Of a stretch of DNA of 64,000 nt, positions 1 to 64,000 are shown one piece after another. The stretch lies in the IMG/VR virus record IMGVR_UViG_3300031520_000001, positions 1,415 through 65,414 of that record. One strand, 5' to 3'. Origin of the DNA: a virus. A model generated the notes under the pieces. That model was not told where the DNA came from. It ran no database searches and saw only the letters and a program-made list of their open reading frames with translations. Positions within the stretch are counted from its first letter, which is position 1. Each line of letters starts with the position of its first letter. Both the position numbers and the translations under genes were made by a program.

Positions 1-953
1 GTGCCAAGAGAGCCAGCATCGTTTGCAAACTCTTTGAAACTGCCTCCTGATACCTCAAGCATCGCCTTCATGGATTTGTTTCCGCCAACAATCGCAGAAA
101 TCGCGGCAACATACTTCGCAGAGCCAACGGGAAACTTCTCTCCGACCGCCTTCGTGATCATGTCAACGGTGCCAGGAAGTGAGACCTTCATTTCGTCAGA
201 GATTTGCTGTGTGGTCAGTCCGACTTCTTTGAGGACCTTTGTTGCCTTTGAGGAGGGAGCCAGCAAATAGGTCAGCATCTGAGAGAGGTGTGTTCCTGCC
301 GCCGCACCTTTGTCGCCTGCATTCGACATCGTAGAGAGAGCAGCTTCCACATCAGTGATTTTCACACCGGCTGTTGCGGCAATAGGCAAGACGTTTCGTA
401 ATGCGCCCGTCAAGTCGTCCATATGCATTTTGCCCATCGAGGCCGCCATGCGAAACGAGTTCATCACGTTGACAGCTTGTTGCGCTGGCATGTGGTAGCT
501 ATGCATGGTGGTGGTAAGCACATCCGTTGTCGCGGCGAGATCGGAATTTTCAACCTTTGCGCCCATTGCGGCTGCACGCATGACACTTAATCCTGCTGCG
601 CCTCGGTAGCCCGCACTTTCCACATTAAACATGCCTTTAGCAAGTTGCTCGGTACTCGTTCCTGTATCTATCCCCATTTGTAAGAGGCCATCACCCACCA
701 TCTTGATTTTGTCTTGCGACTCACCAGCAGAGTTGACAAGCAGCGTCATGGATTGCTGCCAGTCACCCGCCATTTTGACGGTTTGCGCACCAACGGCAAC
801 GGCGGTCAGTCCAACGGCAGCGAGACCGATACCTACCGCACCTACGGGATTACTCGCAAGGCTCGACAGTGCGTTTTTGGCCATGTTGATGCCACTGATG
901 AGATTGGTCGTATTGGCTGAGAAATTCACGCCAATTGAGCCTATAAGCGGCAT
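1..953 (-). CDS. tail tape measure protein (TP901-like), 5' part; runs off the window start
   Basis: Manual translation from ATG at 953 (MPLIGSIGVNFSANTTNL...SMTLLVNSAGES...AAAMGAKVENSDL...) is Ala/Gly-rich and open to position 1; lies directly after the tail chaperone. Confidence 0.9.
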   Translation of the reverse strand, partial: MPLIGSIGVNFSANTTNLISGINMAKNALSSLASNPVGAVGIGLAAVGLTAVAVGAQTVKMAGDWQQSMTLLVNSAGESQDKIKMVGDGLLQMGIDTGTSTEQLAKGMFNVESAGYRGAAGLSVMRAAAMGAKVENSDLAATTDVLTTTMHSYHMPAQQAVNVMNSFRMAASMGKMHMDDLTGALRNVLPIAATAGVKITDVEAALSTMSNAGDKGAAAGTHLSQMLTYLLAPSSKATKVLKEVGLTTQQISDEMKVSLPGTVDMITKAVGEKFPVGSAKYVAAISAIVGGNKSMKAMLEVSGGSFKEFANDAGSLG

Positions 954-962
954 CGCATACTC

Positions 963-1036
963 CCTAAAAATACAAAAAGTGTACAGATGAATGTGTGTTC
1001 ATCTGTACACTTGCCCAATAGTTGGTAGCTAAGTGT
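963..1036 (-). promoter_or_regulatory. putative terminator/antiterminator switch, copy A (upstream of tape measure gene)
   Basis: Sense strand ACACTT-AGCTACCAACTATTGGGC-AAGTGT overlaps a 15-bp terminator stem AAGTGTACAGATGAA/TTCATCTGTACACTT followed by TTTG. Confidence 0.6.
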
Positions 1037-1039
1037 GAG

Positions 1040-1264
1040 TTATCCCCCAAGCAAGCTCGTCGTGTTGCCACTGGTAGACGCTTTACTTCGCGCCTCCTCC
1101 TCTTTGGCAATCTGGTGAAAGTAGGCCATCCAGTTGTTAATCACTGAGTAGCCTACCGATCCAACTAGACGGTCTGGGTCGATGCAGTTGAAGCGAGCGG
1201 CAAGGTCGTACTTGGCGCGTTCACTTGCGCTGTAACTGTCGTGCCTGGGATTGAAGCGTTTTTT
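1040..1264 (-). CDS. -1 frameshift extension of tail assembly chaperone (GT-like product)
   Basis: In-phase slippery heptamer A-AAA-AAC at 1258-1264; the -1 frame is open to TAA at 1040 (KKRFNPRHDSY...INNWMAYFHQIAKEEEARSK...GG*). Confidence 0.75.
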   Translation of the reverse strand, partial: KKRFNPRHDSYSASERAKYDLAARFNCIDPDRLVGSVGYSVINNWMAYFHQIAKEEEARSKASTSGNTTSLLGG

Positions 1265-1668
1265 GCGTTTTCCTGCGCCTTGTCGTCTAAGCCCGATAAT
1301 TTCGCAGAAGCGTTAGCGGCTGTCATGATGCGCCCCATGCCCGTTTTCAGGAGCATGTCACGGTCTGCGACGGAGAAAATGAGCGCCTTATCAGGATCAT
1401 CGGCATTGCGAATGGTATCAATGACTAGAGAGGACAACAATTTCTTCTGATTGACAGTTGGGGGCGTGGTGCTGCTATCGGTACATTCTGTGAGCAGATC
1501 TAGCCCAACATCGCCAGGAAGTTCACGAATAATGAGCTTCGCGTCTTTCAGTTTTGCGAGATCAACGGTGATAGGCTCTTCTCTGAGTGGCTCGTCCAGC
1601 CATGCGGAACGAATGTCTTGTGTACTAAGCATTTTCTTGAGTGTCACTTTCTTTGGTTGAATAGTCAT
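1165..1668 (-). CDS. tail assembly chaperone (G-like)
   Basis: 167 aa between tail tube genes and tape measure gene, with slippery site near the 3' end. Confidence 0.8.
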   Translation of the reverse strand: MTIQPKKVTLKKMLSTQDIRSAWLDEPLREEPITVDLAKLKDAKLIIRELPGDVGLDLLTECTDSSTTPPTVNQKKLLSSLVIDTIRNADDPDKALIFSVADRDMLLKTGMGRIMTAANASAKLSGLDDKAQENAKNASIPGTTVTAQVNAPSTTLPLASTASTQTV

Positions 1669-1670
1669 GA

Positions 1671-2315
1671 TTAAGAAGCCAAGAAGTAGACAGGACCAGA
1701 GACTTCAAAGTCCAAATCTTCTTCCACTAACTTGTCTACCGCGATTTTGAGTGCGTCCGTTTTGAGCAAGCCATAACAGACATAGCGAGACGTAGGATTC
1801 GATCCGTTGTAGAGCACTAAGAGCAAGAGCGTATTCGTGCCGATGTACTGCATGAGCGTCGCGTCTACCCACCACTTATTCACCTTCACGGCAGCACCAA
1901 CAAGCTTACTTTGCTTCGTCTTCCACTGCGACGGCGGATTGGTCCACGCAGTAGTGTCTTCGATATCCACCGTGTTGGTGATATCAACAGATTTCGCATT
2001 GCCAAGAAACGCCACAACCACATAGTTTGCTGATGCGATGCGCACTTGCACAGTAGAGGCATTCGCCGCCAAAAACTTCACACGTCCAATGGAGTACTGC
2101 ACGATAAAGCCACTCGTAATCGCGCTCCACGTCGTACCATTGTCAGGTGAGGTCTGTACCACCACTGCAACAGTTGGGTCAAGTGCCTGATGTGCAGTAT
2201 TCGTGATGACGTAGGAAATATGATCTCCTACGTCGGTCATGGCCTCATTCGTTGTTGCGATAGATGGTGGTGAGGACAGGTAGAAATTGGCAAGGTAGCC
2301 TTGAAGTGCTGGCAT
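1671..2315 (-). CDS. tail tube protein paralogue with internal insertion
   Basis: Shares M.A..GYLA..Y, DI..T...WK.K..G and DF..SGP motifs with 2332-2742. Confidence 0.6.
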   Translation of the reverse strand: MPALQGYLANFYLSSPPSIATTNEAMTDVGDHISYVITNTAHQALDPTVAVVVQTSPDNGTTWSAITSGFIVQYSIGRVKFLAANASTVQVRIASANYVVVAFLGNAKSVDITNTVDIEDTTAWTNPPSQWKTKQSKLVGAAVKVNKWWVDATLMQYIGTNTLLLLVLYNGSNPTSRYVCYGLLKTDALKIAVDKLVEEDLDFEVSGPVYFLAS

Positions 2316-2331
2316 TGTAAGCTCCTACAAT

Positions 2332-2742
2332 TTACGGTGTGAAGACAATCGGCCCTGACCCATCCAGATCAAAACTTATGTCGTCCTGCTTGTTGACCGC
2401 GAACTTGAGACCTTCGCTCTTGTTGATAGCGGTCCCACTAAAGAGCGTGGTCGCGGCCGCTCCTTTTGGCTTGATCTGCCACGAGACCAACGCGCCTGGA
2501 TTGGTGATCGTTGCAGCCTGAATAGCCATTTGCTGTGCATCGCTAAAGTCGGTATAGCCTGAGAGTTTGAGCATGTAATCCGCAAGTCCACCGAGTTTAC
2601 GTTTCCATGCATCGCCTTGCCCAAGTGCGGTAATGTCGTAGACGTCGCCATTGATGGTCAAGTCTGCTTGTGTGAGATTGCCTATCACGGCTAGTGTAGA
2701 GCCGATATAGACCGTTGCCAGATAACCCGCATTTGCCGCCAT
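2332..2742 (-). CDS. major tail (tube) protein
   Basis: 136 aa, DITALG..AWKRKLGGL and SFDLDGSGP tail-tube motifs; position after tail terminator. Confidence 0.8.
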   Translation of the reverse strand: MAANAGYLATVYIGSTLAVIGNLTQADLTINGDVYDITALGQGDAWKRKLGGLADYMLKLSGYTDFSDAQQMAIQAATITNPGALVSWQIKPKGAAATTLFSGTAINKSEGLKFAVNKQDDISFDLDGSGPIVFTP

Positions 2743-2751
2743 GTCTTTCTC

Positions 2752-3180
2752 CTATTGAATAAAAATGTCGTATTTGAGTGTCAAGTGCCAGGTGAGACCA
2801 TCGTTATCCTGAACACCATTTGCCATGTTGTACATCATGCTTGCCACTGTGAGTGTTGCCAGCACCAACGGCTGTTGTGGTTGGTCAAACAGTCCGTTGA
2901 GATAGTCCACTGCTTTGTCAGCATTGAATGTTCCGTTGTCACGCGTAAACAGGTGTATGCTCGTGAGTAGGGCGTATCCCTTGCGTCCAAATGCGTTTTT
3001 GGGCATTTCCTGTGTATCGCCAATCAGGATGTATTGTGGCTTCGTCCCAGACGGTACTCCGCGAATGTTGTACACCGCTTGAAAGCCTAAGCTACTGAGT
3101 GCCGCGACAATCACGTTGTTGCTCGTCAGTTTGGCATAGAGCGCAGTGTGCAGCTCAACCTTCGCCGTGTTCGCAGTCAT
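2752..3180 (-). CDS. tail terminator / tail completion protein (DUF3168-like)
   Basis: 142 aa, ALYAKL...PQYILIG...SIHLFT pattern and synteny. Confidence 0.75.
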   Translation of the reverse strand: MTANTAKVELHTALYAKLTSNNVIVAALSSLGFQAVYNIRGVPSGTKPQYILIGDTQEMPKNAFGRKGYALLTSIHLFTRDNGTFNADKAVDYLNGLFDQPQQPLVLATLTVASMMYNMANGVQDNDGLTWHLTLKYDIFIQ

Positions 3181-3311
3181 TGCCCTGATGCCCTCATCGC
3201 ACGTGAAACCGCCGCACTATAGCCAAGCACAATCGCCAAGCCAGAGAACACGCCAAAGAGATACGAGAAGAGCAGGATGAGCCAGAACAGCCATTCAGGA
3301 AGTGCAAGCAT
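3177..3311 (-). CDS. small membrane protein
   Basis: MLALPEWLFWLILLFSYLFGVFSGLAIVLG..., hydrophobic, stop overlaps next start. Confidence 0.5.
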   Translation of the reverse strand: MLALPEWLFWLILLFSYLFGVFSGLAIVLGYSAAVSRAMRASGQ

Positions 3312-3312
3312 G

Positions 3313-3501
3313 TTAGACCGTCGCTTTCTGCTGTGGGACGCTCGCAACCTTCTCAGGCAGAGCAGACCGCTTGATCGCAAGAGTGATTGTCACCGTCTCT
3401 GCCTTCGTGCCAAGCCATTGAAACGCACGATGCACCAGATAGACCAGTGCGATGAGCAAGGCCAACAGAGCGCATAATCCGAACACAATCACTGCTATCA
3501 C
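3313..3501 (-). CDS. small membrane protein
   Basis: N-terminal hydrophobic helix MIAVIVFGLCALLALLIALVYLV; translationally coupled. Confidence 0.55.
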   Translation of the reverse strand: MIAVIVFGLCALLALLIALVYLVHRAFQWLGTKAETVTITLAIKRSALPEKVASVPQQKATV

Positions 3502-3851
3502 TTGATGACTCCTTGCATATCCTGCTCATACTGTTGAGCATGTTGGAAGAATGGTGCGGTTAGGAACGGATTCGGTGGCACATACGAGCCTGACCGTGTA
3601 TGATGGCCTTGATCGACATACAAAGCAGGTGAGTCGTATTCAACGGTTCCCTGCAATGTGCCGATGGTCACAACCTTACTTGCTTTCATCGCGCCCGTGC
3701 GTACAGGTGCTAGTGCTTCTGAGTCGTCACCCGTACCATTCGTGTGCTTCTCGATAATCGCTTGCACATCGGCTTGCGATTGCACGGAGAGATTGTCTAA
3801 GCCGCTTATAACCGCCTCTAAGCCGTTGAGAGACATGCTGATATCGCTCAC
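3498..3851 (-). CDS. HK97 gp10-like tail completion protein
   Basis: APVRTG..K.S, YA/LYV..G and P.PFL motifs. Confidence 0.8.
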   Translation of the reverse strand: MSDISMSLNGLEAVISGLDNLSVQSQADVQAIIEKHTNGTGDDSEALAPVRTGAMKASKVVTIGTLQGTVEYDSPALYVDQGHHTRSGSYVPPNPFLTAPFFQHAQQYEQDMQGVIK

Positions 3852-4042
3852 TGCTGTACTCCTTGCGATGCTCGTATGCGATGTGGCAATTCTTTGAGAG
3901 CAGCTTCAATCTCTTCGTGTACAATTTGTCTGATTTTTAAGCGGAACTCGTGAACCTTGCCCTCGATGTTGTCGTCTTCAAGAGCTTGTGTGAGTTCGCT
4001 TGTATCAGCCGTCAGTTTGATATGTGTATCGAGTTTTGCCAC
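3848..4042 (-). CDS. hypothetical protein
   Basis: 64 aa ORF coupled to both neighbours. Confidence 0.55.
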   Translation of the reverse strand: MAKLDTHIKLTADTSELTQALEDDNIEGKVHEFRLKIRQIVHEEIEAALKELPHRIRASQGVQQ

Positions 4043-4428
4043 TAGCTCACCTCTTCTAATTCGTCTAGCACGACGTACACCCGCCTCACGACCTCATAGG
4101 TCACGGGGTCAAGCGGGGCAATCACGCGATGGACAACACCCGCGATGCGCAATCGGTCCTGTGTTTTCACGTCGGTATGGCGTGGCAACATCGCAATCTT
4201 AATCACCGCGCTCACCAATTGCGTGTCGTCTACCAACTCTTTAGGCGCACGTTGCACGTTGACCAACACACACGGGACTGTCGAGAGAATAGGCCACGTT
4301 ACCCCTGTTTTGCCCCCTTGTGTGTCTTGCGTACTGGTTGCTCGTAGGACATCGCACGTGTCGGACATGACCAAGTCCTGAATCACTTGCCCGTATCCTG
4401 CGAGGTCTGCATCCGTGAAAATCGCCAC
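4042..4428 (-). CDS. head closure / head-tail adaptor (SPP1 gp16-like)
   Basis: 128 aa, LP..TDVK..DRL.I.G..H.V pattern and synteny. Confidence 0.75.
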   Translation of the reverse strand: MAIFTDADLAGYGQVIQDLVMSDTCDVLRATSTQDTQGGKTGVTWPILSTVPCVLVNVQRAPKELVDDTQLVSAVIKIAMLPRHTDVKTQDRLRIAGVVHRVIAPLDPVTYEVVRRVYVVLDELEEVS

Positions 4429-4895
4429 TAGAAGCCACCTCCATATGAGCCATAGGGAATGAAGCCATACGGATAATCAGGTTCCAGGAAGTCCAGTTCA
4501 ATGCGTCCCATCTGGAACCCTGTGTTGCGTCCACCAACGTCGTAGCCAAGCTTGATGCATTCGTTCTCAGCCTCTTCCATTTGTGCCATGACGTGTGTGT
4601 AGGCTTGCGAACGCAATGCAACTAACGCCTGTGGAACCGTGACATCGAAGCGAACCGCGAGTAACCGCGTAAACCGTTTGAGTGCGTAGTAATTGAGTAA
4701 GGCCAAGTAGCCACGTATCTGCGCCTGTGGCACGTCAAACGAGGCTAACAGGTCCTCCGTGACGCCAAGTTGTCGGAGCGACATGTCCACCGCAAAGTTA
4801 TAGGCAGTGGTCAGTTGATCGCTCGTAAACTTGGCATCCGTTGCAAGGTCTGAGTACTCATTGGTTAAGTTGGTGATTGCGGTTGCCCGTTGCAT
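4428..4895 (-). CDS. head-tail connector (adaptor) protein
   Basis: 155 aa helical protein between capsid and closure genes; assigned by synteny. Confidence 0.6.
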   Translation of the reverse strand: MQRATAITNLTNEYSDLATDAKFTSDQLTTAYNFAVDMSLRQLGVTEDLLASFDVPQAQIRGYLALLNYYALKRFTRLLAVRFDVTVPQALVALRSQAYTHVMAQMEEAENECIKLGYDVGGRNTGFQMGRIELDFLEPDYPYGFIPYGSYGGGF

Positions 4896-4898
4896 CGA

Positions 4899-5063
4899 TT
4901 ATGCCTTTATTGGATTGCCGTTCGCATCGACAAGAAATCCGTTGACCATGTATTTCCCGCCTGGAATGGTCTCATCAAGCGGTTTCACATCAGCGATTGG
5001 TGCTATTTCCGGTGGTGTTGGTGCCGGAGTCGGGTCTGGCACCTTTGGTGTTGGATCTGCCAT
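4899..5063 (-). CDS. small Pro-rich head-associated protein
   Basis: Manual translation MADPTPKVPDPTPAPTPPEIAPIADVKPLDETIPGGKYMVNGFLVDANGNPIKA*, AAGGAG RBS; fills the gap after the capsid gene. Confidence 0.65.
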   Translation of the reverse strand: MADPTPKVPDPTPAPTPPEIAPIADVKPLDETIPGGKYMVNGFLVDANGNPIKA

Positions 5064-5075
5064 GTCAGTTACTCC

Positions 5076-6173
5076 TTAGAATGGTCCTGCGACTGGTTCG
5101 ACATAGGTTGCATTTGGACTGATGTTGAGACATGCTCCATTGCGCCTTTCAAAAACTCCTATCCCATACTCACGCTGCATGTACTGTGCGCGAAGTGGGT
5201 AATTCTCATAGTCCGCAGCAATGTGCAGATCGCCGGGCTGTCCTACGCGGGTACGCATGCGCAACGGCTTGTCGGCTGCTGTATTGAAGCAGAACAGGTA
5301 GCCGCTTGGCACCCACGGCTTGACCCAGATTTCCGCCTGTTGGTAGATACCAATTGGCCGGTTGTAGGGGTCCATCAGGTCCAGCGTTTTCGCGCCTGCG
5401 AAGTCCTGGTTGACGCTTGGTGTAATGCGTGGGTCATAGTACGGGTAGAACTTGATCGGTGTCGTCGTCAGAGCGCGGACGGTTGGTTCTTCTGTGCGAT
5501 TGATGTAGACGCGAATTTGACCATTCATCCAGTGCTCCACTACCGTCGCAATCAACGCCTGTAAATCAGCGTCAGCAAGCGTTGCTGCTACTGTTGCAAG
5601 GTAGTGCGTATGGGTACCCGCATTGAAGATGCGACCATACTGATCGGGTGGAATGTACGTTCCGTCTGCATTGAGCAATGCGCGAAGTGGGTACGTGGCA
5701 CGGTCTATATAGCGGTCAATGTAGTTGGGCGTGTTGGTTGGATGAAACAAATTGTAGCGAATAGCACGCATCATATCGCGCAAGTCCGCATCGCGGATAG
5801 CGGTCAAGATGCTATCGAGATCGCCCACAGTCTTGTTCATCATGAAATCGCGTGTGACGCCCCATGCAGCCTGTTTGCGAGTGAACGGAAAGCCCATGAG
5901 GGTAGGCGTTGGCGCGGTTTTCTGCACGTCTGGGCGGCCATACTCATCACTTTCCATCATGTCGAGAGAGTCGTTGCTGCCCCAGGTCATGAAGCGCTCT
6001 TGCGTGGGCGCAACGAGGTCTTCAGTCATTTCCTGGAAGATGCGATTATGCGCTTGCAGGAAAATGGTGATCTGCTGATAGAGCGTTGCTTCATCATAGA
6101 TGTTGATGAACTGGTTGTACTGTGCCTTTTTCGCCCCGATGGTATCGAGAATATTTAAGGTACCGAAAGCCAT
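5076..6173 (-). CDS. major capsid protein
   Basis: 365 aa following scaffold and decoration genes; size and position typical of an HK97-fold capsid protein. Confidence 0.8.
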   Translation of the reverse strand: MAFGTLNILDTIGAKKAQYNQFINIYDEATLYQQITIFLQAHNRIFQEMTEDLVAPTQERFMTWGSNDSLDMMESDEYGRPDVQKTAPTPTLMGFPFTRKQAAWGVTRDFMMNKTVGDLDSILTAIRDADLRDMMRAIRYNLFHPTNTPNYIDRYIDRATYPLRALLNADGTYIPPDQYGRIFNAGTHTHYLATVAATLADADLQALIATVVEHWMNGQIRVYINRTEEPTVRALTTTPIKFYPYYDPRITPSVNQDFAGAKTLDLMDPYNRPIGIYQQAEIWVKPWVPSGYLFCFNTAADKPLRMRTRVGQPGDLHIAADYENYPLRAQYMQREYGIGVFERRNGACLNISPNATYVEPVAGPF

Positions 6174-6198
6174 TGAAATGATGTCCTTTCTTTAGGCT

Positions 6199-6633
6199 TT
6201 AGGCCCAACTACGCTTGACTTCGATCCGTGAGCCAACCGTCGAATTGACGTAATCAGGCACGACACGTGCAATTGGTGCGACGCCACCAGCCGTTGGCGC
6301 GGTATTGAGGCCACCTGGAACGGTGTCGAGGTAGAGGAAGGTGCCAGGGGTCATACCTGCACCATAGGCGAAGCGAACGCCATAATACAGCGAAATCGCG
6401 CCACCAAGAGGGCAATCGCTGGACGCGAAACCGTCTACGACATTTGAGGGGTCGGAGGCAACGGTGCCATTGGAGCGATAAACTAAACCATCGGCACTCT
6501 TGATGTAGCAGGCGTCTCCAGCTGCGATGGCCTCACCTGCATGAAGTCCTGAGAGATTACAGGACGTGGGCGGTACGGCTGTCACCAGTGATGGTTTACC
6601 GACCTTTGCGACACTAGGCATGAAAGCCTCCAA
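6199..6633 (-). CDS. capsid decoration / cement protein
   Basis: 144 aa Gly/Ala-rich, AGEAIAAGD.CYIK...G..YL motif, immediately upstream of capsid gene. Confidence 0.7.
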   Translation of the reverse strand: MEAFMPSVAKVGKPSLVTAVPPTSCNLSGLHAGEAIAAGDACYIKSADGLVYRSNGTVASDPSNVVDGFASSDCPLGGAISLYYGVRFAYGAGMTPGTFLYLDTVPGGLNTAPTAGGVAPIARVVPDYVNSTVGSRIEVKRSWA

Positions 6634-6697
6634 AACAAAAAAAGAGTGTATGAGGAAATTTCCTCATACACTCACCCAATAATTGCTAGTTAAGTGT
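6631..6697 (-). promoter_or_regulatory. putative terminator/antiterminator switch, copy B (upstream of decoration and capsid genes)
   Basis: Sense ACACTTA-ACTAGCAATTATTGGG-TGAGTGT overlaps a 13-bp stem GAGTGTATGAGGA/TCCTCATACACTC followed by T7. Confidence 0.6.
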
Positions 6698-6717
6698 TGT
6701 TGTGCGAAACCATCCTG

Positions 6718-7317
6718 CTACATCTTGCCTGCAAGTCCTGATGCCCGATAGCGTTTGTAGTAGTCGTTGACATCGGTGCCAGGTTCGTCGCTACTTGGTT
6801 TCGGATTCGGCACGTTTCCAGGCGTCTGCCCGCGTGCCTGTGTGTTCAGGCGTTCAACCAGTGGTCTGAGCTTTTCAAGCGACTTCAAGCGATCTTCAAC
6901 GGGAGCGGATTTATCGGGAAGCAAGTCTTTGATTTCTGCGGGCCAGTCTTTGACCTCTGCTTTAATCTGCTCATTCACGATGTCTGAAAGTTTGGTGTAT
7001 CGCTCAACCGTTGGTTCAAGCTCTTTGACACGTTGCTCGTGCTGCTCTGCCAACTTCTGAAATTCGCCTTGTTTGCGTAACTCTTCTTGCTCTTGCTGCT
7101 GTCGAGCAGTTTCCTGAGCTTTGAGCGTTTCGCGTTTCTCCTTGTTTTCGTTCCGCAAGGTGCTGATAAGCTCCTGGATATCTTGCGGTAAGGAGTCAAT
7201 GGAAGTGCGTCCGTTCGGTGTCTGCCCGTTCGGTGTGGGTGTGGGCGTCTGCCCTGTGGAGTCTCCATCATTGAGCGTCTGCCCGTTTGATGGAGCGTTA
7301 TTGTTCTGTTGAGTCAT
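6718..7317 (-). CDS. capsid scaffolding protein
   Basis: Disordered N-terminus, coiled coil LRNENKEKRE...ELRKQGEFQKLAEQ, upstream of capsid genes. Confidence 0.8.
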   Translation of the reverse strand: MTQQNNNAPSNGQTLNDGDSTGQTPTPTPNGQTPNGRTSIDSLPQDIQELISTLRNENKEKRETLKAQETARQQQEQEELRKQGEFQKLAEQHEQRVKELEPTVERYTKLSDIVNEQIKAEVKDWPAEIKDLLPDKSAPVEDRLKSLEKLRPLVERLNTQARGQTPGNVPNPKPSSDEPGTDVNDYYKRYRASGLAGKM

Positions 7318-7372
7318 TTATAACACATCCTTCCTATGGTGTCAATAGTTGAGTGTAAACGCACTCAAATGG

Positions 7373-7540
7373 CTATTTGTTGTCTTTCGTTAGATGTTCT
7401 TTGCAGAGTGCCTCGATATCATCTACGGCATCACTTAATGCCCATGATTTTACAGTTTCTCCTTCAGCGTTGTCCTTCAATTCCTCCCGTACTGATCGCA
7501 CTCGCTCAAGTATCTTTTGTATAAATTCTTCTGTAGTCAC
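7373..7540 (-). CDS. hypothetical protein (55 aa)
   Basis: GTG start with AAGGAG RBS; MTTEEFIQKILERVRSVREELK...KEHLTKDNK*. Confidence 0.55.
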   Translation of the reverse strand: MTTEEFIQKILERVRSVREELKDNAEGETVKSWALSDAVDDIEALCKEHLTKDNK

Positions 7541-7743
7541 TGGCTTGACTCCTTATTCTCATGTTTCTTTCGTTGATAAAATCCGTAGGGACGCAGTTCG
7601 TCTTCCTCGTGTTGCTTGCGTGGCGTGAAGCCGAACGGGACATGCTCTTTTTCCTCATACTTGTCGTCCTCTGGTTCAGGGGTGACGTTGGACGTGACAA
7701 AGCCATCACGGAGCGAGGAAAGAGCGTATGCATCCCGGTACAT
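7537..7743 (-). CDS. hypothetical protein
   Basis: 68 aa acidic ORF coupled to neighbours. Confidence 0.5.
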   Translation of the reverse strand: MYRDAYALSSLRDGFVTSNVTPEPEDDKYEEKEHVPFGFTPRKQHEEDELRPYGFYQRKKHENKESSQ

Positions 7744-7747
7744 ACGA

Positions 7748-8050
7748 TTATCCTTCTGGCAATTCGTCTACTTCAAGCGCAGTTACAGCAATTTCAATAT
7801 TGTCGAGTTGAATCGTCTCTTTTATAAGATTGCGATCTTCTCCAATCATAAATTTTCCTGATTCATCAGTTCTGCAATACTTGATTACCGCTCTATTTTT
7901 CTCACTTGGACTGAGTAAAAGAAACACATGTTCAATATTGTTTATACGTTCACCTGTTTCAACATCGGTTGCAGTAAGAAAGAAACCTGCAATGTCCTTC
8001 ATTCCACCTTCAATGCGAACACGTCGCTTCCAATCCTTGTGCATGTTCAT
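7748..8050 (-). CDS. hypothetical protein
   Basis: Start moved to ATG at 8050 (AAGGAG RBS): MNMHKDWKRRVRIEGG... Confidence 0.6.
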   Translation of the reverse strand: MNMHKDWKRRVRIEGGMKDIAGFFLTATDVETGERINNIEHVFLLLSPSEKNRAVIKYCRTDESGKFMIGEDRNLIKETIQLDNIEIAVTALEVDELPEG

Positions 8051-8307
8051 TATTTGACTCTCCTTATGCCCTCTTCTACTGGGTGTGTAGTGTGCGTAGA
8101 AGTGAGATCGTAACCACATTCTGGACATGTCTTTGCAGGTTGAGGCAACATCTGCACAACGATGAGAAACACAGCACATGAGAGAGCGGCATTCGTCCAT
8201 TGTCCGCCAGGAAGGAATGTCAGGATGTGCGTAAAGCCTGGAATAAGATAATAGACGAATGCCACAAGTGAGAGAGCGGTAATGCTATTGAGCAGTGTTG
8301 TTTTCAT
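8050..8307 (-). CDS. membrane protein with C-terminal zinc ribbon
   Basis: Two hydrophobic segments then CPECGY. Confidence 0.55.
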   Translation of the reverse strand: MKTTLLNSITALSLVAFVYYLIPGFTHILTFLPGGQWTNAALSCAVFLIVVQMLPQPAKTCPECGYDLTSTHTTHPVEEGIRRVK

Positions 8308-8798
8308 GCGGTCTTGCCTTTCGGATAAAACTGCCCACGTCGTCGCCGCCACGCATAGTCACGGTTGCCAAGCGTGATATGTAGTGGCCCAACGCGTATC
8401 ACACGCACAAACAGATGTGAACCAATATCATAGCGTCCAGCATGTTCCCTCCAGTGCGTGAAAGCCCACTTCGGTACCACACGCATATGAACAGGCCATA
8501 GCATCACTTTGTCTTTCGCGTCCCATTGCCTGCCACAGGACGAACAGGTGTAGCGTTTGAACGTCACGCCGCGCTCGGTTGTTTGGTAGCAGGTGAGCTT
8601 GCCAGATACACAGTATACGCATAACGTAAGCCATATATTAACGCCGCGCTCGGTTGTTTGGTAGCAGGTGAGCTTGCCAGTGTGCAACATGCGCGTATTT
8701 TGTGGGTTACAGGTGATACATAACGGGTGCTTGTTCATTTTCTTTTCTCGTTTATGCCATGCTCGGTACTTGATTGGCTTCATCGGCTCTTTCCTCAT
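8304..8798 (-). CDS. zinc-ribbon protein carrying an in-frame 75-bp duplication/insertion
   Basis: CITC...CSSC; peptide GKLTCYQTTERGV occurs twice; start uncertain. Confidence 0.5.
   Translation of the reverse strand: MRKEPMKPIKYRAWHKREKKMNKHPLCITCNPQNTRMLHTGKLTCYQTTERGVNIWLTLCVYCVSGKLTCYQTTERGVTFKRYTCSSCGRQWDAKDKVMLWPVHMRVVPKWAFTHWREHAGRYDIGSHLFVRVIRVGPLHITLGNRDYAWRRRRGQFYPKGKTA
8566..8680. repeat. perfect 40-bp direct repeat (8566-8605, 8641-8680) flanking a 35-bp insert identical to 43585-43619 (reverse complement)
   Basis: Repeat acgccgcgctcggttgtttggtagcaggtgagcttgccag; insert atacacagtatacgcataacgtaagccatatatta. Confidence 0.95.
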
Positions 8799-8952
8799 GT
8801 CCAGGTGTCGCTAGAATGGGCAACAGGTTGGGCACGTCGGTCTGCTTGACCTGTGTCTTTATTTTCACAGGAGCTTTGAGGATCGGTGCAGCATCGCGTC
8901 CTGTCTTGGCTCCAATGGCTTGCTGTTTCTTCATACGCGTCTTGATGCTCAT
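8752..8952 (-). CDS. hypothetical basic protein
   Basis: 66 aa, coupled to upstream ORF. Confidence 0.45.
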   Translation of the reverse strand: MSIKTRMKKQQAIGAKTGRDAAPILKAPVKIKTQVKQTDVPNLLPILATPGHEERADEANQVPSMA

Positions 8953-9128
8953 TGTGTCACCTTTAGTAGTTGCAATATCTCTGACGCAACGGCAATCATG
9001 AGATGTTTGTTGTTTTCAGGAACATCTTTCCACGGCACGGCACTTGCCTTGCGTGTTTGGTAATTGTAGAGAGGAGCTAATAGCTCGTAGGTCTCGTGAA
9101 ATTTCTGTGCTAATTCTTCTGCTGTCAT
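8949..9128 (-). CDS. hypothetical phage protein (59 aa)
   Basis: Manual translation MTAEELAQKFHETYELLAPLYNYQTRKASAVPWKDVPENNKHLMIAVASEILQLLKVTQ*, overlapping start/stop junctions. Confidence 0.65.
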   Translation of the reverse strand: MTAEELAQKFHETYELLAPLYNYQTRKASAVPWKDVPENNKHLMIAVASEILQLLKVTQ

Positions 9129-9376
9129 GAAGCTTTCCTCCTTCGTTCCTCACGTCTATACGCTTGCCATATATCGCTCTGTGCATCGTCATACGCTTTG
9201 TAAATGTTTGTCACTATGGCGAACAGCAGCAGCACATCTTTGAGACTGCACACGTCTTGTTCTAAGTGATGTATCAGGCGCAACACATTACGACCTATCT
9301 GTGCGTCAAATACGCTGTCCGTGTCGATCATGCCTTGACGCTCTAACCACGCGTGGGCGAATTGTGCGAGAGTCAT
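9125..9376 (-). CDS. hypothetical protein
   Basis: 83 aa, coupled ORF. Confidence 0.55.
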   Translation of the reverse strand: MTLAQFAHAWLERQGMIDTDSVFDAQIGRNVLRLIHHLEQDVCSLKDVLLLFAIVTNIYKAYDDAQSDIWQAYRREERRRKAS

Positions 9377-9741
9377 ACAGGTCTAAAAAATGATGAGGAT
9401 TTTTGTGCGTCCTCTTGCTGTTTGCGAGCAATGCCCACATGCTCGCTTGTGGCTTTGAGCAACGTTGCAACAAGTGGTAACATGACCAATGCATCGTGTG
9501 GCTGCTTCTGTGCTTTGAGCATCTCTTCAACAAGGTGATAGGCCAGTTCGTCCGCTTTGTCGAGTACGGTGTCAATTTCATACCCAGCATCGTACAAATC
9601 TTGCATATAAGGCTGTAGTTTGCGAATAAGTTTTCGCTCTGGGTGAAGTTCATCGAGCGTCACCTTCGCAAGTTCTTTGCCATCAATCTCAATGATGATG
9701 GATGTATTTGGCTGACATCCACTGACATTAAATGTGTTCAT
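9373..9741 (-). CDS. hypothetical protein
   Basis: 122 aa, coupled ORF. Confidence 0.6.
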   Translation of the reverse strand: MNTFNVSGCQPNTSIIIEIDGKELAKVTLDELHPERKLIRKLQPYMQDLYDAGYEIDTVLDKADELAYHLVEEMLKAQKQPHDALVMLPLVATLLKATSEHVGIARKQQEDAQKSSSFFRPV

Positions 9742-10082
9742 ACGTTATTTTCCCCTTTGGTTGCTTGTGTAACTTGTTGTGGTTGTGTTCTTGGCGAAAT
9801 ATATACTTCTGTAGAGAGTTCGCAATACCAATTGTTGCGCTCTATCTCCACAAAGAGAAGTTGGATTGTGCGTCCATTGCGAAACGTGAAAGACCATGAT
9901 TGCTGATTTTGCTTGACGCCAAATGTATCACGTGGTTCCATCAGGCGGATAAGCACCTCTTGGATATCGTCAAATGACCACTCTTTGACTAAGAGGATGT
10001 ACCATGTGACGAATTGCACAATCGGTTGCTCTTTATTAGCCCTAAAGAAATCGAGTGTGCTACTTCCCTGAATTGCTGCCAT
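9738..10082 (-). CDS. hypothetical protein
   Basis: 114 aa, overlaps portal 3' end. Confidence 0.55.
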   Translation of the reverse strand: MAAIQGSSTLDFFRANKEQPIVQFVTWYILLVKEWSFDDIQEVLIRLMEPRDTFGVKQNQQSWSFTFRNGRTIQLLFVEIERNNWYCELSTEVYISPRTQPQQVTQATKGENNV

Positions 10083-11814
10083 TTTTCACCCCTTGTTTTT
10101 GTGGATCAGCATTGTGTGATCCGTTCGGCTGTTGCTGAGTATCGCTCGGTTGCGGTTTCGTGACCTGTGCGAGCTTGATCGCGTGGTCTTGTTGCTGTTG
10201 CAACTGTGCTTGCTCTTGCTTCTGTTGTGCGTCGAGTTGCGATTGTAGCTCGGTCAATTCCTCATCCGAGAAACCAGCATCGGCAAGTGCGAACGGTAAC
10301 GGTGCGCCTGAACTTGTTGCTGCTTGCACACCAAGCCACAACGCTTGCTTCTCTTGCGCTATCTCTAGTTTCGTCGGCACCAACAAAGGCCGAGGCATAA
10401 TCGCCATGTCGAGATTACCTGATGCGTAGCTGGTCAGGTCGAATGGAGTAAACTTTTGTTGTTGCTTATTGAGCTTGCCCCATACACCACTATTGGCGCG
10501 AAATCCAGCGATAGCGACGACCATGCGTTGCATCGAGACGGTGCCTTGATCGTAAATCGCTTGCGCTTCTGTGAGACGCCCTACGACATCCGAGGCGATA
10601 CGTGCAGCCCCAGGCCCTGTCACTTGTGTCATCTCGCGCAACTCTCGATTAAAGGCGAGTTCAGGATGATCGGCCTCAATTTCTTTGATGAGATGTTGCA
10701 TGTAGGCAGCAGCATCGGCAAGGTTCAAGTCACCTGCGAGGCTATCCACTTTTCCATTTTCAGGCCCTTTGAGCATCAAGAGTGATTCTTCTTCAGCCGC
10801 CTGTGGGGTATCGTATTCGTTGGTAAGACCACGCTTAGAGCCTCCAAACAACTTGCCAACACTGCCACTACTCCACATGACTAAAGGCGCACCAATCTTC
10901 TTGTGTATCTGGTCGTGGACATGTGAGGCAAGATTGTTGAGTTCGTCAATCTTGCCGAGACTTCCAGCGATGGCAGGTGTGCCATGATTGCCGCCCACGT
11001 CCTGATGTTTTATCCACATGGCAGGACAAAACGTATACGGATGCGACACCACCGTGCCATTGCCATAATCGAATGGTTCATGGTCTTTGAAATACTGAAT
11101 GGTCATATCATCAACAACTTTGGTAAAGACATACGTCGTACCATCGTCTTCTCTGACGCTATACTCAATCATGTAGAGTTTGACGTTCCCTGCGCCATCG
11201 AGTTCTAAATCGTAGATAAATCCAGGCCACACAATGTCAGCAGTCACCACACCGCTTTCAACATCATCAACAATCTCGACAAGTACGCTTCCAAGTGCCG
11301 CGCCAAAGCGTACTAAGAGTCCTTTTTTTGCTTGCCAGTTGCTCCATTGCCAGAATTGCGCGATAGCGGATTTCAGTGCAGGGTCGGTATCTTCTGCGAA
11401 GGGAATAGCGAGCGACACCCCATCGGGCAAGGTCTTGCCATCTTCGGACAACACGCCAGGGTAGACATTTCCTGCGTAGAAATCGACTAAGCGACGAGTG
11501 GGATTGTAAATCGGGCGAATGTTGCGATAGAGGTTGTAATTGCTCTTATAAGCTGAGAATGGATTATAGGGATACATCGGGGTTGCGCTATTGCCGTAGA
11601 GATGATACGACATGGCGGTCTGGACCGTGCGGTCAAACACACTGCTATTATAGTACGCCCACAGGAGGCTATACTGTTGCTGCTGAGAGACAAAACTACG
11701 CTGTTGATAACTTGTAGCAGGGTCCTCATACGGACGCAGTGCGTAGTTGATGCCAGAGTTCAATCCGTTCTGTATCAGGTTTAAGCCGTTGTTGACCATG
11801 CCCATAATTCCCAT
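10060..11814 (-). CDS. portal protein
   Basis: 584 aa directly downstream of terminase large subunit; coiled-coil C-terminus. Confidence 0.85.
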   Translation of the reverse strand: MGIMGMVNNGLNLIQNGLNSGINYALRPYEDPATSYQQRSFVSQQQQYSLLWAYYNSSVFDRTVQTAMSYHLYGNSATPMYPYNPFSAYKSNYNLYRNIRPIYNPTRRLVDFYAGNVYPGVLSEDGKTLPDGVSLAIPFAEDTDPALKSAIAQFWQWSNWQAKKGLLVRFGAALGSVLVEIVDDVESGVVTADIVWPGFIYDLELDGAGNVKLYMIEYSVREDDGTTYVFTKVVDDMTIQYFKDHEPFDYGNGTVVSHPYTFCPAMWIKHQDVGGNHGTPAIAGSLGKIDELNNLASHVHDQIHKKIGAPLVMWSSGSVGKLFGGSKRGLTNEYDTPQAAEEESLLMLKGPENGKVDSLAGDLNLADAAAYMQHLIKEIEADHPELAFNRELREMTQVTGPGAARIASDVVGRLTEAQAIYDQGTVSMQRMVVAIAGFRANSGVWGKLNKQQQKFTPFDLTSYASGNLDMAIMPRPLLVPTKLEIAQEKQALWLGVQAATSSGAPLPFALADAGFSDEELTELQSQLDAQQKQEQAQLQQQQDHAIKLAQVTKPQPSDTQQQPNGSHNADPQKQGVKNGSNSGK

Positions 11815-11816
11815 CT

Positions 11817-13394
11817 TTAGTATCCTCTAAAATTCTGTAGAGCGTTTACGGTGTTTTCGTCCATCTCATCTACCATTGGACTGGTTACCGCGTCAGCTGC
11901 CATGCTCACATTGTCGACAATATCGTCATGAGCACCCATCGGAAATGTCAGTAATTCGCTTTCAACATCGTTCAGCCAAGACGCGCTTTTAAGAAAATAG
12001 AACTTGCCATTTTCCATCCAAATACTTGCCGTGCTCGCTCGCGACACTTTATCTTTGACAGGTCGATATTCTTCACATGGCACGCCACGCACAAGAAGTT
12101 GCTGAATGAGTGCGAGTTGATAGCCAACGGACTCTATGCGGAAATAATCAGGTCGGTAGCGTTGATGGAGAAGTTCAATTTGTTTCTGCTGAGAAGGATT
12201 ATCGAAACGATCACGAACGAGGTCTATCAGCAATAAATCATTTTCGTTGGTCAATGCCCATATCGCAATTACCGTGTAATCTGCTGTTTGCTTAGAGGAT
12301 ACTGCAAGGTCAACCGTTCCAAAGATGCTACAGTGATTTTTGAACAACGAGCGTGTGCCGTTTGGCGTTTCCATAATGTACGCTTCTTGCGTCTCGCCAA
12401 AGTAGCGAAACCACTGCTTGCGAAATTGACCACCACCACTAGGCACTGGCGATTGCTGATATTGCGCTGCATAGCCAACGGAGCCAAGATCACGTTTATA
12501 TCGCGTCAGTGTTGCATCGTTAAAGCGTTCAGGCCAGAGCAATTGGCCTTCCTCAGTACGCCAATCAGACCAGCCGATACGTGTGTAACATTTTCGTGTT
12601 GGCTCGTACTCAGCAGGCAGATTAAGATGTGTCCAGTCTGGACGCTCTTTGATAATCACGCCTGATACATCCTCTTCATGGATGCGCTGTCCAATAACGA
12701 GCATCACGTCTTTATCAGCATCGTTCATGCGGTTTGACCATGTTTCACGGAACCACGTTACTGCCGATTCACGTTCCATCTGGCTATGTGCTTCTGTTGC
12801 TGAATGCGGATCGTCTATCAACAGTTTTGAACCGCCCTCACCTGTTGTGGTACTTCCAACGGAAACCGCCAACTGATAGCCCATCTTATCGTTCATAAAA
12901 AAGCGTTTCGCGTTCTGTTGCTCACTGAGTCCAAAGTCGCGTTCTCGCTCAAAATGCACTGACGCCGACTCAGAAACAATCGAAAGCTCACTTCCATAGC
13001 GATCTTGAAACCAGCGCGACTCTATCAGATTGCGCTTTTTGAGGTTGTCACGAATAGCGAGGTTGAGGCCATAGGAGGCACACAGGAACCTATCAGCAGG
13101 ATTGCGGAGCCAACACCACACAGGCCATAACACGCTGCATATGGTACTCTTACTGTGCCTTGGAGGAATGTTGATCAAGAGGAAGCGAAGTTGCCCGGTA
13201 GTTAAGGCGGTAAGATGATCACATATCGCATCGACAACATAACCATCCTGAAAGTGTTGAGGTTCTATGATAGACCATGCGCCAACAACAAACGCTTTGA
13301 GCGAGCGTCGCATTTCCTCAGCTTCTGCCATCGCAAGCAGTGCGTCACCTAACGAGAGAGTTTGTGTTGAGGAAGGAACATGGAATCGCGTCAC
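11817..13394 (-). CDS. terL: terminase large subunit
   Basis: NIPPRHSKST Walker A variant, LLIDDPH Walker B, VDLA...DYT and HDDIVD nuclease motifs. Confidence 0.95.
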   Translation of the reverse strand: MTRFHVPSSTQTLSLGDALLAMAEAEEMRRSLKAFVVGAWSIIEPQHFQDGYVVDAICDHLTALTTGQLRFLLINIPPRHSKSTICSVLWPVWCWLRNPADRFLCASYGLNLAIRDNLKKRNLIESRWFQDRYGSELSIVSESASVHFERERDFGLSEQQNAKRFFMNDKMGYQLAVSVGSTTTGEGGSKLLIDDPHSATEAHSQMERESAVTWFRETWSNRMNDADKDVMLVIGQRIHEEDVSGVIIKERPDWTHLNLPAEYEPTRKCYTRIGWSDWRTEEGQLLWPERFNDATLTRYKRDLGSVGYAAQYQQSPVPSGGGQFRKQWFRYFGETQEAYIMETPNGTRSLFKNHCSIFGTVDLAVSSKQTADYTVIAIWALTNENDLLLIDLVRDRFDNPSQQKQIELLHQRYRPDYFRIESVGYQLALIQQLLVRGVPCEEYRPVKDKVSRASTASIWMENGKFYFLKSASWLNDVESELLTFPMGAHDDIVDNVSMAADAVTSPMVDEMDENTVNALQNFRGY

Positions 13395-13921
13395 TTCTGC
13401 TCACCAGCTTTCAATTCTTTTGCAAGGACTTTGAGTGTGGCAAGTTGCTCAGAGGAAAGAGAACGAGGGTCAATGTTGATCACATTTTGCGATCGGACCT
13501 GTGCATTCACATGAGCATTCACATCTACTTGTGATTTCTCTCGATACTTTGCCATGCGAGACTTCGCCAATAACGTGAGCATCGCATCACTTTTTCGCGT
13601 GGCATAGCAGACAAGTTTTCCTGCACTCACTTGAGGCTCTTCCCATCCAACAACTGCACGTTGATAAATCTCATGATCTATAGCACCATCGGCTTGGATT
13701 TCAGCTATGCGATATTCCTCTGCAAAGTCTTCATATCGTTCTTTCCAGTCGTATGGAGTGTCGATATGTATCCCTGCAACTCTACACGCCTCACTCATAT
13801 TTCCCTCATCACGAAACGTCGCAAGAAATACCTCTTGTGCTTTCTTGCGTTCCTTCGCGCTCATTCGTTGTCCCTGCCTTCGCGCGTGTAGGGGTGTAGG
13901 AGTTTCGGACTGTGCGCTCAC
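13391..13921 (-). CDS. terS: terminase small subunit
   Basis: HTH (GNMSEACRVAGI..T.YDW), EI..RA..GWEEP...SD.ML..LAK pattern, upstream of terL. Confidence 0.85.
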   Translation of the reverse strand: MSAQSETPTPLHARRQGQRMSAKERKKAQEVFLATFRDEGNMSEACRVAGIHIDTPYDWKERYEDFAEEYRIAEIQADGAIDHEIYQRAVVGWEEPQVSAGKLVCYATRKSDAMLTLLAKSRMAKYREKSQVDVNAHVNAQVRSQNVINIDPRSLSSEQLATLKVLAKELKAGEQK

Positions 13922-13936
13922 TTCTGCCTCGCAGAC

Positions 13937-14002
13937 AACAAAAAGGACGCACTCTCGTTTCTTCTGGTGAGAGTGCGTCTGTCAATAGAAATAACTAGAC
14001 GC
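13937..14002 (-). promoter_or_regulatory. putative terminator/antiterminator switch, copy C (late operon leader upstream of terS)
   Basis: Sense GCGTCT-AGTTATTTCTATTGAC-AGACGC overlaps an 11-bp stem GACGCACTCTC/GAGAGTGCGTC followed by CTTTTTG. Confidence 0.6.
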
Positions 14003-14019
14003 TATGAATTACTGAATAG

Positions 14020-14048
14020 AGTATACAGGAGAATGCAGAGATTGTCTA
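14020..14048 (-). promoter_or_regulatory. putative sigma70-type late promoter
   Basis: TAGACA-17 bp-TATACT immediately upstream of the attenuator-like leader. Confidence 0.6.
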
Positions 14049-14303
14049 TTGTAGGCCACGTTCTCGCAGTGTCGCGCGTTTGCCCGCGCGTATTGCGTCT
14101 GGAATGCGCACGTCGTACTGACAGCGCACTTTCTGAAATTCGCCTTTCCACTTGGAAAATATCACATCAATGTTATCATGCTCTTTGGTCAGCGCGAGAA
14201 TAAGCCGCGCCACTGCTAACGCTCGCTGAAAATCAAAATCATCCTCATCATGATTGCGTACTACTGATAATTGGGGCGGCATAAGTCTGTCCTTAATTTC
14301 CAT
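14046..14303 (-). CDS. hypothetical protein directly upstream of the late promoter
   Basis: 85 aa; its TAG stop forms part of the -35 hexamer. Confidence 0.55.
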   Translation of the reverse strand: MEIKDRLMPPQLSVVRNHDEDDFDFQRALAVARLILALTKEHDNIDVIFSKWKGEFQKVRCQYDVRIPDAIRAGKRATLRERGLQ

Positions 14304-14392
14304 AACACGATAAAAGAAGTCTCAGGAAATTCTCATACTACTCATAGAACGCATGAGCTAGGGATATATAACAGATTGTCTTATGTAAGACT

Positions 14393-14800
14393 TCAACGAT
14401 GTAACAACTCAGGATTATCATGCACATTCCCAACAACGAGCGCATATTCAGCATGGCGATACATCGGTTTGAATTGACCTTCGTCATCTTGTGTGACACC
14501 TTGCATCACGCCAAATCCTCCTGGCAATTGCGGTTGTGGCTCACCATCAGATGTTTGATAAAACTCCTCTGGTGTCAGTGCGTTCCACCATGCGCGTTTA
14601 TATTCGACAACACGAATGTTGTCATACACCTTGATAATGTCATGCTCATATATCTCAGTTCCCATCGCGTCGTTGAGGCCGATATATTGCCCAACGGTTT
14701 CTCTCTCGACTAATGCCCAAAATTGCTCCCAAGCGTCATTCTCAGAATCAACATGCCACCAATTCCCTTGCACTTTACCGCGAAACTTGATTATTCTCAC
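14393..14800 (-). CDS. YopX family protein
   Basis: IKFRG..., TVGQYIGL.D..G.EIYE.DI, V.GNVHDNPELL signatures. Confidence 0.9.
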   Translation of the reverse strand: MRIIKFRGKVQGNWWHVDSENDAWEQFWALVERETVGQYIGLNDAMGTEIYEHDIIKVYDNIRVVEYKRAWWNALTPEEFYQTSDGEPQPQLPGGFGVMQGVTQDDEGQFKPMYRHAEYALVVGNVHDNPELLHR

Positions 14801-15129
14801 GCTTGCACCTCCACGCCGAGCATCTTCGCTTGCTCTCGTATCTCATCAATCTCATAGGATTGATTGCAGTGATTGTACTCCTCTTCAATGGTGTGACACA
14901 TCGGAGCCATGAGAGACAATGAACGAGCCAGCAACGCTCGTAACTGCCCGTTCTCTTCCTGGTCGGACACCAGCATCTTGACGATGATATCGCTCTCCAC
15001 CCAAATACCACTAACACCTTCGATGTGAAGCTGATTCTGCGTCGTATTCTTTTCGTCTACTACCGCCATGATACGACGATAGAGACGTTGAGGAATGCGG
15101 TCAAGCTGTATCATGATATGGCTACTCAT
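14797..15129 (-). CDS. hypothetical protein
   Basis: Start at ATG 15129 coupled to upstream stop. Confidence 0.55.
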   Translation of the reverse strand: MSSHIMIQLDRIPQRLYRRIMAVVDEKNTTQNQLHIEGVSGIWVESDIIVKMLVSDQEENGQLRALLARSLSLMAPMCHTIEEEYNHCNQSYEIDEIREQAKMLGVEVQA

Positions 15130-15296
15130 TGCGCCTCTTTCTCTTTGCGTTTCCTCTTGCGCTGCTGTAATCTTCGTCGTGTGGCATCGACGACCAGCCA
15201 ATTGATAGACCGATCTTCCTGTTGTGCGAGCTTGTGTAATTCGTCTCGCATCTCAACAGGAAAACGGATAGTATTTTCATAGAACTCTTGTTTCAT
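15126..15296 (-). CDS. Arc-like ribbon-helix-helix DNA-binding protein
   Basis: Manual translation MKQEFYENTIRFPVEMRDELHKLAQQEDRSINWLVVDATRRRL...; divergent from the recombinase. Confidence 0.7.
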   Translation of the reverse strand: MKQEFYENTIRFPVEMRDELHKLAQQEDRSINWLVVDATRRRLQQRKRKRKEKEAQ

Positions 15297-15466
15297 GCTA
15301 GTACTCTACAATCATGTTGCTAGTGCTCATCATAACAGGAAATTGAGCGGAATGGAAGAGGATTACAGGTAGCAAAAATGCATGAAAATGTGTTATAATA
15401 GGGTATAGAAAAGAGTAATTAAAGATACATTTTCTTACTCTGTCAAAAATGACAAGAAGGAGAACG

Positions 15467-16372
15467 ATGAGTAGCCTCATTCCTTACTCAGTAGGCTTTG
15501 ATACCAGTATTCTTGCTGGCAACGTTGCGCCCTCTTCCCTGAAAATGTACGAACGTGATTTCAAGACGTATCTCAATTTTGCGGTAACGCCCGAACTTGC
15601 TATTGAAGCATCGACGCTTGCACAATGGAGGACACATCTAGTCACTACCACGTCGCTTTCGCCCAACACCATCAATCGTATGTTATCCGCAGTCAAGACG
15701 CTCATGTTAGAGGCAGAGGAACAAAAGTATGTTCCAAAGGGTACAGGGGAAGACTTCAAGCATATACGAGGCGTAAAAGTTGGCGCATTAAAAGAGAGAC
15801 GTAAACCTCACGCTCGCACCCGTATAGAGCCTGAGAGTATGCGTATGCTCACAAGTCTCCCAGACCCCCTTACGCTTACTGGCATACGTGACTATGCCAT
15901 TCTGCACATGCTGGCAAGTTCGGGACTACGTGTTCGTGAACTGGCAACGTTGACCATAAAACGCTTGCACAAAACCGATAAGGGGTATCAGGTGGAAGTC
16001 ATGGGAAAGAATGATACCGAATGGAGGAAAGCCCCACTTTCCAAAGAGGCATACGACGCGATACAAGAATGGTTAAGAAGACGCACGATTCAGTCTGACT
16101 ACATCTTTACAGGTTTTGGAGGAAAAGGCAACAGACCCAAAGTAGAACCGATGACAGAGATATCCATCTGGCGTATCGTGAAATTCTATGCAGATCAATG
16201 TGGGCTGGAATATATTCGACCTCATGACTTTAGGAGATTTGTCGGGACACAGCTTGCAAAGAAAAGCCCTCGTGATGCACAGAAAGCACTAGGACATAAG
16301 AACATCTCGACCACGATGGATAACTATGTCTTAGACGAACTTGAAGTTGGCATAACTGACAATTTGTACTAA
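15467..16372 (+). CDS. int: tyrosine recombinase (XerC/D-type integrase or resolvase)
   Basis: Catalytic set GLRVREL, PHDFRR, LGH, TTMDNY; AAGGAG RBS before ATG 15467. Confidence 0.9.
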   Translation: MSSLIPYSVGFDTSILAGNVAPSSLKMYERDFKTYLNFAVTPELAIEASTLAQWRTHLVTTTSLSPNTINRMLSAVKTLMLEAEEQKYVPKGTGEDFKHIRGVKVGALKERRKPHARTRIEPESMRMLTSLPDPLTLTGIRDYAILHMLASSGLRVRELATLTIKRLHKTDKGYQVEVMGKNDTEWRKAPLSKEAYDAIQEWLRRRTIQSDYIFTGFGGKGNRPKVEPMTEISIWRIVKFYADQCGLEYIRPHDFRRFVGTQLAKKSPRDAQKALGHKNISTTMDNYVLDELEVGITDNLY

Positions 16373-16436
16373 GGAGCAACTATGTTAGAAATGACAAGTC
16401 GCGACGCCGAGACAGCGCGACTCTTGTGACTCCATT

Positions 16437-16667
16437 CTACATACTTTTTATAGACCCACTGTAACCTTGAAGAGATGATGGTTCTTTGCTGTAACCCCGT
16501 GGATACGTGTGGTGTATCATCCACTGCAACACAGTGAATCGTTCCATCTGTGAGAAGTCAGGTATCTCTATTTTATTGGAGCGCACCTGATATGTGCATC
16601 CATCATAAGTGACTTGTCGCTTAGACTGTTTCACGTTTTTCTCATGCCTGGAGAGTGCCAGGCGCAC
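16437..16667 (-). CDS. hypothetical protein
   Basis: 76 aa, co-oriented after the AAA ATPase. Confidence 0.45.
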   Translation of the reverse strand: MRLALSRHEKNVKQSKRQVTYDGCTYQVRSNKIEIPDFSQMERFTVLQWMIHHTYPRGYSKEPSSLQGYSGSIKSM

Positions 16668-16677
16668 ACTAACGGGA

Positions 16678-17604
16678 TTATGCTACTTTTGCCAATTGTG
16701 CTTGAATGACTTTGTTCAAGGCGTCCAGATGCGATTGTGTCAAGTCTGGATCAGCGATTTGCACACCAAGAATATACGCCTTGAACTTTGTCCACCGTGT
16801 ATCAATCTCGTTGTCAGCAATCTTATAGGCCGTTGCCCATTCAGACCGTGCTTTGTCGATGAGCGACGGTGCTAGTGGCTCCTCAACAGGTGCAGGTACA
16901 CCAGATAGCCACTCTTTGAGGATGTCGGCAACCTTTGTATCAGGTTTTGCTATTGCTTTTCCTGAGAGGGCACTACAACGTGACTTCTGCACAAGCATCG
17001 TATTGTCGTAGTCCATTTCAAAAAAGCAATCGAATTCGTATTCCAAATCTTGACGTTGTACAGGTGCCATACCGACTTTACGCGGCGTTGATTTCCCTGT
17101 ACGTTCGTCACGCTCTAAAGAATATTCTTGCTTCGAGCGCATGGTACAAATGATATGAAGCTTTGACCGTGTGATAGCGTCTATGAGACGGTTCTGGATG
17201 GGCGTTGCTTCTCCCCAGGCCGTAAAGCTATTGCCACTCTTAGAGCGTTTGGTGATAGCCTCCACAATCTCTAAGAGTCCGCCTGGACCGTTCCACGCAT
17301 GAGACAAGCTATCAATCAACAAGACTTCATAGCCGCCTTCCTCGGCATCTTTAATGCCTTGAATGAACTTATCGGGATGATACGAATCAAGCTCCATCAC
17401 ATCAAACTCAGGGAATTGGTCGGCATACTTTGAAGCTGAACCGCGTTCTGTATCAATCACGGCAACCTTACCAGAGTCGGCAAGCCCAAAGGCAAGCGTA
17501 AGACCCGTGTATGTTTTCCCTGTACCGGATGGACCTGCGATAGCAATACGGCCCTTTGCCGCAAATTTCGTCGCTTTCTTAAAGGTCATTTTCGTATCCT
17601 CCAT
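16678..17604 (-). CDS. AAA_24 / Sak4-like ATPase (phage recombination)
   Basis: GPSGTGKT Walker A, IDTERGS, LLIDSLSHAW, IICTMRSK, EYEFD motifs. Confidence 0.85.
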   Translation of the reverse strand: MEDTKMTFKKATKFAAKGRIAIAGPSGTGKTYTGLTLAFGLADSGKVAVIDTERGSASKYADQFPEFDVMELDSYHPDKFIQGIKDAEEGGYEVLLIDSLSHAWNGPGGLLEIVEAITKRSKSGNSFTAWGEATPIQNRLIDAITRSKLHIICTMRSKQEYSLERDERTGKSTPRKVGMAPVQRQDLEYEFDCFFEMDYDNTMLVQKSRCSALSGKAIAKPDTKVADILKEWLSGVPAPVEEPLAPSLIDKARSEWATAYKIADNEIDTRWTKFKAYILGVQIADPDLTQSHLDALNKVIQAQLAKVA

Positions 17605-17645
17605 GCGGCCCTTGCGAGCCGCGCTATTCTACGATGATGTATTTA

Positions 17646-17912
17646 TTAATCTTTTTCGGGAACATCAATAACAACTGTTGTGACGCAATGCGTGTAGCCA
17701 AACGTCTCAAATTCTGTGTTGTACACTTGTGTCTGGACTGACACCAGTTGCTCACGAGTCACGTCTTGCAAGAGGTCATCCACTGCATAGGCTGTACGAG
17801 TGCATGCGTCTTGCCCATTGCGGTCAACGTTGTAGTAAATGAATGTCTGTAACATGTGTAGGTCTCCTTCGTCTTCTAAACTTACTTTCAAATCTATCGT
17901 CTCAGAGCGCAT
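17646..17912 (-). CDS. hypothetical protein
   Basis: 88 aa ORF in the leftward early operon. Confidence 0.5.
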   Translation of the reverse strand: MRSETIDLKVSLEDEGDLHMLQTFIYYNVDRNGQDACTRTAYAVDDLLQDVTREQLVSVQTQVYNTEFETFGYTHCVTTVVIDVPEKD

Positions 17913-18057
17913 GGGAACGGCTCATGCGCTCGTATCGTTCTCAGTCATCCGGCGTACACCAAAGCTATCAACATCGCTCTGATGCGTAATGCTCGTACCT
18001 CTTGGCTGTGGAGCCAGATGGCGAGATATTCGCTCGCCATCATCTCTTGTACGCTCA

Positions 18058-18399
18058 CTACGCCACCTTCCGATGCTGTATCTCATACATGCCGATCATG
18101 CTGAGACATGCAGCGATCAAGCGAGGACTTTCGATGCTACACGTCGCATTGTGGTTCTCATCCATGTAGACCACGAAGTAACGCTGGTAGCACTTGCTCT
18201 GTACCAAATAGTACAGGTCGCCAGCCTTGAGGTAGACACCAGCCGCGATCATGTCGCGTTTGGCTCGGCTCTTGATAACAGGCTCGGTGCTCCTGGTGAT
18301 CTCTACCGTCTCGCGGTAGACGGAAGAGGCAAAACGTGTGTCGCGCAGCAGATTGGCGGCTGTTCGGCGGCTGATTGCGTGTGCGCTTCTATGTCCCAT
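18058..18399 (-). CDS. hypothetical protein
   Basis: 113 aa, AAAGGA RBS, first gene of leftward early operon. Confidence 0.6.
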   Translation of the reverse strand: MGHRSAHAISRRTAANLLRDTRFASSVYRETVEITRSTEPVIKSRAKRDMIAAGVYLKAGDLYYLVQSKCYQRYFVVYMDENHNATCSIESPRLIAACLSMIGMYEIQHRKVA

Positions 18400-18514
18400 G
18401 TGTTAGAATTCCTTTCGGTACCGCAACGCTCCATCTTCATTTGATGCGTTCCGGCTATTGGCTCAACCGCTTCTCAATGTGGAGGCGGTTTGTTTTGTCT
18501 CTCGACTTGTTATA

Positions 18515-18600
18515 AGTATACGACACTTCCATGTATTTGTCAAGTGTTTTTCTTACGAATATTGGAAGTGCTTGAAAATTAATGAAAGATAGTGTATAGT
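18515..18600. promoter_or_regulatory. divergent sigma70-type promoter pair
   Basis: Minus TTGACA-17-TATACT (18543-18515); plus TTGAAA-17-TATAGT (18572-18600); inverted CACTTCC/GGAAGTG boxes between them. Confidence 0.7.
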
Positions 18601-18640
18601 GTTCAGCAGAACATAAGAGCACACAGAGAGGGCTATCTTT

Positions 18641-18955
18641 ATGAACATCGCAGACATAAAAGTAAAGGACTTAACCGATTCAGACGGGGCATCAACTGTA
18701 CTATCAGACCGATTTCACAAGGATTACAGCGTGGATAGCGTCCATCAGTTGGTAAAGAAGGGACGTTTACGAGCGTGGATATTCCAGAAAGGCGTCCTAG
18801 TTGAGCGCACGCCAGAAACACAGACGCGCGGCAAAGACTTACTTTTTCTCTTTTCAGATCTACAAGCAGTTCCACTTCCCCGCAAGGCTGGGCGTCCAAA
18901 GGAAACGAGCGCGCGCGATGTTATCACGTATTCCCGCAAAAGCAAAGTTAGCTAA
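18641..18955 (+). CDS. MerR/excisionase-like HTH regulator with AT-hook-like tail
   Basis: YSVDSVHQLVKKGRL helix pattern, LLF..SDL, RKAGRPK. Confidence 0.6.
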   Translation: MNIADIKVKDLTDSDGASTVLSDRFHKDYSVDSVHQLVKKGRLRAWIFQKGVLVERTPETQTRGKDLLFLFSDLQAVPLPRKAGRPKETSARDVITYSRKSKVS

Positions 18956-18990
18956 CTTTCGTCAAGTCTGAAAATTCATAGCAAAAAGCC

Positions 18991-19019
18991 TTGACATATT
19001 ATCGTAAGTGGTGTATTAT
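18991..19019 (+). promoter_or_regulatory. early promoter
   Basis: TTGACA-17-TATTAT. Confidence 0.7.
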
Positions 19020-19067
19020 ATAAACATCGAGAGAGGACACGAGCCTCCGAGAAAGCGAGAAAAAAAT

Positions 19068-19271
19068 ATGAACAAATTTACCGAGAACGAAATCAAGGAT
19101 GCTGAGTTTGCGATCCTGACTGCAATTGCAGTCAGAAATTATGCGCGTGCTGTTGAACGCAAACGAGGACCGTTGACCGACGCAGAAGTATTGGAGCGTG
19201 TTTCTGCTGAGGAGAAAGAGCGCTTCATTCGTGGAAAAGCTCTTCATAAGGCTGGTGCATATCGCCCATAG
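19068..19271 (+). CDS. hypothetical early protein
   Basis: ATG at 19068 downstream of promoter; 67 aa. Confidence 0.6.
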   Translation: MNKFTENEIKDAEFAILTAIAVRNYARAVERKRGPLTDAEVLERVSAEEKERFIRGKALHKAGAYRP

Positions 19272-19380
19272 GATGAAACGTTTTTGATGACCGTATCAAT
19301 GAGGATGGCGAACTAGAAAAATTACAATAATAAAAGTTGAGTAGCGGGTGGGCAATGCTCACCCAGGAGGATGAGAGACG

Positions 19381-19620
19381 ATGAAACTAGAGCAAGCATT
19401 ACAAGAGACCGGTATAGCCGAGATATATTACGATGGTTACACAGCCACAGTACGCGACGGTCAAGGCGAGAATGACGACAAATTTCGCCTGAGTATACAA
19501 AGCGGCGGAATGCCGCCGCACTACAGCAAGGACCTTGACACGGTTGAACAGGTTGAGCAAGAGATGGGCGACACTCACGCGCCCAAGCCTCTTGCCTGGA
19601 CAGCGGTTGACCCCGAATAA
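19381..19620 (+). CDS. hypothetical early protein
   Basis: 79 aa; AGGAGG and stem-loop upstream. Confidence 0.6.
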   Translation: MKLEQALQETGIAEIYYDGYTATVRDGQGENDDKFRLSIQSGGMPPHYSKDLDTVEQVEQEMGDTHAPKPLAWTAVDPE

Positions 19621-19732
19621 CGAGCGCAGGGCTGGCGATGTGCCAGCCCTCATACATCAACTGAGAAACTTCATCGAATTGATGATGCAAAGTGAAACAA
19701 AAGTAAGTACACTAGAATAAAAGGAGAGTATT

Positions 19733-19921
19733 ATGTCAATAGGTTACACAGGTTGGACATGCACGCAGTGTGGAGAAGAAGTTGATGGACCAAATGATTT
19801 GGCCCATGTATGCCCACCGGGGACACCAGAACCATCGAAGAACGAGTACGTCAACATCACAGGAACAGAGTTCGATCTCCTGACACCAGAAGGGACATTT
19901 TTCTTGCCTCCTGAAGAGTAG
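19733..19921 (+). CDS. small zinc-binding hypothetical protein
   Basis: CTQC...HVC; AAGGAG RBS. Confidence 0.6.
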   Translation: MSIGYTGWTCTQCGEEVDGPNDLAHVCPPGTPEPSKNEYVNITGTEFDLLTPEGTFFLPPEE

Positions 19922-19935
19922 CAAATCTTCCATCA

Positions 19936-20030
19936 AGAGCGCGTCAGTCGAAACCAACGCGCTCTTTCTCAGAGCAATGACCTCAATTGCGCTCACTGCT
20001 CTTTGGTACAATAAGCAAGAGAGAAATGAG
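19936..20030 (+). promoter_or_regulatory. double-dyad promoter cassette, copy 1
   Basis: Two inverted repeats with 14-nt loops followed by extended -10 TGGTACAAT. Confidence 0.6.
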
Positions 20031-20065
20031 CAATTTGGACGTAGAACAGGAAAAGGAGTGAGACG

Positions 20066-20329
20066 ATGAACACATTACAGGGCACTATTCTTAATAGTGA
20101 TTATGAAAGATTCGAAGAAGTATTTCCAGAAGGCTCGAAAGTTCGTTGTGAGTGCGAATGGCAGCCAAGAAAATGGATGAATGGCATTGTCTCGCATCAC
20201 AAGAATAATGCATATGGAATGCCGCAATGGATTTTTATTGAGATGGAGGATGGTTCCTCTGCGGAGTACGATTACCGCTATATTGACGTGGAAGACTTCC
20301 GCAATTCTCTTGTACGTCCGGTAAAATAG
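20066..20329 (+). CDS. hypothetical early protein
   Basis: 87 aa; AAGGAG RBS. Confidence 0.6.
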   Translation: MNTLQGTILNSDYERFEEVFPEGSKVRCECEWQPRKWMNGIVSHHKNNAYGMPQWIFIEMEDGSSAEYDYRYIDVEDFRNSLVRPVK

Positions 20330-20339
20330 GGAAAAAGAA

Positions 20340-20657
20340 GTGCCAATTATTGAGATAGAGGTAAAACCGTTTAGCACGAGCGACGTGATTGTCGCCCTCA
20401 AATGTGGTCATATCAAGGATGGTTCTTTTGTCTCTTCCAAAAATGGAGACCTGTACAAGCATCCAGAATTGATGAAATTCGCACGCAAAAGTACCTCTAG
20501 TAAATTTGGTAAAGCATCCTACACAGAAAATTGGATGCTTACCATCCCAGATGATTGTCCAGTGGCAATTGCGGCTTATCGCCGCACTGGTGCTGGTTCC
20601 GTAAAAACAGAATTTATCTATGAGGTAGTGTTTGTTCCTGTATCGGAGAGGCAGTAA
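20340..20657 (+). CDS. hypothetical early protein
   Basis: 105 aa ORF. Confidence 0.6.
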   Translation: MPIIEIEVKPFSTSDVIVALKCGHIKDGSFVSSKNGDLYKHPELMKFARKSTSSKFGKASYTENWMLTIPDDCPVAIAAYRRTGAGSVKTEFIYEVVFVPVSERQ

Positions 20658-20662
20658 CGAGC

Positions 20663-20772
20663 AGGGCTGGCACATTACACAGCGCGTTGGTTTCGACTGA
20701 TGCACTTCTTTCTCAGAGCAGTGAGCGCAATTGAGGCCACTGCTCTCTGGTACGATAGGCAAAGAAAGGAGA
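20663..20772 (+). promoter_or_regulatory. double-dyad promoter cassette, copy 2 (both loops inverted relative to copy 1)
   Basis: Loops ttggtttcgactga and agcgcaattgaggc are reverse complements (exact and one mismatch) of copy 1 loops; extended -10 TGGTACGAT. Confidence 0.6.
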
Positions 20773-20777
20773 AGGAC

Positions 20778-21068
20778 GTGAAACATAGCATCTCTATTGA
20801 GCCTGGTTCGTCGTACCGACGTATTCTAGATATCATTCAATCCGAGGATGGAACTGCACAGTCCGAAAGCCTGACGGATGAGCATGATGGAACAAACCCG
20901 TACCAACTGCTCACAGTCATTTCAGACAAAGCAATTTCAGAGAGGACTGAGGCAAAAATAGACGCACAACAGAATGTAATCGTCGCCACATTCAACATTG
21001 ACGAAAGAGACGCCGCATGCCTGCCCCTAGAAGGGGCAGGCATGCGGCGTCTCAATGTTGGCACGTGA
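20778..21068 (+). CDS. hypothetical protein; C-terminus probably extended by the IS left end
   Basis: GTG start after AAGGAG; last ~20 codons read through the IS hairpin. Confidence 0.55.
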   Translation: MKHSISIEPGSSYRRILDIIQSEDGTAQSESLTDEHDGTNPYQLLTVISDKAISERTEAKIDAQQNVIVATFNIDERDAACLPLEGAGMRRLNVGT

Positions 21069-21100
21069 CATTCAGTAGTCATAGTAGTATAATAACTACT

Positions 21101-21274
21101 ATGAACAAGAAGGAATTGAATCCGAATATTCGGGTGACGGCAGAGACGCGCAAGGACTTGAAAATCATCGCTGCTCATGAAGGCGAGACGATGTTAGAAG
21201 TGGTTGCGCGTCTTGCCAAACACGAGCGAGAACGGATACAGAAGGGAGATGCTACCCATGCTCAAAACGTATAA
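21101..21274 (+). CDS. small ribbon-helix-helix-like regulator in the IS
   Basis: NIRVTAETRKDLKIIAAHEGETMLEVVARL; GTGACA-17-TATAAT promoter with inverted repeat 21081-21102, probably leaderless. Confidence 0.65.
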   Translation: MNKKELNPNIRVTAETRKDLKIIAAHEGETMLEVVARLAKHERERIQKGDATHAQNV

Positions 21275-22520
21275 GTATCGTCTGTATCCGAACAAAGAAA
21301 CCACGTCAAGGTTGTACTGGACCCTGACCCGATGTCGAGAGTTATACAACGCCGCGCTCAGCGAATACAAAGATGCGTATCAAAAGCACATCCGTACTCG
21401 CATGCACCAAAACGAGCAAGGACAATGGATTATTGCAGAGATGCAAGCCAATGTCAGGGTCAAGAGCGTGTCCTGTTTTGAGCAAATGCGTGATGTGACA
21501 GAAATCAAAAGCGAGATACGGGAAGAGTATCAAGAGATTGCCGCGCATGTGTTACAGGACGTGTTAAAGCGATTAGACAAAGGTATGAAAGCGTTCTATC
21601 GTCGCATCGGAGAAGGACAGACCCCAGGCTTTCCCCGTTTTCAGGGACGCAACCGTTACAATAGTTTCACGTATCCTGATGGGGCTGGTTGGAAGTTAGA
21701 AGGGAACATCCTGCATCTTAGCAAGATAGGAGATATCAAGGTCAAGCTGCACAGACCCATAGAGGGGAAGATGAAGACGTGTACCATTAAGAAAGAGGTT
21801 GACCAATGGTACGTCACGTTCTCTTGTGATATCCCTGATGAGCAAGTAGGAACACATGCGCCGTATACGGATGATGCGATAGGGATTGATGTAGGCTTGT
21901 TGCACTTCGCAACCTTGAGTACAGGTGATACGATAGAGAATCCGCGCTTCTTTCGCAAGGCACAATCTGACTTGAAACGCAAACAACAACACAAAGATAG
22001 GTGTAAGCGTGGCTCTCATCGCAAAGAAAAAGCCAAGAAACAGGTTGCCAAAGCACATCATAAGATCAAGAACCAGCGACAGGATTTTCTGCACAAGCAA
22101 TCACGGCAACTTGTGAATACCTATGAAACCATTGTGTTTGAAGAGTTGCAGATTGCCAATATCAGTAAAGCCCCAAAACCAAAGCAAGATGAGCAGGGTA
22201 AATACTTGCCCAACGGGGCGGCGGCGAAGGGCGGTCTGAATAAAAGCATACTTGATGCTGGTTGGGGTCAATTCGTATCACTGTGCAAGAGCAAAGCAGC
22301 ATACGCTGGCCTTGTCACGGTGCTTACCGTTGACCCCAAATATACCAGTCAAGTCTGTAGCGGATGTGGTCAAGTGCGGAAGAAAACACTTGATGAGCGG
22401 TGGCACTCATGCGAGTGCGGATGTGAACTCGATAGGGACCATAACGCCGCACTCAACATCCTGACCAAAGGATTACAAACACTTTCGGGTGGGACGCACC
22501 CAACGCTGGCAACAGCGTAG
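21258..22520 (+). CDS. tnpB: TnpB RNA-guided endonuclease
   Basis: KTYKYRLYP start, GFPRF, RuvC IGIDVG / IVFEEL / DRDHNAALN, zinc finger CSGC...CEC. Confidence 0.95.
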   Translation: MLKTYKYRLYPNKETTSRLYWTLTRCRELYNAALSEYKDAYQKHIRTRMHQNEQGQWIIAEMQANVRVKSVSCFEQMRDVTEIKSEIREEYQEIAAHVLQDVLKRLDKGMKAFYRRIGEGQTPGFPRFQGRNRYNSFTYPDGAGWKLEGNILHLSKIGDIKVKLHRPIEGKMKTCTIKKEVDQWYVTFSCDIPDEQVGTHAPYTDDAIGIDVGLLHFATLSTGDTIENPRFFRKAQSDLKRKQQHKDRCKRGSHRKEKAKKQVAKAHHKIKNQRQDFLHKQSRQLVNTYETIVFEELQIANISKAPKPKQDEQGKYLPNGAAAKGGLNKSILDAGWGQFVSLCKSKAAYAGLVTVLTVDPKYTSQVCSGCGQVRKKTLDERWHSCECGCELDRDHNAALNILTKGLQTLSGGTHPTLATA

Positions 22521-22574
22521 AAGCCTCCCTGTTCAACGGGGAGGTACGTCACGAATAGCAAAGGTTTCCATTTC

Positions 22575-22604
22575 AAACGCAAGGCCGAAACCTTGCGTTT
22601 TTTT
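22575..22604 (+). terminator. intrinsic terminator
   Basis: aaacgcaagg/ccttgcgttt stem followed by T-run. Confidence 0.75.
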
Positions 22605-22710
22605 GCTGCACCTTTTCATTACAATATTTTCATCATCGGTTACTCGACTCTCAGTCCATCGTCCCTATAATCGCATCACTAATAATGCGCATTATTAAGG
22701 AGAGTATTTC

Positions 22711-23352
22711 ATGAGTACCCCGAATCAACCGCCGAAGCCTGGGCAACCGTTCAACCCGCAGTACCCATCAGGGCAGTATCCACCCATGCCACAACAAGGC
22801 TATCCACAATCGGCACCACAACAGAATTATCAACAGTATCCACAAGGATATCCACAACCGCCATATCAGCAGCCACCTGCACAGCCACCAAAGAAGAAAC
22901 GGCGTGGCTTGCTCATTGTAGGCATTGTACTCGCCGTGTTGGTGTTCGGGTGCATCGGCTCCATTGCACTCGCATCGCGCACAGCACCAGCCACTACAGT
23001 GCCAACAGGCGGCACGTCAGCACAACCAACGAAAGCACCTGCTACGGGCAAGTGGACAACCACGCACAGCTACGCAGGCAACGGTATCAAGAAGACAGAG
23101 AGTTTCGCCGTCGGGAATGATTGGAAAATCCTGTGGACGTGCAAGGGTTCAGATATTGGAGGCACACAAGCAGACTCCGCACTCTCAATCACGGTCAATA
23201 GCTCCGATAACACACCAATTGATGTTGCTAGCAGCACGTGCAAAGCGGGTCAGACCACGAAGGACTCGACAGAAGAGCATAAAAGCGGAACGGTATTTTT
23301 AGACATTACCGGGGCTTCTGATTGGAGTGTTAGCGTTCAGGAGCTAAAATAG
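22711..23352 (+). CDS. membrane-anchored protein with P/Q-rich N-terminus (moron-like)
   Basis: PQ-rich region, KKKRR plus one TM helix, Thr-rich linker, beta-rich C-terminal domain; own TATAAT at 22666 and terminator. Confidence 0.75.
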   Translation: MSTPNQPPKPGQPFNPQYPSGQYPPMPQQGYPQSAPQQNYQQYPQGYPQPPYQQPPAQPPKKKRRGLLIVGIVLAVLVFGCIGSIALASRTAPATTVPTGGTSAQPTKAPATGKWTTTHSYAGNGIKKTESFAVGNDWKILWTCKGSDIGGTQADSALSITVNSSDNTPIDVASSTCKAGQTTKDSTEEHKSGTVFLDITGASDWSVSVQELK

Positions 23353-23373
23353 TATCCAAATTCCTCACAGCAC

Positions 23374-23415
23374 AAGAGCAAGTAGACACTACGTCTACTT
23401 GCTCTTCCTGTTTTT
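23374..23415. terminator. intrinsic terminator between convergent genes
   Basis: aagagcaagtagac/gtctacttgctctt stem followed by cctgttttt. Confidence 0.75.
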
Positions 23416-23416
23416 G

Positions 23417-23836
23417 CTATGAATTTGGCATTGTTCCTGGCGTATCAGGATCTGGCGTATGAGCCCATTCTAAATGTGTTCTTCTGCGCCACACTTCAAG
23501 CGTTTCTTCTGAGCGTTGCACATCGGACTGTGTCGCGAACTTCGCGCTATGGAAAAATTCTTGCTCTATATCTGCAAGAGGAATACGCTTCTCGTTTGCA
23601 ATCTCAGTAAACATATTCCAAATCCGCGTCACCAGTATCTGTGAGGGCAGATTCGTCCCCTTTCCTGTTCGCGTGTTTTTTGAGAGCATCCCATGTGCGA
23701 TTCCCATACGTCGCTCTAATTCTGGACTTGGCACATCCAGATAGGCACATAAAAAATACACCCATTCTCCAAACAACGTTAACCTCTGTTTCTGTCTTCC
23801 AATCCTTCCACCTTGTGGTGTCGGCATATCCTTCAT
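23417..23836 (-). CDS. XRE-like HTH transcriptional regulator
   Basis: PELERRMGIAHGMLSK helix-turn-helix; start 23836 or 23827 uncertain. Confidence 0.6.
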   Translation of the reverse strand: MKDMPTPQGGRIGRQKQRLTLFGEWVYFLCAYLDVPSPELERRMGIAHGMLSKNTRTGKGTNLPSQILVTRIWNMFTEIANEKRIPLADIEQEFFHSAKFATQSDVQRSEETLEVWRRRTHLEWAHTPDPDTPGTMPNS

Positions 23837-24014
23837 AATCCTAGCATACATTACAATAACGATAGATACCAAATCAGTATCTATGTCTCGAAAACAAGAC
23901 ACCGGACACAAGCCTAAAGCCGCGTCCGGTGAAAAGTGTTTACCTTTCTATCATACATGTCGCTATATGATAGAGAGGACTATCGTACTCTTTGTTTCTA
24001 AAAATTCTATGAGA

Positions 24015-24386
24015 CTATCTTTCTTCACGCACTATTCGCATTCGTTCCAGCGCGACTTTGCGTTGATCTGGTGTAAATTTGTCGGTATCTGGTCCCTGGA
24101 GTTGGGCGCGAACTGCCGCATGATGCTCGGTAATAGCGACGTGTTTATTATGCTTTACCTCAAAATACAGGCGTCGTATCTCCTGCATTTGTCCATCGCT
24201 ACATTGCAGTTCTACTGCAAGGGCAATGGCCGTGACAAGCGAAGGAAACACCTCACCTGTCACATGACGCGAAAGCGTTGCAGGTGAGATATCAAGCCGT
24301 CTCGCAAGCTCCGCCTGTGAGTAGTCAAACCGATTATACACGACCAGGGCACGAAATAATTCCAAATAATTTCGAGACATAGACAT
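24015..24386 (-). CDS. XRE/cI-like repressor
   Basis: YSQAELARRLDISPATLSRHVTGEVFPS; AAGGAG RBS; divergent from a plus-strand operon. Confidence 0.85.
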   Translation of the reverse strand: MSMSRNYLELFRALVVYNRFDYSQAELARRLDISPATLSRHVTGEVFPSLVTAIALAVELQCSDGQMQEIRRLYFEVKHNKHVAITEHHAAVRAQLQGPDTDKFTPDQRKVALERMRIVREER

Positions 24387-24495
24387 ACTGATTCTCCTTT
24401 GCGGGGGATGTAAAAAAAGTGTGAACAGCACTACGTAAAAACGAGAATATTGAGAAATACTACTAGGACATGTGGAAACCTTAACCACTTTTCTC

Positions 24496-24524
24496 TTGAC
24501 AGATACTAAGTGAGTATCTATAGT
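24496..24524 (+). promoter_or_regulatory. promoter with internal palindromic operator
   Basis: TTGACA-17-TATAGT; agatact-aagtg-agtatct dyad between the hexamers. Confidence 0.75.
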
Positions 24525-24611
24525 ACAAGCATTACGAAATGTAATGGCTCTACTATATCATTCTGGTTCCAATAGTTCAAATCACGTCGCTGAGAAAAAG
24601 AGGACGCGCCC

Positions 24612-24869
24612 ATGCTAAAGGTACCACATTTCGCCATTTGGCTACTTCGCAACGAGTTTGAGCATCGGCTCACTCGCGTCGTGTTGTTGTTCCGTCGTCG
24701 CCACGTCCAGGCAACAGACTGCCACCCAGACGTTGCCTGGACGTGGCGACGCTGCTGGAAATGCGGTTATCACACGCTTGCGCCCATCGGTCCGTGTCGG
24801 CAATGTGGCGGCGCGATGTATCGCATCGAGTATGTTGCAGGCGCGTGGCGTCCTCTGGAGGTGTCGTAA
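24612..24869 (+). CDS. zinc-ribbon hypothetical protein
   Basis: CWKCG...CRQCGG; AGAGGA RBS. Confidence 0.6.
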   Translation: MLKVPHFAIWLLRNEFEHRLTRVVLLFRRRHVQATDCHPDVAWTWRRCWKCGYHTLAPIGPCRQCGGAMYRIEYVAGAWRPLEVS

Positions 24870-24994
24870 TGCTCTTGTGGCTAGAGACGATGCTCGGCCC
24901 GGAGGCGACAGCTATCGTGGTCACGTACCTGCTCGGCATTCTCATTACCGCCATTTGTGTCGCGATAGAGCGGATTGCGAGGCGAGCGCGATGA
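24869..24994 (+). CDS. small membrane protein
   Basis: MLLWLETMLGPEATAIVVTYLLGILITAICVAIERIARRAR, coupled on both sides. Confidence 0.5.
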   Translation: MLLWLETMLGPEATAIVVTYLLGILITAICVAIERIARRAR

Positions 24995-25518
24995 TCACAC
25001 TGATTACGGGGTTTGTCCCTCTTCCGCCAAGTACCAATAAGCTACACGGCATCGACTCACGACCACGTACCACGCGCTCAGGGAAGATACGCAAGGCAAC
25101 GGTCTATACATTGCCAGAGGTCACGCAGTGGAAGCGTGATGCAGTTCTCTGCTTACACGCGGCCTATCAGGATGTAGCACAGATTGATGTATGTAGACAC
25201 AATGATGCACCGCTCTATCTCAGTATGCTCGCGTATCTTCCACAAAAACGATTGACCGTGCGAGACGATGATAATTTCATCAAGCTTGCTCGTGACCTTG
25301 TACTCAATGTGTACTTAGCTATAGACGATGTGCGTGTCTACGATACCCACGTCTCAAAACGATTGTGCCCCCCAGACCAAGAGCCATCCCTGCTTGTGTC
25401 TGTCTATCAAATGGAGAATGTAGTTACTTATGACGACCTATCAGCACCCACAACAAGAGGAAACCTACCGACCTGTCAGATTATGGCACATGGCAATGGA
25501 CAAGCTGAGGCAAGCTAA
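24991..25518 (+). CDS. rusA: RusA-like Holliday junction resolvase
   Basis: LPPSTNKL, QWK, RDDDNFIKL.RD, IDD..V motifs. Confidence 0.8.
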   Translation: MITLITGFVPLPPSTNKLHGIDSRPRTTRSGKIRKATVYTLPEVTQWKRDAVLCLHAAYQDVAQIDVCRHNDAPLYLSMLAYLPQKRLTVRDDDNFIKLARDLVLNVYLAIDDVRVYDTHVSKRLCPPDQEPSLLVSVYQMENVVTYDDLSAPTTRGNLPTCQIMAHGNGQAEAS

Positions 25519-26041
25519 TTACTTCCTCAGACATGGCGATAAAGCGCGTGCATGGCGTGCAGCTGGACAGGTACGCGAACTCCGCGAACTTGCCACGCAA
25601 CGCAAGCAGGTCGTTGATACCACGTCTCTTCCGACCTGCATGGAACTGACCTGCGACACACTCAGCAGTGCGGATATCCGGCGTCTCAGTGGCGTCACGG
25701 CCTCGATGCAATCCGAACTTATTGCAGGTGTCGATACCATTGTGATTCGCAGGATTGCGAATCACACCGATCCACTGCCACAGGTCGCACGTGATTCGAG
25801 CGGAAGCATGCCACAAAAATCTACCTACATCTCGATTATCCGCGAGTATACGGTCTCGACGGCACGCGCATTGTCCAATGCATCGAAGAAATGCTATGAG
25901 GATACGCACCGATATCCCAAGCGCATCTCTTGTTCGCAAAAAATCTATGACGATGCACACCTGGAAGGATGCGCTGAGTACTTGCCTCTATTAGAGGTCA
26001 AACCGAAGCTCACAGGCGGTCATATCGAATGTGAGGTGTAG
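25430..26041 (+). CDS. hypothetical protein
   Basis: Long ORF; true start probably near 25490. Confidence 0.5.
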   Translation: MTTYQHPQQEETYRPVRLWHMAMDKLRQANYFLRHGDKARAWRAAGQVRELRELATQRKQVVDTTSLPTCMELTCDTLSSADIRRLSGVTASMQSELIAGVDTIVIRRIANHTDPLPQVARDSSGSMPQKSTYISIIREYTVSTARALSNASKKCYEDTHRYPKRISCSQKIYDDAHLEGCAEYLPLLEVKPKLTGGHIECEV

Positions 26042-26363
26042 CGTGTTCGGTTTCTTCTACAGACCACTTCAGCTAAAGGATGCACCGGACGCCTTACATA
26101 GTGTTCCGACGTGGCACCGTGACGCCCGACGGAGTGCCTACACGGTGTCGGATGAGACCATAGACAAGCGCGGGTTGCATGTGGTCCTGCACGCTGCTTG
26201 TGTGCAGCATTTTGAGCAGTATGGACGCATGCCACGAGCGATTCGCGTTGGCGCATGGATACATTACATGGCTGCTGGCATGTGGCCATGTCGCAAGTAT
26301 CGTTCAGTGCTCAGTATTGCGCCGCAGCTTGGCTATGACAACACCATCATCTGTGAGAGTTAG
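26031..26363 (+). CDS. hypothetical protein
   Basis: 110 aa coupled ORF. Confidence 0.45.
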   Translation: MRCSVFGFFYRPLQLKDAPDALHSVPTWHRDARRSAYTVSDETIDKRGLHVVLHAACVQHFEQYGRMPRAIRVGAWIHYMAAGMWPCRKYRSVLSIAPQLGYDNTIICES

Positions 26364-26364
26364 C

Positions 26365-26595
26365 ATGGCAAAGAAACAATTTTCGCCATTAGAGCAGGCG
26401 TCACAGGACATCAAAACGCGCTATCGGTCTCCATACAAGTTTGACTACATCGGCAAGCTGAGAGAAGCGATAGGACGCGACATAACGCCTGTCCTGGTGC
26501 TCGGCACGGGGCCATTCAAACCAAACGAGACGACAAGTAGAGCGTTACCTGCTCTACATGGCTATACAACGAAAAGAATGGAGGAAATAGGATAA
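26365..26595 (+). CDS. hypothetical protein
   Basis: MAKKQFSPLEQASQDIK..., coupled ORF. Confidence 0.5.
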   Translation: MAKKQFSPLEQASQDIKTRYRSPYKFDYIGKLREAIGRDITPVLVLGTGPFKPNETTSRALPALHGYTTKRMEEIG

Positions 26596-26834
26596 TGAGA
26601 ATACTTCTCACGCCACAACAGGAAGCCAATCATGCACGCATCACGCTGCTCATCGATGTGATGCATGCCTTGATGCATTTCAACCTCGCGCTCTCGATGG
26701 CACAACGATTGATACCGGAACATGCGCAAAGCGTGATAGAGCAACGCGAGGACATGCGAACCGATATGACGATAGAACTGTTGCTCTTCCAACTACAAGA
26801 ACGTCAGGCCAAACGAGAGTTGGTGCTGGTATGA
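26595..26834 (+). CDS. hypothetical protein
   Basis: 79 aa, GGAGG RBS. Confidence 0.55.
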   Translation: MRILLTPQQEANHARITLLIDVMHALMHFNLALSMAQRLIPEHAQSVIEQREDMRTDMTIELLLFQLQERQAKRELVLV

Positions 26835-26898
26835 GTCATTACGATTGAGCAAAATAAACGCCTGTGTTGGGGAACACAGGCTAGGGGACACTACGCAG

Positions 26899-27471
26899 CT
26901 ACGACAACGTTAGAAGGTTGCTCACTCTCTTCTGTTGCATTGCCTTCTCTAACAATTGTTCAACGTCAGAGCGAAGAAAATACAAACGATGCCTTATCTT
27001 AATAGTCTGCTCTTTTAGTGGAATCAAAGCACCACTTCCGACAAGCTGATAAACATATGCACGACTAACATTTAATATTTCCATAGTCTGCGTCATATCT
27101 ACTAAATCTTTTTTGTCAACTTGTGAAATCACTTTACCCGAAATCACTTTATCTGAATTTATTTTATCTTTTGCAATGGAGGTACTTCTCCGAACATGCT
27201 CACGATTGTACAAATCAATACCTTTTTCGAGATAATAAATTATCCAGTATTTTTCTCTATCTCTTGCTTGCGCCAGCGTATCCACCGTCTCTATCAACTT
27301 CCATATAGGTATCAATCCAATAGAGAAAAGCTGGCGCATCCATTCATTCTTTCTTACATTACTATCTGTACAATTCAGATGTTGCTTAAAACGTGCATAA
27401 ACATTGTCAGTTATGCCTACATAAGCTACAGCACTAGTTCGTGGGTCTACCAATCCATAGATGAAATGCAT
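26899..27471 (-). CDS. GIY-YIG nuclease domain fused to C-terminal HTH_17
   Basis: FIYGLVDPR...YVGIT...RFKQH...EKYWI..Y...L.N; C-terminal EILNVSRAYVYQLV. Confidence 0.8.
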   Translation of the reverse strand: MHFIYGLVDPRTSAVAYVGITDNVYARFKQHLNCTDSNVRKNEWMRQLFSIGLIPIWKLIETVDTLAQARDREKYWIIYYLEKGIDLYNREHVRRSTSIAKDKINSDKVISGKVISQVDKKDLVDMTQTMEILNVSRAYVYQLVGSGALIPLKEQTIKIRHRLYFLRSDVEQLLEKAMQQKRVSNLLTLS

Positions 27472-27483
27472 AAGAAACCTTTT

Positions 27484-27696
27484 CTATGCTGCATAGACAG
27501 GCTTATCTTCTTTACTCACTTCTGCCAGCGTATCAATATCCTTTGGATCAAAAAGCGGTCTGTGTTGCTTTTTAAGTGCAGGATTATAGTTAGCTGGCTT
27601 GATTTTCTTGTCTCTAAGGCGAGCAAAGAATGTTCCACGACTTATGTTAAGTCGCTTCATAGCCTGTTCAGTGGTCAGCAAATTTTCATTCGACAT
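27484..27696 (-). CDS. HTH_17 / excisionase-like regulator
   Basis: LLTTEQAMKRLNISRGTFF. Confidence 0.8.
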   Translation of the reverse strand: MSNENLLTTEQAMKRLNISRGTFFARLRDKKIKPANYNPALKKQHRPLFDPKDIDTLAEVSKEDKPVYAA

Positions 27697-27726
27697 ATCA
27701 ACATCTCCTTTATACGAGACATACAC

Positions 27727-27766
27727 ATTATACGACTTGACATATTAAATGTCAATAGTATATAAT
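27727..27766. promoter_or_regulatory. overlapping divergent promoters sharing a TTGACAT-ATTAA-ATGTCAA dyad
   Basis: Minus TTGACA-17-TATAAT; plus TTGACA-18-TATAAT. Confidence 0.7.
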
Positions 27767-27884
27767 ATATTCAAGTCGTATAACACTAGCAAGACATACT
27801 AGCCACCTTGCATAGATTATACACTACCTTAACCTAAGGGACAATACGAACTCATAAAATGTATTAAACAAGAGGAATAATCAC

Positions 27885-28253
27885 ATGACCACATTCAAAA
27901 CCACACAAGACAGCATTCTCGACGCAGCGAACGCGAAACGTGAGACACCGTGTCTCCATTGCTACGAAGAACAGCGCGTTGATGGCACCGTGTATTGCGC
28001 TGACTGTCTCGCCATGCATCGCCGTGAATACCAACGGCAACAAGATCACGATCTACACATACAGATTGCATCTATGGACTTTGTGCCTGCTATGATCGCA
28101 CTTGGTTACATCGAGGACGGGAGCGTGATTGACGCCTTTTGGAAGGGGTTACTCACGGAACAAGAGGTGGCCCACATCGAGGAAGATATGCACTGGCACT
28201 TCGACACGACCAAAGTTCGCGCCGTGCTTGCGGCAAAGGAGGTTGCGGCATAA
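27885..28253 (+). CDS. hypothetical protein with zinc-binding motif
   Basis: CLHC...CADC; GAGGA RBS. Confidence 0.65.
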   Translation: MTTFKTTQDSILDAANAKRETPCLHCYEEQRVDGTVYCADCLAMHRREYQRQQDHDLHIQIASMDFVPAMIALGYIEDGSVIDAFWKGLLTEQEVAHIEEDMHWHFDTTKVRAVLAAKEVAA

Positions 28254-29062
28254 TGGAGACACGATACAAGTTTTTACGGCTCACCGAAGACAACCGCATC
28301 AGTTCGGAGCATGGCGAGTGCATCTGGACGATTGGCACACCAAAGAGCGTGGAAGGCACCATCGAAACCTGCGAGAATGGCTTCCATTGCTCTAGGCGAG
28401 CCTACGAAGCCTTTACCTATGTGCAAGGCGAAATCCTTGCACAGGTTGAGGTGAGTGGAGAATGTGACATGGACACGGACAAAGAGGCGTGGCAACACAT
28501 GCGCCTTATTCGTGCGTGGAAGTGGCAGAAGCGCGATAGCGTGGCATTGTCCATATTCGCGGCGGAATTGGTGCTTAGCAATTACGAAACGCTCTATCCT
28601 GGCGATGACAGACCACGCAAGGCGATAGAAGCGGCGCGACGTTGGCATGAGGAGCCGACAGAAGAAAACAAAGTTGCTGCTCGGTCTGCTGCTGGGTCTG
28701 CTTGGTCTGCTGCTGGGTCTGCTGCTGGGTCTGCTTGGTCTGCTGGGTCTGCTGCTGGGTCTGCTGCTTGGTCTGCTGCTCGGTCTGCTGAGTCTGCTGC
28801 TGGGTCTGCTGCTGGGTCTGCTGCTGAGTCTGCTGCTGGGTCTGCTGGGTCTGCTGCTGGGTCTGCTGCTGGGTCTGCTGGGTCTGCTGCTCGGTCTGCT
28901 TGGTCTGCTGCTGGGTCTGCTGCTCGGTCTGCTTGGTCTGCTTGGTCTGCTGCTGAGTCTGCTGCTCGGTCTGCAAAAGAAGAAATACTTACAAAAATTG
29001 CAGACTGGATGGAGGCGCATATTGCAGAGATGGAGCCGTTTGTGCAGGAGGTGAAGGCATGA
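28253..29062 (+). CDS. protein with Imm5-like DDRPRKAIEAARRW motif and Ala/Ser/Gly/Trp repeat tract
   Basis: N-terminal CENGFHCS domain, FAAELVL..YE..YPGDDRPRKAIEAAR, then (SAAG/SAW/SAAR)n. Confidence 0.75.
   Translation: METRYKFLRLTEDNRISSEHGECIWTIGTPKSVEGTIETCENGFHCSRRAYEAFTYVQGEILAQVEVSGECDMDTDKEAWQHMRLIRAWKWQKRDSVALSIFAAELVLSNYETLYPGDDRPRKAIEAARRWHEEPTEENKVAARSAAGSAWSAAGSAAGSAWSAGSAAGSAAWSAARSAESAAGSAAGSAAESAAGSAGSAAGSAAGSAGSAARSAWSAAGSAARSAWSAWSAAESAARSAKEEILTKIADWMEAHIAEMEPFVQEVKA
28675..28974. repeat. degenerate 9/12-bp tandem repeat (ggtctgct-based), about 300 bp
   Basis: Visible run of gctgggtctgct / gcttggtct / gctcggtct units. Confidence 0.95.
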
Positions 29063-29517
29063 TGAACGAGATAGACGCCGTACACGCCAAATCTCTTGCA
29101 CAAAAGGCGTTGCTCTTAGACCAGGAGAACGCACAACTCAAGGCGAAGATTGCTCAACTTGAAAAGTCGATTGCCTACGAAAAAGAGTGCGCCAATCTGG
29201 TCGTCTCCGGCGCACTCGACATTCAGGAGGATTTGAGAGCTGCGAAAGAGAGACAAGATACTGACGCACTCCTGCTCAAAATGTGGAAAGAGAACGCATA
29301 CGGCGCAAAGTCAGAGGTTGAACGTCTACAGGCCGACCTCCAAGCCGCGCGAACCGCCGCCGAACTTGCACAATCGCATAGGCAAGCGTTGGAGCAATTG
29401 GTACGCTCATATCAGCAGAGAGACAATTGCGAGACACAACTGCAATGGGGACGCGATTGTCAGTGTGACGATTGCCACCATGCCAATGAGTTGCTCGGAA
29501 TCGAGGTGAAGCTATGA
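29059..29517 (+). CDS. coiled-coil hypothetical protein
   Basis: Heptad-rich; C-terminal CQCDDC. Confidence 0.6.
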   Translation: MMNEIDAVHAKSLAQKALLLDQENAQLKAKIAQLEKSIAYEKECANLVVSGALDIQEDLRAAKERQDTDALLLKMWKENAYGAKSEVERLQADLQAARTAAELAQSHRQALEQLVRSYQQRDNCETQLQWGRDCQCDDCHHANELLGIEVKL

Positions 29518-29744
29518 GTGCTTGCTATCACTGCGAACAGTCTGCAACACTCACCACGCCATCAGGACGATTTCATTACTGCGCTGAGCATGGACGATGT
29601 AGACGCTGTAAGAAGCCTGTCACATCGTTTGTACGGCACCCATTTAACAATACCTCTGTCTGTCAGTGTGTTGCAGACTTCACGCTCAGAATCGCATCTC
29701 AGCGCGAAAACAGCCACATGAAACAAGAGAGGTTTATAGCCTGA
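29514..29744 (+). CDS. Cys-rich hypothetical protein
   Basis: CYHC...CAEH...CRRC. Confidence 0.55.
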   Translation: MSACYHCEQSATLTTPSGRFHYCAEHGRCRRCKKPVTSFVRHPFNNTSVCQCVADFTLRIASQRENSHMKQERFIA

Positions 29745-29851
29745 TGAGCTTCCACCAGCAGCATCACACGCTGTTCATGCTGTGCTTGATGCTGCTGGTC
29801 ACGGTGTACATACTCGCACTTATATTCATCGAGATAGCAATTGTTCCATAA
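29744..29851 (+). CDS. small membrane peptide
   Basis: 35 aa hydrophobic, coupled. Confidence 0.4.
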   Translation: MSFHQQHHTLFMLCLMLLVTVYILALIFIEIAIVP

Positions 29852-29896
29852 CACACGCGAAAAGAGTGTGCAGATTACACATAAGGAGAGAAAGAC

Positions 29897-30313
29897 ATGA
29901 TCGAGCAAGAAACCAAGACGGTCACACAGATTGACGACACCAAAACCTACAGTGGCTTACCTATTCCGGCCTATTGGTCCTCAATCGAGAGACGCGAAGA
30001 CGGTATTCTGTGGCGACGAACGCAAGGTGAGCCAATCCAGGTGATTGAATCCATCACAGTCAAAGATGGCGAACGATGGTTACACGTCTCAGTGAGCAAA
30101 GCACCCAAGCGCAAAATGCCAACCTATGAGGATATCCAGACCGCACGAAGACTCTTTATTGGTGAGCATCGAGAGTGCTATCAGGTGTTCCCTACATCAG
30201 ACCGTTATGTGGATTTTGAGCCAGTGTTACATCTCTGGTGCAATTTAGACAGGCCAAAGGGTGTGCTACCTCACTTTGAAGGCATCTTGCCTGATGGGAG
30301 AGTATCAGTCTAG
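29897..30313 (+). CDS. conserved phage hypothetical protein
   Basis: WLHVSVS...MPTYED...YQVFP...LHLW pattern; AAGGAG RBS. Confidence 0.7.
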   Translation: MIEQETKTVTQIDDTKTYSGLPIPAYWSSIERREDGILWRRTQGEPIQVIESITVKDGERWLHVSVSKAPKRKMPTYEDIQTARRLFIGEHRECYQVFPTSDRYVDFEPVLHLWCNLDRPKGVLPHFEGILPDGRVSV

Positions 30314-30383
30314 CTCCACACAATACACCAGGGGATATCGCATATCCCCACATATTTCATTTTGACAGAGTTACGGGGGAAGC

Positions 30384-30626
30384 ATGAACGATAAGCAAAT
30401 CTATATTGCCTACGTACTCGATGCAAACGAATTAGGCACGCAACTTTTACGTTTTGCCTTTGAGCATCCACGCGTCGAGTATTGGGCAGAGTCACCAGAG
30501 CAGGCACAACTTAAAGCCTATTTCAAAGAGCATCACTACACGCATCAGGAACCGCTTGTAGTGGAAGCGAGCGAACTGGTGGACTATCTACCATTTACAC
30601 GTAATACCTATCAGGGGAAAGTATGA
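30384..30626 (+). CDS. hypothetical protein
   Basis: GGGGAAG RBS. Confidence 0.55.
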   Translation: MNDKQIYIAYVLDANELGTQLLRFAFEHPRVEYWAESPEQAQLKAYFKEHHYTHQEPLVVEASELVDYLPFTRNTYQGKV

Positions 30627-31015
30627 GCGAAGAAAAGAAGCTAACACTTGGCGGTGTTGGAATGCCAACTGCCTTATTGCTTGACGAATTTGGAAGCCAC
30701 GTTTGGTCGGCGTTCGGACATCCCTGCTATCACGTCGGTTCCTCACTTACACAGAAAACAGGATGGCGTGACGTAGATGTACGTCTCATTCTCAATGATG
30801 AAGAGTACGAACGCATGGGATTAGGCGATCCAGAACGAACACACCATAACGCAAAATGGGTATCTCTTGTGTTGGCGTATTCTGCACTAGGCAAGGTCAT
30901 AACAGGACTACCAATAGATTTTCAGATACAGCAACAATCCTATGCCAATGAACATTACGACGGAATGCGCTCCGCATTAGGCATGACGCCGTTACGACTA
31001 GCACACTATAAATAA
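30623..31015 (+). CDS. minimal nucleotidyltransferase-like protein
   Basis: YHVGSSL...WRDVDVRL...DFQIQ matches the hGS-x-DxD polymerase-beta-fold motif. Confidence 0.6.
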   Translation: MSEEKKLTLGGVGMPTALLLDEFGSHVWSAFGHPCYHVGSSLTQKTGWRDVDVRLILNDEEYERMGLGDPERTHHNAKWVSLVLAYSALGKVITGLPIDFQIQQQSYANEHYDGMRSALGMTPLRLAHYK

Positions 31016-31036
31016 CTATTTCACCTGGGGGAACAT

Positions 31037-31261
31037 ATGACCACATTAACACAAGATGATATATTTTCTATTCTCAGCATCAACACATTTCTTCAGCACA
31101 CTGAGAAGAAACTGCACATCACACACGAAGGCAAGCAGGTTGAGATTTTCACGGTAGACCTCACTGGCCGCGCCTTCTCAATGGAGCTAGACGAACAAGG
31201 CATACAACTCACATCTGACGATATTCGCGCACTGACACAACAGGCACGATCACAATTTTAA
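31037..31261 (+). CDS. hypothetical protein
   Basis: GGGGGAA RBS. Confidence 0.55.
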   Translation: MTTLTQDDIFSILSINTFLQHTEKKLHITHEGKQVEIFTVDLTGRAFSMELDEQGIQLTSDDIRALTQQARSQF

Positions 31262-31290
31262 TTACCTAATTTATTATTTCTGGGGGAAGT

Positions 31291-31689
31291 ATGAGCAGCA
31301 CACGCGACCAACTACGCTATTTTCTTACGAGTCAAGGCCGAACAGAAGCACAAATAACGCAAATAGAGCAGGACATTGCGACACTCGCCGACACAAGTCC
31401 GACAATCGACTACGGCATGACAGCGCGGTACTTGATGGATACGCTTACTGTTGAGGATACCGCGCCCACGTTCTCAGGTATCCATGCCGCAGCCGCCTTC
31501 ACACGCGCCATGCAAGAATTGCTTGACCCGGCAAAAACAACTACACAGATTGACAGAGAGCATCTGAAGAGTGGCATACAGCAACTACTCAACGACAACA
31601 CCGCCTGGTGCTCGTACTGTGAGCAAGAGAAGCTGCGCGCACAATGCACACAGCTTGACGACGGTAGGTACATCTGTGGCGACTGTTGA
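31291..31689 (+). CDS. hypothetical protein with C-terminal zinc finger
   Basis: WCSYC...YICGDC. Confidence 0.6.
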   Translation: MSSTRDQLRYFLTSQGRTEAQITQIEQDIATLADTSPTIDYGMTARYLMDTLTVEDTAPTFSGIHAAAAFTRAMQELLDPAKTTTQIDREHLKSGIQQLLNDNTAWCSYCEQEKLRAQCTQLDDGRYICGDC

Positions 31690-31730
31690 GCAATTGACAT
31701 ATGAGCATATCTTTATGTATCGGGGGAAGT

Positions 31731-32132
31731 ATGAGACCACATTCTTACATTTTAGACGAACAGCATAATCCTCTTCCATGTGAGGATATCCGCATCTATG
31801 GCAAATGGTTTGAGGATATGGAGAGACGAACCGTAGGACATGACACGATAGAGGGCAACGGACGCAAAGCAGATATTTCAACTGTCTTTCTGGTGCTTGA
31901 CCATGACCTTGCAGGTGAGGAACCTGTACTTTTTGAAACAATGGTATGCGCAGACGATGACATACTCACCTACTTGCTAGAGAGTTCAGAGCAAGAAGCC
32001 AGAAGCATCATTTCACAATTCTTCGGAGGCATAGATATCCAACGCCGCTATACGACGTGGGACAAGTCCGAAAAAGGGCATAAGAGCATGGTGGATTTCG
32101 TCAAGGTCTGTCTGCTGAAAATGCCACTATAA
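31731..32132 (+). CDS. conserved phage hypothetical protein
   Basis: ISTVFLVLDH...PVLFETMV...RRY.TW...GH pattern. Confidence 0.65.
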   Translation: MRPHSYILDEQHNPLPCEDIRIYGKWFEDMERRTVGHDTIEGNGRKADISTVFLVLDHDLAGEEPVLFETMVCADDDILTYLLESSEQEARSIISQFFGGIDIQRRYTTWDKSEKGHKSMVDFVKVCLLKMPL

Positions 32133-32281
32133 CACAACAATAATAACTCTTTACTGGGGGAACTAAGCACTGCAATAAAAGAGATCGTCAATGCGTATAA
32201 ATAGCAAACTAAAAGCTCAAGTGCATAGTTTTAATTGCATCATGATGCAATAACTTTATAGCTATTATTTCTGGGGGAAGT

Positions 32282-32752
32282 ATGAACGAACACAAAATAG
32301 GCATCACGTCAGACTCATTTCGTCACGGCGTCGCAGAGACCGCGAAACGCCTGTATGGACAAGGCGTCTCACCTGACGAAGTGATGCAAGCACTTCAACA
32401 ACCACAAGACGAAGGACTCCTACAAGCAGGGCTAGCAGCCGTTGCCGTTGCACAACATCCTATCCACATGTGGCACAACTACGCAACAGGTGAAGACGAG
32501 TATCGCCACACTCCGCCTGAGACACATGAAATCGCCCGTGCCTACATTTGGCAAGACGACGCGACACAACGCCACTATGACGACTGCGTGGCCTCTGGCA
32601 TGGCGATACTCGATGCACTGGCGATGGTGTGGCAAGAGACACTACGACAGCAACGCATGGTGCCGCATGTTGGTACCTACCTGGATGCACAGCAACTTGA
32701 GGATGCGATGCGACCATACATCACGAAAACGCACAACGAGAACAAAGGGTAG
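32282..32752 (+). CDS. hypothetical protein
   Basis: 156 aa, GGGGGAAG RBS. Confidence 0.6.
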   Translation: MNEHKIGITSDSFRHGVAETAKRLYGQGVSPDEVMQALQQPQDEGLLQAGLAAVAVAQHPIHMWHNYATGEDEYRHTPPETHEIARAYIWQDDATQRHYDDCVASGMAILDALAMVWQETLRQQRMVPHVGTYLDAQQLEDAMRPYITKTHNENKG

Positions 32753-32888
32753 TTCATCATGGTCTACCCTGTAGAAATTGACAGGGGGAACCATCATGGC
32801 ACCCCCTTTGCACAGCACAATGGGTGTTATGAACACAGAGGTCACTATTTCACATCGAATGTCTAAATAACTTTATTCTGGGGGATAA

Positions 32889-34073
32889 ATGGAGTTTCAC
32901 GAAGTAGCTAACCTTTTCCCTTTTATCGAAGGGGAAGAGTTTGATAATCTGGTAAAAGATATCAAAGAGAACGGATTACAGCAACCCATCTGGACATATC
33001 AAGGCAAAATTATTGATGGAAGAAACCGATACCGTGCTTGCCTTGCGTCAGGCACAACGCCAAAGTTTCAAGAGTGGGATGGTAAAGGTTCACTTGTCGC
33101 CTTTACCATCAGCCTTAACGTCAAACGTAGACATCTTACAAGCAGCCAGTTAGGGATAATTTCACTAAAGGTTGAAGAGCAGTTCGCTATCGAAGCCGCT
33201 AAAAATGTATCGCTTGGTGGGGCAAATCATCAAGGGAACCAATACACGGAGACAGAATTGGAAGGTTTGCCAAATTTGGCAAACCTTCCAATTGAGCCAA
33301 TTCACGCTGCGGAAGAAACCGCCAAATTACTGGGAGTTAGTCATAGTTACGTAAGCACTGCTAAGGCAATCGAGAGGGACGCCCCTGAACTGCTTGATCA
33401 CGTCTTAGCAGGAACACTCACTATCCCCGATGCTAAAACGATATCAGATTTACCCAAAGAACGCAGGGATAAGATTGTCGAAAAGGTTGTGCAACGAAAA
33501 GAGGAAGAGGGGAAGAGAGTAAGCCGCTCGGTCAAAGAGGCTATCTGGGAAGATGAAATACCCTCTAAGTTAAGTGATCCTAACCTCATGAAAATTATGA
33601 GTAGTAGCGAGTCCCCAGAATGGTATACCCCAGAAGATGTTATCGCGCGTGTCCTTGACCTCTTTGGAGAAATAGACCTTGACCCATGTTCTAATAGTCA
33701 TGATAAGCCCAACGTCCCTGCTCACAGACTCTACACAAGAGAAGATAATGGACTCAACAAAGCATGGTACGGCAAAGTGTATATGAACCCCCCGTATGGT
33801 AGAGAAATATCTGAATGGACTGAAAAACTCGCAGAAGAGTTCAACAAAGGACGTGTTGAAGAAGCGATTGCACTAGTGCCTGGACGCATTGATACGGCAT
33901 GGTTTCAACCAATGTATAACCATCTGATATGTACAATCAAAGGCCGACTATCATTCAGTGAAGCAGAAAGCGGCGCACCATTCCCCTCAGTAGCAATTTA
34001 TATGGGCAAGCGTCGAGAGGCATTTATTGAAGCATTCAAAAGTGTAGGGCCGATATTGGAGCGCGTTGCATGA
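32889..34073 (+). CDS. ParB-like N-terminal domain fused to phage Dam-type N6-adenine DNA methyltransferase
   Basis: L..DIK.NGL..PI...IIDGRNRYRA (ParB); EWYTP, IDLDPCS, VYMNPPYG (MTase). Confidence 0.9.
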   Translation: MEFHEVANLFPFIEGEEFDNLVKDIKENGLQQPIWTYQGKIIDGRNRYRACLASGTTPKFQEWDGKGSLVAFTISLNVKRRHLTSSQLGIISLKVEEQFAIEAAKNVSLGGANHQGNQYTETELEGLPNLANLPIEPIHAAEETAKLLGVSHSYVSTAKAIERDAPELLDHVLAGTLTIPDAKTISDLPKERRDKIVEKVVQRKEEEGKRVSRSVKEAIWEDEIPSKLSDPNLMKIMSSSESPEWYTPEDVIARVLDLFGEIDLDPCSNSHDKPNVPAHRLYTREDNGLNKAWYGKVYMNPPYGREISEWTEKLAEEFNKGRVEEAIALVPGRIDTAWFQPMYNHLICTIKGRLSFSEAESGAPFPSVAIYMGKRREAFIEAFKSVGPILERVA

Positions 34074-34828
34074 TAGACGAATACACAGAAAAGAACGATT
34101 GGCAAATAAGACTACGTGATCGCTATATCAAGCCATTCTATGAGCAAACCTGTAAAGATGCCAAATATGTTTTTGTTGATGGAAACGCCAGACCAGACAC
34201 ATGCAGTTACTATCTACAAAAAAATGTGGGGATGGACACATTTGCAATGACCAGTAAAGGCACGTCGAGTGCCATTGATGAGAAGATTGACAAGCATTAT
34301 GGCAGTCCCAACTTTATGATAGAAACGGAATCTTGCACCGTTGAGGGGCATAAAAAAGAGGGATGGATATATTATTCACTCATTGATTTACTTTTCTATG
34401 CGTTCGTTCTCCCAGAAGAAAAAGGGCTTGACCTCTATATTATCCATTTCAGGCCGTTTCAGACATGGTTCATACAAACATGGATGCCAGCCAATGGGAA
34501 CAACATAAAGAAAAATCATATTATGCCTGATACGCTCAATCATACCAAATGTATGAAAGTGCCTATTCGAGAAGTCACCAGAGCCATGAGGAACACAAGA
34601 CGCTTTCTCATTACGCGAAATGGTATTCAGTTACTCAACACCGAGACCTCTATATTTGAACTCGACAAAATGCTGAAAAATCTTGACCTGGGTAGTTGTC
34701 CTAATGTCCTAGAGGCAACGCAATCCGAGCAAGTGCAAGAAGCGCAGATACCAGCAAAAAAGACAGCAAAAAAGAAGAAAACACCTATTCCTAGTGGGCA
34801 ACTATCTATATGGGAGACCTCAGCATAA
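34070..34828 (+). CDS. putative PD-(D/E)XK-fold nuclease
   Basis: GMD...IDEKID...NFMIE..S...GW..Y...D pattern; coupled to the MTase. Confidence 0.5.
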   Translation: MIDEYTEKNDWQIRLRDRYIKPFYEQTCKDAKYVFVDGNARPDTCSYYLQKNVGMDTFAMTSKGTSSAIDEKIDKHYGSPNFMIETESCTVEGHKKEGWIYYSLIDLLFYAFVLPEEKGLDLYIIHFRPFQTWFIQTWMPANGNNIKKNHIMPDTLNHTKCMKVPIREVTRAMRNTRRFLITRNGIQLLNTETSIFELDKMLKNLDLGSCPNVLEATQSEQVQEAQIPAKKTAKKKKTPIPSGQLSIWETSA

Positions 34829-35043
34829 TGAACACATCATACAAGAAACAACCACGTTCGCAAGCCGCCGAGCAATTACAAGATGTACTCGACAAGGCCG
34901 AAGAATTCGCAGCACAGCACAATATCCCGTTCATCGCAACCTACGAAGGACTGAACGGACACTTGCACACGTTCAAGCATGTGCCAAAGAGCAGCACACA
35001 AGAAATAGCACTTGCACTACGAGAACTTGGCGAAACAGCATAA
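34828..35043 (+). CDS. hypothetical protein
   Basis: 71 aa coupled ORF. Confidence 0.5.
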   Translation: MNTSYKKQPRSQAAEQLQDVLDKAEEFAAQHNIPFIATYEGLNGHLHTFKHVPKSSTQEIALALRELGETA

Positions 35044-35121
35044 ACATTTTATAGAAAGCACAACACCATGCACACCGCGCCCACACGCGACCATGACTAT
35101 TTTCTTATGCATATACCACTC

Positions 35122-35150
35122 TTGACATATATCACACATCATGCTACAAT
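35122..35150 (+). promoter_or_regulatory. promoter
   Basis: TTGACA-17-TACAAT. Confidence 0.7.
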
Positions 35151-35182
35151 CAACATATGTCACACAGGAGAGGACGTACAAT

Positions 35183-35371
35183 ATGCTTATGACAGAGAAA
35201 ATTTACACTGTGAAGGAAATTGCCGAGAGTTATCGCGTTTCGGAAGAGACAATCAGACGCTATATCAGGCAAGGAAAATTAGAAAAAGTTGGAGGCTTCG
35301 AGGGGGCGTTTCGCGTCTCGGAATCCGCACTCGAAAAGTTCTTCAAGAGAAAACCAGAAGATGTGAAATAA
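35183..35371 (+). CDS. HTH_17 excisionase-like DNA-binding protein
   Basis: YTVKEIAESYRVSEETIRRYIRQGKL...FRV. Confidence 0.85.
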   Translation: MLMTEKIYTVKEIAESYRVSEETIRRYIRQGKLEKVGGFEGAFRVSESALEKFFKRKPEDVK

Positions 35372-35645
35372 ACGCTGGCATCGACCAGCGTAACAATCTA
35401 TTAGTAGCCACGATGCGACCTGACAATTGGAACCTGCTAAGTCGCACCGCTAGATTAACGCTACCTGTGTATAGTGTACACAGTACGCTTGACGTTTGTC
35501 AATTGCGTGAATTGCGTACAGTAGCACAGGGTAGCTCTATGGAGCGTATGCCCATGATCAACACAATCCTCATCAAACTCCCGTATCTTGCAGTAGCAGT
35601 CATCTATTGCGCCGCATTCGCTGTTGCCAGAAGGCAGGTGACGCG

Positions 35646-36299
35646 ATGAGCACTGTACCAACGCTTCAATTAGCTGATAAGAGCGGACTTGCGTGGTGTC
35701 AGACACAAGTTCAGCATTTCCACTATCTCCATAAGCCCGTTGACGTTCGCTGTAGTCCAGTGGCCTATATCATCGCGATGGATAACGAGCGTGTTGGCTG
35801 CCTCATCTTTGGTAGACCTGAATCAACACGTTGCAATGGTTGGTACGGCTCGTTAGAAGACGTGGCAAACGGCAAATGTCGCCTTAGTCGATGGCAAGTG
35901 CTCAATTTAGCACGTGTCTGGTTATCTCCCGATGTGCAACGTAACGGCCCGCACTATATACCGAATGCAGCGACGTATTGCATAGCACAGTCATTAAAAC
36001 GTATTGTCTGTGACTACCTCATCATGAAACCGCCTGTATGGATACAAGAGCCATACGAGATTGCAGAATGTATGAGCTATTGTGATAGCCGTATCCATAC
36101 AGGCATCTTGTACAAAGCTTCCAATTTCCAATTTATTCGTAAAAATGATTATGGCATTGAGACCTACGCTCGTTCAGTACGTCGCCTTTCCCATGCAGAG
36201 AAAGCAATCATTCATCAGCACTCTGAACAGAGTAAGCGGTGCCAGAAGTTACGAGCATCACGCGCCCAAATGCAGTTGTGGGAAGAGGTGCCGGTATGA
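35646..36299 (+). CDS. Mom-like (GNAT-fold) DNA base modification protein
   Basis: HYLHK, G.L.FGRP, LARVWL, N.AT..IA.SL, SYCD...HTG.LYKASNF resemble the phage Mu Mom family. Confidence 0.7.
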   Translation: MSTVPTLQLADKSGLAWCQTQVQHFHYLHKPVDVRCSPVAYIIAMDNERVGCLIFGRPESTRCNGWYGSLEDVANGKCRLSRWQVLNLARVWLSPDVQRNGPHYIPNAATYCIAQSLKRIVCDYLIMKPPVWIQEPYEIAECMSYCDSRIHTGILYKASNFQFIRKNDYGIETYARSVRRLSHAEKAIIHQHSEQSKRCQKLRASRAQMQLWEEVPV

Positions 36300-36390
36300 C
36301 ATATCCCCATTCCCTCTTTTACCATATGATTTTTACTGATCAAGATTTTTTCGGCTATATGAATAATAACGTAGATTGTGTAGGTATCCT

Positions 36391-37836
36391 ATGAGCATAA
36401 AGCGTACCACGTATAAAGGTCTCTCGTTTCCAGAAGACGACACCTACCTGAACGTCCGACCAGCATTTACACGCATGTGCATGGAGAGTAAATGCGCCTC
36501 AAAGCTGCTGAGTGCTCTTATCTTCAAATGGGACCCAGGAGAGGGCGTTGAGGTAGAGAAGGTCAACACATTCAGTATACAGCTTACACAGGCCGAAATT
36601 ATCAAGGCCATGTGTGATGAAGCAACTTCAAAGACAATACACGATGCTGCTATGCCCTGCCTACATCTTTTCGGCTATGCAGATGTCGATGAAACTACCT
36701 ATCCTTTTACGTATACCGTCCACATGGATAGAGTGCGTGAAGGTCTCTCCTACTGCAAACAGGGACCCAAACAATTAGAAAAAGTTCTAATTGTTTGGGC
36801 AAGGGAAAAAGGGCTAGATAAGCCTGATGGGAACGTGCTCAATAAGAAAAACTTCCATATCGCATTAGAAAAAGTTCTAATTATAATTAGAGAAACTTCT
36901 AATTCAATTGGAAATAGTTCTAATTCTTGTGGAAAAACTTCTAATTCACGAAGAGGGCGTAAGCGTAGAGTACAAGCGGTCTCAACTACCCAAATCGAAG
37001 ACCCTAAGAACAATAAGCACTCTAAGCACATTGAAGAACAAGAAAGAGAGAGTAGCGAAATCGAAACATTTGTTGATGCTGAACGCATCAACGCCTCTCC
37101 CTCTTTTTCAGAACTTCTTGCAGAGACGGACGCACGAATAGAACACGAGTTTGAGGACTGGTTACGCATTGCCTCACTCAACGCGCAGCTTTCTTCTGAG
37201 CAAGAAGCACAACCATTGGAAGTTACACAAGCACTTGCGCGTAACCCTGGTGGGGGTAGCACAGTACAGCAACCAAGCGTTCCTATAGCCTCACCAAGCA
37301 CGGAACCGACGCCGGAGCAGGATGGAAAAGGCAAGGGCAAACGAGGGACACGTAGCAAACAAGAAATAACGCCTGAACAAAAAGCACGCACGTCTGCCCT
37401 CATGGAGTATATTGACTCGTTGCTGCAGGAGGTAACAGGCGATGCGAACGAGGGATTTGACCGCAGTACCAAAGTGGGACAAGAGGCACTCCACAAAGTG
37501 TTGTTTGGGCACAAGAATAGCGAACAACGTGTCAATCCGCGCCGTGTCCGCAAAATCTTTACTGCCATGTGGAACGAGCCGCCGAATCCCCGAACTGGCT
37601 ATTGGCTTCGCAACAACATGAGCTACAACAAGTTTTGTGAAGAGTTTGAGAAACGGATACACGCGATCATTGCTGATGAGAACAAAGGCAAGTCGAATCT
37701 GTCCCTTGTGCAAGGGACAGCAACGCAAGCACCTACCGAGCTTGGCGGGTACAAAACATGGATACCTGACGATGATACTGATATCGACTATGACGCGATA
37801 CAAGCACCGCGACTCAAGAATAAAGTGAGGGCATAA
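36391..37836 (+). CDS. replication initiator protein
   Basis: Upstream of dnaB, internal iteron-like repeats, low-complexity linker. Confidence 0.7.
   Translation: MSIKRTTYKGLSFPEDDTYLNVRPAFTRMCMESKCASKLLSALIFKWDPGEGVEVEKVNTFSIQLTQAEIIKAMCDEATSKTIHDAAMPCLHLFGYADVDETTYPFTYTVHMDRVREGLSYCKQGPKQLEKVLIVWAREKGLDKPDGNVLNKKNFHIALEKVLIIIRETSNSIGNSSNSCGKTSNSRRGRKRRVQAVSTTQIEDPKNNKHSKHIEEQERESSEIETFVDAERINASPSFSELLAETDARIEHEFEDWLRIASLNAQLSSEQEAQPLEVTQALARNPGGGSTVQQPSVPIASPSTEPTPEQDGKGKGKRGTRSKQEITPEQKARTSALMEYIDSLLQEVTGDANEGFDRSTKVGQEALHKVLFGHKNSEQRVNPRRVRKIFTAMWNEPPNPRTGYWLRNNMSYNKFCEEFEKRIHAIIADENKGKSNLSLVQGTATQAPTELGGYKTWIPDDDTDIDYDAIQAPRLKNKVRA
36774..36946 (+). repeat. iteron-like repeats (putative origin) inside the initiator gene
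   Basis: TTCTAATT at 36785, 36875, 36897, 36918, 36939 (last four spaced 21-22 bp); 19-bp identical pair 36774-36792 and 36864-36882. Confidence 0.75.
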
Positions 37837-37839
37837 GCG

Positions 37840-39168
37840 ATGGAACATCTCTTACCACAAAACACAGAGGCGGAAGCGAGCATACTTGGGGCTATCCTCA
37901 TTGACCCTGAAGCCATTGTCCAGGTCATCGAGTACCTCAAGCCAGAACACTTTTACCGTGCCGCACATCAGACCATTTTCGAGGCTGTCTGCACACTGTA
38001 CAACCGTCGTGAACCTGCTGACTTTATCAATCTCGGTGATGAGTTAGAGCGAAACAACAAACTTGAGCAAGTGGGCGGCCTAAGCTATATCACCTCGCTT
38101 GTCAATCAGGTACCGACCAGCGGTAACATCGACTACTACGGGCGCATTGTCGAACGAACGAGCATCTTTCGGCAACTGATACACGGTGCTGGTGAGATTG
38201 CCACAAACGCCTATCACCAGGATGAGAACGCAGTCCAATTCGCGGAATCGCTCATCTACAAAATACGCCAGGGCACTGCAACGAAAGCGATTGTCAGTCA
38301 TACCGACGCACTCGCTCGCTACCAAGAGCGTATCAGTGAACTCTTAGAGCAGAGTCGTACAGGGCAAGTAACAGGCATTCCAACAGGATACAAATATCTT
38401 GATCGCTTACTTGGCGGCTTACGTCCAAAGAAGATGCTCGTCCTGGCAGCGCGTCCTGGCGTTGGCAAAACCTCAATGGCACTGAATATGGCAAATACCG
38501 CCGTCAAAGCAGGATATCACGTCCTGTTCTTTTCTCTTGAGATGGATGAGGAAGAATTGATGCAACGATGGGTGTCGATGGAAGCGGGTATCGACTCGAC
38601 AAAGTTGCGTGACGGCAAACTCACGTATGAGGAAGAGGAGCGTGTCAGCGAAGCGATTGTCCGGCTTGCCAATCTCAAAGGACAATTGTGGATTGATGAT
38701 ACCTGTGGTTTGTCACACACGGCAATGCGCTCTAAAGCGATGCGTATGCAGTTGGAACACGGGATTGACCTCATCATCGTGGACTATCTGCAACTCGCAA
38801 AGGCTGGTGAGAATGAGAGACAGAGACAAGATCGCCGCTTAGAAGTTGAGGAAGTGTCACGTAACCTCAAAGGTATTGCGCGTGATATGTGCGTCCCTGT
38901 TCTGGCATTGGCCCAACTCTCACGTGCGGTTGAGCAACGTGCAAGTAAGATACCGCAACTCTCAGATTTACGCGAGGCCGGAGGAATCGAGCAAGATGCG
39001 GATGTCGTCATGTTCATACACAAGGATGATGAGATAGCCAAAGACGCGCCGGAATATACCGTCAATCTGATGATAGAAAAGCACAGAAGCGGACCCGTTG
39101 GATTTGTTCCGCTACATTTCATTGCAGCACTTACCAAATATGTGACCGTCACACCGGAAGGAAAATAG
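37840..39168 (+). CDS. dnaB: replicative DNA helicase
   Basis: LPQN.EAE..ILG, AARPGVGKT, FSLEM, IIVDYLQL, LAQLSR, SDLRE.G.IEQDAD. Confidence 0.97.
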   Translation: MEHLLPQNTEAEASILGAILIDPEAIVQVIEYLKPEHFYRAAHQTIFEAVCTLYNRREPADFINLGDELERNNKLEQVGGLSYITSLVNQVPTSGNIDYYGRIVERTSIFRQLIHGAGEIATNAYHQDENAVQFAESLIYKIRQGTATKAIVSHTDALARYQERISELLEQSRTGQVTGIPTGYKYLDRLLGGLRPKKMLVLAARPGVGKTSMALNMANTAVKAGYHVLFFSLEMDEEELMQRWVSMEAGIDSTKLRDGKLTYEEEERVSEAIVRLANLKGQLWIDDTCGLSHTAMRSKAMRMQLEHGIDLIIVDYLQLAKAGENERQRQDRRLEVEEVSRNLKGIARDMCVPVLALAQLSRAVEQRASKIPQLSDLREAGGIEQDADVVMFIHKDDEIAKDAPEYTVNLMIEKHRSGPVGFVPLHFIAALTKYVTVTPEGK

Positions 39169-39170
39169 CT

Positions 39171-39500
39171 ATGATACAGAGAGAAACCGTTGAGCAGGTA
39201 CTAGGCCGTAGCACACGTATGGTAGAAGCAATCGAGATGGATGTGCGTGTACGTCCATTACTCATAAAAGCATCACGCGAAGCATCCTATAATGACCGAT
39301 GGCAGACCTATGAGGACTTGAAACGTGAGGCCAAGACTGTTATCGGCTACCATGCATCTCAAGCCGTGTTACGAGACGAAGTGTATTATAAAGCATTCAT
39401 CGACGCGATAGACGCCCTGCTTCCTCAACACGAAAACGATTTTGTAATCCTGGTACCACGTCAGGATGAACCTCGTAAAGAGGATGAAGCAAGCGCATGA
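39171..39500 (+). CDS. hypothetical protein
   Basis: 109 aa coupled ORF. Confidence 0.6.
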   Translation: MIQRETVEQVLGRSTRMVEAIEMDVRVRPLLIKASREASYNDRWQTYEDLKREAKTVIGYHASQAVLRDEVYYKAFIDAIDALLPQHENDFVILVPRQDEPRKEDEASA

Positions 39501-39844
39501 CCAAACACGTCGCATGGATAGCACAGCATCCAACCGTCACGCTTGCCTCGTATCGCTGCTGTCTCTGTGGCGGCTATGTCCGAAACGGCGTCTCGCTTCC
39601 TGATGCTTCCTACGACTTCTGTAGCAGTAACTACGTGTGTTGGTGTGCGTACCTGCTCCTCAAGACGCTAGCGAGACATGACAGGGCTACAGCGCGATAT
39701 GAGGACGTGGCGAGCATGTCACACGACGCAGTGTGCGCGATGCTGGTAGCATGTAGAGATGAGGTGGAGCAGGTGGAGACGGTGTTACCGGAAGATTGGT
39801 GTTACATTGAGAGTCAAGTGAGAAGATTGGAGCAAGTTGCATGA
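39497..39844 (+). CDS. Cys-rich hypothetical protein
   Basis: CCLCG...CSS..VC.C. Confidence 0.55.
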   Translation: MTKHVAWIAQHPTVTLASYRCCLCGGYVRNGVSLPDASYDFCSSNYVCWCAYLLLKTLARHDRATARYEDVASMSHDAVCAMLVACRDEVEQVETVLPEDWCYIESQVRRLEQVA

Positions 39845-41292
39845 ATATTGCATCAGGGCTTGATGTGACAGTTGAAAACTTTGTAGGAAGATGTGTTGCA
39901 CTGCTTGGTATCACTGGCTCTGGTAAAACGAATACAGCAGCCGTACTCATCGAAGAGTTACTTGGTCAAGGTTTACCGATGACCATTATAGACATCGAAG
40001 GCGAATATTGGGGTCTCAAGCAAAAGTTCGACTTACTCATTGCTGGCAAATCCGAACATGCAGAGCTTGCTATCAGTCCTGAGAATGCAGGTGCTCTTGC
40101 AACCGCGTCAGTGACACGTGGTCTCTCGGTCATTCTCGACTTGTCAGAATACACGCAAGAGGAGATGCACACATTCTTGGAAGAATACTTTGCGTCGTTG
40201 TGGGAAGCATCGTCAAAGGTGAAACAACCGTATCAGATTGTGCTTGAAGAGGCGCATGAGTTCATTCCGCAGGGCGCATCAACGCCCTTAAAGCAGATGT
40301 TGACCCGTATCGCGCTGAGAGGTCGTAAGCGAGGACTCGGCACAATCATCATGTCACAACGTAGCGCAAAAGTCGAGAAAGATGTGCTCACGCAAGCGTC
40401 TTTACTCTTTCTCCATAAGGTGGTCCATCCAACCGACATGCGTGTCTACAACGACCTGATACCTTTGCCTTCCAAAGAGGTTGAGAGCATGGTAGGAGCC
40501 TTACACCCTGGTCAAGTGGTGGTAGTGAGTAATCACGTTCCACAAGTGGCACAGATACGGCTACGTGACACCTTCCATGCTGGTTCTACCCCGACGCTGG
40601 GTCAAGTGGCACAGCCTGAATTACGACATGTGGACGCATCGCTGTTACAGGATTTAGAAAAGTTGATAGCCGCCTCAACGCCACACAGTGCAAAGGATGA
40701 GAAGCGACTAGAGAAGAAAGTCAAGCATTTAGAAGCTGTTCTTCTTGAGAAAGATGCGACGATAGCAAAGCAAGTATCGCAGATCGAGATGTTAGGCCGC
40801 TTATCCGTGTCGATGCAAGGTGGTATCAAAGCCGATGTGACGATGCCAGAAACCATGCAGATTGCACAGGCCAACATCGACAAGGCAACGGTCAATCATG
40901 CCATGATGCCGACTACAGCAGTGCAAACAGCGACAGTGGTTGAGTCAGTGCCAGTAAAGAAGATTGCAGAAGTATCAGCAAACAAGCCGATTCCTTTCAA
41001 TGAGAAAAAGGTACTGGCATTGAAAAGTTGGCTTGTGAAAAATAGCAAAACTCACCATCGAAAAATGCTCGTATTGCTTCATCAAGAGCAAAAGGCCATG
41101 AGTGTCTATGAACTCTCTTCATGGCTCAATATCAGTGAAAACACCATACGAGATCATCCCCCGACAGCTTTCATGAAAAGAGGATTGCTTGCAAGAGATA
41201 GACACGGTATCTATACATCCACGCTGGACGCATTTATCCAGACGGAGTTTCCAGGTGCAAAGAGCGCAGAAGTGATACAACATCTTTTTTAG
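39841..41292 (+). CDS. HerA/DUF87-like ATPase with C-terminal winged-helix-like domain
   Basis: GITGSGKT, IIDIEGEY, IVLEEAHEF.PQ, RGRKRGLG...SQR. Confidence 0.85.
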   Translation: MNIASGLDVTVENFVGRCVALLGITGSGKTNTAAVLIEELLGQGLPMTIIDIEGEYWGLKQKFDLLIAGKSEHAELAISPENAGALATASVTRGLSVILDLSEYTQEEMHTFLEEYFASLWEASSKVKQPYQIVLEEAHEFIPQGASTPLKQMLTRIALRGRKRGLGTIIMSQRSAKVEKDVLTQASLLFLHKVVHPTDMRVYNDLIPLPSKEVESMVGALHPGQVVVVSNHVPQVAQIRLRDTFHAGSTPTLGQVAQPELRHVDASLLQDLEKLIAASTPHSAKDEKRLEKKVKHLEAVLLEKDATIAKQVSQIEMLGRLSVSMQGGIKADVTMPETMQIAQANIDKATVNHAMMPTTAVQTATVVESVPVKKIAEVSANKPIPFNEKKVLALKSWLVKNSKTHHRKMLVLLHQEQKAMSVYELSSWLNISENTIRDHPPTAFMKRGLLARDRHGIYTSTLDAFIQTEFPGAKSAEVIQHLF

Positions 41293-41310
41293 ATGAGAAA
41301 GGAGAGAACG

Positions 41311-41664
41311 ATGGAACAAGAGGAGAATGCTACTACATCTGTGCAGGAATTTTCTGAAGGACTCACTACGTTTTTTGAGGCAATGTCAACGTATATGACA
41401 CAAGTTGCACAGCAGGTCTTGCCTAGTATCAAAAATATGTATGACATGATTTATGCTGAATATCAGAAGTATGGTGCTCCCTATGGCGACTTACCAGAAG
41501 GCTGTATGCGGTGGTTGACAGAACGCCATGAGGCACAACGTTTGATCGACGAAGCGCAATCTATCGTTGACCATCACGAAGGACTTGCATACTTACGGAA
41601 GAAGATAGCGGAACGAAGAGAGCTGTCCCATGACGAAATTGAGCAAGAGCATCAAGTCGAATAG
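41311..41664 (+). CDS. hypothetical protein
   Basis: 117 aa, AAGGAG RBS. Confidence 0.6.
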   Translation: MEQEENATTSVQEFSEGLTTFFEAMSTYMTQVAQQVLPSIKNMYDMIYAEYQKYGAPYGDLPEGCMRWLTERHEAQRLIDEAQSIVDHHEGLAYLRKKIAERRELSHDEIEQEHQVE

Positions 41665-41673
41665 GAGAATGAG

Positions 41674-41853
41674 ATGAATAAAGCGTTGCTGTGGCTCGCA
41701 CAACAACACAACATGCAGATACAGCACGCAGACGAGCAGTGCTATCTTTGTGGCACGTCCTGTACCTCATCGCATCTCGTCGAAAAGACGATAGCAGACA
41801 CGTTTAATTCGCATTTTCTCGCGCAGTGTCCATTGTCAAGGCAGGAAGGATAG
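41674..41853 (+). pseudogene. truncated Csf1/Cas8-like zinc-finger N-terminus (59 aa)
   Basis: Manual translation ...EQCYLCGTSCTSSHLVEKTIADTFNSHFLAQCPLSRQEG*; stops before the expected second CxxC. Confidence 0.5.
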
Positions 41854-41857
41854 AGCG

Positions 41858-42139
41858 ATGAAACAAGCGTTACGAGAGGCACTAGGCAAAGCAGTACGTG
41901 ACGAATGGGTACGATGGGCTAGTGAGCAACCCAACCCGAAACCGTCACACCTTGAAGCATGGGAGACGTTGAACGAACAAGATAAGGAAGTGGATAGGCG
42001 AATAGGCGAAGCGGCGGTCCTACGTTTTATGGACTTAATGGTTGCCAATATCACGCCCGTAGTCTTTAGCAGCGACGATAAAGAATTTCAGGATGCTGCA
42101 AAATTCCTAGAAGGACAATCGTCTCCGCAAATAGAATAG
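41858..42139 (+). CDS. conserved phage hypothetical protein
   Basis: LG..VRDEWV.WA..QP.PKPS.L..W..L.E.DKE.DR.IG pattern. Confidence 0.65.
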   Translation: MKQALREALGKAVRDEWVRWASEQPNPKPSHLEAWETLNEQDKEVDRRIGEAAVLRFMDLMVANITPVVFSSDDKEFQDAAKFLEGQSSPQIE

Positions 42140-42157
42140 CATCATGACGGAATTGAC

Positions 42158-42208
42158 GCACTAACGCCTCCTACACAGTGAAATGTAGGAGGCGTTAGTG
42201 CAAAAAAA
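42158..42208. terminator. 18-bp stem-loop, putative terminator
   Basis: gcactaacgcctcctaca/tgtaggaggcgttagtgc; A-run gives a U-tract on the minus strand. Confidence 0.6.
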
Positions 42209-42396
42209 CGTTCTAACTATTTTCCCTGAATGTGCTCTATGATTATCCAAACACATCAATAGAAAACACGTCCAAAGTGACGTGAGCACAGTAGAGCAAA
42301 AAGCGCGGTTGACGTGAAGCGAGACGTAATGATTACAATGCCTTTAGTAAGCCTTACGTATGGCTTACCTTAACTGAGATATGGAGGTGACAATTT

Positions 42397-43170
42397 GTGA
42401 CGCATATTATTTCGGCGAACTCGATTAAAGGCGGTGTCACGAAGACGACAACGAGTATTAATCTTGCGGCGGGTCTCGCTTTGAAAGGCCGTAAAACGCT
42501 CATCATAGACCTGGACCCGCAATCAAACACGACGTACACCCTGCTTGGACTGCTCTCGGAAGAAACACAACACACGCTCTATGAAGTGATTATTGAGAGT
42601 AAACCACTTGCCTCAATCATCCAGCCAACGAAGGTGCCGAATTTGTGGATAGCACCCGGAACGCTTGCACTCTCTGACGCCGATCTTATTTTGTCAGGAC
42701 GTACAGGCCGCGAATGGATACTGAGAAACGCGCTTGAGGAATATTTACGCACGGTCTCACTCGACTACGTGATTATCGACACGCCCCCAAATCTCAATTT
42801 GTTAAGCGTGAATGTCCTTACAACCTGTACAGGCTATATTGTGCCGATTGCCTTAACGCTTTATGCCACGCTTGGCCTGACGTTGCTCACCAAGACAGTG
42901 AAGACACTAGAGCGCAATTTACGCATCACTATTCCCCGGATTGGTGCTGTCGCTGCACTCATGGAAAACACGAACGAAGCTCGCTCACGCCTTGAGGATG
43001 TGAAAGAGTATTTCGGTGATGAGCTATTTCAGTCGATCATTCCGCGTAACACCGATGTCGATAGAGCCAACGATAGACGTATTTTGTATCAGTATGCGCC
43101 ACGTTCCGCCGGAGCCATCGCATACGCCAATTTTGTGGAAGAGGTCGTGAACCGTGTCGAGAAAAAATAA
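42397..43170 (+). CDS. parA: ParA family partition ATPase
   Basis: KGGVTKTT deviant Walker A, IDLDPQSN, YVIIDTPP, IPRN; no N-terminal HTH (type Ib-like). Confidence 0.95.
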   Translation: MTHIISANSIKGGVTKTTTSINLAAGLALKGRKTLIIDLDPQSNTTYTLLGLLSEETQHTLYEVIIESKPLASIIQPTKVPNLWIAPGTLALSDADLILSGRTGREWILRNALEEYLRTVSLDYVIIDTPPNLNLLSVNVLTTCTGYIVPIALTLYATLGLTLLTKTVKTLERNLRITIPRIGAVAALMENTNEARSRLEDVKEYFGDELFQSIIPRNTDVDRANDRRILYQYAPRSAGAIAYANFVEEVVNRVEKK

Positions 43171-43540
43171 TGAGGAACGAAGTAACCCGCTTAAAAGTTT
43201 GTTGCAAAGTACTGATAAACAGGAGATTACCGCTATGCCTCCACCTGCACAAGTGCCACAACAACAGAAGGACGCGATAAATCACGTCCCTACAGATGTA
43301 CCGAAACCTGTACGTCCTGCTCCACCGGAGACACGTCAAAGGACTGGCAAGAAGTTTACGGAACGCTATGTACAGGAAACCTACTACACTGATAAGCGGC
43401 TGGTCCCCTACTTGTACCAACTCATAGAAACCTATCCATCAAAAACGGCAATGGCAACAGAGATGATCGTCCTTGCCTGTAAAGTGCGTGGAATTGAGAT
43501 ACCGGAGGACTGGCAGAAGCAAACCTACCCAGAGGAATAG
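43154..43540 (+). CDS. small ParA partner (putative centromere-binding protein)
   Basis: Disordered N-terminus and short C-terminal beta-alpha-alpha-like segment, overlapping parA. Confidence 0.65.
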   Translation: MSRKNNEERSNPLKSLLQSTDKQEITAMPPPAQVPQQQKDAINHVPTDVPKPVRPAPPETRQRTGKKFTERYVQETYYTDKRLVPYLYQLIETYPSKTAMATEMIVLACKVRGIEIPEDWQKQTYPEE

Positions 43541-43548
43541 ATACTGAG

Positions 43549-43579
43549 AGGCTATGTAAAAATTACATAGCCTTTTCTT
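43549..43579 (+). terminator. intrinsic terminator of the par operon
   Basis: aggctatgtaa/ttacatagcct stem followed by TTTCTT. Confidence 0.75.
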
Positions 43580-43992
43580 ATCGTTAATATATGGCTTACG
43601 TTATGCGTATACTGTGTATAACTTGTTCGTAACTTGTGCATAAGTAAGATGTAAATAAGGAATACGTTTGTTGAGATTTACGCGTAAATAGGAGTTACTT
43701 TGTATAGTGCAAATATGGGGTATACATTATGCTTAAAGCATGTTGCGTAGAATGGGCGTCATGTGGCTTTGAGCAGGTAGCGATGAGGATTATATGTCGC
43801 AAGCTAAAATTTACGTGAGCATCATTCTAGCAAATATTTTACTTGCGACTGTTGCGGGAACGAATCCTTGTCATGCGCTTACTTCAACCTCTTAATCTTG
43901 TGTCTTATTAATAAATATCATATGATACGACTTGAAATGATATAAAATATAGTGTATGCTCCTACTATCAAATACGGAAGGGGGTACGATGA

Positions 43993-44199
43993 ATGACACA
44001 AAGCGGCGATGATACCTACTTAACTGCTCAGGAAGCAATGGTCTACTTGGGGATTTCAAGGAATACATTAGACAAGCTCGCTGATAAGAGTGACTTGACG
44101 AAATATAAACAACGGCTTTCTCGTAACGTGCTTTTCAAAAAATCCGAACTGGATGCACTAAAAGAGATTGAGCCTGTACAAGACGAAGAAGATAATTAG
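43993..44199 (+). CDS. HTH_17 DNA-binding protein
   Basis: YLTAQEAMVYLGISRNTL; TTGAAA-17-TATGCT at 43932-43960. Confidence 0.85.
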   Translation: MTQSGDDTYLTAQEAMVYLGISRNTLDKLADKSDLTKYKQRLSRNVLFKKSELDALKEIEPVQDEEDN

Positions 44200-44259
44200 T
44201 AGTCGAAAATAGGGGGCAGGTACCAGCCGCCGCCCACAATTGTCAAGGAGTTCAAACAC

Positions 44260-44535
44260 ATGACAATCCATCTTATAACGAGTGTATTTAGCAATCCACT
44301 TCTCAACAGTTTCTACGCCTCGGCACTCGGTATGCTGTGGATGGCCTACTTCGTGTTCGTCGGCATTGAATACATGCCGGGGCGCGTCCAGTTAGTCACG
44401 CCGAATTATGCCTTGCGCGGCCCTGCTCGCGTCGTGATCTACAAAGCGGTGCGATGGCACTTCAAAGACTGTTACCTTCGTATCGAGAACCGTGTATGGA
44501 TGTGGCTCAATAGTCAAGTCTTGTTTGGAGCGTGA
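44260..44535 (+). CDS. membrane protein
   Basis: Hydrophobic N-terminal half; AAGGAG RBS. Confidence 0.6.
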   Translation: MTIHLITSVFSNPLLNSFYASALGMLWMAYFVFVGIEYMPGRVQLVTPNYALRGPARVVIYKAVRWHFKDCYLRIENRVWMWLNSQVLFGA

Positions 44536-44538
44536 GAT

Positions 44539-46059
44539 ATGAATAATAAATGGTTCGCACTCGTGCTCGTTGCAATGATCTCTTTGTCATTGCTGCTCAT
44601 CGGCTTCATGGCGGTTTTGTTCGTTCCCTGGTTCGCTCCAACACGGCACGATATCGCTGCATACTGGATAGCTACTCGATTCTGGTATCTTGGTATTGTG
44701 TTGGTGCTCATTGTACCGTTTGCACTTCCTTACATGTGGAAAGCGTGGAAAGCGTGGCACTTCCATAGCCACGAAAAGAGCCTGAGCCGTGCAACACGCA
44801 CTCTTGTGCTCGAAACCACCTCACTGATCGCGTCGGCGCGTGAGAACAGGGATAATGTTGATGTAGCGTTTAGTGACCGCATGACGCCAACGAGCGTGAA
44901 GGTGATTACATCGGTTATGGCTGCACAGAGACGGTCTGTACAAGAGGTTGCGCCACAACCTGACACGAAAGAGCTTCCCGCTCCGGCGCAACCGCCGTTT
45001 CCTACCTCCGTGAACTATACTGATATTCGTGCGCAAATTCCGCACGGTCATATTCTGGTTGGTATCGGACGCTTAGGTGTCGAGACAAAGAACGCGATTG
45101 TGGGTGCGTGTCTCTGGATCGTCGGTTTGTCAGGCACAGGCAAGACATCGACAACGGTGCTTCGTGTGGAGGAACGCGCAAGCGATGGACATTACTTCTT
45201 AGGCGTTGACCCACATTGGTTTAAGCCTGAAAGCCTCTATCACGCCATTTATCAATCGGAAGAAGGTCAGCCACTTGCCTATGCGCCGCGCTTCTTGAAG
45301 CCAATGGCGAAAACAGCAGAGGAAATGAAACAGATATTGACCATGTTTCTCAATGAGTTCAACGGACGCAAGGGTAGTACGATTGCGAAACCCTGGAAGA
45401 AAATCACGCTCTTAGTGGATGAAGTCGACGCATTGATGGACCCGACGGCCAAAGAGGGAAAAGAGATTGCGGATATGTTGCCTAGTATCGCTCGTATCTG
45501 TGGACAAGAGGCAAGAAATTTTAATATGGGCGGCATCTTCATTTCTCAGCAAGCTACAGGACTCGCATGGCTCCGCAAAATGGCTCTCATGATTATTGTG
45601 CATCAGTTGTTGATGGAGAGTGAAAAGAAGTTGGCTCTGAACGGCGATACTGAGGCTATAGAAGATATGAAGTCGTGGCCCATCGGCCGGACGTATGTCT
45701 ATGGGGTCGGTTTTACAGAAGGTCCGCGCACGGTTCAACAGCCGTACTTCTCAGCAGTTCCACGAATTGTTGACGCTGTACCCCCATCTCAGATGGAAGA
45801 TTTACAACCAAAGCAGTCTTCCGTGGAAGATATGGGAAGACAATGGGAAGCTGCTCAGGAAGCCGTTGGAAGAGATACTGATAAACAGGTCGTCCCCAAC
45901 TCCTTTGAGCTAAAAAAATTATTGAGTGAGATCGGGAAGATGAAAGCGAATGGAGCCTCGAATGACGCTATTCTCAGGCAGTACGGTGTCACACCTGGAG
46001 GCCGAAACAATCAAAACCTGAAAGCATTGACCGAAATTATCAGTGAAAGTGAAGCGTAA
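44539..46059 (+). CDS. membrane-anchored FtsK/TraB-like ATPase
   Basis: Two N-terminal TM helices, GLSGTGKT Walker A, LLVDEVD Walker B, AR......FISQ, short C-terminal helical domain. Confidence 0.7.
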   Translation: MNNKWFALVLVAMISLSLLLIGFMAVLFVPWFAPTRHDIAAYWIATRFWYLGIVLVLIVPFALPYMWKAWKAWHFHSHEKSLSRATRTLVLETTSLIASARENRDNVDVAFSDRMTPTSVKVITSVMAAQRRSVQEVAPQPDTKELPAPAQPPFPTSVNYTDIRAQIPHGHILVGIGRLGVETKNAIVGACLWIVGLSGTGKTSTTVLRVEERASDGHYFLGVDPHWFKPESLYHAIYQSEEGQPLAYAPRFLKPMAKTAEEMKQILTMFLNEFNGRKGSTIAKPWKKITLLVDEVDALMDPTAKEGKEIADMLPSIARICGQEARNFNMGGIFISQQATGLAWLRKMALMIIVHQLLMESEKKLALNGDTEAIEDMKSWPIGRTYVYGVGFTEGPRTVQQPYFSAVPRIVDAVPPSQMEDLQPKQSSVEDMGRQWEAAQEAVGRDTDKQVVPNSFELKKLLSEIGKMKANGASNDAILRQYGVTPGGRNNQNLKALTEIISESEA

Positions 46060-46222
46060 CCGTGTTCCAATACCTCCTCTACGGCTTTGCCGCGCTTGGC
46101 GTTATTCTCACGATCACGCGCCTTTTGCATTACCACTCCTGTCCGTGTGGCTATAGAACATGGTCGTGCGACAAATTCATTGCCCACATTTCGATGAAAC
46201 ACGAAAAGAGAAAGAGGTAGTC

Positions 46223-47452
46223 ATGTCAATGGCAGAGAAAAGTTTCAACGTCATTATTCGTAGTGTGTTTGTGTTTGCGTTTGGCGCATTTTTGTGGGCG
46301 TCTGTGCATCACATCGCAACCTTTTTCCACAACTTTGAACCCGATAGCGTTGACTGGACCGGTTCGTATTGGCTTGCCTATAGCGTCGATGGTACTGCGC
46401 TCATGCTGACTATCGGCATGATGTTTTTTAGTAATAATAAGCCGCTCCACATCAAGGCGTTTGTATGGCTGTTTATCATCGCATTAACGGGTTTTTCGTG
46501 GGCAGTGAACTGGGAGTATGCAAAGCGTTTTCAGTCAACAGACCTCACGCACGATACGTTTTTGCTTTGGCTTAATCCTATCCTTGCATCGTCTTTTGCG
46601 TTCCTGAATTTGGCCTATAGTATCGTTGCTGAATTATTCGGCGCGGAGGTAAAAACCGTCGCACAATTACAGGCAGAAATCAACGCAATCGACGCCCGTT
46701 CCAATTTGGAAAAAGAGTTAAAAAAGCGACAAGGGCCAAGCTTTATTCAGCAAGCAAAGGAGAAGGTGATCGAGGCAAAAAAAGCGGTGCAAGATGTGCT
46801 GAAAGATGAGACGGAAACCAACGAAAATAACGGAAAAAATACACCCATTTCTTTAGCGCGAACTGGCACGATTTCAACGCCTGAAAAACAGGCAGAAAAC
46901 GAGGTAAAAAATCAGCAGGAAACACCGACAAAAGTAGAACCTTTAACAGTGCCTTTACCGCGTGACGATAAGCTTGATATTACCGTTGATTTTCTTCTTG
47001 AGTACCCCGATGCAACCGACGAAGAATTAGCGAGTTTCTTAGACCTTCAACGCCCTGCTAGTGCGCGTTTCTGGCGATTGAAAGCGCGGGAAATTGTAGC
47101 AGAAACACGCCGTATTGCCGATCAACAGAATGAGCAGGGAGCAAATACACCTTCACAAAAACAAGTGGAAAGCGACCCCGAAATACACGCTATTCCTGAG
47201 CCGAAAATCACGCAAGAATACACGTTAGAAACGCCTCTTAGAAATGCGCCTTCTTCACAACAAAAGAAGGCGCATACTCGCTACACAATTTCCGAAGCCG
47301 CCAAGCTTGAAGTATGCATAAAAAAAGGTCTGACAAGTGCGGATATTCGAGGGGCAATTAAGGCGGGTAAATTAGAGACAAAATCAGACGGTAAACTGAG
47401 TAAAACGGCGGTTGAGATATGGGCAAAAACAGTGCAAAAAGTAACCGCATAA
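46223..47452 (+). CDS. Spd/DUF2637-like multi-pass membrane protein with coiled coil and HTH-like segments
   Basis: About 4 TM helices with S..HI...W.A..VDG..L pattern; P.AT.EELA and TISEAAK segments. Confidence 0.6.
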   Translation: MSMAEKSFNVIIRSVFVFAFGAFLWASVHHIATFFHNFEPDSVDWTGSYWLAYSVDGTALMLTIGMMFFSNNKPLHIKAFVWLFIIALTGFSWAVNWEYAKRFQSTDLTHDTFLLWLNPILASSFAFLNLAYSIVAELFGAEVKTVAQLQAEINAIDARSNLEKELKKRQGPSFIQQAKEKVIEAKKAVQDVLKDETETNENNGKNTPISLARTGTISTPEKQAENEVKNQQETPTKVEPLTVPLPRDDKLDITVDFLLEYPDATDEELASFLDLQRPASARFWRLKAREIVAETRRIADQQNEQGANTPSQKQVESDPEIHAIPEPKITQEYTLETPLRNAPSSQQKKAHTRYTISEAAKLEVCIKKGLTSADIRGAIKAGKLETKSDGKLSKTAVEIWAKTVQKVTA

Positions 47453-47470
47453 CAGCAAAGAAAGTGAGCA

Positions 47471-47752
47471 ATGAACATGACCTATGTGTTTCTCGGCTTA
47501 GGTGTTGTGTTGCTCCTCTTGCCACGAGCACAAGCTGTACAGACGAATGACCATCAGCAGGGCGCGACATGCAGCGTGCGTAGCTGGGATGAGGATTATA
47601 GTTACCTGTACTATATCAATCGTAAGGGTGTGCTGACGTATGATAGTGAGTTTTGCAGGGGCTGTATCGAGAATGAGGCCGATAAGTTACAGCGTCAAGG
47701 TTTCACCGTAACCGAAGTGGTGCTCGGCACCAAGTATTCAGGCGATTTATAG
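47471..47752 (+). CDS. secreted hypothetical protein
   Basis: Signal peptide MNMTYVFLGLGVVLLLLPRAQA. Confidence 0.55.
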   Translation: MNMTYVFLGLGVVLLLLPRAQAVQTNDHQQGATCSVRSWDEDYSYLYYINRKGVLTYDSEFCRGCIENEADKLQRQGFTVTEVVLGTKYSGDL

Positions 47753-47771
47753 CAAGGAAAGTGAGTGAAGT

Positions 47772-48074
47772 ATGAGCACATACCGGCACGATATCGGACA
47801 ATTGGAGAGGAGAGTACATCTCAGCAATGATGAAGTACAACTGCTGTATCATCTCCTGAAAGGCTCTCCTGTCACACTACAATCCGCTATGTCTCGTATG
47901 GACGCAAGCGAGGCCGCTGTACGCACTCTCGTAAAGAGTCTCAACACCAAATTGCAGCCACTCGGCTATCGTGTCAGTTCTGTGCTGGATACGGGGTACG
48001 TGTTGGAGGATACGACTGGGCCTCGCAGAGTGATACAGCACGGTGGGGGTGAGAACATGAGCCACTACGACTAA
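47772..48074 (+). CDS. OmpR/PhoB-type winged-helix domain protein (stand-alone)
   Basis: LS..EVQLL..LL...PV...AVRTLVKSL..KL...GY..E pattern. Confidence 0.6.
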   Translation: MSTYRHDIGQLERRVHLSNDEVQLLYHLLKGSPVTLQSAMSRMDASEAAVRTLVKSLNTKLQPLGYRVSSVLDTGYVLEDTTGPRRVIQHGGGENMSHYD

Positions 48075-48179
48075 GTGTCGTCCATTCCTGAACACATGCG
48101 ATGCAACCGAAGGCTACATCGCTTTTTGTTGCAGTAACAACGAGTTTTTGTGAGGTGTGAAAAGTGCCTCCTAAAAGGC

Positions 48180-48209
48180 TTGACAATTGTAGTCCAATGG
48201 ACTACAATA
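48180..48209 (+). promoter_or_regulatory. promoter with perfect palindromic operator, copy 1
   Basis: TTGACA-17-TACAAT containing ATTGTAGTCCA-A-TGGACTACAAT. Confidence 0.85.
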
Positions 48210-48257
48210 GACATGTACCAAGTGAGGACACACAAAAAGAAGAAAGCGAGAAACCTA

Positions 48258-48467
48258 ATGAGAAGTAAATGGACAAATGCCGGAAAATACGTGAGTCCGG
48301 CCGAGCGAGAGGCAGCACTAGAAGCAGATCGTATTGAGCAGGAAGAGTCTGCGGAGCTAAAAGCCGAGTCTCTCGCCTGTGAGTGGGAGAGTAGCGTCGG
48401 GCAGATCGCTATTTATGTTTTTGGTGGTCAGGAGCGCAAAGAGGCCATTGAAGCAAAATTGAAGTGA
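48258..48467 (+). CDS. hypothetical protein
   Basis: First ORF after operator-promoter copy 1. Confidence 0.55.
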   Translation: MRSKWTNAGKYVSPAEREAALEADRIEQEESAELKAESLACEWESSVGQIAIYVFGGQERKEAIEAKLK

Positions 48468-48513
48468 TGATCGTGGGGGCTGGTCGAGAGGCTAGCCCCA
48501 AAGGAGGAATATC

Positions 48514-48804
48514 ATGGCACAAGGATTAAGTGTTGAAGTCCTGTCGAAGGCTGTTGCCCTTATTCTTGCCCGAACGCAGGGCAAGACAAATGGGTGGTTC
48601 CGCGAATGGGCTGGCGATTATGTCATCCCCGCTCTTCTTGAGCAGGGTATCGATCAAAAAACAGCCATGCGTGTGCGTGCCGATGTCTATTATCTGGCAG
48701 CGAAAGTTCGCGGGATCGAGAGTTTCTCGTTGAACGTCGAGTTTGCGTTCAACAAAGAGCAACTCGATCAGGTGGTAGAGCAAATCAAGAACGGGTGGAA
48801 GTAG
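48514..48804 (+). CDS. hypothetical protein
   Basis: AGGAGG RBS with upstream stem-loop. Confidence 0.65.
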   Translation: MAQGLSVEVLSKAVALILARTQGKTNGWFREWAGDYVIPALLEQGIDQKTAMRVRADVYYLAAKVRGIESFSLNVEFAFNKEQLDQVVEQIKNGWK

Positions 48805-49496
48805 TGGAAGAGGAGGAGTATAAATATACAAGACGGCGTGTCAATTTCTATCTCAATGATGAGATAGAGAGTGGCTATCAGCATCTTCTGCAACTGCATG
48901 GCATCGAGCCATCAGTCGAGAACGTGCGTGCGTTGGCGCGGTACCATGCGCTCCAATGGCATAGCGTTACGCAACAGGAAGTGTCGGAGTGCTTCCCAAT
49001 AAGAGGTGTCATGCAGTATCAGAAGTCAATCAACGAGATACTGCGTCTCCGCAATGAGGTCAAGGCTATTCGAGAGCGCGAGTATCCCGACACCAAAAAA
49101 TATGACGAGCCAGTACGCGTGAAGTTGATGCGCGAGTCCGGCGAATTGCAAGAAGTCATACAGCATCTTGCCGAGGGCGTTGTCAATCCTGATACAGGCA
49201 AGCCTTACGACGCGACAGACGTACTGGGAGAGCTTGCCGATTGTGGGTACTATAATGCCCAGGATTATAGCGAGAACGGCGATGTACGCGACTTCTTAGC
49301 GGCACAAGAACTCTTTTGCAAGCGTGCGAGCGAGGCTCTCGGCTTCGTGGTGAGCGTGCAGGTCTCGCTCCTGCTCACGATTGCCAAATATACCTGTAGA
49401 GTCAAGCACGCTGGCCTCAAGCAGCGAGACCGCAAACGAGCTATCGCCTTAGAGCGTGATGCGCTCTCAGAAGTGATGGAATTACAAGGCAAATAA
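48795..49496 (+). CDS. protein with MazG-like nucleotide pyrophosphohydrolase motif
   Basis: KLMRESGELQEV...DVLGELADCGYY. Confidence 0.55.
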   Translation: MEVVEEEEYKYTRRRVNFYLNDEIESGYQHLLQLHGIEPSVENVRALARYHALQWHSVTQQEVSECFPIRGVMQYQKSINEILRLRNEVKAIREREYPDTKKYDEPVRVKLMRESGELQEVIQHLAEGVVNPDTGKPYDATDVLGELADCGYYNAQDYSENGDVRDFLAAQELFCKRASEALGFVVSVQVSLLLTIAKYTCRVKHAGLKQRDRKRAIALERDALSEVMELQGK

Positions 49497-49535
49497 CGAG
49501 TTTTTGCGAGTGTTCAAAAGTCATCCCAAAAACGC

Positions 49536-49565
49536 TTGACTATTGTAGTCCATTGGACTACAATA
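49536..49565 (+). promoter_or_regulatory. promoter with perfect palindromic operator, copy 2
   Basis: TTGACT-17-TACAAT containing TATTGTAGTCCA-T-TGGACTACAATA. Confidence 0.85.
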
Positions 49566-49618
49566 GAAACAAGAGATGAGCGAATGCCTCATCCGAGTAA
49601 AGCAAGAGGAGAAAACAA

Positions 49619-49957
49619 ATGGCAACCTTTATTAGCTTAGCGATTTCCGACACAATGTTCCCTGCCGAGGCAAGCCTTAGTAAGAGTGTCGCATCGCCTG
49701 ACATGGTACGTGAGGCGGTTGAGAATGGCGCGGTGAGTGCGCTCAATCCGAGCCATGCAAGCACCATTGATGTTATCCGCCGCAAGTTCAATCTTGAGCT
49801 GCCTATCCCTGAGCGCGCGCCGAAAGTAGCCTTGCAAAGTGGCGATGCGTTGATTGTTATTCAGGCGCAATTGCCTCGCCTGAATGAGGGCGAGACACAC
49901 AAGCCTGAGACCGTTGAGAACGCGGTAATTAAGTTCTCATTGTGGACTGTCAAGTAG
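49619..49957 (+). CDS. DUF1874 / AcrIII-1-like ring nuclease (putative anti-CRISPR)
   Basis: F.S.A.S..M N-terminus, SA...H.ST, V.L..GD.LIV.Q...RL.EG; 112 aa; GAGGAG RBS. Confidence 0.7.
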   Translation: MATFISLAISDTMFPAEASLSKSVASPDMVREAVENGAVSALNPSHASTIDVIRRKFNLELPIPERAPKVALQSGDALIVIQAQLPRLNEGETHKPETVENAVIKFSLWTVK

Positions 49958-50048
49958 TAGTTTTGTAGCGTTGTGAAGAGTGGCGGTGCATCATCCGCTC
50001 TAGAAAGAAAATCATGGAAAACACACAAGAAGCTCCTGGTTGATACAG

Positions 50049-50090
50049 CACAAAGCGCGAAGGTGAGAGGTTTCACCTTCGCGCTTTGTG
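50049..50090. terminator. 18-bp stem-loop between convergent early and late units
   Basis: cacaaagcgcgaaggtga/tcaccttcgcgctttgtg. Confidence 0.7.
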
Positions 50091-50158
50091 TTGCACTCAG
50101 ACTAGAGACCTACACACAGTCTATCATGCCGCTTCCTGCTTGTCACTCTCTCGAAATG

Positions 50159-50605
50159 TCATAGAGAACGAGGAAGCGTTCTCTTGCTCGCCTTCAACAC
50201 CTGTTGCATATCCGCAAGCGTCTCGTTTTGCTTGTGCAGGATTGCCAGGATATTTCGGTTCTCTGTTTCCTCTAATCGGTTGAGTTCGGTGTTTTTCTGT
50301 AGTTCTCTCTGCTGTAGTTCTCTCTGCTGTACTGCTCGCTGCTCCTCCATATGCGCCTTATTGCGCTCTGCTTGTCGGTTCTGCGAAATGAGGACGAAGA
50401 TGGAAAGATAGATTGCCTCAAGCGAGACGGAAAGCGTCAGAAAGTTGAACGGGAATGCATCGAAGCGTAGCCATTGTGGAGCGAGCGTGTTGATGCTCAA
50501 CCACACAATGAAGACGACGGTGTTGAGCAGGAGAAACTTGACCGAGCCAAAGAAGCTCGCTACTTTGTCTATCAATTCGTGTATTCTATGCTGCATGCTG
50601 TACAT
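50159..50605 (-). CDS. DUF1003 family membrane protein
   Basis: FFGS..F......W...N...FD.FPF..L....SLEAI.LS.FVLISQNRQ. Confidence 0.85.
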   Translation of the reverse strand: MYSMQHRIHELIDKVASFFGSVKFLLLNTVVFIVWLSINTLAPQWLRFDAFPFNFLTLSVSLEAIYLSIFVLISQNRQAERNKAHMEEQRAVQQRELQQRELQKNTELNRLEETENRNILAILHKQNETLADMQQVLKASKRTLPRSL

Positions 50606-51320
50606 CCTCTTTGAACGTGGCATAGAACGCTTGCTCTTCCACTGTCAAGTAATCCAGTGGCGCAACACGGCTCCACTCCGCATACTCAAGCCGTGCTGAG
50701 ACATTTGAGCCATGCCGAATGCAGATGTACCCAGGGTCTCTTACAGGCTCTAGCCGTGCCTGATGTGCTATCAGCGTTCGCAAGAAATGCACGTCCTCGC
50801 CTTGACTCGCATTCGGATAGGTCAGCCCACTTTTCCAATATCGCGCGTTGAACATCAGGGTCCCACATCGCACACCGAGCGGAAAGAGTTTCGCATGTAC
50901 AGCATCAGGACATGCCCACATTTCACCTGATGGTAAATCGTAGGCGCGTTCCATCTTCAACGCTGTGCAATCTGCTAAGCCGCTTAGGATTGGACGCGCT
51001 TGTATCGAGAGCCGATGTGAGCCGAATCTATCATCATCGTCAAGCAAGCAGAAGATATCCCCTCTTGCCAACGAGCATGCAATGTTGCGCTTGACTCCTA
51101 TCGACAATGGCCGTTTCGTAAACCGCTTGTCAATAAAAATGTATTCTACGCCTGGAATATCAGGAATGAGGTCAACAAGCGTATCCTGCGTATCGTCATT
51201 GACTAGGATCAACTCTCTGTTTGGATAGTCTTGCTTCATCCACATAGCTATTGCTCGCAGTAAAAAGTCTCGACGCGCACCCGTTGTTGGACAGATTGAT
51301 GATATCAAAGGGTAGTTCAT
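50586..51320 (-). CDS. family 2 glycosyltransferase
   Basis: ISSICPT...QDYP..ELILVNDD, G.KRN.A...ARGD....LDDDD, GED. Confidence 0.9.
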   Translation of the reverse strand: MNYPLISSICPTTGARRDFLLRAIAMWMKQDYPNRELILVNDDTQDTLVDLIPDIPGVEYIFIDKRFTKRPLSIGVKRNIACSLARGDIFCLLDDDDRFGSHRLSIQARPILSGLADCTALKMERAYDLPSGEMWACPDAVHAKLFPLGVRCGTLMFNARYWKSGLTYPNASQGEDVHFLRTLIAHQARLEPVRDPGYICIRHGSNVSARLEYAEWSRVAPLDYLTVEEQAFYATFKEDVQHAA

Positions 51321-51958
51321 GGTCGTTTCGACGCGCTCATCGGTTGCGTGTCGTCTGTCAATGCCGTTCCTGTTGGCGTGGGTTGTAAGAAGTCAGCGAG
51401 CGGATTGACGATAGACTGCACAACAGGACCGTTTGCACTCTCTGGTAATGCGATCGGGACGGATTGCGGCACTGATGGAAGTTCTACAGGTGCTACCGAT
51501 GCTGTTGGGGCAGGTTGTGTTGTTGTTACTTGCACAGGCTGTTGAGGCACTACGATAATTTGCGGTTGAGGCGTTGGCAGTTGTGACACGGCCTGTTGTA
51601 CCGCTTTCTGTACGGTGTCTTGCGTCTGTGCCTGTTGTTGAGCAAGTGCTGCTTGTACGTCAGGTTGTGCATTCAGTCGCTTCTCAAACTCCTGTACTTG
51701 TGCCGCTAATTGCTGTTCGCTGTCTTGCGTAGCTTGAATGACGATACGCGCATTGGACGGCCAGTACGCTTTTAACGCTAAACTGAAAATGGTGATGAAC
51801 GCGCCAACACCAATGGAGAGTGCGGTGCCAATATCAACATGACCTCCACGAAAGAGGTATTGCGCGACGGCTGTCGCTGCTCCTGCCATTGCGGAGAGGA
51901 CCATACTCAAGAATGCCTGTACCACAAGATTTTGGGACGTGGTTGCTGATTTCATCAT
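51317..51958 (-). CDS. putative holin with long P/Q-rich tail
   Basis: Two N-terminal TM helices; directly downstream of the endolysin. Confidence 0.55.
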   Translation of the reverse strand: MMKSATTSQNLVVQAFLSMVLSAMAGAATAVAQYLFRGGHVDIGTALSIGVGAFITIFSLALKAYWPSNARIVIQATQDSEQQLAAQVQEFEKRLNAQPDVQAALAQQQAQTQDTVQKAVQQAVSQLPTPQPQIIVVPQQPVQVTTTQPAPTASVAPVELPSVPQSVPIALPESANGPVVQSIVNPLADFLQPTPTGTALTDDTQPMSASKRP

Positions 51959-52938
51959 GCTGCTGACTCCTCGTGGATATGAGCAAGTGTTGCTCGTAAT
52001 TTCGCAAGTTCGGCTTGCGCTTGCGTGTCAGGTTTCGTGTTGACCTGCCTGGTGAGTGCGTCTATTTTCTGTTGAAGCTGAGGTATACGTGGATCTATTC
52101 CGCTTCCTTCGTACTTTTTCAGAATGAACACATCGCCTGAACCAGGAGGATTGTCTTCTTTGTGTCCTGATGAGCCATAGCCTAAGTCCATGCGTTCATA
52201 TCGTTGCATGATAGAGCCGTGTTCGTTTTTGTACTCATCAGACAACGGTAAACCGATGTAGGTCAGCCCGCAGAGTGCGCTATTGCCGAAGACACGGTAG
52301 AAGTCCAGAAACGCGTGTCCTACACGCTTGCCTGTTTGTTTGCATTTCCACATGTCGCCATCCTGTACAAAGTAGTTGGCAACTTGCGGATTACTCAGAC
52401 TAATCACAAGTATTTCCTCCTGTTGTGGTGGGTGTGCAAGAGCAAAGAGTTCTTGCCAGGGATAGGGGCCAGGACACATTTTACGGTTCACAGGTTCTAA
52501 ACTTGAGTGGGGCGCGATTCCGCCGTGCTCGTTTGCGGCTTGGAGTGGGATATTCCACCGTTTGCAGAGGGATTGGATAAGGTAGAATGACGCTGCTTTC
52601 TGCGCCTCAGTCAAGTTCTCCTGATTGCCCTCTGCTTTGCTGTGCTCAATCGAGATGGTAACAAGATTAGGATTGCATCCTATCGTGTCCCAAAATGCGG
52701 CATGGCCTGGCTCAAGCGGTCCATTGCCGTAAGCTGCATCAAGCTCATCGACGCAGTTGATGATCGTTCCATCTTTTTCAATCACATAGTTCGTCGAGAC
52801 TTGTGCTTGCGGATTTTGGAACCACGATGCTGCGCCCCCGCCTGACGTGCTATGTAAGACAATCCATCGAGGCGTGTGGCCTTCACGCCCGTTCCAATGG
52901 AACGGCGATTGCATCAGGACGCTTTTTTCATCTCTCAT
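51955..52938 (-). CDS. endolysin (N-acetylmuramoyl-L-alanine amidase, Amidase_2) with C-terminal binding region
   Basis: WIVLHST, VSTNYVI..DG, TISIEH, PHS...K.CPG. Confidence 0.9.
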   Translation of the reverse strand: MRDEKSVLMQSPFHWNGREGHTPRWIVLHSTSGGGAASWFQNPQAQVSTNYVIEKDGTIINCVDELDAAYGNGPLEPGHAAFWDTIGCNPNLVTISIEHSKAEGNQENLTEAQKAASFYLIQSLCKRWNIPLQAANEHGGIAPHSSLEPVNRKMCPGPYPWQELFALAHPPQQEEILVISLSNPQVANYFVQDGDMWKCKQTGKRVGHAFLDFYRVFGNSALCGLTYIGLPLSDEYKNEHGSIMQRYERMDLGYGSSGHKEDNPPGSGDVFILKKYEGSGIDPRIPQLQQKIDALTRQVNTKPDTQAQAELAKLRATLAHIHEESAA

Positions 52939-53056
52939 TGTTGGTTCTCTCCTCTCTTGTGTGTCGTTTGCTCACATCTGCTACTGCCAGAAAGAGACAG
53001 GTAAGCAGCAGCATACAGAGTGTAAGCAACAGCGTGGTTTGTAGTACGTCTTGCAT
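52928..53056 (-). CDS. small membrane peptide in the lysis cassette
   Basis: Manual translation MQDVLQTTLLLTLCMLLLTCLFLAVADVSKRH... Confidence 0.4.
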   Translation of the reverse strand: MQDVLQTTLLLTLCMLLLTCLFLAVADVSKRHTREERTNNER

Positions 53057-53060
53057 GGCG

Positions 53061-53738
53061 TTAGTCAGCATGTGTTCGTTCTTTCGTTGGAAATGGGGTC
53101 ACGTTGGCGGGTAGGTGTTCTTGCTGCTGTGCAAGCAAGGCGTTGAGTTCCTTGAGTGCAGGCCGTACCGCAAAGAGTGATCCGTAAGCCAGGACCGTGA
53201 GTGACAAGAGGAACGTAGCACCCTCTATCCACTGCACGCGTCTCACATACGCCTCTACGTCAGTGTTGAGAGTCGAGGACGCCTGGTCCATCGCGCTGAG
53301 ATACGGGGTGTCATGCGCAAGGATGATCAAGAGTTCGCGGTCAATATCGACTGCACTGGGACCGCTGTCCTTGTTCAGAATGACGCCAAAGGTGGTATCC
53401 AGGATGAGATAGTGCGGAATGGCTACCTGCACGCTCTCCTGTACCTGTGGATTGCTGCTGTAGGTTCCGGTATCTATCTGTGTTTGCATCTGCTGCCACT
53501 CTGTGTACACCGTATTGATGGCCTTGATAGAGTCCAGTCGATGTGCAGGGTCTAGCTTGATGTTTCTCGCATTGAGAGACAGAGAGAGTTCGCGGGTTGT
53601 CAGTCCTTTGGCGAGTGCGCTCGTGGCGCGAACGTCACGCTCATGGAAAAGTGTCGTCTGAATGATGCCGTGTGAAATTGCGAGAAGCAGGACAAGCATG
53701 AGGAGTGCAAGCCCGGAGTGGATGCGGAATGGTCTCAT
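53061..53738 (-). CDS. two-TM protein with PilJ/NarX-like extracytoplasmic helical sensor domain and no output domain
   Basis: TM - ~140 aa helical region (YL.AMD......V..YV..VQ..E) - TM ending VRPAL; similarity recognised by eye. Confidence 0.55.
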   Translation of the reverse strand: MRPFRIHSGLALLMLVLLLAISHGIIQTTLFHERDVRATSALAKGLTTRELSLSLNARNIKLDPAHRLDSIKAINTVYTEWQQMQTQIDTGTYSSNPQVQESVQVAIPHYLILDTTFGVILNKDSGPSAVDIDRELLIILAHDTPYLSAMDQASSTLNTDVEAYVRRVQWIEGATFLLSLTVLAYGSLFAVRPALKELNALLAQQQEHLPANVTPFPTKERTHAD

Positions 53739-53884
53739 GGTGATGTGCCTCCTGGTTTCTTGGATGTCGTGATAATGGGAAGGGTCTTTGGCGTTGAACG
53801 CCGACGCAAGGTGCTCTTGGTTCCGTAACGTGTCAATTGGTTCACAAAAGGAAAATTGTGCAGTTCAGACATACCGTTCCTTTC

Positions 53885-54271
53885 TTATGATGCATGCTCC
53901 GGAGAACTGCCTTTTTTCGGCAGTGTCCTGGTTGGCCTGGTTGCTTCATTCGCTGGTCGGTAGCGTTTGCTAGTGCTGCTTGTTCCGTCGCTGATCGTCA
54001 CCATTTCGCCATCCACTGTCACCACCAGACCTCGCAGCTTTAACGTTGCGATGATGGTCTCAATGACATGCTCATGGATGACGGTCTTTTTCTCCAGGTC
54101 TTCGATTTTTTTTTCAAGCAGATCAGTTCGTTCTTTCAATGCCTTGTTGGTCTCCTCTTGAAACTCTCTCAATTTGATTTGCTGTCCATTTCTGAAAGCA
54201 GACATGCCTCCGATGGTCAGGCAGACCGCAAGCACCGTTGACACGATCGGCATAAAATTGAGGATGTTCAT
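53885..54271 (-). CDS. membrane-anchored coiled-coil protein (lysis accessory?)
   Basis: N-terminal TM then heptad-rich region. Confidence 0.6.
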   Translation of the reverse strand: MNILNFMPIVSTVLAVCLTIGGMSAFRNGQQIKLREFQEETNKALKERTDLLEKKIEDLEKKTVIHEHVIETIIATLKLRGLVVTVDGEMVTISDGTSSTSKRYRPANEATRPTRTLPKKGSSPEHAS

Positions 54272-54726
54272 GCACTCTCCCGATGTGGCACGACCAACCT
54301 ACGCGCCGCATCCGCCGAGACGTGTGATGCATCCGCCGCATCCGCCGAGACGTGTGATGCATCCGCCGCATCCGCCGAGACGTGTGATGCATCCTCCGCT
54401 TTCCTGGCACTCTCCACAAGCGCGTTCCGCAATGTCGGTGTGCGAGGTGCGTCTCCATTGTGCTGTCTCGCCACATCTGCGAGCAGAGATGCCGCTGCCT
54501 CTGCTGCCTCTCGCACGCGCACAGCCGCTGCCTCTGCCGTCGCCGCGACAATCTGTGCTACCTCCGCTGCTTTGCGCGCCGCCTCCGTTGAGGTGAGGGC
54601 AGAGGCGATCAGGGCGTCGTCTTTTTTTTGCGCACGATGGCTCCCGTCGCGCCAGATGCGCCACAAGAGGAGCAGCACCAGGAACAGCCAAAAGAGATAC
54701 ACAGACGTTAAAATGGTTTGTTGCAT
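54268..54726 (-). CDS. membrane-anchored Ala-rich protein with tandem repeat
   Basis: TM LFWLFLVLLLLW, Ala-rich helix, (ASHVSADAAD)x3. Confidence 0.6.
   Translation of the reverse strand: MQQTILTSVYLFWLFLVLLLLWRIWRDGSHRAQKKDDALIASALTSTEAARKAAEVAQIVAATAEAAAVRVREAAEAAASLLADVARQHNGDAPRTPTLRNALVESARKAEDASHVSADAADASHVSADAADASHVSADAARRLVVPHRESA
54308..54394. repeat. 30-bp tandem repeat, about 3 copies
   Basis: Unit gcatccgccgagacgtgtgatgcatccgcc. Confidence 0.9.
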
Positions 54727-54740
54727 CGTTTTCCTACTTT

Positions 54741-57700
54741 CTACTTGGTCGGGTCGAAGTACGACGCCCAACCTTTGTTGTTGTAGCCTTCGTAATATTT
54801 CAAGTCGTAACGAGTCCTTCCAGGTTCGTAGTTCGTCTTGATTTCTGTCAGGAGCATCGCCACGTTGTTGAGGCCAAATTCAGGGATAGTGATGGATTGG
54901 AGCATCCCCACGTGCAGTCCGTGCCTCATGGTCGAGGATTGCCACTCACGCCCTAACACCGCATACTGGTCGATGCGAGCTTGTGCCAACTGTTGTGCTG
55001 CATCGGCTAAGAGTCCGTTTGGATACATCGTCGTCGCGTCCTCCACCTCTTCAATAATGCCTGTCGTGCCATCAATGAGTGCGAGTGCTTTTTGTTGTGC
55101 CTGGTCCTCTGCCATGACGGAGGCGAGTGTGAGTCCGGTGTACGTGACGACAAGCGTCTCAGCAGGCGTGTTGCCGTTTCGCGCAGCCAGTGGAGCGACG
55201 TTCGGATTTTGCACAAGGTCCGATTGCTGCGGTGTGTAGTAGAAGTCCTTGCCGATATCCACGCCCTGGATGCCGATACTGACCGGATTGCCGTTGCGCG
55301 TGATCGTGATACTGGACGTTGGCCCTGCAATCGGATAGGACATTTTCCAACTTTGCGTCTTGCCATCACCTGTCTTTTGCTCGATGAGAGGTGCGGGTGT
55401 CGGTGCCAATACATTGGTAATCCATTGCCGATTGCGGTACTTGTCGCTCTGTTTGGTCAGCTTCGGGCGTGGCGTGAGCAAGATATCTCCGATTTGTTGT
55501 CCTCCATAGAATTGTGTTTTGTCGGAGCTATCGAGTACCCACGGTGCGGGAATACCAGCCCTGTTTTGAAAGAGCAATCGCCCATTCTTAATCGCCCACC
55601 AGTAATTCGATTTCTTCGCAAGGTCATCGAGGCATCGGTCAATCTTGCTGGAAAAGCTGTAGGACGTGCTCGGAATGAGTGCGCCACTCTGAATATCACT
55701 ATTGCGTACCGAGACGGTGAGATCGCTCACTTGTGGCGTCAGTGTCGCGACCGTTGAGGCAAGGCGTATCCGCGTGAGGACAGACTTCCCAAGCATTGAG
55801 TCCCCTTGATTGACGCCTGGAATACTTGCGCCATTGCTTTGCGTCACCTCGACCCACGACGCGCCCCCATTGAGCGAGACATCAACACCCACGCTCGTCC
55901 CAGCCGAGGCCACCTGTACCCATGAGAGAGAGGACGAACCTGCTACGCCCACCGTGTCTAACTGTGTCGCTGGTGAGATGCGTACTCCTGATGCGTTCAA
56001 CTGTGAGGCTATGAGTAGCGTCACGCCATGTACCGTTGGCGTGAGGTAGCTCGTCAAGTCGCGTCCTACAAGCGTATTGGCTGATGCGTTGCCGGATGAG
56101 ATCGTAGTACGGATGTACAGTGTATTGGCTGGATTCGCCGCACCACTGGTCAGTCCAGGTACAGGACCACCATTGGTGCAGCTTTGCCAGTTCGATGTGC
56201 CATTCAGCGAGACCGCGACATCGACATTCCCTCCTTGTGGTACGTCAGCATCCCACTGGACAACCGACCCGCCAAGAGTGTTGATCCCGTTCAGAGAGAC
56301 CGGATTACTGATATGTGTCCCAGACAGCGACTGCACCACGCCAAAGTTGCCGAAAAATCCGCTATACGCGACGCCAGGGTCATTATTGAGAAAGCGCAAG
56401 CCGAACCCGCCGCTCTGCACAAAGGTCGAATCCGTCGCATTGATGTAGAGCGTTCCATCGACGTAGATACGGTGATTACTGCCTGATGCGATGACCGTTA
56501 AACGGAACGCCGTGCCTTTGGAGAGGTCGATTGGCGCGGTCGTGATTTGCGTGTAGACGCCGGAACTACTTCCACGTCCAAAGAGCACTTGCGTTGGCGT
56601 GAGATCGACATTGTAGCCATGATAGTTGTTGGCGTTCTGCCAGTTCGTGGTCCTGTACACAAAACTTGCGTTGCCATGTGGCGAGACCGTTACGTCGAGT
56701 TCTACGATAAAATCCTGCCAATTCCCCGCGAAGTCGAGGCGTGAACGCCCTTCTTTGCCCCCTGGTGCAACCGTCACGACGGCCTGACGCATGACGGTTG
56801 CTTGTGAGCCAGTGCCGAAAAAGGTTTGATTGTTGGTACTGCCATCATGCCAGTCACGCCATGCCCCATTGAGTGAGATATCGCCATTGGTGGCGAGGAG
56901 TGCGGTATTCGTGCCACCACTCCAATCTGACTGTGTGGTGTCCGTTTTGAGCACATCCGTCTTTGTGCAGGCATAGGACGGTGTGACGCTCCACGACAAC
57001 GCGTACAGATTGGGCGTGAGTTCAGGCGAGACACCTGTGAGCGTCATTCTCTGTCGCGTCAGGATGGTAATATTCCTCGCATTGGCTCCTACGAGCAGCG
57101 AAGGGATTGGCTTGCCGCTTGTCGCCGCTTGCCACGTCGCGCCATTGTCAATGCTGGTCTCAACCACAAGCGCGGTATCCTTTGGCTGTGTGGCGTCAGT
57201 CGTCCAGGCGATCATGCTACTCTGCACGACGCCCGCGCCCGCTATGCCATTTGCGGACGATACACGCATACCGCTCTTTTCGTAGGCGGTGACTTGTGTC
57301 AGGCTGACCTGGCTGTAGCCAATGTTGGACAAGAGTTGATTGGCTGCTAACTGATAATCAAAAAATGCTTGTTTGATACCACCACCATTGTTGACCAAAT
57401 GGATGGCGCGAAAGTACGACGTGTAGGTCCCTGAGTTGTCGCCTTCAAAGGCTATCGAGATGGTGCCAAGTGCCTTGCCTGCAAGTGGCGTCAGGTCGAT
57501 GGAGCGAAAGTACCACTGATCGTTGGCATAGCCTGACAGATCGGTACCTGGATGCGATGCTAAGTGGTTCTGGTCGAGTAAGTACCGATTTTGATAATCG
57601 CGCAAGGTCGTCCCGTCGGTGCAGATACCATCGACAGAGGAAAACATCTGTGGTGATGAACTGCTGATCCACACGCCATATTGGAGCGAGTCCCCCGGCG

Positions 57701-60125
57701 CGATGGAGACATTGCCGCTCCATATCTTGAAATACGCATAGTTGTTGCCTGTCTGATTGACCGCCTGACTTGACACGCCTTGCGAGGCCGTACCGACAAT
57801 CTTAATCGCTTGCGTTTGAGCCAGTTGGAGCGCAGTAGCAGTCACGCCACAAGTGATGAGCGAACCGCTTTGGAAGTTTTCATTCAGGCTATAGGCTGTC
57901 CCTGATGGAGCCAGTTCTATATCGTTATTGGCGACGGTATTGGTCAATGTCCCTTGCGAGAATGTTGCGGTAGAGTTGTCATGGCGAATGGCATAGGACG
58001 CACTGACGCCCTCCGGCGTGAGATACCCTTGCATCAAGTCCGCAACGATATCCCCTGCGAGCCGTGGAGAAGTGTAATCCTTGCCCGTGTAGAGCCGCTT
58101 GGCCGCGAGATAGCGTTCGTCCTTGCACTTGACGATAAATTCTTTATGCGGATTGGGGTACAACCTCGGCTCCATCTCCACTGTCGCGATGGAGCCTTTG
58201 AATTTCACGCCTTCCACCGAATCATTCACAATCACCTGGGCATTTTGAGCAATACTGAGGGTGGCAGTAGCATCAAGCACGGTAAATTCTGCGGTGCTCA
58301 CTTCGTCAATCTTGTTGGTGACGATAAGCGGCCATTCCACCGTTACAGGTTGTTCCGCGATAAGCACGGTCTGCGTTGCCCCTTGCGCGGGCGTCTGCAT
58401 CACGAGCGTCACATTCAGTGTGACGACTTCACTTCCAAGCAAGAACGAGACCAACGCGCTATAGCTGCCACTTGCAAGATTTGCCGTATTGGTGAGTGTG
58501 AGCGTCACCACCTGTGTGCTTGTCCCCGGAAGAGTGCCACTTGCTGGTGAGAGTGCAAGCCACCCTGAGCCAATCCCGTTATACACGATGCTACTTGTCC
58601 ATGCGCCCGCTTCATTGCCTGGATTGGTCAATGTGACTGAGCGCGTACCTGGTGTATTTGCGCCAACGACGCCATTGAAAGTCACGCTTGAGGGCGCGAT
58701 GTCGATATCTGCGGACGTAGGTGTGCCAATCGTGAGCGAGACAGGCACGGTGACGCTATTGGCTCCCGCTATGGAAAATGTCACACTCGCGTTGTACGTC
58801 CCCGGCGCGAGTCCCGCATCATTGGCATAGACGGTCACGGTGGTAGACGCACCCGCTGCGAGGACGCCACTCAGAGAAGAGAGAGACAGCCACGTCGCGC
58901 CACTACTGATGGTTGCGTTCCAGTTGCCTTGCGCCCCGCCTGTGTTGGTGAGCATGACGGTTTGCGGCGCGCTACTGGACGCAACGACGGTTAAGGTAAC
59001 AGGCACTTGCACGGTATTGGCATTGCTCATGGTAAAGGTCAGGGTCGCATTGTAGGTCCCTGGCCCTAGCGCATCGCTATTCGTTGAAATCGCAACGCTT
59101 GTGGAATCGCCTGCTACTAAGGTGCCTTGTGATGGTGAAGTAAGCAGCCATGAGGCATTGCTGGTGACGCTCCACGTCCCTGTGTCAGTGCCAGTATTCG
59201 TGAGCGCGACCTGTTGACCTGTGCTCGTGGTGGTGCTCGTACTTGCTTGTGCAGTGGTCTCAGCCGAGAGACGTGAAAGCGCATTGCTACTCCTGGTGGT
59301 GCCACTTCCGCTTATCGTCGTCTCAGCACTTGGTGCAAGCGCGTTGGTAGACGCCACATTCGCGTTTTGTGTTGCGACAGTAGACGTGATAGGTGTTGCA
59401 CTCTCAGTTGAGGACGTAGTGCCACTTCCAAGCGCACTTGTAACGGTTTGTGGTGTCGCACTCTCGGTAGACATGGTAGTCCCACTACCTACAGCCGTGG
59501 TTTGGGTCGCAAGGGTGGTCAGTTGGTTGATGGGTGACTCATCCACGGCATAAAAGCTATCATATTTTGCCACGTCCGTAGACGTAACGGTATTGACGCA
59601 GACGCCCACGTTTCCAGCCGAAGTGATGCTCGTGTCAGAGGTGGTGAGTGTCCACGTGCTTGGTTCGGACGTTCCATCGGCCCACACTTTACCGAGCAGT
59701 GTGGAACCAATCCCCCTGAATCGCACCCAATAAAAGGTGTTGATGGACGCGGTGAAAGCCATCGACACGAGCACCGTGCTCGTTCCTGCAATCGTTTTGA
59801 GAAGCGCAAAGCCTTGTGAGGGTACGTTGATGTTGATGCGTGCGCGATAGCAGGTATTCGTTGCGGTTTGTCTGCCATAGACACCCAAGACGGTATAGTT
59901 GGTTGAGGACCCACTGACGCGCACTTTGACATCAAAATCAACGCTCGTGGCATTGCCTAAGCGGAGAAACGTCAGCGCAGTGACGCCTGTCACCTGTCCT
60001 TCATTGGACACAATTGACAACGAGGCCGCGCCGCTATCGATGGTCCACGAGTTCCCATCGGTAGCGGGATTCCATGAGCTTGCGTTATTCGTTTGTAGGA
60101 AATCAGCGCGGCCTAATTGTGTCAT
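54741..60125 (-). CDS. large tail tip / host-specificity protein (hub domain with lectin-like and BACON-like domains)
   Basis: 1794 aa S/T/G-rich; three SW...S..SG.L..G BACON-like repeats; ConA-like segments; hub-type C-terminus (LDDLAK...WW.IK...YRNRQ). Confidence 0.8.
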   Translation of the reverse strand: MTQLGRADFLQTNNASSWNPATDGNSWTIDSGAASLSIVSNEGQVTGVTALTFLRLGNATSVDFDVKVRVSGSSTNYTVLGVYGRQTATNTCYRARININVPSQGFALLKTIAGTSTVLVSMAFTASINTFYWVRFRGIGSTLLGKVWADGTSEPSTWTLTTSDTSITSAGNVGVCVNTVTSTDVAKYDSFYAVDESPINQLTTLATQTTAVGSGTTMSTESATPQTVTSALGSGTTSSTESATPITSTVATQNANVASTNALAPSAETTISGSGTTRSSNALSRLSAETTAQASTSTTTSTGQQVALTNTGTDTGTWSVTSNASWLLTSPSQGTLVAGDSTSVAISTNSDALGPGTYNATLTFTMSNANTVQVPVTLTVVASSSAPQTVMLTNTGGAQGNWNATISSGATWLSLSSLSGVLAAGASTTVTVYANDAGLAPGTYNASVTFSIAGANSVTVPVSLTIGTPTSADIDIAPSSVTFNGVVGANTPGTRSVTLTNPGNEAGAWTSSIVYNGIGSGWLALSPASGTLPGTSTQVVTLTLTNTANLASGSYSALVSFLLGSEVVTLNVTLVMQTPAQGATQTVLIAEQPVTVEWPLIVTNKIDEVSTAEFTVLDATATLSIAQNAQVIVNDSVEGVKFKGSIATVEMEPRLYPNPHKEFIVKCKDERYLAAKRLYTGKDYTSPRLAGDIVADLMQGYLTPEGVSASYAIRHDNSTATFSQGTLTNTVANNDIELAPSGTAYSLNENFQSGSLITCGVTATALQLAQTQAIKIVGTASQGVSSQAVNQTGNNYAYFKIWSGNVSIAPGDSLQYGVWISSSSPQMFSSVDGICTDGTTLRDYQNRYLLDQNHLASHPGTDLSGYANDQWYFRSIDLTPLAGKALGTISIAFEGDNSGTYTSYFRAIHLVNNGGGIKQAFFDYQLAANQLLSNIGYSQVSLTQVTAYEKSGMRVSSANGIAGAGVVQSSMIAWTTDATQPKDTALVVETSIDNGATWQAATSGKPIPSLLVGANARNITILTRQRMTLTGVSPELTPNLYALSWSVTPSYACTKTDVLKTDTTQSDWSGGTNTALLATNGDISLNGAWRDWHDGSTNNQTFFGTGSQATVMRQAVVTVAPGGKEGRSRLDFAGNWQDFIVELDVTVSPHGNASFVYRTTNWQNANNYHGYNVDLTPTQVLFGRGSSSGVYTQITTAPIDLSKGTAFRLTVIASGSNHRIYVDGTLYINATDSTFVQSGGFGLRFLNNDPGVAYSGFFGNFGVVQSLSGTHISNPVSLNGINTLGGSVVQWDADVPQGGNVDVAVSLNGTSNWQSCTNGGPVPGLTSGAANPANTLYIRTTISSGNASANTLVGRDLTSYLTPTVHGVTLLIASQLNASGVRISPATQLDTVGVAGSSSLSWVQVASAGTSVGVDVSLNGGASWVEVTQSNGASIPGVNQGDSMLGKSVLTRIRLASTVATLTPQVSDLTVSVRNSDIQSGALIPSTSYSFSSKIDRCLDDLAKKSNYWWAIKNGRLLFQNRAGIPAPWVLDSSDKTQFYGGQQIGDILLTPRPKLTKQSDKYRNRQWITNVLAPTPAPLIEQKTGDGKTQSWKMSYPIAGPTSSITITRNGNPVSIGIQGVDIGKDFYYTPQQSDLVQNPNVAPLAARNGNTPAETLVVTYTGLTLASVMAEDQAQQKALALIDGTTGIIEEVEDATTMYPNGLLADAAQQLAQARIDQYAVLGREWQSSTMRHGLHVGMLQSITIPEFGLNNVAMLLTEIKTNYEPGRTRYDLKYYEGYNNKGWASYFDPTK

Positions 60126-60138
60126 GGTGCCTCAATGC

Positions 60139-60795
60139 CTAGAATTTTATTGTAGAGGTAAATGTTTGGTCCTGAATATTGCCAGTCGTATTGCTCAAAA
60201 CCGCTTGTGGAATGTAGTCGCACACGGCCACATTGCCCGATGTTCCCCACGTTTGGGATTTGATGACACGCACAACGGTAATCGTGCCAGGATTGGACGT
60301 GGCACCTGGAAATTTCTTGGTAATAGTCACAGTGCGGTTGCCGATACCTGATCCAGTAATCGCGCTAAAGTCACCAGCCGCAAGCGCGAGATACTGCACA
60401 TTGGCAGGTGCCGCGAGTGGATTGTCTGTGACAGGTGCGACAGGCACGACGGTTTTACCAACGGCATGTGAGTAGGCTGGAGTCCAGACACCACCACCAA
60501 TGGCCGTGACAGGAAGTGAGGTCGCGCCTTGCGCACATCCAGTGGTCACGAGTGTTTCTTGTTGCCCTGTTTGTAGTGGGGGTGCGCCCGAACCGTTGAA
60601 GTCCAGGTAGATTTGCCCGGGTGCTATCGCTTGTGCTGGTCCTACAATGCCGAGTGCGCCGCCCGATGGTGCGGTCCCCGCGACAATTGCAGTTGCAAGC
60701 GTGGTCGAACCAGCTTCGCCACTGATTGCCATGATGGCATAATTGGCCTGGAGATATGCAAGCATTGCCTGGGCTGCCGAATCAGTAATTGCCAT
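60139..60795 (-). CDS. minor tail protein
   Basis: 218 aa beta-rich ORF between two large tail genes. Confidence 0.6.
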   Translation of the reverse strand: MAITDSAAQAMLAYLQANYAIMAISGEAGSTTLATAIVAGTAPSGGALGIVGPAQAIAPGQIYLDFNGSGAPPLQTGQQETLVTTGCAQGATSLPVTAIGGGVWTPAYSHAVGKTVVPVAPVTDNPLAAPANVQYLALAAGDFSAITGSGIGNRTVTITKKFPGATSNPGTITVVRVIKSQTWGTSGNVAVCDYIPQAVLSNTTGNIQDQTFTSTIKF

Positions 60796-60815
60796 GTAAT
60801 GTATGCCTTTCGAGA

Positions 60816-63800
60816 TTAACGGGTTACCGTAAAGTTGAGAGATGGTGGAGACACACTGAGAAATGCGTTTGATGCTGCGGTGACGACGAGTGTGACTGCG
60901 AGATTTGCAGTGGACGCGCCCATCGCGAAAATGACTGATGCGCTATAGGTGCCAGGTGCGAGTCCCGCCGGATTACAGGAGAGCGCGACTTGTTGCGACG
61001 CGCCTGCGGCTAAGGTGCCTGATGTCGTCCCAAGAGAGAGCCACCCTGAGCCTTGCGCATAGCTAATGGTTTCCGTCCACGTACCACTTGCCGCGCCACT
61101 ATTGGTCAGTGTGGTGCTTTGTGCCGATGTGACCGCACCGCCTTGTACTGCGCTAAAGGGAAGCGCAGTGGACGAACTGACGATGGTTGGAGTGCCACCA
61201 CTGACATTGAGCGGAGTCGCGCTGAAGTGGTCTACCTGGATGCCTGTACTGCCACTTGCGGTCTGGGCAAGCACTGCATAGCCCCCCGCCGTTTGTATGC
61301 TCGTGTCAGCAGTGGTGATCATCCAAGATGTGGGTTCCGCACTTCCATCGGCATAGACATTGCCATACAAGGTGCTCCCCTGAATTTTTAAGTGGAATTG
61401 ATAGAATGTTCCAGGAGTGAGCGTGATATTGGCAAGTGAAACCAACTGTGTAGTGACGCCTGCAATGGCTTTGTTGAGATTGATCGTGCCTGTGTAGTAC
61501 ACCAACTTATAACAGGTAGGAGTGCCTCCACTGACGCTATAGCGGCCTTCGACGCCACAAAAGTCACCTGCCGCGCCAAGAGCGAGCCGTCCACGAATAT
61601 CTCCGTCAAGAAAGGTATTCGCGCCAAGTTGCACATTCGTATCAGCAGCAGTTGAGACGATCACGCCTTCATTGCTCACAATCGAGAGTGTTCCAGGTCC
61701 CGTTGCGTTCCAGGTCTCACCATTCGAGGCCGTGCCGAATCCACTCTGATTGGCGCGAATGAACGTATCTGTACTACTTGTGCTACTCGTGCCACCACTG
61801 GACGCCGTGCTGAATCCAGGCGTGACGATGGATGCATTCACGTCGCCTGTGTTATTGGTGATATCTTGGCTCAGACGATTGAGGCGAATATCCTGTAGAG
61901 CACTGTTATTGGCGTTGCCGTCACTGTGGACATTGACCCAGATGTCGAGATACAGTTTGTCTCCAACTGCGAACGGCGTCGCTTGCGTGGTCGCGACACT
62001 GGGCAGTTGGAACGTGGTAAACGCCATTGGAATGGTCTGATTGAGCGAGGAGAGCGTCACGATTGCCATATAGACGCCACTGCTAGAGCGTTTGAAGGCA
62101 CGGACGTAGAGATCGCCTGTGATACTTCCGGCTTGCGGTGCGGCGTCTCCCCCTTGCGCACAGTTGAGCCGGATTTGTGCGCTCCAATTCCCCGCTTGCA
62201 GTTGATTATTTTCCAGAGCTACCGATTCATACAAGAAACCACTGCCTGACGGTGCGCCCAGTCCTGAGAAAGCTTCCCACGCATTGGTTTCTGTCTGCGA
62301 CGCAATTTCCCCATACCCTGTACTCGTGCCAAGCCGACTATACGCCCACGTGTTCGGCGGTGTGCCTTGTACGGTATAGAGTTGGTTCGCGGTGGCAAGT
62401 GTGGTGTCAGTCGCCGCCGCGAAAAACACGGAGAGTGGCGTGGTTGAAGGAGAGCCACCTCCTGTCGAGACCACGCCAATATCTTTGAGTGTCTCTTGCC
62501 AGACGGTGTTCGTTGGTGCAACCACATAGGGCGAGGTACCGGATTGATCGGTGATGTACACCAGTCCCACATTGGCGTTTTTGAGCGAGGACATGACAGT
62601 ATCGACTTGCGCGGACGTGGCGACACTCTGCACCGTTGCTGAGAATTTGGACGAGGGATAATTCTGCATGTAGGGCTGTGTCACGATACTTCCACCGTAC
62701 ACGCCTTCGTAAATGCACACCGTATCAAGGATGGGCATGTACGATTCGGGTGGCACCTGCGCGGGATTGAGTGAGACGTAGTTGCGCACAGTGTCTTTTG
62801 CTTTGATGTACTGGTACAGCGTCTGGTAGTACGTAAAGTTCGCGCTCGTGGGCAACACTGCGTCGAGATGAATACCATCGACATTGTAGAAGCTGTACCA
62901 TGCGTCAATTTGCGACTTCACGGTTGCGCTTGCTATCAGTACGCCACTGGTTGAGGTGTTCACGTAGCCAAGCACCTTGATACCGCTTGTATGCATCCCC
63001 AGAATGCCAGTCACGTAATCAGCATTTTGCGTACTGCCTGGTCCGCTATTGGGGTTCGCGATCACAAACGACACGGCGGTGCCAGCTTGCTCGAATTGCG
63101 CCCACATCGCGTTCGTGGTGCCTGCTGTCACAGGAGGCGCGTAGACCGGACCATAGAGATGCTGTACCGCGTTGGACCCGCCTGTAATCGTCAGCGTGAC
63201 GCTAATAGTGGCGACACTGCCATTGACCGTGACGGCGATGTTGGCGGTATACGTTCCGGCTGGCATCCCGTTTTGTGGCCCACACCCGATACTGAGCACT
63301 GTTGAAGCGTTTCCACCAAGTGTATTCGCGCCTGAGATGACCACCCAGTTGAGATTAGAGTACGCACTGTACGTGACAGGTGTTGCGATGGTGCCACCTG
63401 TGTTACCTGTATTGGTAATCGTGACGTTTTGTGTTTGGCCTGTGCCATTGACCACACCGCTATACGAGAGTGACGAAGGTGAGGCTGAGATCGTACTGGT
63501 AGACGGTGGTGGTGTGCTCCCGCCGGACCCAACGGGATACTTTTTCGTTTCTGTGGCAAAGGCGCGATATTGTCCAGTACTAGACGTGGCACCCCCTGGA
63601 TTGGCGAGAAAGTAGTCCACCTCAAAGTGATTCGCCATGTCGATGCCATTGGCGACAAAGCCCTCGATGGCATCAATGGCGAAGGTGTTGTTAAAGCTGT
63701 CATTGGCGGGATTGTTGCTATTGTAGCCTTGTCCGCCACTCCCGCCACCAGGAGGATTATTGTAATAGGCGTCTGCGTTCCACTCGGTGAGGCAATGTGG

Positions 63801-64000
63801 CACGTCGTAGCCGAGGACCCCACGTGTCTTGGTACGCAGTCCTGCGACTGACGCGCCCATCCCTGCCGCTCGACTAATACACGTTTGTTGTGCGATGCTG
63901 CCACCCGTACAGGGATAAATATGGACGCTTATCCCATCAGGCTGTGTTCCGGCGGACACGGTACCTTTGAGCCACGGAATGAGATAGCTATCGACGTTGC
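60816..64000 (-). CDS. tail fibre / depolymerase: clan-A glycoside hydrolase end, BACON-like domains, spherulin-4 (GH135)-like domain, lectin-like domain; 5' truncated by the window
   Basis: Frame open to 64000; DGISVHIYP...LTEWN; VIANPNSGPG...KVLGYV.T...VDGIHLD...LNP. Confidence 0.8.
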   Translation of the reverse strand, partial: NVDSYLIPWLKGTVSAGTQPDGISVHIYPCTGGSIAQQTCISRAAGMGASVAGLRTKTRGVLGYDVPHCLTEWNADAYYNNPPGGGSGGQGYNSNNPANDSFNNTFAIDAIEGFVANGIDMANHFEVDYFLANPGGATSSTGQYRAFATETKKYPVGSGGSTPPPSTSTISASPSSLSYSGVVNGTGQTQNVTITNTGNTGGTIATPVTYSAYSNLNWVVISGANTLGGNASTVLSIGCGPQNGMPAGTYTANIAVTVNGSVATISVTLTITGGSNAVQHLYGPVYAPPVTAGTTNAMWAQFEQAGTAVSFVIANPNSGPGSTQNADYVTGILGMHTSGIKVLGYVNTSTSGVLIASATVKSQIDAWYSFYNVDGIHLDAVLPTSANFTYYQTLYQYIKAKDTVRNYVSLNPAQVPPESYMPILDTVCIYEGVYGGSIVTQPYMQNYPSSKFSATVQSVATSAQVDTVMSSLKNANVGLVYITDQSGTSPYVVAPTNTVWQETLKDIGVVSTGGGSPSTTPLSVFFAAATDTTLATANQLYTVQGTPPNTWAYSRLGTSTGYGEIASQTETNAWEAFSGLGAPSGSGFLYESVALENNQLQAGNWSAQIRLNCAQGGDAAPQAGSITGDLYVRAFKRSSSGVYMAIVTLSSLNQTIPMAFTTFQLPSVATTQATPFAVGDKLYLDIWVNVHSDGNANNSALQDIRLNRLSQDITNNTGDVNASIVTPGFSTASSGGTSSTSSTDTFIRANQSGFGTASNGETWNATGPGTLSIVSNEGVIVSTAADTNVQLGANTFLDGDIRGRLALGAAGDFCGVEGRYSVSGGTPTCYKLVYYTGTINLNKAIAGVTTQLVSLANITLTPGTFYQFHLKIQGSTLYGNVYADGSAEPTSWMITTADTSIQTAGGYAVLAQTASGSTGIQVDHFSATPLNVSGGTPTIVSSSTALPFSAVQGGAVTSAQSTTLTNSGAASGTWTETISYAQGSGWLSLGTTSGTLAAGASQQVALSCNPAGLAPGTYSASVIFAMGASTANLAVTLVVTAASNAFLSVSPPSLNFTVTR

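Follow-up and report, generated by a model that had tools for sequence, protein, structure and literature searches.

Three points of the late operon of this virus, an uncultured Chloroflexota-type phage, in front of the terminase small subunit gene (terS), of a 140-aa gene followed by the major capsid gene, and of the tape measure gene, carry leaders in which a short hairpin overlaps a predicted terminator. Are these leaders switches that stop late transcription and, if so, what would open them? We addressed the question in a stretch of 64,000 nt from IMG/VR record IMGVR_UViG_3300031520_000001 (the window) and, for pattern scans, in the whole 67.5-kb genome. The sequencing runs containing the phage are DNA runs only; the element is known from three phages in rock metagenomes, and the evidence is computational.

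The initial annotation had described one shared architecture for the three leaders, called here C (terS), B (140-aa and major capsid genes) and A (tape measure gene), and inspection of the sequence found it at all three places, on the minus strand. A first hairpin (hairpin 1) has a stem of 6-7 bp, and its 3' arm is also the first 5-6 nt of an 11-15 bp predicted intrinsic terminator, after which come a U-tract, an RBS and a start codon. In leader C, hairpin 1, the candidate antiterminator (13975-14002), reads GCGTCT / AGUUAUUUCUAUUGAC / AGACGC with a 16-nt loop; the terminator (13935-13979, stem 13979-13946) has an 11-bp stem (GACGCACTCTC/GAGAGTGCGTC) and a 12-nt loop, then CUUUUUGUUGU with the U-tract CTTTTT, and the RBS GAGG and a GTG codon at 13921 come next. 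In leader B, hairpin 1 (6668-6697) is ACACUUA / ACUAGCAAUUAUUGGG / UGAGUGU, with a 16-nt loop, and the terminator (6632-6673, stem 6673-6644) has a 13-bp stem, a 4-nt loop and the tract U7GUUUU, before the RBS GGAGG and the ATG at 6621. In leader A, hairpin 1 (1007-1036) starts 5 nt past the stop codon of the frameshift-extended tail chaperone frame and reads ACACUU / AGCUACCAACUAUUGGGC / AAGUGU, with an 18-nt loop; the terminator (965-1012, stem 1012-977) has a 15-bp stem, a 6-nt loop and UUUUUGUAUUUUU, and is followed by the RBS AGGGAG and the ATG at 953. The stems thus differ between leaders but pair in each one, as had been claimed, and the proposed loop consensus, UAR-YUA-N3-4-YUAUUG-R, fits all three exactly.

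The terminators of leaders A and B were found independently by a consensus scan, and all three combine a short loop with a G+C-containing stem of 7 bp or more and a U-tract immediately downstream (shuffle z-scores of -3.8, -4.4 and -2.5 for A, B and C). No other strong intrinsic terminator lies on the late strand. A scan of the whole genome for the combination of a YTATTGR loop, a flanking stem and a terminator returned these three sites and no other.

Because the two hairpins share an arm, they are mutually exclusive, and computed energies indicate which of them prevails at each stage. In the nascent leaders, before the 3' arm of the terminator is made, hairpin 1 is the minimum free energy structure (-9.0, -8.4 and -12.2 kcal/mol for A, B and C); in the complete leaders it is the terminator (-21 to -23 kcal/mol). 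Hairpin 1 is therefore expected to form first and to be unable to hold unaided, in the manner of the RAT antiterminators discussed below, the folding order being deduced from these energies.

How much of this layout could arise by chance? A 6-bp upstream complement is by itself not significant for any single leader (P from 0.06 to 0.23). When the shared geometry is added (a loop of 15-19 nt and an arm that starts within 1 nt of the terminator base), P falls to about 0.01 per terminator. A descriptor combining the stem, UAR..YUA and an abutting terminator found leaders A and C and one leader of a related phage (B', see below), against about 0.05 expected, in 1.32 Mb searched on both strands; these figures are generous, as the descriptor was written after the copies had been seen. 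Leader B also fits the descriptor, though it was absent from the search output. Among 33 strong terminators of related phages, no general enrichment for such upstream pairing was observed.

The leaders lie in front of the virion genes. The promoter noted ahead of leader C was recovered independently by a consensus scan: it is of the sigma-70 type (14020-14048, TAGACA, a 17-nt spacer and TATACT, with 10 matches out of 12), hairpin 1 lies 17 nt downstream, and the terminator ends about 75-85 nt downstream of the promoter, before terS. The same promoter is found as TAGACA-18-TATACT in the related 62-kb contig G001, and is identical in the strain contig L144. G001 also has a -10-like TATACA 7 nt past its -10, which is noted only as a lead towards a sigma-dependent pause of the Q type. 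PHROG matches bore out the identities of terS, terL, the portal, the major head protein, the tail chaperone and the tape measure. Behind leader C, terS comes first (13391-13921; PHROG 4044, E 9e-24). The first behind leader B, from the ORF list, is the 140-aa gene (6199-6621), decoration-like by its place but without any family match, and next comes the major capsid gene (5076-6173; PHROG 3990, E 2e-35). Behind leader A lies the 5' part of the tape measure gene (3-953; tape measure families, E down to 4e-37), which, by the layout of the contig, crosses its end and resumes at the opposite one.

We then turned to the relatives of the phage. The element was found in two of them only, G001 (copies B' and C') and a 2.8-kb contig, L145 (copy B''). 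The latter copy was detected by a covariance model, R1, whose training set did not contain L145 (E 2.8e-7) and which also matches hairpin 1 of leader C, and it carries a compensatory three-way change: ACACTT/GAGTGT/ACACTC became ACGCTT/GAGCGT/ACGCTC, so that one position is altered in all three segments and both alternative helices are kept. Over the five copies, the outer stem of hairpin 1 is 96.7% paired and four of its six pairs are changed on both sides, versus 17-57% pairing in slid controls; RNAalifold predicted the same outer stem, plus an inner helix, with compensatory changes. For the leader B terminator, nine basal pairs are 100% paired when four copies are compared, and five of the nine show double changes. 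In the comparison of window B with B', the three pairing segments, the U-tract and the RBS are identical, while the upper terminator stem and the flanking genes have diverged. Between window C and G001, the 3' base of the terminator, the U-tract and the RBS are identical over 26 nt; the C' hairpin itself is marginal (4+1 bp, -4 kcal/mol).

L145 keeps the loop of the window (TAGCAATTATTGG), with 13 loop nucleotides identical to those of window B, next to upper terminator stems that are unrelated; between these two phages the loop is much better conserved than the upper stem, which is neutral. In G001 the stems are kept, but the loops of B' and C' are another sequence, common to both. Within each genome a loop motif is shared in spite of unrelated stems, CTATTG in window A-C (P 0.045) and GA.TAT.CGTA.TCC in B'-C' (P 0.018), while the orthologous pairs B-B' and C-C' have no common loop motif. 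A loop shared within a genome and not between orthologues is the pattern that would be expected if each phage had its own recognition partner. The conserved loop of the initial annotation therefore stands for the window and L145; it does not extend to G001, nor to some 100 more distant relatives, which lack the element altogether. G001 has no leader in front of its tape measure gene. Likewise, the covariance-model search that had been suggested yielded the new copy in L145, but nothing further in 1.36 Mb of relatives and no Rfam match, and a pattern scan of metagenomes gave about the number of matches expected by chance, on our own estimate, with no new relative. Few independent lineages are available, A, B, B' and B'' being homologous to one another. 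The support that sequence comparison lends is real but narrow.

Two further observations concern the same region of other phages. In many of the distant relatives, a strong terminator with -10-like sequences in front of it is found some 1.1-1.3 kb ahead of the capsid gene. In related phages, the slot between the scaffold and decoration genes is occupied by a different conserved hairpin, which sequesters the RBS.

The closest known counterparts are the RAT elements recognized by BglG, SacY and LicT, as in E. coli bgl and B. subtilis sacB, sacPA, licS and bglPH. There too, an intrinsic terminator is closely preceded by a short imperfect hairpin, which overlaps the terminator's 5' arm with its 3' side, is weaker than the terminator and needs to be stabilized; several copies of conserved sequence exist per regulon, and each acts locally. 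In our leaders the overlap is of 5-6 nt and the energies are -8 to -12 versus -21 to -23 kcal/mol. The differences are that RAT elements belong to sugar operons whereas these are found in a virion operon, with no sugar or PTS input, and that the phage lacks a CAT-PRD protein (Pfam). To our knowledge, the loop and bulge sequence of hairpin 1 is unrelated to RAT. The ANTAR proteins (AmiR, NasR, EutV) also stabilize an antiterminator that competes with a terminator, but their substrate is a pair of hexaloop hairpins and not a single bulged hairpin with a 9-10 nt loop, and the phage has no ANTAR domain protein.

The search for a factor covered about 90 ORFs of the phage, with Pfam and PHROGs. The initial annotation had recognized no Q, N or CAT-PRD homologue; none was found, nor any protein of the ANTAR, NusG-like or other RNA-binding antiterminator families (no match at E ≤ 0.01 for CAT_RBD and PRD). 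A CAT-PRD protein could still be supplied by the host. The ORFs just upstream of the promoter (14046-15480) gave no match to a Q family; one is a YopX protein and the rest are without match. Among them, the 85-aa ORF at 14046-14303 (minus strand) had been put forward as the factor on the ground of its position. Its TAG stop codon is indeed the TAG of the -35 hexamer. It has a poor predicted fold, no Pfam or PHROG match and no relative among 5.8 billion proteins, and shows no similarity to the G001 ORF in the same position; as an ORFan with no likeness to its counterpart, it is left with position as the sole argument in its favour. The RNA itself agrees with the suggestion of an undescribed motif: Rfam gave no match at the gathering threshold over the 64 kb, and from 900 to 14100, at E ≤ 5, only three chance-level matches (E 2.8-4.1), all to RNA families of eukaryotes; one of these spans leader B on the opposite strand.

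The reading we favour, at slightly less than even confidence, is that the three leaders are cis-acting attenuators, each with a RAT-like antiterminator stabilized by a factor. The sigma-70-type promoter would fire into leader C, and the polymerase would first make the bulged hairpin 1, with its 6-bp outer stem, a bulged A, 2-3 more pairs and an apical loop of 9-10 nt of the form A-N3-4-YUAUU. As the rest of the terminator emerges, the longer stem would displace the 3' arm of hairpin 1 and transcription would stop at the U-tract, termination being the default. Recognition of the loop and the bulge by a trans-acting factor, most probably a phage protein produced upon induction or at an earlier stage of infection, would keep hairpin 1 closed; the lowest 5-6 pairs of the terminator could then not form, and read-through would reach the genes for packaging (C), for the head (B), and for the tape measure and distal tail (A). 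What the sequences show is the anatomy, the energetic order of folding, covariation in both helices and a selectively conserved loop. That termination and read-through occur, that a factor exists, that this factor is a protein binding the loop, and that its effect is to open the switch and not to close it, are points on which we infer rather than observe, and the interpretation first given to these leaders is, as a whole, partly supported.

A more specific version is tentative, and we hold it with clearly lower confidence: a family of Chloroflexota-type phages (phage-plasmids) might possess an RNA-binding antiterminator of its own, outside the known families, that clamps the bulged hairpin at three terminators acting as separate packaging, head and tail gates. 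The loop code would have been switched between the window and L145 on one side and G001 on the other, hairpin and factor forming exchangeable specificity pairs. Phages would then have their own counterpart of RAT/LicT, and N and Q would be joined by a third mode of phage antitermination.

The leaders may also work without any factor, as partial stops that adjust how much of the packaging, head and tail transcripts is made; the unbound hairpin 1 would then do no more than modulate their efficiency, by delaying the folding of the terminator. That the competing hairpin comes first by energy, that about 90 ORFs yielded no factor, and that a stop ahead of the tape measure gene fits a lower need for distal tail proteins are all in keeping with this. 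It nevertheless leaves unexplained why the window and L145 retain a common loop when the upper terminator stem has been replaced, and why unrelated leaders of one genome have a loop motif in common; moreover, stops placed directly before the most abundant virion proteins (B) and near the promoter (C) would be hard to understand if they could not be relieved. We consider this explanation unlikely.

Unlikely as well, and to be placed below the preceding one, is processive antitermination, in which a Q-, N- or put-like system that escaped recognition modifies the polymerase at the late promoter or at nut-like hairpins, the overlap with the terminators being secondary. Known phage late-gene antitermination does modify RNA polymerase (lambda Q and N, HK022 put, Xp10 p7, P23-45 gp39). 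Leader C has the layout of lambda PR'-tR', where 6S RNA is made: a constitutive-looking promoter upstream of terS, kept in G001, a promoter-proximal intrinsic terminator, packaging and virion genes that would depend on relief of the stop, and a slot for a regulator just upstream of the promoter. The strong terminators with -10-like sequences upstream of the capsid gene of distant relatives would fit too, and the repeated RNA hairpin recalls nutL/nutR and put, which likewise are small hairpins of phage operons that allow terminator read-through. But Q is loaded on DNA and is processive, so that one site suffices and downstream terminators need no element of their own, whereas here a hairpin abuts each of the three. 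Nut and put act at a distance without overlapping a terminator, and differ from hairpin 1 in size and loop (a 5-bp stem with a pentaloop for boxB, a two-hairpin RNA of about 70 nt for put). The three-way covariation points to selection on the competition between hairpin and terminator itself. Neither a Q nor an N family protein was found: N-like proteins had no PHROG or Pfam match, and neither the boxA-boxB combination nor an arginine-rich N-like protein was identified.

The leaders could instead be elements of mRNA processing or stability placed at recombination junctions, the stem protecting a 5' or 3' end and hairpin 1 serving as a nuclease or protein site. Their coincidence with mosaic breakpoints (the terminase swap at C, unitig breaks at B) and the RBS-sequestering hairpin of related phages speak for such a role, which we hold to be improbable, as G+C-rich stems with immediate U-tracts are canonical of terminators and selection on mutually exclusive pairing is not expected of a stability element. 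Finally, a DNA-level site, i.e. an operator for a dimeric regulator or a recombinase, is suggested by the inverted repeat with its conserved centre, by the TTGACA in the loop of leader C and by another CAACTATTGAC, which at 7341-7351 forms the -35 of a promoter-like site, but it is very improbable, since the half-sites of A and B are wholly different from those of C with pairing kept, the covariation reaches a third segment, which is sensible only in RNA, and the sites are found either inside the operon or past the only promoter.

We know of no phage virion operon for which a local, hairpin-by-hairpin switch of the BglG/LicT type has been described. If the factor-stabilized antiterminator is real, it forms a compact and portable 'terminator plus key' cassette of about 70-90 nt, its RNA-binding regulator is to be sought among the ORFs of unknown function, and it explains how a phage-plasmid silences three virion modules during carriage. 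As the element marks mosaic junctions, it may also help explain how modules are exchanged without regulatory loss. Leader C marks the boundary of the terminase module swap, and a strain with an exchanged terS/terL module has an identical copy of it; the cassette is therefore part of the regulatory background and not of the genes downstream. At leader B, assembly unitigs break exactly at hairpin 1, with foreign flanks.

The late genes of the phage, on the - strand of the 64 kb taken from a single 67,546-bp viral contig, were identified with PHROGs as terS (13391-13921), terL, portal, the major head protein (5076-6173), the tail assembly chaperone (1165-1668) and, starting at 953, the tape measure protein (its gene leaves one contig end and resumes at the opposite one). 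Leaders precede the tape measure gene (A), the 140-aa/major capsid genes (B) and terS (C). Read on the sense strand, all three have the same order of parts: a hairpin of 6-7 bp (hairpin 1, the candidate antiterminator), an intrinsic terminator, a U-tract, a Shine-Dalgarno sequence and the start codon. In each of them the 3' arm of hairpin 1 doubles as the beginning of the terminator 5' arm (coordinates of hairpin 1 and terminator: A, 1036-1007 and 1012-977; B, 6697-6668 and 6673-6644; C, 14002-13975 and 13979-13946). The terminator stems of A, B and C are of 15, 13 and 11 bp, the folding z-scores are -3.8, -4.4 and -2.5, and a pattern scan independently recovered terminators A and B together with the TAGACA-17-TATACT promoter. 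Terminators A, B and C are the sole strong ones on the late strand, and loop motif, flanking stem and terminator are combined at only these three places in the genome. Two points of the initial annotation were borne out by the sequence: its loop consensus matches all three copies, and the stop codon of ORF 14046-14303 lies inside the -35 hexamer. Nascent transcripts ending just before the 3' arm of the terminator are predicted to form hairpin 1 (-9.0, -8.4 and -12.2 kcal/mol for A, B and C), and full-length leaders to adopt the terminator fold (-21 to -23 kcal/mol).

Leader A occupies the whole 88-nt gap between the frameshift-frame stop of the tail chaperone and the tape measure ATG; the gap is of 8 nt in the nearest complete relative (IMG/VR contig 3300031472_000001, locus L001, hereafter G001; capsid protein 67% identical), where no leader was found ahead of the tape measure gene. 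Past the tail chaperone gene the -1 frame (1042-1200, -) has no stop before a TAA at 1044-1042, in line with a G/GT frameshift product.

How much of this could arise by chance depends on the feature considered. A 6-bp complement upstream of a terminator is common (P from 0.06 to 0.23 for a single leader), and in related phages a general test on 33 strong terminators showed no enrichment of complements upstream. When the shared geometry is required as well (a loop of 15-19 nt and an arm that begins at the base of the terminator), P is ~0.01 per terminator, and CTATTG is found in the same part of the loop in A and C (P = 0.045). It is the shared geometry and the loop that are unusual, rather than the 6-bp complement itself. 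A descriptor search of 1.32 Mb, on both strands, found only A, C and the B' leader of G001 against 0.05 expected, figures which are upper bounds on significance because the descriptor was composed after the copies had been seen; leader B satisfies the descriptor and was missed because the terminator routine over-extended its stem.

The capsid protein is a member of a large family of ~60-kb contigs, and its cellular matches, which include Thermosporothrix hazakensis (Ktedonobacteria) and other soil and rock MAGs, fit the earlier guess of a Chloroflexota phage. Megablast with 20 kb gave no match among INPHARED phages, and an IMG/VR search with the single capsid protein as query gave none either; with an alignment, the capsid search returned 80 viral loci and 12 from genomes, and the leader element is present in that of G001 alone. 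G001 B' is positioned as window B, with the three pairing segments and the U-tract/RBS identical to those of B and a different loop and upper terminator stem. In G001 C', the promoter, terminator base, U-tract and RBS are conserved and the hairpin is of merely 4+1 bp.

A covariance model built from the five copies (A, B, C, B' and C') detected nothing beyond them in 1.36 Mb of relatives and later found an untrained copy, with an E-value of 2.8e-7, on a 2.8-kb contig of a third phage (L145; capsid protein 61% identical). The leader there reads ACGCTT-AGTTAGCAATTATTGGAC-GAGCGT-TGAACTG..CAGTTCA-ACGCTC-TCTTTTT. Relative to window B, segment 1 differs at one position (A to G); the base paired with it in segment 2 goes from T to C, and the segment 3 partner of that base from A to G, a matched change by which both alternative helices are preserved. 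Its loop has 13 consecutive nt in common with window B, and its upper terminator stem is entirely different. This three-segment change is the strongest single piece of evidence for what would be selection on the hairpin/terminator competition itself. Among the five copies, L145 excluded, the outer stem is 96.7% paired, with four of its six pairs doubly changed. RNAalifold recovered this stem from the same five, plus a bulged A and up to three more pairs; two inner pairs are doubly changed among the window copies (G-C/A-U and C-G/U-A), and the apical loop left by this inner helix is A-N3-4-YUAUU. An alternative inner helix, UAR/YUA, likewise covaries between A and B, and both are kept as candidates. 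Rfam returned nothing relevant, at the gathering threshold or at E<=5. Exact-pattern scans (leader 3' ends; the whole ACACTTA..RAGTGT..ACACTY architecture) found only G001 among viral contigs and gave 39 matches in metagenomes, about the number that we estimate for chance, the sole real one being the G001 contig; a looser tail pattern matched two unrelated low-GC phages.

As to mechanism, the most likely one, to which we give somewhat less than even credence, is RAT-like: at each of the three terminators, the antiterminator would be stabilised by a factor. The loops bear on this point. YUAUUGR is common to window leaders with unrelated stems (A/B versus C), and GA(C)UAU(U)CGUA(G)UCC is common to B' and C' of G001 (P = 0.018), whereas the loops of orthologues (B with B', C with C') show no significant likeness. 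Loops shared within a genome and not between orthologues indicate that they evolve in concert in each genome and differ across genomes, the pattern to be expected of a phage-specific partner; alternatively, it could have come from gene conversion between copies.

Tuning of the terminators independently of any factor is, by our estimate, unlikely. Among ~90 ORFs, Pfam and/or PHROGs revealed no antiterminator or RNA-binding regulator, the matches being to HTH proteins, integrase, ParA, DnaB, Dam, Mom, RusA, YopX and TnpB. The 85-aa ORF at 14046-14303, put forward initially as positional candidate, did not stand up: it is an ORFan of no family, with a poor predicted fold, and shows no similarity to the G001 ORF occupying that position. 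A 134-aa ORF (14797-15201, -), lying two genes upstream of the late promoter, matches by its C-terminal 59 aa, at 37% identity, a coiled-coil ORF of 154 aa close to the late promoter of G001 (L093:4186-4650); it was not retained as a candidate, with no more than two representatives among 1.8 billion proteins and no assigned function. Looking for an RNA that could pair with the loops in trans yielded only 8-10-mers at chance level. The TnpB gene (IS605 OrfB/Cas12f-like TNB; 438 aa; 21204-22520, +) lies within the phage early region. The phage was found in only three runs, all DNA from rock metagenomes, and in no RNA run.

We regard as quite unlikely a processive system of the Q/N type, with the hairpins as loading sites. 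The proteins that define the RAT/CAT-PRD, Q, N and ANTAR systems are absent from this phage, which places the element outside all four; its resemblance to RAT is in its predicted mode of working.

Little credit is given to the view that the leaders are processing, stability or recombination cassettes.

In G001, terS and terL of the window have no homologue, yet the promoter is conserved, as is leader C in its 3' part. In two other rock-metagenome runs, a strain has 11825-13915 (- strand; terL and terS) replaced by a G001-type terminase module of 1708 nt, made of a 160-aa terS (59% identical to that of G001) and a Terminase_6 terL. The breakpoints are the terS start codon, right behind leader C, and the terL stop, and leader C is 100% identical in that strain. 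In one run (X3), the unitigs stop precisely at hairpin 1 of B (6668-6696), the loose ends having the same 29 nt joined on both sides to foreign sequence that matches neither the phage genome nor any retrieved locus; another genome in the sample probably carries the same hairpin. A contig of a second run (X2) has a variant tape measure start (MALIGNVGVS...) fused to the RBS and terminator tail of B type, with the joint at window 923-6627; a leader whose 3' end is B-type therefore also precedes the tape measure gene of a related phage.

A DNA operator is very improbable. A promoter concealed in the loop, where C has TTGACA and the other two have TTGGGY, was rejected for want of a usably spaced -10 in any copy, and leader-peptide or ribosome-coupled attenuation because there is no uORF and only leader A is near enough to an upstream stop codon. 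A fourth copy of the motif, at 7341-7351, is not a leader: it forms the -35 of a promoter-like TTGACA-17-TATAAA (7317-7351, -), whose -10 adjoins the ATG of a 199-aa gene and whose -35 is within the fourth CAACTATTGAC. G001 has TTGACT-16-TACAAT at the corresponding place, without the motif, and the window site could be an internal head promoter.

Other elements of the relatives resemble the leaders in part. The TTTTTGTTG tail is shared by the terS leaders of L010, L011 and L021; their terminator precedes a promoter, and they are therefore not the same hairpin 1/terminator unit. In relatives without leader B (L147:9529-9591, L148, L150-L154), the scaffold-like/decoration-like slot contains a different conserved hairpin, CCUUUUGA-CCNCUC-UUUACAA-GNGGG-AAAGGAG, with a covarying inner stem, an invariant UUUACAA loop and a basal part that pairs with the Shine-Dalgarno sequence; its features suggest a translational operator. 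In many distant relatives (L033-L037, L043, L044, L048, L055-L067, L076, L080, L083, L090 and L092), the head genes are preceded, ~1.1-1.3 kb upstream of the capsid gene, by a very strong terminator rich in G+C (-18 to -39 kcal/mol), with -10-like sequences ~30 nt ahead of it. The 11-mer TTCATAGCGTC is common to L055-L060 and leader C, and the family as a whole may be characterised by a promoter-proximal stop ahead of the virion genes.

What the first reader, a model, noticed from the sequence alone, without database searches (positions are those of the whole stretch)
8566..8680. Repeat-spacer-repeat scar: 40-bp duplication around an exact 35-bp copy of the par-locus intergenic DNA
Seen: two identical 40-bp repeats (8566-8605, 8641-8680) enclose a 35-bp AT-rich insert that is the exact reverse complement of 43585-43619, 35 kb away, just after the par operon terminator. 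The match extends 3 bp into the second repeat (to 43582), so a 37+38 bp split is equally valid. The 75-bp addition keeps the host ORF in frame. Established: Cas1-Cas2 integration inserts a 30-40-bp fragment and duplicates a repeat-length target, and type I-D uses a 5'-GTN PAM; the donor is preceded by GTT on the matching strand. Inference: a fossil off-target spacer integration into the phage itself, or a microhomology template switch. The insert also carries the TATGGCTTAC box found at the parA operator, so it could act as a transplanted partition site.
Basis: partly seen in the sequence, partly recalled or inferred. Interest (0 to 1): 0.85.

Follow-up and report, generated by a model that had tools for sequence, protein, structure and literature searches.

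The report
Spacer-sized self-insertion scar in phage gene
A wild phage carries a real, polymorphic 75-base in-frame insertion (a piece of its own DNA flanked by a duplicated target) whose exact geometry recurs in a related phage and fits a CRISPR spacer-inserting enzyme that hit the phage instead of the CRISPR array.

Summary
8566-8605 and 8641-8680 are identical, and the 35 bp between them (38 with the ambiguous ACG) is a perfect inverted copy of 43582-43619, just after the par terminator.

The structure is not an assembly artefact. In three public runs from two studies, k=31 contigs bridge both junctions, at full depth in two runs. A contig 100% identical over 16.5 kb lacks exactly these 75 bp, so an empty site exists.

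The host ORF is a conserved Cys-rich (zinc-ribbon-like) gene, and its homologue in a relative also lacks the insert.

- About 2 Mb of related phages hold only one other clean scar. It is a 37-bp duplication plus a 38-bp insert, again 75 bp.
- A third relative carries a genuine mini-CRISPR array with 37-nt repeats and 36-37-nt spacers.

This favours a ruler-type integrase, most likely host Cas1-Cas2 acting off target (about 0.6), over a template switch.

The host, its cas genes and its PAM remain unknown. The type I-D assignment and the "transplanted partition site" idea are not supported.

This scan has noted more than 60 similar scars on other DNA, including one other phage case, so this is a new member of a known, mostly laboratory-documented kind.

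The parts
8566..8605 (.). Left copy of the duplicated target (R1). It is 40 bp as observed, or 37 bp (8569-8605) if the shared ACG belongs to the insert.
   Evidence: exact duplicate of 8641-8680; present once in the empty-site contig L003.
8606..8640 (.). Inserted fragment X. It is 35 bp, or 38 bp (8606-8643) with the ambiguous ACG. It is a perfect inverted copy of the par-downstream DNA.
   Evidence: 38/38 identity to 43582-43619 on the opposite strand; absent from L003.
8641..8680 (.). Right copy of the duplicated target (R2).
8304..8783 (-). Host gene: a conserved Cys-rich (CxxC ... CxxCGRxW, zinc-ribbon-like) protein of unknown function. It is 159 aa with the insert and 134 aa without. 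The insert lies between the two CxxC knuckles.
   Evidence: P0001 against P0002; a 132-aa homologue (34-35% identity) in related phage G403 aligns without the 25-aa insert; no Pfam or PHROG family.
43582..43619 (+). Donor (protospacer-like) sequence in the intergenic region after the par operon. Its flank is GTT on the strand that matches the insert as read on the window + strand.
   Evidence: It overlaps a weak promoter-like match at 43584-43613 and one TATGGCTTAC box at 43590-43599.
43546..43576 (+). Intrinsic terminator of the par operon, directly upstream of the donor.
42397..43540 (+). par operon: ParA ATPase (42397-43170) and a small 128-aa partner ORF (43154-43540).
   Evidence: AAA_31, CbiA and ParA families; the partner has no Pfam family.
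42326..42368 (+). Three 11-bp GTAAnnnTTAC-like boxes upstream of parA (a likely operator). One related box lies in the donor and so also in the insert.

Best explanation
The structure is a scar of off-target spacer integration.

Proposed mechanism (inferred):
1. While this temperate, plasmid-like phage resided in its host, the host's CRISPR adaptation integrase (Cas1-Cas2, from a system with about 37-nt repeats) captured a 38-bp fragment of the phage's own DNA next to the par terminator.
2. It inserted the fragment into an ordinary site of the phage genome instead of the leader-proximal CRISPR repeat.
3. Two staggered attacks 37 bp apart, followed by gap filling, duplicated the target.
4. The product is target-insert-target, 37+38 = 75 bp. 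It reads as 40+35 because three bases happen to be shared.

Shown here:
- The structure, its donor and the empty site.
- Read support for both junctions.
- Recurrence of the same geometry in a related phage.
- A 37-nt-repeat CRISPR array in the same phage family.

Inferred only: the enzyme.

Because 75 is a multiple of three and the insert has no stop in frame, the conserved gene stays open. The allele persists in several samples and genomic backgrounds.
For: 1. Geometry. A 37-40-bp duplication plus a 35-38-bp insert, with clean junctions and no terminal inverted repeats.
2. Exact donor in the same replicon.
3. Empty site in a contig 100% identical over 16,544 bp. A homologue in G403 also lacks the insert.
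4. Both junctions are present in reads of three runs from two studies, at full depth in two of them.
5. Unbiased scan for non-tandem repeat-insert-repeat structures. It covered 0.92 Mb around portal homologues and 26 whole related phage records (1.48 Mb).
   - It found only one other clean case, L086:4643-4754: an exact 37-bp duplication plus a 38-bp insert, also period 75.
   - Two independent events sharing period and split are very unlikely without a molecular ruler.
6. The L086 insert is only 89-91% identical to the nearest sequence in its own complete genome. This suggests capture of a free fragment from a related element, not copying in cis.
7. Related phage G413 carries a genuine mini-CRISPR array at L197:3903-4086, with 37-nt repeats, 36- and 37-nt spacers and a degenerate last repeat. 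The family therefore lives with CRISPR systems of this size.
8. One junction has no microhomology at all.
9. Synechocystis type I-D has 37-bp repeats, a 35-36-bp spacer mode with a 5-6 nt spread, and Cas1-2 alone integrates (PMC5896167). Off-array integration with repeat-length duplication is in print for E. coli (Nivala et al. 2018, as cited in PMC7054753 and bioRxiv 10.1101/148544).
Against: - The host is unknown. The only hint is a 57%-identical portal in Thermosporothrix, a Ktedonobacteria.
- No host cas genes, arrays or PAM could be examined.
- No Cas1 or Cas4 is encoded by these phages.
- The duplicated target is not a known CRISPR repeat. It gives no Rfam CRISPR-DR hit and is absent from IMG/VR and JGI metagenome contigs.
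- It resembles the G413 repeat only weakly: 6 of the first 8 bases in one orientation, p about 0.02. The L086 target does not resemble it.
- One junction has a 3-bp overlap (ACG), expected by chance only about 3% of the time. That is what a microhomology-primed switch would leave.
- The donor copy ends 9-12 nt before a strong hairpin, which could stall a polymerase.
- The L086 scar has no read-level check.
Confidence: 0.6

Rival explanations
1. Replicative template switch (FoSTeS/MMBIR-like). A nascent strand left the ORF, copied 35-38 nt of the par-downstream DNA, then returned 37-40 nt behind its point of departure, priming on the ACG microhomology.
For: - 3-bp microhomology at the insert/repeat junction.
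- The donor lies on the same replicon.
- The copied stretch ends 9-12 nt before a stable terminator hairpin that could stall synthesis.
Against: - The other junction has no microhomology.
- The donor is 35 kb away and inverted.
- A switch has no reason to give the same 37+38 = 75 geometry twice in two phages.
- It would not readily copy a sequence that is only about 90% like anything in the L086 phage's own genome.
- No other sizes of clean duplicate-plus-insert events were seen in about 2 Mb of relatives.
Confidence: 0.15
2. A different ruler-type integrase or repair process (host- or phage-encoded, not Cas1-Cas2) makes staggered cuts about 37 bp apart and captures fragments of about 36-38 bp.
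For: - Same geometry in two related phages.
- Earlier scan note e1-3342317 reports similar scars uncorrelated with cas1 in one genus (not checked here).
- No host cas genes could be shown.
Against: - No such enzyme is known.
- No Cas1-like or Cas4-like gene is in the phages.
- The geometry equals that of a real CRISPR array found in the same phage family.
Confidence: 0.12
3. Staggered double-strand break, fill-in of long overhangs and end-joining that trapped a stray 35-38-bp fragment.
For: Clean junctions with 0 and 3 bp of overlap are compatible with end joining.
Against: - No nuclease is known to leave 37-40-nt overhangs.
- A repeat of the exact geometry in L086 is unexplained.
Confidence: 0.05
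4. A functional element, not a scar: a phage mini-CRISPR unit that makes a guide RNA, or a transplanted ParB-binding site.
For: - The insert holds one copy of the 10-bp box shared with the parA operator region.
- A relative does carry a true mini-array.
Against: - The flanking 'repeat' is coding sequence of a conserved gene, single-copy in the empty allele.
- It has no CRISPR-repeat features or fold.
- The 'spacer' would target the phage itself.
- One box is far fewer than the three at the operator.
- No RNA data are available.
Confidence: 0.04
5. Assembly or library artefact.
For: The window is a metagenome-assembled virus record.
Against: Junction-spanning k=31 contigs occur at full depth in independent runs of two studies. 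R and X stand at twice the flank depth in X2.
Confidence: 0.01

Closest known systems
Non-canonical (off-target) Cas1-Cas2 spacer integration, or 'neo-CRISPR' units (Nivala, Shipman and Church 2018, Nat Microbiol; cited in PMC7054753 and bioRxiv 10.1101/148544)
   Same: A spacer-length insert flanked by a repeat-length duplication of a non-CRISPR target, with clean junctions. The insert comes from DNA present in the cell.
   Different: - Seen here in a wild phage genome, not in E. coli over-producing Cas1-Cas2.
- The geometry is 37+38, not 28+33.
- The insert comes from the target replicon itself.
- The enzyme and host are not identified.
Canonical spacer acquisition by systems with 36-37-nt repeats, e.g. 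Synechocystis type I-D (PMC5896167) and Thermus I-B, I-C and III arrays (PMC10989782)
   Same: A unit of a 37-bp repeat plus a 35-38-bp spacer. GTT next to the donor would fit the I-D GTN PAM.
   Different: - The target is not a CRISPR repeat and has no leader.
- The subtype cannot be assigned.
- The second scar's true donor, and so its PAM, is unknown.
Virus-borne mini-CRISPR arrays and solitary repeat units (Medvedeva et al. 2019, PMC6858448; Camara-Wilpert et al. 2023, PMC10651486)
   Same: Repeat-spacer-repeat units in a virus genome. A relative of this phage (L197:3903-4086) has such an array.
   Different: In those elements the repeats copy the host's CRISPR repeat and the spacers target competing viruses. 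Here the 'repeat' is a duplicated piece of a phage gene and the 'spacer' matches the phage itself.
Templated insertions with duplication from fork stalling and template switching, or microhomology-mediated break-induced replication (own knowledge)
   Same: A short copy of distant DNA sits inside a short duplication, with 3-bp microhomology at one junction.
   Different: There is no microhomology at the other junction, and the size recurs exactly in a second phage.

Membership tests
Off-target Cas1-Cas2 spacer integration (neo-CRISPR unit) | Direct duplication of the target equal to the acting system's CRISPR repeat length | tested here: inconclusive
   The duplication is 37 bp (40 with the ambiguous ACG). 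It is 37 bp exactly in the second scar. The mini-array of related phage G413 has 37-nt repeats. The array of this phage's own host was not seen.
Off-target Cas1-Cas2 spacer integration (neo-CRISPR unit) | Insert of spacer length with clean junctions and no terminal inverted repeats | tested here: met
   The insert is 35-38 bp here and 38 bp in L086. Spacers in the related array are 36-37 nt.
Off-target Cas1-Cas2 spacer integration (neo-CRISPR unit) | An identifiable protospacer donor and an empty-site allele | tested here: met
   Exact donor at 43582-43619. Empty site in L003, 100% identical over 16.5 kb.
Off-target Cas1-Cas2 spacer integration (neo-CRISPR unit) | Recurrence at independent sites with the same geometry (ruler) | tested here: met
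   The L086:4643-4754 scar is 37+38 = 75. It is the only other clean event in about 2 Mb of relatives.
Off-target Cas1-Cas2 spacer integration (neo-CRISPR unit) | cas1-cas2 present and active in the cell where it happened | not testable with these tools
   The host is unidentified. There is no Cas1 or Cas4 in the phage records. A sample of 401 Chloroflexota genomes gave no portal homologue and no array with the related repeat ends.
Off-target Cas1-Cas2 spacer integration (neo-CRISPR unit) | PAM of the acting system next to the donor | tested here: inconclusive
   GTT precedes the donor on one strand, a 1-in-16 chance for GTN. The system is unknown, and the donor of the second scar is not exact.
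Bona fide CRISPR array or virus mini-array | The repeat is a CRISPR repeat, shared with host arrays and not part of a gene | tested here: not met
   The repeat is coding sequence of a conserved ORF and is single-copy in the empty allele. It has no Rfam CRISPR-DR match and is absent from IMG/VR and JGI metagenome contigs.
Template switch (FoSTeS/MMBIR) | Microhomology at the switch junctions | tested here: inconclusive
   3 bp at the insert/repeat junction and 0 bp at the repeat/insert junction.
Transposable element with target-site duplication | Terminal inverted repeats or a transposase, and a short fixed duplication | tested here: not met
   The 35-bp insert has no inverted ends and is a copy of intergenic DNA. 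The 37-40-bp duplication is outside known transposon ranges (the ranges are own knowledge).
Partition site of a ParA/small-partner (type Ib-like) system | An array of repeated boxes bound by the centromere-binding partner | not tested
   One 10-bp box lies in the insert, against three 11-bp boxes at 42326-42368. No binding data exist, and the partner protein has no recognisable family.

The most novel reading that the evidence does not exclude
In this family of soil and rock phage-plasmids, the host adaptation integrase repeatedly writes spacer-sized pieces of the phage's own or related phages' DNA into the resident phage genome. Such neo-units would be a natural source of in-frame protein insertions. 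They could also be the birth stage of the virus-borne mini-CRISPR arrays seen in a relative (L197:3903-4086).
Probability: 0.2. Interest if true: 0.8.

Novelty: new member of a known kind. Interest (0 to 1): 0.6.

Why it matters
Off-array spacer integration is documented mainly in E. coli over-producing Cas1-Cas2. Natural cases are few and circumstantial.

Here both alleles (filled and empty) are caught in wild populations, and the donor is known to the base. The same 37+38 geometry recurs in a related phage, and a relative carries a real array of matching size. That makes this one of the cleaner natural candidates.

If the reading is right, three things follow:
- CRISPR adaptation is a mutagen of mobile elements, not only of chromosomes.
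- It can lengthen conserved proteins in frame.
- It may seed new repeat-spacer units on viruses.

The case also gives a concrete target and prespacer pair for a biochemical test.

Tried and rejected
**Relatives and homologues of the locus**
- Near and protein searches of the ORF region and the par region against the phage and plasmid collections found no relatives of the ORF or of either region's DNA.
- Exact scans for the insert and for the repeat core in IMG/VR and JGI metagenome contigs found nothing. The repeat is therefore not a CRISPR repeat in those collections, and the insert is not seen as a spacer there.
- ParB-like and ORF protein scans of IMG/VR found nothing.

**Host identification**
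- The terminase scan of genome contigs was empty.
- DnaB gave only about 39% identity to many phyla.
- Terminase and ParA tblastn gave at most 38% identity to diverse taxa.
- The protein atlas returned viruses only.
- Portal against plasmids gave one weak hit.
- The Thermosporothrix portal is not on record as a contig.
- A sample of 401 Chloroflexota genomes held no portal homologue. It held only single chance matches to the related repeat's ends, at control level.

**Other attempts**
- A single-sequence AlphaFold model of the 134-aa protein was too poor to use (pLDDT 39).
- The spacers of the G413 mini-array hit none of the fetched phages.
- Similarity of the two duplicated targets to the G413 repeat is weak.
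- The Nivala 2018 paper itself is not held.

**Rejected readings**
- Assembly chimera.
- Transposon footprint.
- cos-end fill-in: the site is 5 kb from terS, and no phage is known with 40-nt cohesive ends (own knowledge).
- CRISPR escape mutation: both flank-repeat junctions stay intact.

Full report
**1. Observation**

The window is most of a 67.5-kb IMG/VR virus record, estimated 78% complete.
- Positions 8566-8605 and 8641-8680 are identical 40-mers.
- The 35 bp between them, plus the first three bases (ACG) of the second copy, are a perfect inverted copy of 43582-43619.
- A full self-comparison shows these are the longest dispersed exact repeats in the window.
- The 75 added bases sit in the minus-strand ORF 8304-8783 and add 25 codons without a stop.
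- The donor lies in a 450-bp intergenic region. It starts just after the intrinsic terminator (43546-43576) that ends a ParA plus small-partner operon.
- GTT precedes the donor on the strand that matches the insert.
- The 10-bp box TATGGCTTAC in the insert also occurs at 42359-42368. There it sits among three 11-bp boxes just upstream of parA.

**2. Real or artefact**

Three public rock-metagenome runs from two studies hold this phage. Their k=31 contigs include one unitig across the repeat/insert junction (8576-8635) and one across the insert/repeat junction (8614-8670).

| Run | Junction depth | Flank depth | Other |
|---|---|---|---|
| X2 | 80 and 83 | 86-94 | repeat 161, insert 169 (about twice the flanks) |
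| X3 | 43 and 46 | 32-50 | |
| X1 (possible source) | 10.8 and 5.4 | 16.6 | repeat only 19, so probably a mixture |

In X2 almost every genome copy therefore carries the structure. It is not an assembly chimera.

**3. Empty site and ancestry**

- The only other protein of this ORF family at high identity is 134 aa. It equals the window's 159-aa product minus exactly the 25 inserted residues.
- Its contig (ENA assembly, k141, 22.5 kb) is 100% identical to the window over 16,544 bp, except that it has a single repeat copy and no insert.
- The closest related phage with this gene (G403) encodes a 132-aa homologue at 34-35% identity. It keeps the CxxC ... CxxCGRxW, LWPV and GPL motifs and aligns without the insert.

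So the gene is real and conserved, the short form is ancestral, and the insert lies between the two Cys knuckles of a zinc-ribbon-like module.

The filled allele also occurs in a mosaic relative, the Logan contig of run X2:
- 99.99% identical to the window over 8.3 kb;
- a replaced terminase module;
- a portal region at 93.9% identity.

In run X3 the junctions are present next to five nearby substitutions. The allele has therefore persisted and moved between backgrounds. Alternatively, the empty form in the otherwise identical contig is a precise deletion between the 40-bp repeats. Either way the polymorphism is alive.

**4. Mechanism: evidence gathered**

No relatives exist in the isolate-phage or plasmid collections. 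The portal protein, however, has 471 relatives in metagenomes.

I fetched two sets of related phage DNA:
- 70 IMG/VR loci around portal homologues, 0.92 Mb;
- 26 whole related records, 1.48 Mb.

I scanned them for non-tandem, non-low-complexity direct repeats that enclose a short insert. Apart from regulatory repeats and repetitive genes, there was exactly one other clean case.

*The second scar (L086:4643-4754).* It lies in a complete 56-kb phage whose portal is 64% identical to the window's.
- An exact 37-bp duplication encloses 38 bp, again a period of 75.
- The duplicated piece holds the ribosome-binding site, start codon and first seven codons of a gene. The gene therefore stays intact.
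- The insert is only 89-91% identical to the nearest sequence in that phage's own genome. This points to a fragment captured from a related element, although divergence after a self-capture cannot be excluded.

This second event resolves the 40+35 against 37+38 ambiguity in favour of 37+38. Two independent events with the same split are not expected from an unmeasured process.

*The mini-CRISPR array (L197:3903-4086).* The same scan turned up a genuine mini-CRISPR array in another relative, G413.
- It has two identical 37-nt repeats that start GTTGCAAGGG and end CTGAAAG.
- It has a degenerate third repeat and unrelated spacers of 36 and 37 nt.
- The repeat resembles the 36-37-nt GTTGCAA...GAAAC class used by Thermus type I-B, I-C and III systems (PMC10989782).

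Phages of this family therefore meet CRISPR systems whose unit size matches the scars.

None of the phages encodes Cas1 or Cas4, so the integrase would be the host's.

**5. Weighing the rivals**

A template switch is supported by the 3-bp ACG overlap, expected by chance about 3% of the time. It is also supported by the hairpin 9-12 nt beyond the copied stretch. Four points argue against it:
- The other junction has no microhomology.
- The donor is 35 kb away and inverted.
- The geometry recurs exactly in a second phage.
- The second insert is not an exact copy of anything in cis.

An unknown non-Cas ruler enzyme cannot be excluded. An earlier, later-checked note of this scan (e1-3342317) reports that in one actinobacterial genus similar scars do not track cas1.

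The duplicated targets are not CRISPR-like. They resemble the G413 repeat only weakly: 6 of the first 8 bases for the window's target in one orientation, p about 0.02, and nothing for L086.

| Explanation | Probability |
|---|---|
| Cas1-Cas2 off-target integration | about 0.6 |
| Template switch | 0.15 |
| Another ruler-type process | 0.12 |
| End-joining capture | 0.05 |
| Functional element | 0.04 |
| Artefact | 0.01 |

**6. What could not be settled**

The host is unknown.
- The only named relative of the portal is from Thermosporothrix, a Ktedonobacteria, at 57% identity.
- Terminase, DnaB and ParA give only 30-40% identities to many phyla.
- A sample of 401 Chloroflexota genomes held neither a portal homologue nor arrays with the related repeat ends.

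Consequences:
- The type I-D assignment is not supported beyond a GTT, and the PAM of the second scar cannot be read.
- A weak, sub-threshold match of ORF 49619-49957 to the AcrIII-1-like family (18.4 bits against a cut-off of 26) hints at a type III host but proves nothing.
- The partition-site idea rests on one box and is untested.
- The insert also carries a weak promoter-like match in the sense direction of the host gene. Its effect is unknown.

**7. Comparison and novelty**

- The closest known process is non-canonical spacer integration, shown in E. coli over-producing Cas1-Cas2 and suspected in a few wild genomes (Nivala et al. 2018).
- Canonical systems with 37-bp repeats and 35-36-bp spacers exist, with Cas1-2 alone setting a variable spacer length (PMC5896167).
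- Virus-borne mini-arrays are known (PMC6858448). They use true host repeats and target other viruses.
- This scan has already noted more than 60 such scars on other DNA, including one other phage self-insertion. I treated those notes as leads only.

I file this as a new member of a known kind. It is unusually well documented: the donor is exact, both alleles are seen, both junctions have read support, and the geometry recurs in a relative. The enzyme remains inferred.

Noticed in passing
L197:3903-4086 (IMGVR_UViG_3300006028_000004, record G413): A related 54.6-kb phage carries a mini-CRISPR array: two identical 37-nt repeats, a degenerate third, and spacers of 36 and 37 nt. The spacers match none of the roughly 100 related loci fetched, and no cas gene is in the record.
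   Followed up: partly
L086:4643-4754 (IMGVR_UViG_3300031520_000003, record G402:C1:51296-51407): A second scar: an exact 37-bp duplication (ribosome-binding site, ATG and seven codons) around a 38-bp insert. The insert is 89-91% like G402:C1:33656-33691. There is no read-level check.
   Followed up: partly
L252 (Logan contig of SRR22405847) against window 8651-22195: The strain in run X2 is a mosaic: 99.99% identical over 8.3 kb, terminase module replaced, portal region 93.9% identical. It carries an IS605 OrfB/TnpB-like gene, yet it has the same insertion junctions.
   Followed up: partly
window 49619-49957 (+): A 112-aa ORF with a sub-threshold match to PF08960 (STIV B116/AcrIII-1-like; 18.4 bits, cut-off 26). 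It is a possible ring-nuclease anti-CRISPR.
   Followed up: partly
window 54304-54394: A 30-bp unit repeated three times exactly, inside ORF 54268-54771.
   Followed up: no
window 33256-33293 and 6644-6673: Perfect palindromes of 38 bp (inside the Dam-like methylase ORF 32889-34073) and 30 bp.
   Followed up: no
window 48186-48210 and 49540-49564: The same 25-bp dyad occurs twice, in front of two gene groups. It looks like a shared operator.
   Followed up: no
window 28683-28966: A long run of GGTCTGCTGCTG-type 9-12-bp repeats inside overlapping ORFs (a low-complexity coding repeat).
   Followed up: no
window 43595-43649: An inverted repeat (12- and 11-nt arms, 32-nt loop) downstream of the par operon. 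The copied fragment takes only its left arm and part of the loop.
   Followed up: no

Follow-up and report, generated by a model that had tools for sequence, protein, structure and literature searches.

Subtype IV-B of the type IV CRISPR-Cas systems is defined by the gene set csf1, cas11, csf2 and csf3 together with a cysH-like gene (PMC8175902, PMC7038947); it has neither an array nor a Cas6, and the Csf complex of Mycobacterium sp. JS623 is one example (PMC8175902, PMC7038947, PMC7937560). The published loci lie on plasmids and sometimes on prophages, mainly in Actinobacteria (PMC8175902, PMC7038947, PMC7937560), a published survey found no arrays beside IV-B (PMC7038947), and phage-borne type IV-B has already been published. 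In type IV-A, the PAM interface is made by the zinc-finger N-terminal domain of Cas8 with Cas5 (PMC11519345). The phage locus described here retains only 55 codons of csf1 and no cas11, csf2, csf3 or cysH, whereas the clade to which this csf1 belongs is phage-borne and has the same gene set and order as the described IV-B systems. The stub is very probably a dispensable pseudogene remnant, left by the deletion of a presumably array-less type IV-B cassette from a replication operon.

The window, i.e., the whole stretch of 64,000 nt that was analysed, is part of a single 67.5-kb phage contig that encodes a terminase, a portal, a major capsid protein, an integrase, an endolysin and an IS605-family transposase-like gene. 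The completeness of this record was estimated by CheckV at 78%, and both contig ends fall in an apparent tape-measure gene, so that little is probably missing and a hidden copy of the cassette is unlikely. The stub lies in a long operon on the + strand (initiator-like gene, DnaB, two small genes, HerA-like ATPase, 117-aa gene, stub, 93-aa gene, ParA), with the following features around it (L032 and L033 are two related loci described below):

39841-41292, + strand: HerA-like ATPase (DUF87), used to anchor the synteny comparison; csf1 comes immediately after its closest relative (76%)
41296-41320, + strand: left copy of a 25-nt RBS/start-codon microhomology, 21/25 identical to 41843-41867
41311-41664, + strand: 117-aa gene with no assigned function; L032 has neither this gene nor the stub, and in L033 it is missing from the place between HerA and csf1
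41664-41668, + strand: AGGAG ribosome-binding site of the csf1 stub, 5 nt before the ATG in the sequence
41674-41853, + strand: csf1 stub ORF of 59 aa (ATG 41674, TAG 41853), from the sequence and ORF translation
41674-41838, + strand: codons 1-55 of csf1 (Cas8-like large subunit of type IV-B); DNA homology to the csf1 of relatives extends as far as ~41838-41841
41839-41853, + strand: non-homologous tail of the stub (RQEG and stop), whose codons lie in the leader of the 93-aa gene; putative deletion junction
41843-41867, + strand: right copy of that microhomology; it contains the RBS and start of the 93-aa gene and overlaps the stop codon of the stub
41858-42139, + strand: 93-aa gene with no assigned function, whose leader is the right side of the stub junction

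The host is probably a member of the Chloroflexota, as weakly suggested by one 50%-identical HerA homologue named Ktedonobacteraceae, and would thereby differ from the mainly actinobacterial hosts of published IV-B. Scans of GTDB with csf1 and csf2 gave no match and hence no named host, while scans of IMG/VR returned no relative for HerA, ParA, the 117-aa gene or the 93-aa gene and distant ones only for DnaB. A search of the window against Rfam gave nothing, and a promoter/terminator scan stayed at chance level. Elsewhere in the window, five 19-nt repeats resembling replication-origin iterons are present at 36774-36946, inside a 486-aa gene before DnaB, and clamp-binding-like tails end both a 252-aa gene after a Dam-like methylase (34070-34828, QLSIW) and a Mom-like gene (35607-36299, QMQLW). 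At 8566-8680, two identical 40-nt direct repeats surround 35 nt, which when extended by 3 repeat bases form a perfect reverse match to 43582-43619; as a candidate guide array for the type IV-B cassette this repeat was set aside, as nothing was found linking it to the cassette or to the csf1 stub.

The 59-aa ORF had been described in an earlier note as a Csf1/Cas8-like N-terminus with a good RBS, and its start, stop and AGGAG site, 5 nt upstream, were confirmed; a public gene caller also predicts it. The listed motifs are present, i.e., CYLCG (residues 23-27), K39-x-I-x-DTF and AQCPLS, then RQEG and the abrupt stop, with one minor slip in the spacing from CYLCG to K, given as nine residues and in fact 11. 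Codons 1-55 encode the N-terminal helix, the first CxxC of the zinc finger and an ADTFNSH motif. Among 1.84 billion proteins searched, the best phmmer match of the stub had an E-value of 1.9e-10, which was judged far beyond chance, and the longer database relatives are 51-53% identical to it over residues 1-55. An HMM built from 16 relatives matched the stub at E 3.9e-21 (positions 1-56 of 222), its sole match in the genome. The suggested search against Csf1 and Cas8 profiles returned, with PADLOC, two families only, both of them type IV Cas8/Csf1, at the weak E-values of 0.0024 (Csf1_0_IV) and 0.012; the full-length relatives of the stub match Csf1_0_IV at E 3e-19 to 5e-17. Over residues 1-55 the stub shares 40-55% identity with the full-length Csf1 proteins of the clade, which come from 14 distinct loci. 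The nearest csf1 is that of L033, at 62%, and the two are grouped in the tree (support 90/96). Pfam and NCBIfam searches of the stub gave nothing meaningful, and a search of PDB sequences with the Csf1 profile returned no hit, matches there being given only by the fold search. Best matches to unrelated zinc-finger proteins, or to intact 59-aa orthologues, would have spoken against this assignment; neither was seen, and a family of such orthologues is unsupported, as the near-length homologue search returned only the stub ORF itself. Of the database entries, P0008, a repetitive protein of 398 aa with five repeats, is unrelated and was removed from the comparison, and P0006 is a 291-aa Csf1 of which the contig covers only a fragment. 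By homology to Csf1 profiles the stub belongs to the Csf1 family, and on these sequence comparisons the 59-aa ORF is a real Csf1 fragment.

What remains falls well short of a whole protein. Intact relatives carry the invariant pairs C24/C27 and C60/C63, the two CxxC of a four-cysteine zinc finger, and a full Csf1 core has ~220-240 residues. The homology of the stub to Csf1 ends, in DNA and protein, at about codon 55, before the second CxxC, which is missing together with about 170 core residues; of the ligands only C23/C26 are left, with no equivalent of C60/C63, and the remaining cysteines (C30, C52) fall at variable positions. The frame terminates inside the RBS of the following 93-aa gene, and the last four residues and the stop come from that leader. 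An AlphaFold model of an intact Csf1 relative (pLDDT 83) matched type IV-A Csf1 in Foldseek (7xg1_A, E 7e-5; 8rc3_G, E 1.8e-4) and in VIA-align (7xfz_A, Z 11.2, rmsd 4.7, 192 residues aligned), so that intact relatives share a predicted fold with type IV-A Csf1/Cas8 (PDB 7XG1, 7XFZ, 8RC3) over about 190 residues, including the zinc-finger N-terminal domain. In contrast to type IV-A, these relatives accompany cas11 and cysH rather than dinG, cas6 and an array, and the stub is half a zinc finger; modelled alone, it folds poorly (pLDDT 54.5, pTM 0.23). The remainder of csf1 was sought in all frames downstream of the stub and not found, and a frameshift or readthrough of csf1 was rejected because no downstream frame resembles it. 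Searches of the 67.5-kb genome (tblastn and genome searches) for cas11, csf2, csf3 and cysH were also negative, with the same queries that match the loci of the relatives strongly. The genome therefore has none of the further genes of subtype IV-B, i.e., csf2 (the type IV signature gene), csf3, cas11 and the cysH-like gene, and no complex can be made. The stub derives from a true Csf1, and it fails both as a functional Csf1 and as a type IV-B system.

The cassette to which such a gene belongs is complete in several relatives. Our scans found 14 distinct loci with an intact csf1, nine of which show csf1-cas11-csf2-csf3-cysH in order, while the other five are cut by contig ends and contain no contradicting gene order; cysH is PAPS-reductase-like in these cassettes, and the parent cassette has the gene set of subtype IV-B. 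L001 had appeared broken after cas11, a reading that was rejected as csf2 begins at the contig end, past one inserted gene. In 12 of the 13 complete relatives (L001, L002, L006-L010, L012, L015, L017, L018, L020) the 3' end of csf1 overlaps the cas11 start in another frame and ends in QLDLF or QxxL(W/F), which we take to resemble a sliding-clamp binding peptide. A P-loop kinase-like gene stands between csf3 and cysH in two cassettes (L009:12769-13245, L018:9851-10357), and other small genes are interleaved among cas11, csf2 and csf3 in L001, L012, L017 and L018. A repeat finder run over the fetched loci reported arrays in L007 and L008 only. The CRISPR array of L007 (10194-10784; 8 repeats of 37 nt) lies 3 kb after the cysH of an intact IV-B cassette and directly after a TnpB-like gene with 51% identity to window 21204-22520. 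The L007 record yielded no Cas6, and the single Cas6 model PF10040 had no match in three phage records. In L008 a repeat-spacer-repeat mini-array (8580-8690, 2 repeats) is located 1.4 kb upstream of an intact csf1; its spacer had no match in the fetched loci. The intact phage cassettes, which form a compact clade (L002, L006-L010, L017, L018, L020), offer better material for functional work than the stub locus.

Synteny after the HerA-like gene, which had been proposed as a check, agreed in part with expectation: csf1 stands directly after the closest HerA (76%), in L033 (SRR24807094), with an orphan cysH further on, but that csf1 is itself broken, at about residue 122. L033 lacks cas11, csf2 and csf3, and its broken csf1 is followed by a tRNA-Ser gene and then by cysH, which shows 71% identity to its counterpart in the intact L006 cassette. 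It thus resembles the window in the slot after the HerA-like gene, in having the nearest csf1 and in the loss of cas11, csf2 and csf3, and differs in its breakpoint (~122, not 55), in having kept cysH, and in the tRNA-Ser within the gap. ARAGORN predicted the latter as a tRNA-Ser(GCT) of 73 nt (L033:2681-2753), which is short for a serine tRNA, as these normally carry a long variable arm. A different state is found in L032, which has 98.5% DNA identity to the window across DnaB-HerA and lacks 41321-41842 (the 117-aa gene and the stub), so that HerA is directly followed by the 93-aa gene; the first 10 codons of the latter differ from the window at 3 sites and the next 139 nt at none. The L032 junction joins the two 25-nt copies, the next best match in the window being 17/25, and the difference may be either a loss or a gain of the segment with the 117-aa gene and the stub. 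Between its initiator-like gene and DnaB, L032 also contains two genes that are absent from the window, one for a DNA methylase and one for an ISL3 transposase (L032:2454-4561). The slot is free of csf genes in the other HerA relatives (57-61%), and no intact cassette was seen there among the HerA relatives examined. The suggestion that relatives carry a full csf module at this place, deleted here, is consequently borne out as to csf1-cas11-csf2-csf3-cysH modules in relatives and complementary remnants at the slot, but not as to an intact module there; that a complete module once occupied the exact HerA slot is what we infer from these complementary remnants.

The stub shows almost no decay: of the 17 near-invariant positions, 16 are retained. 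It averages 49% identity with the intact Csf1 proteins, towards the bottom of the 48-61% that these show among themselves, and the branch leading to it (0.30) is not longer than those of the relatives (median 0.42). So little decay is expected after a recent loss, and also under ongoing selection. Between the stub and the L033 csf1, pS is 0.89 (saturated) and pN is 0.23; synonymous sites are saturated in general (pS about 0.7-0.95) and dN/dS is not estimable. A saturated pS with a pN of 0.23 indicates that csf1 was under constraint on both sides during most of the period after the two lineages split. Other short csf1 forms end at residue 55 (P0004), about 60 (P0007), about 100 (P0131) and about 122 (L033). 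As the breakpoints of the stub and of L033 differ, two separate, recent losses are the simplest reading, and the loss of the cassette was probably recent.

Taken together, a csf1-cas11-csf2-csf3-cysH cassette would once have stood in the early/replication operon of a tailed temperate phage, after the HerA-like gene. Through an illegitimate join, codon 55 of csf1 would then have come to abut the leader of the 93-aa gene; the event could have taken place in the lineage of the window or in a donor of the segment with the 117-aa gene and csf1. The product would be an unfolded peptide, short, with only half of a zinc site and probably without a role. The stub may persist as it is cheap and leaves the start of the next gene intact, and it could be removed through recombination between the two similar RBS/start sequences.

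Three other accounts were weighed against this remnant of a deleted cassette. That csf1 is really intact, and the stub an assembly artefact or a frameshift, has next to no chance of being right. The identical stub with the same junction recurs in three other assemblies (L023-L025) from different runs, which have 0-2 differences from the window over 36.3-43.7 kb and one of which has another gene upstream and is thus a distinct variant; the stub is therefore not an assembly error, and the lack of a csf1-like frame downstream speaks against a frameshift. Also very improbable is that the stub is kept by selection as a mini-protein, be it a small metal-binding peptide or, for example, a decoy that occupies the Csf3/Cas5 contact and so poisons the type IV-B or IV-A complexes of rivals. 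The intact RBS and the 16 of 17 retained conserved positions would suit such a role, as would a second 55-aa form, P0004, with the same end residue 55, and the PAM interface that the Cas8 zinc-finger N-terminal domain forms with Cas5 in type IV-A (PMC11519345). Half of the zinc ligands are gone, however, the model of the stub is poorly folded, the other short forms end elsewhere (about 60, 100 and 122), the near-length search found no short family, the 98.5%-identical phage L032 does without the stub, and P0004 may be a frameshift or an assembly error. The more specific proposal that the 55-residue N-terminus of Csf1 is a stand-alone decoy blocking the type IV complexes of rival phages and plasmids, with P0004 as an independent second origin, is likewise very improbable.

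A stronger competitor, still unlikely in our judgement, is that the stub arrived already broken, the 117-aa gene and the 55 csf1 codons having been recombined from another phage into a lineage that never had the whole cassette, with L032 as the ancestral empty state. The direct succession of HerA and the 93-aa gene in L032 agrees with this, the 3 differences in the first 10 codons, with none in the next 139 nt, hint at a mosaic joint, and the loci whose HerA is 57-61% identical carry no csf gene at this place. Against it, the closest HerA relative, L033, has a csf1 at the slot that is the nearest relative of the stub, which makes the HerA-csf1 link older than L032, and the 25-nt microhomology makes L032 simply a deletion. 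Under either order of events the stub is a non-functional remnant, and only the order differs.

As an ordinary gene remnant, the stub itself is of little weight, and its modest value is evolutionary. One syntenic slot presents three loss states, i.e., csf1 residues 1-55 only, csf1 residues 1-122 with cysH, and nothing, which points to the type IV-B cassette, to which no function is assigned here, as an optional phage accessory that is shed repeatedly and piecemeal, and in which cysH can remain, at least temporarily, after the Csf complex is gone.
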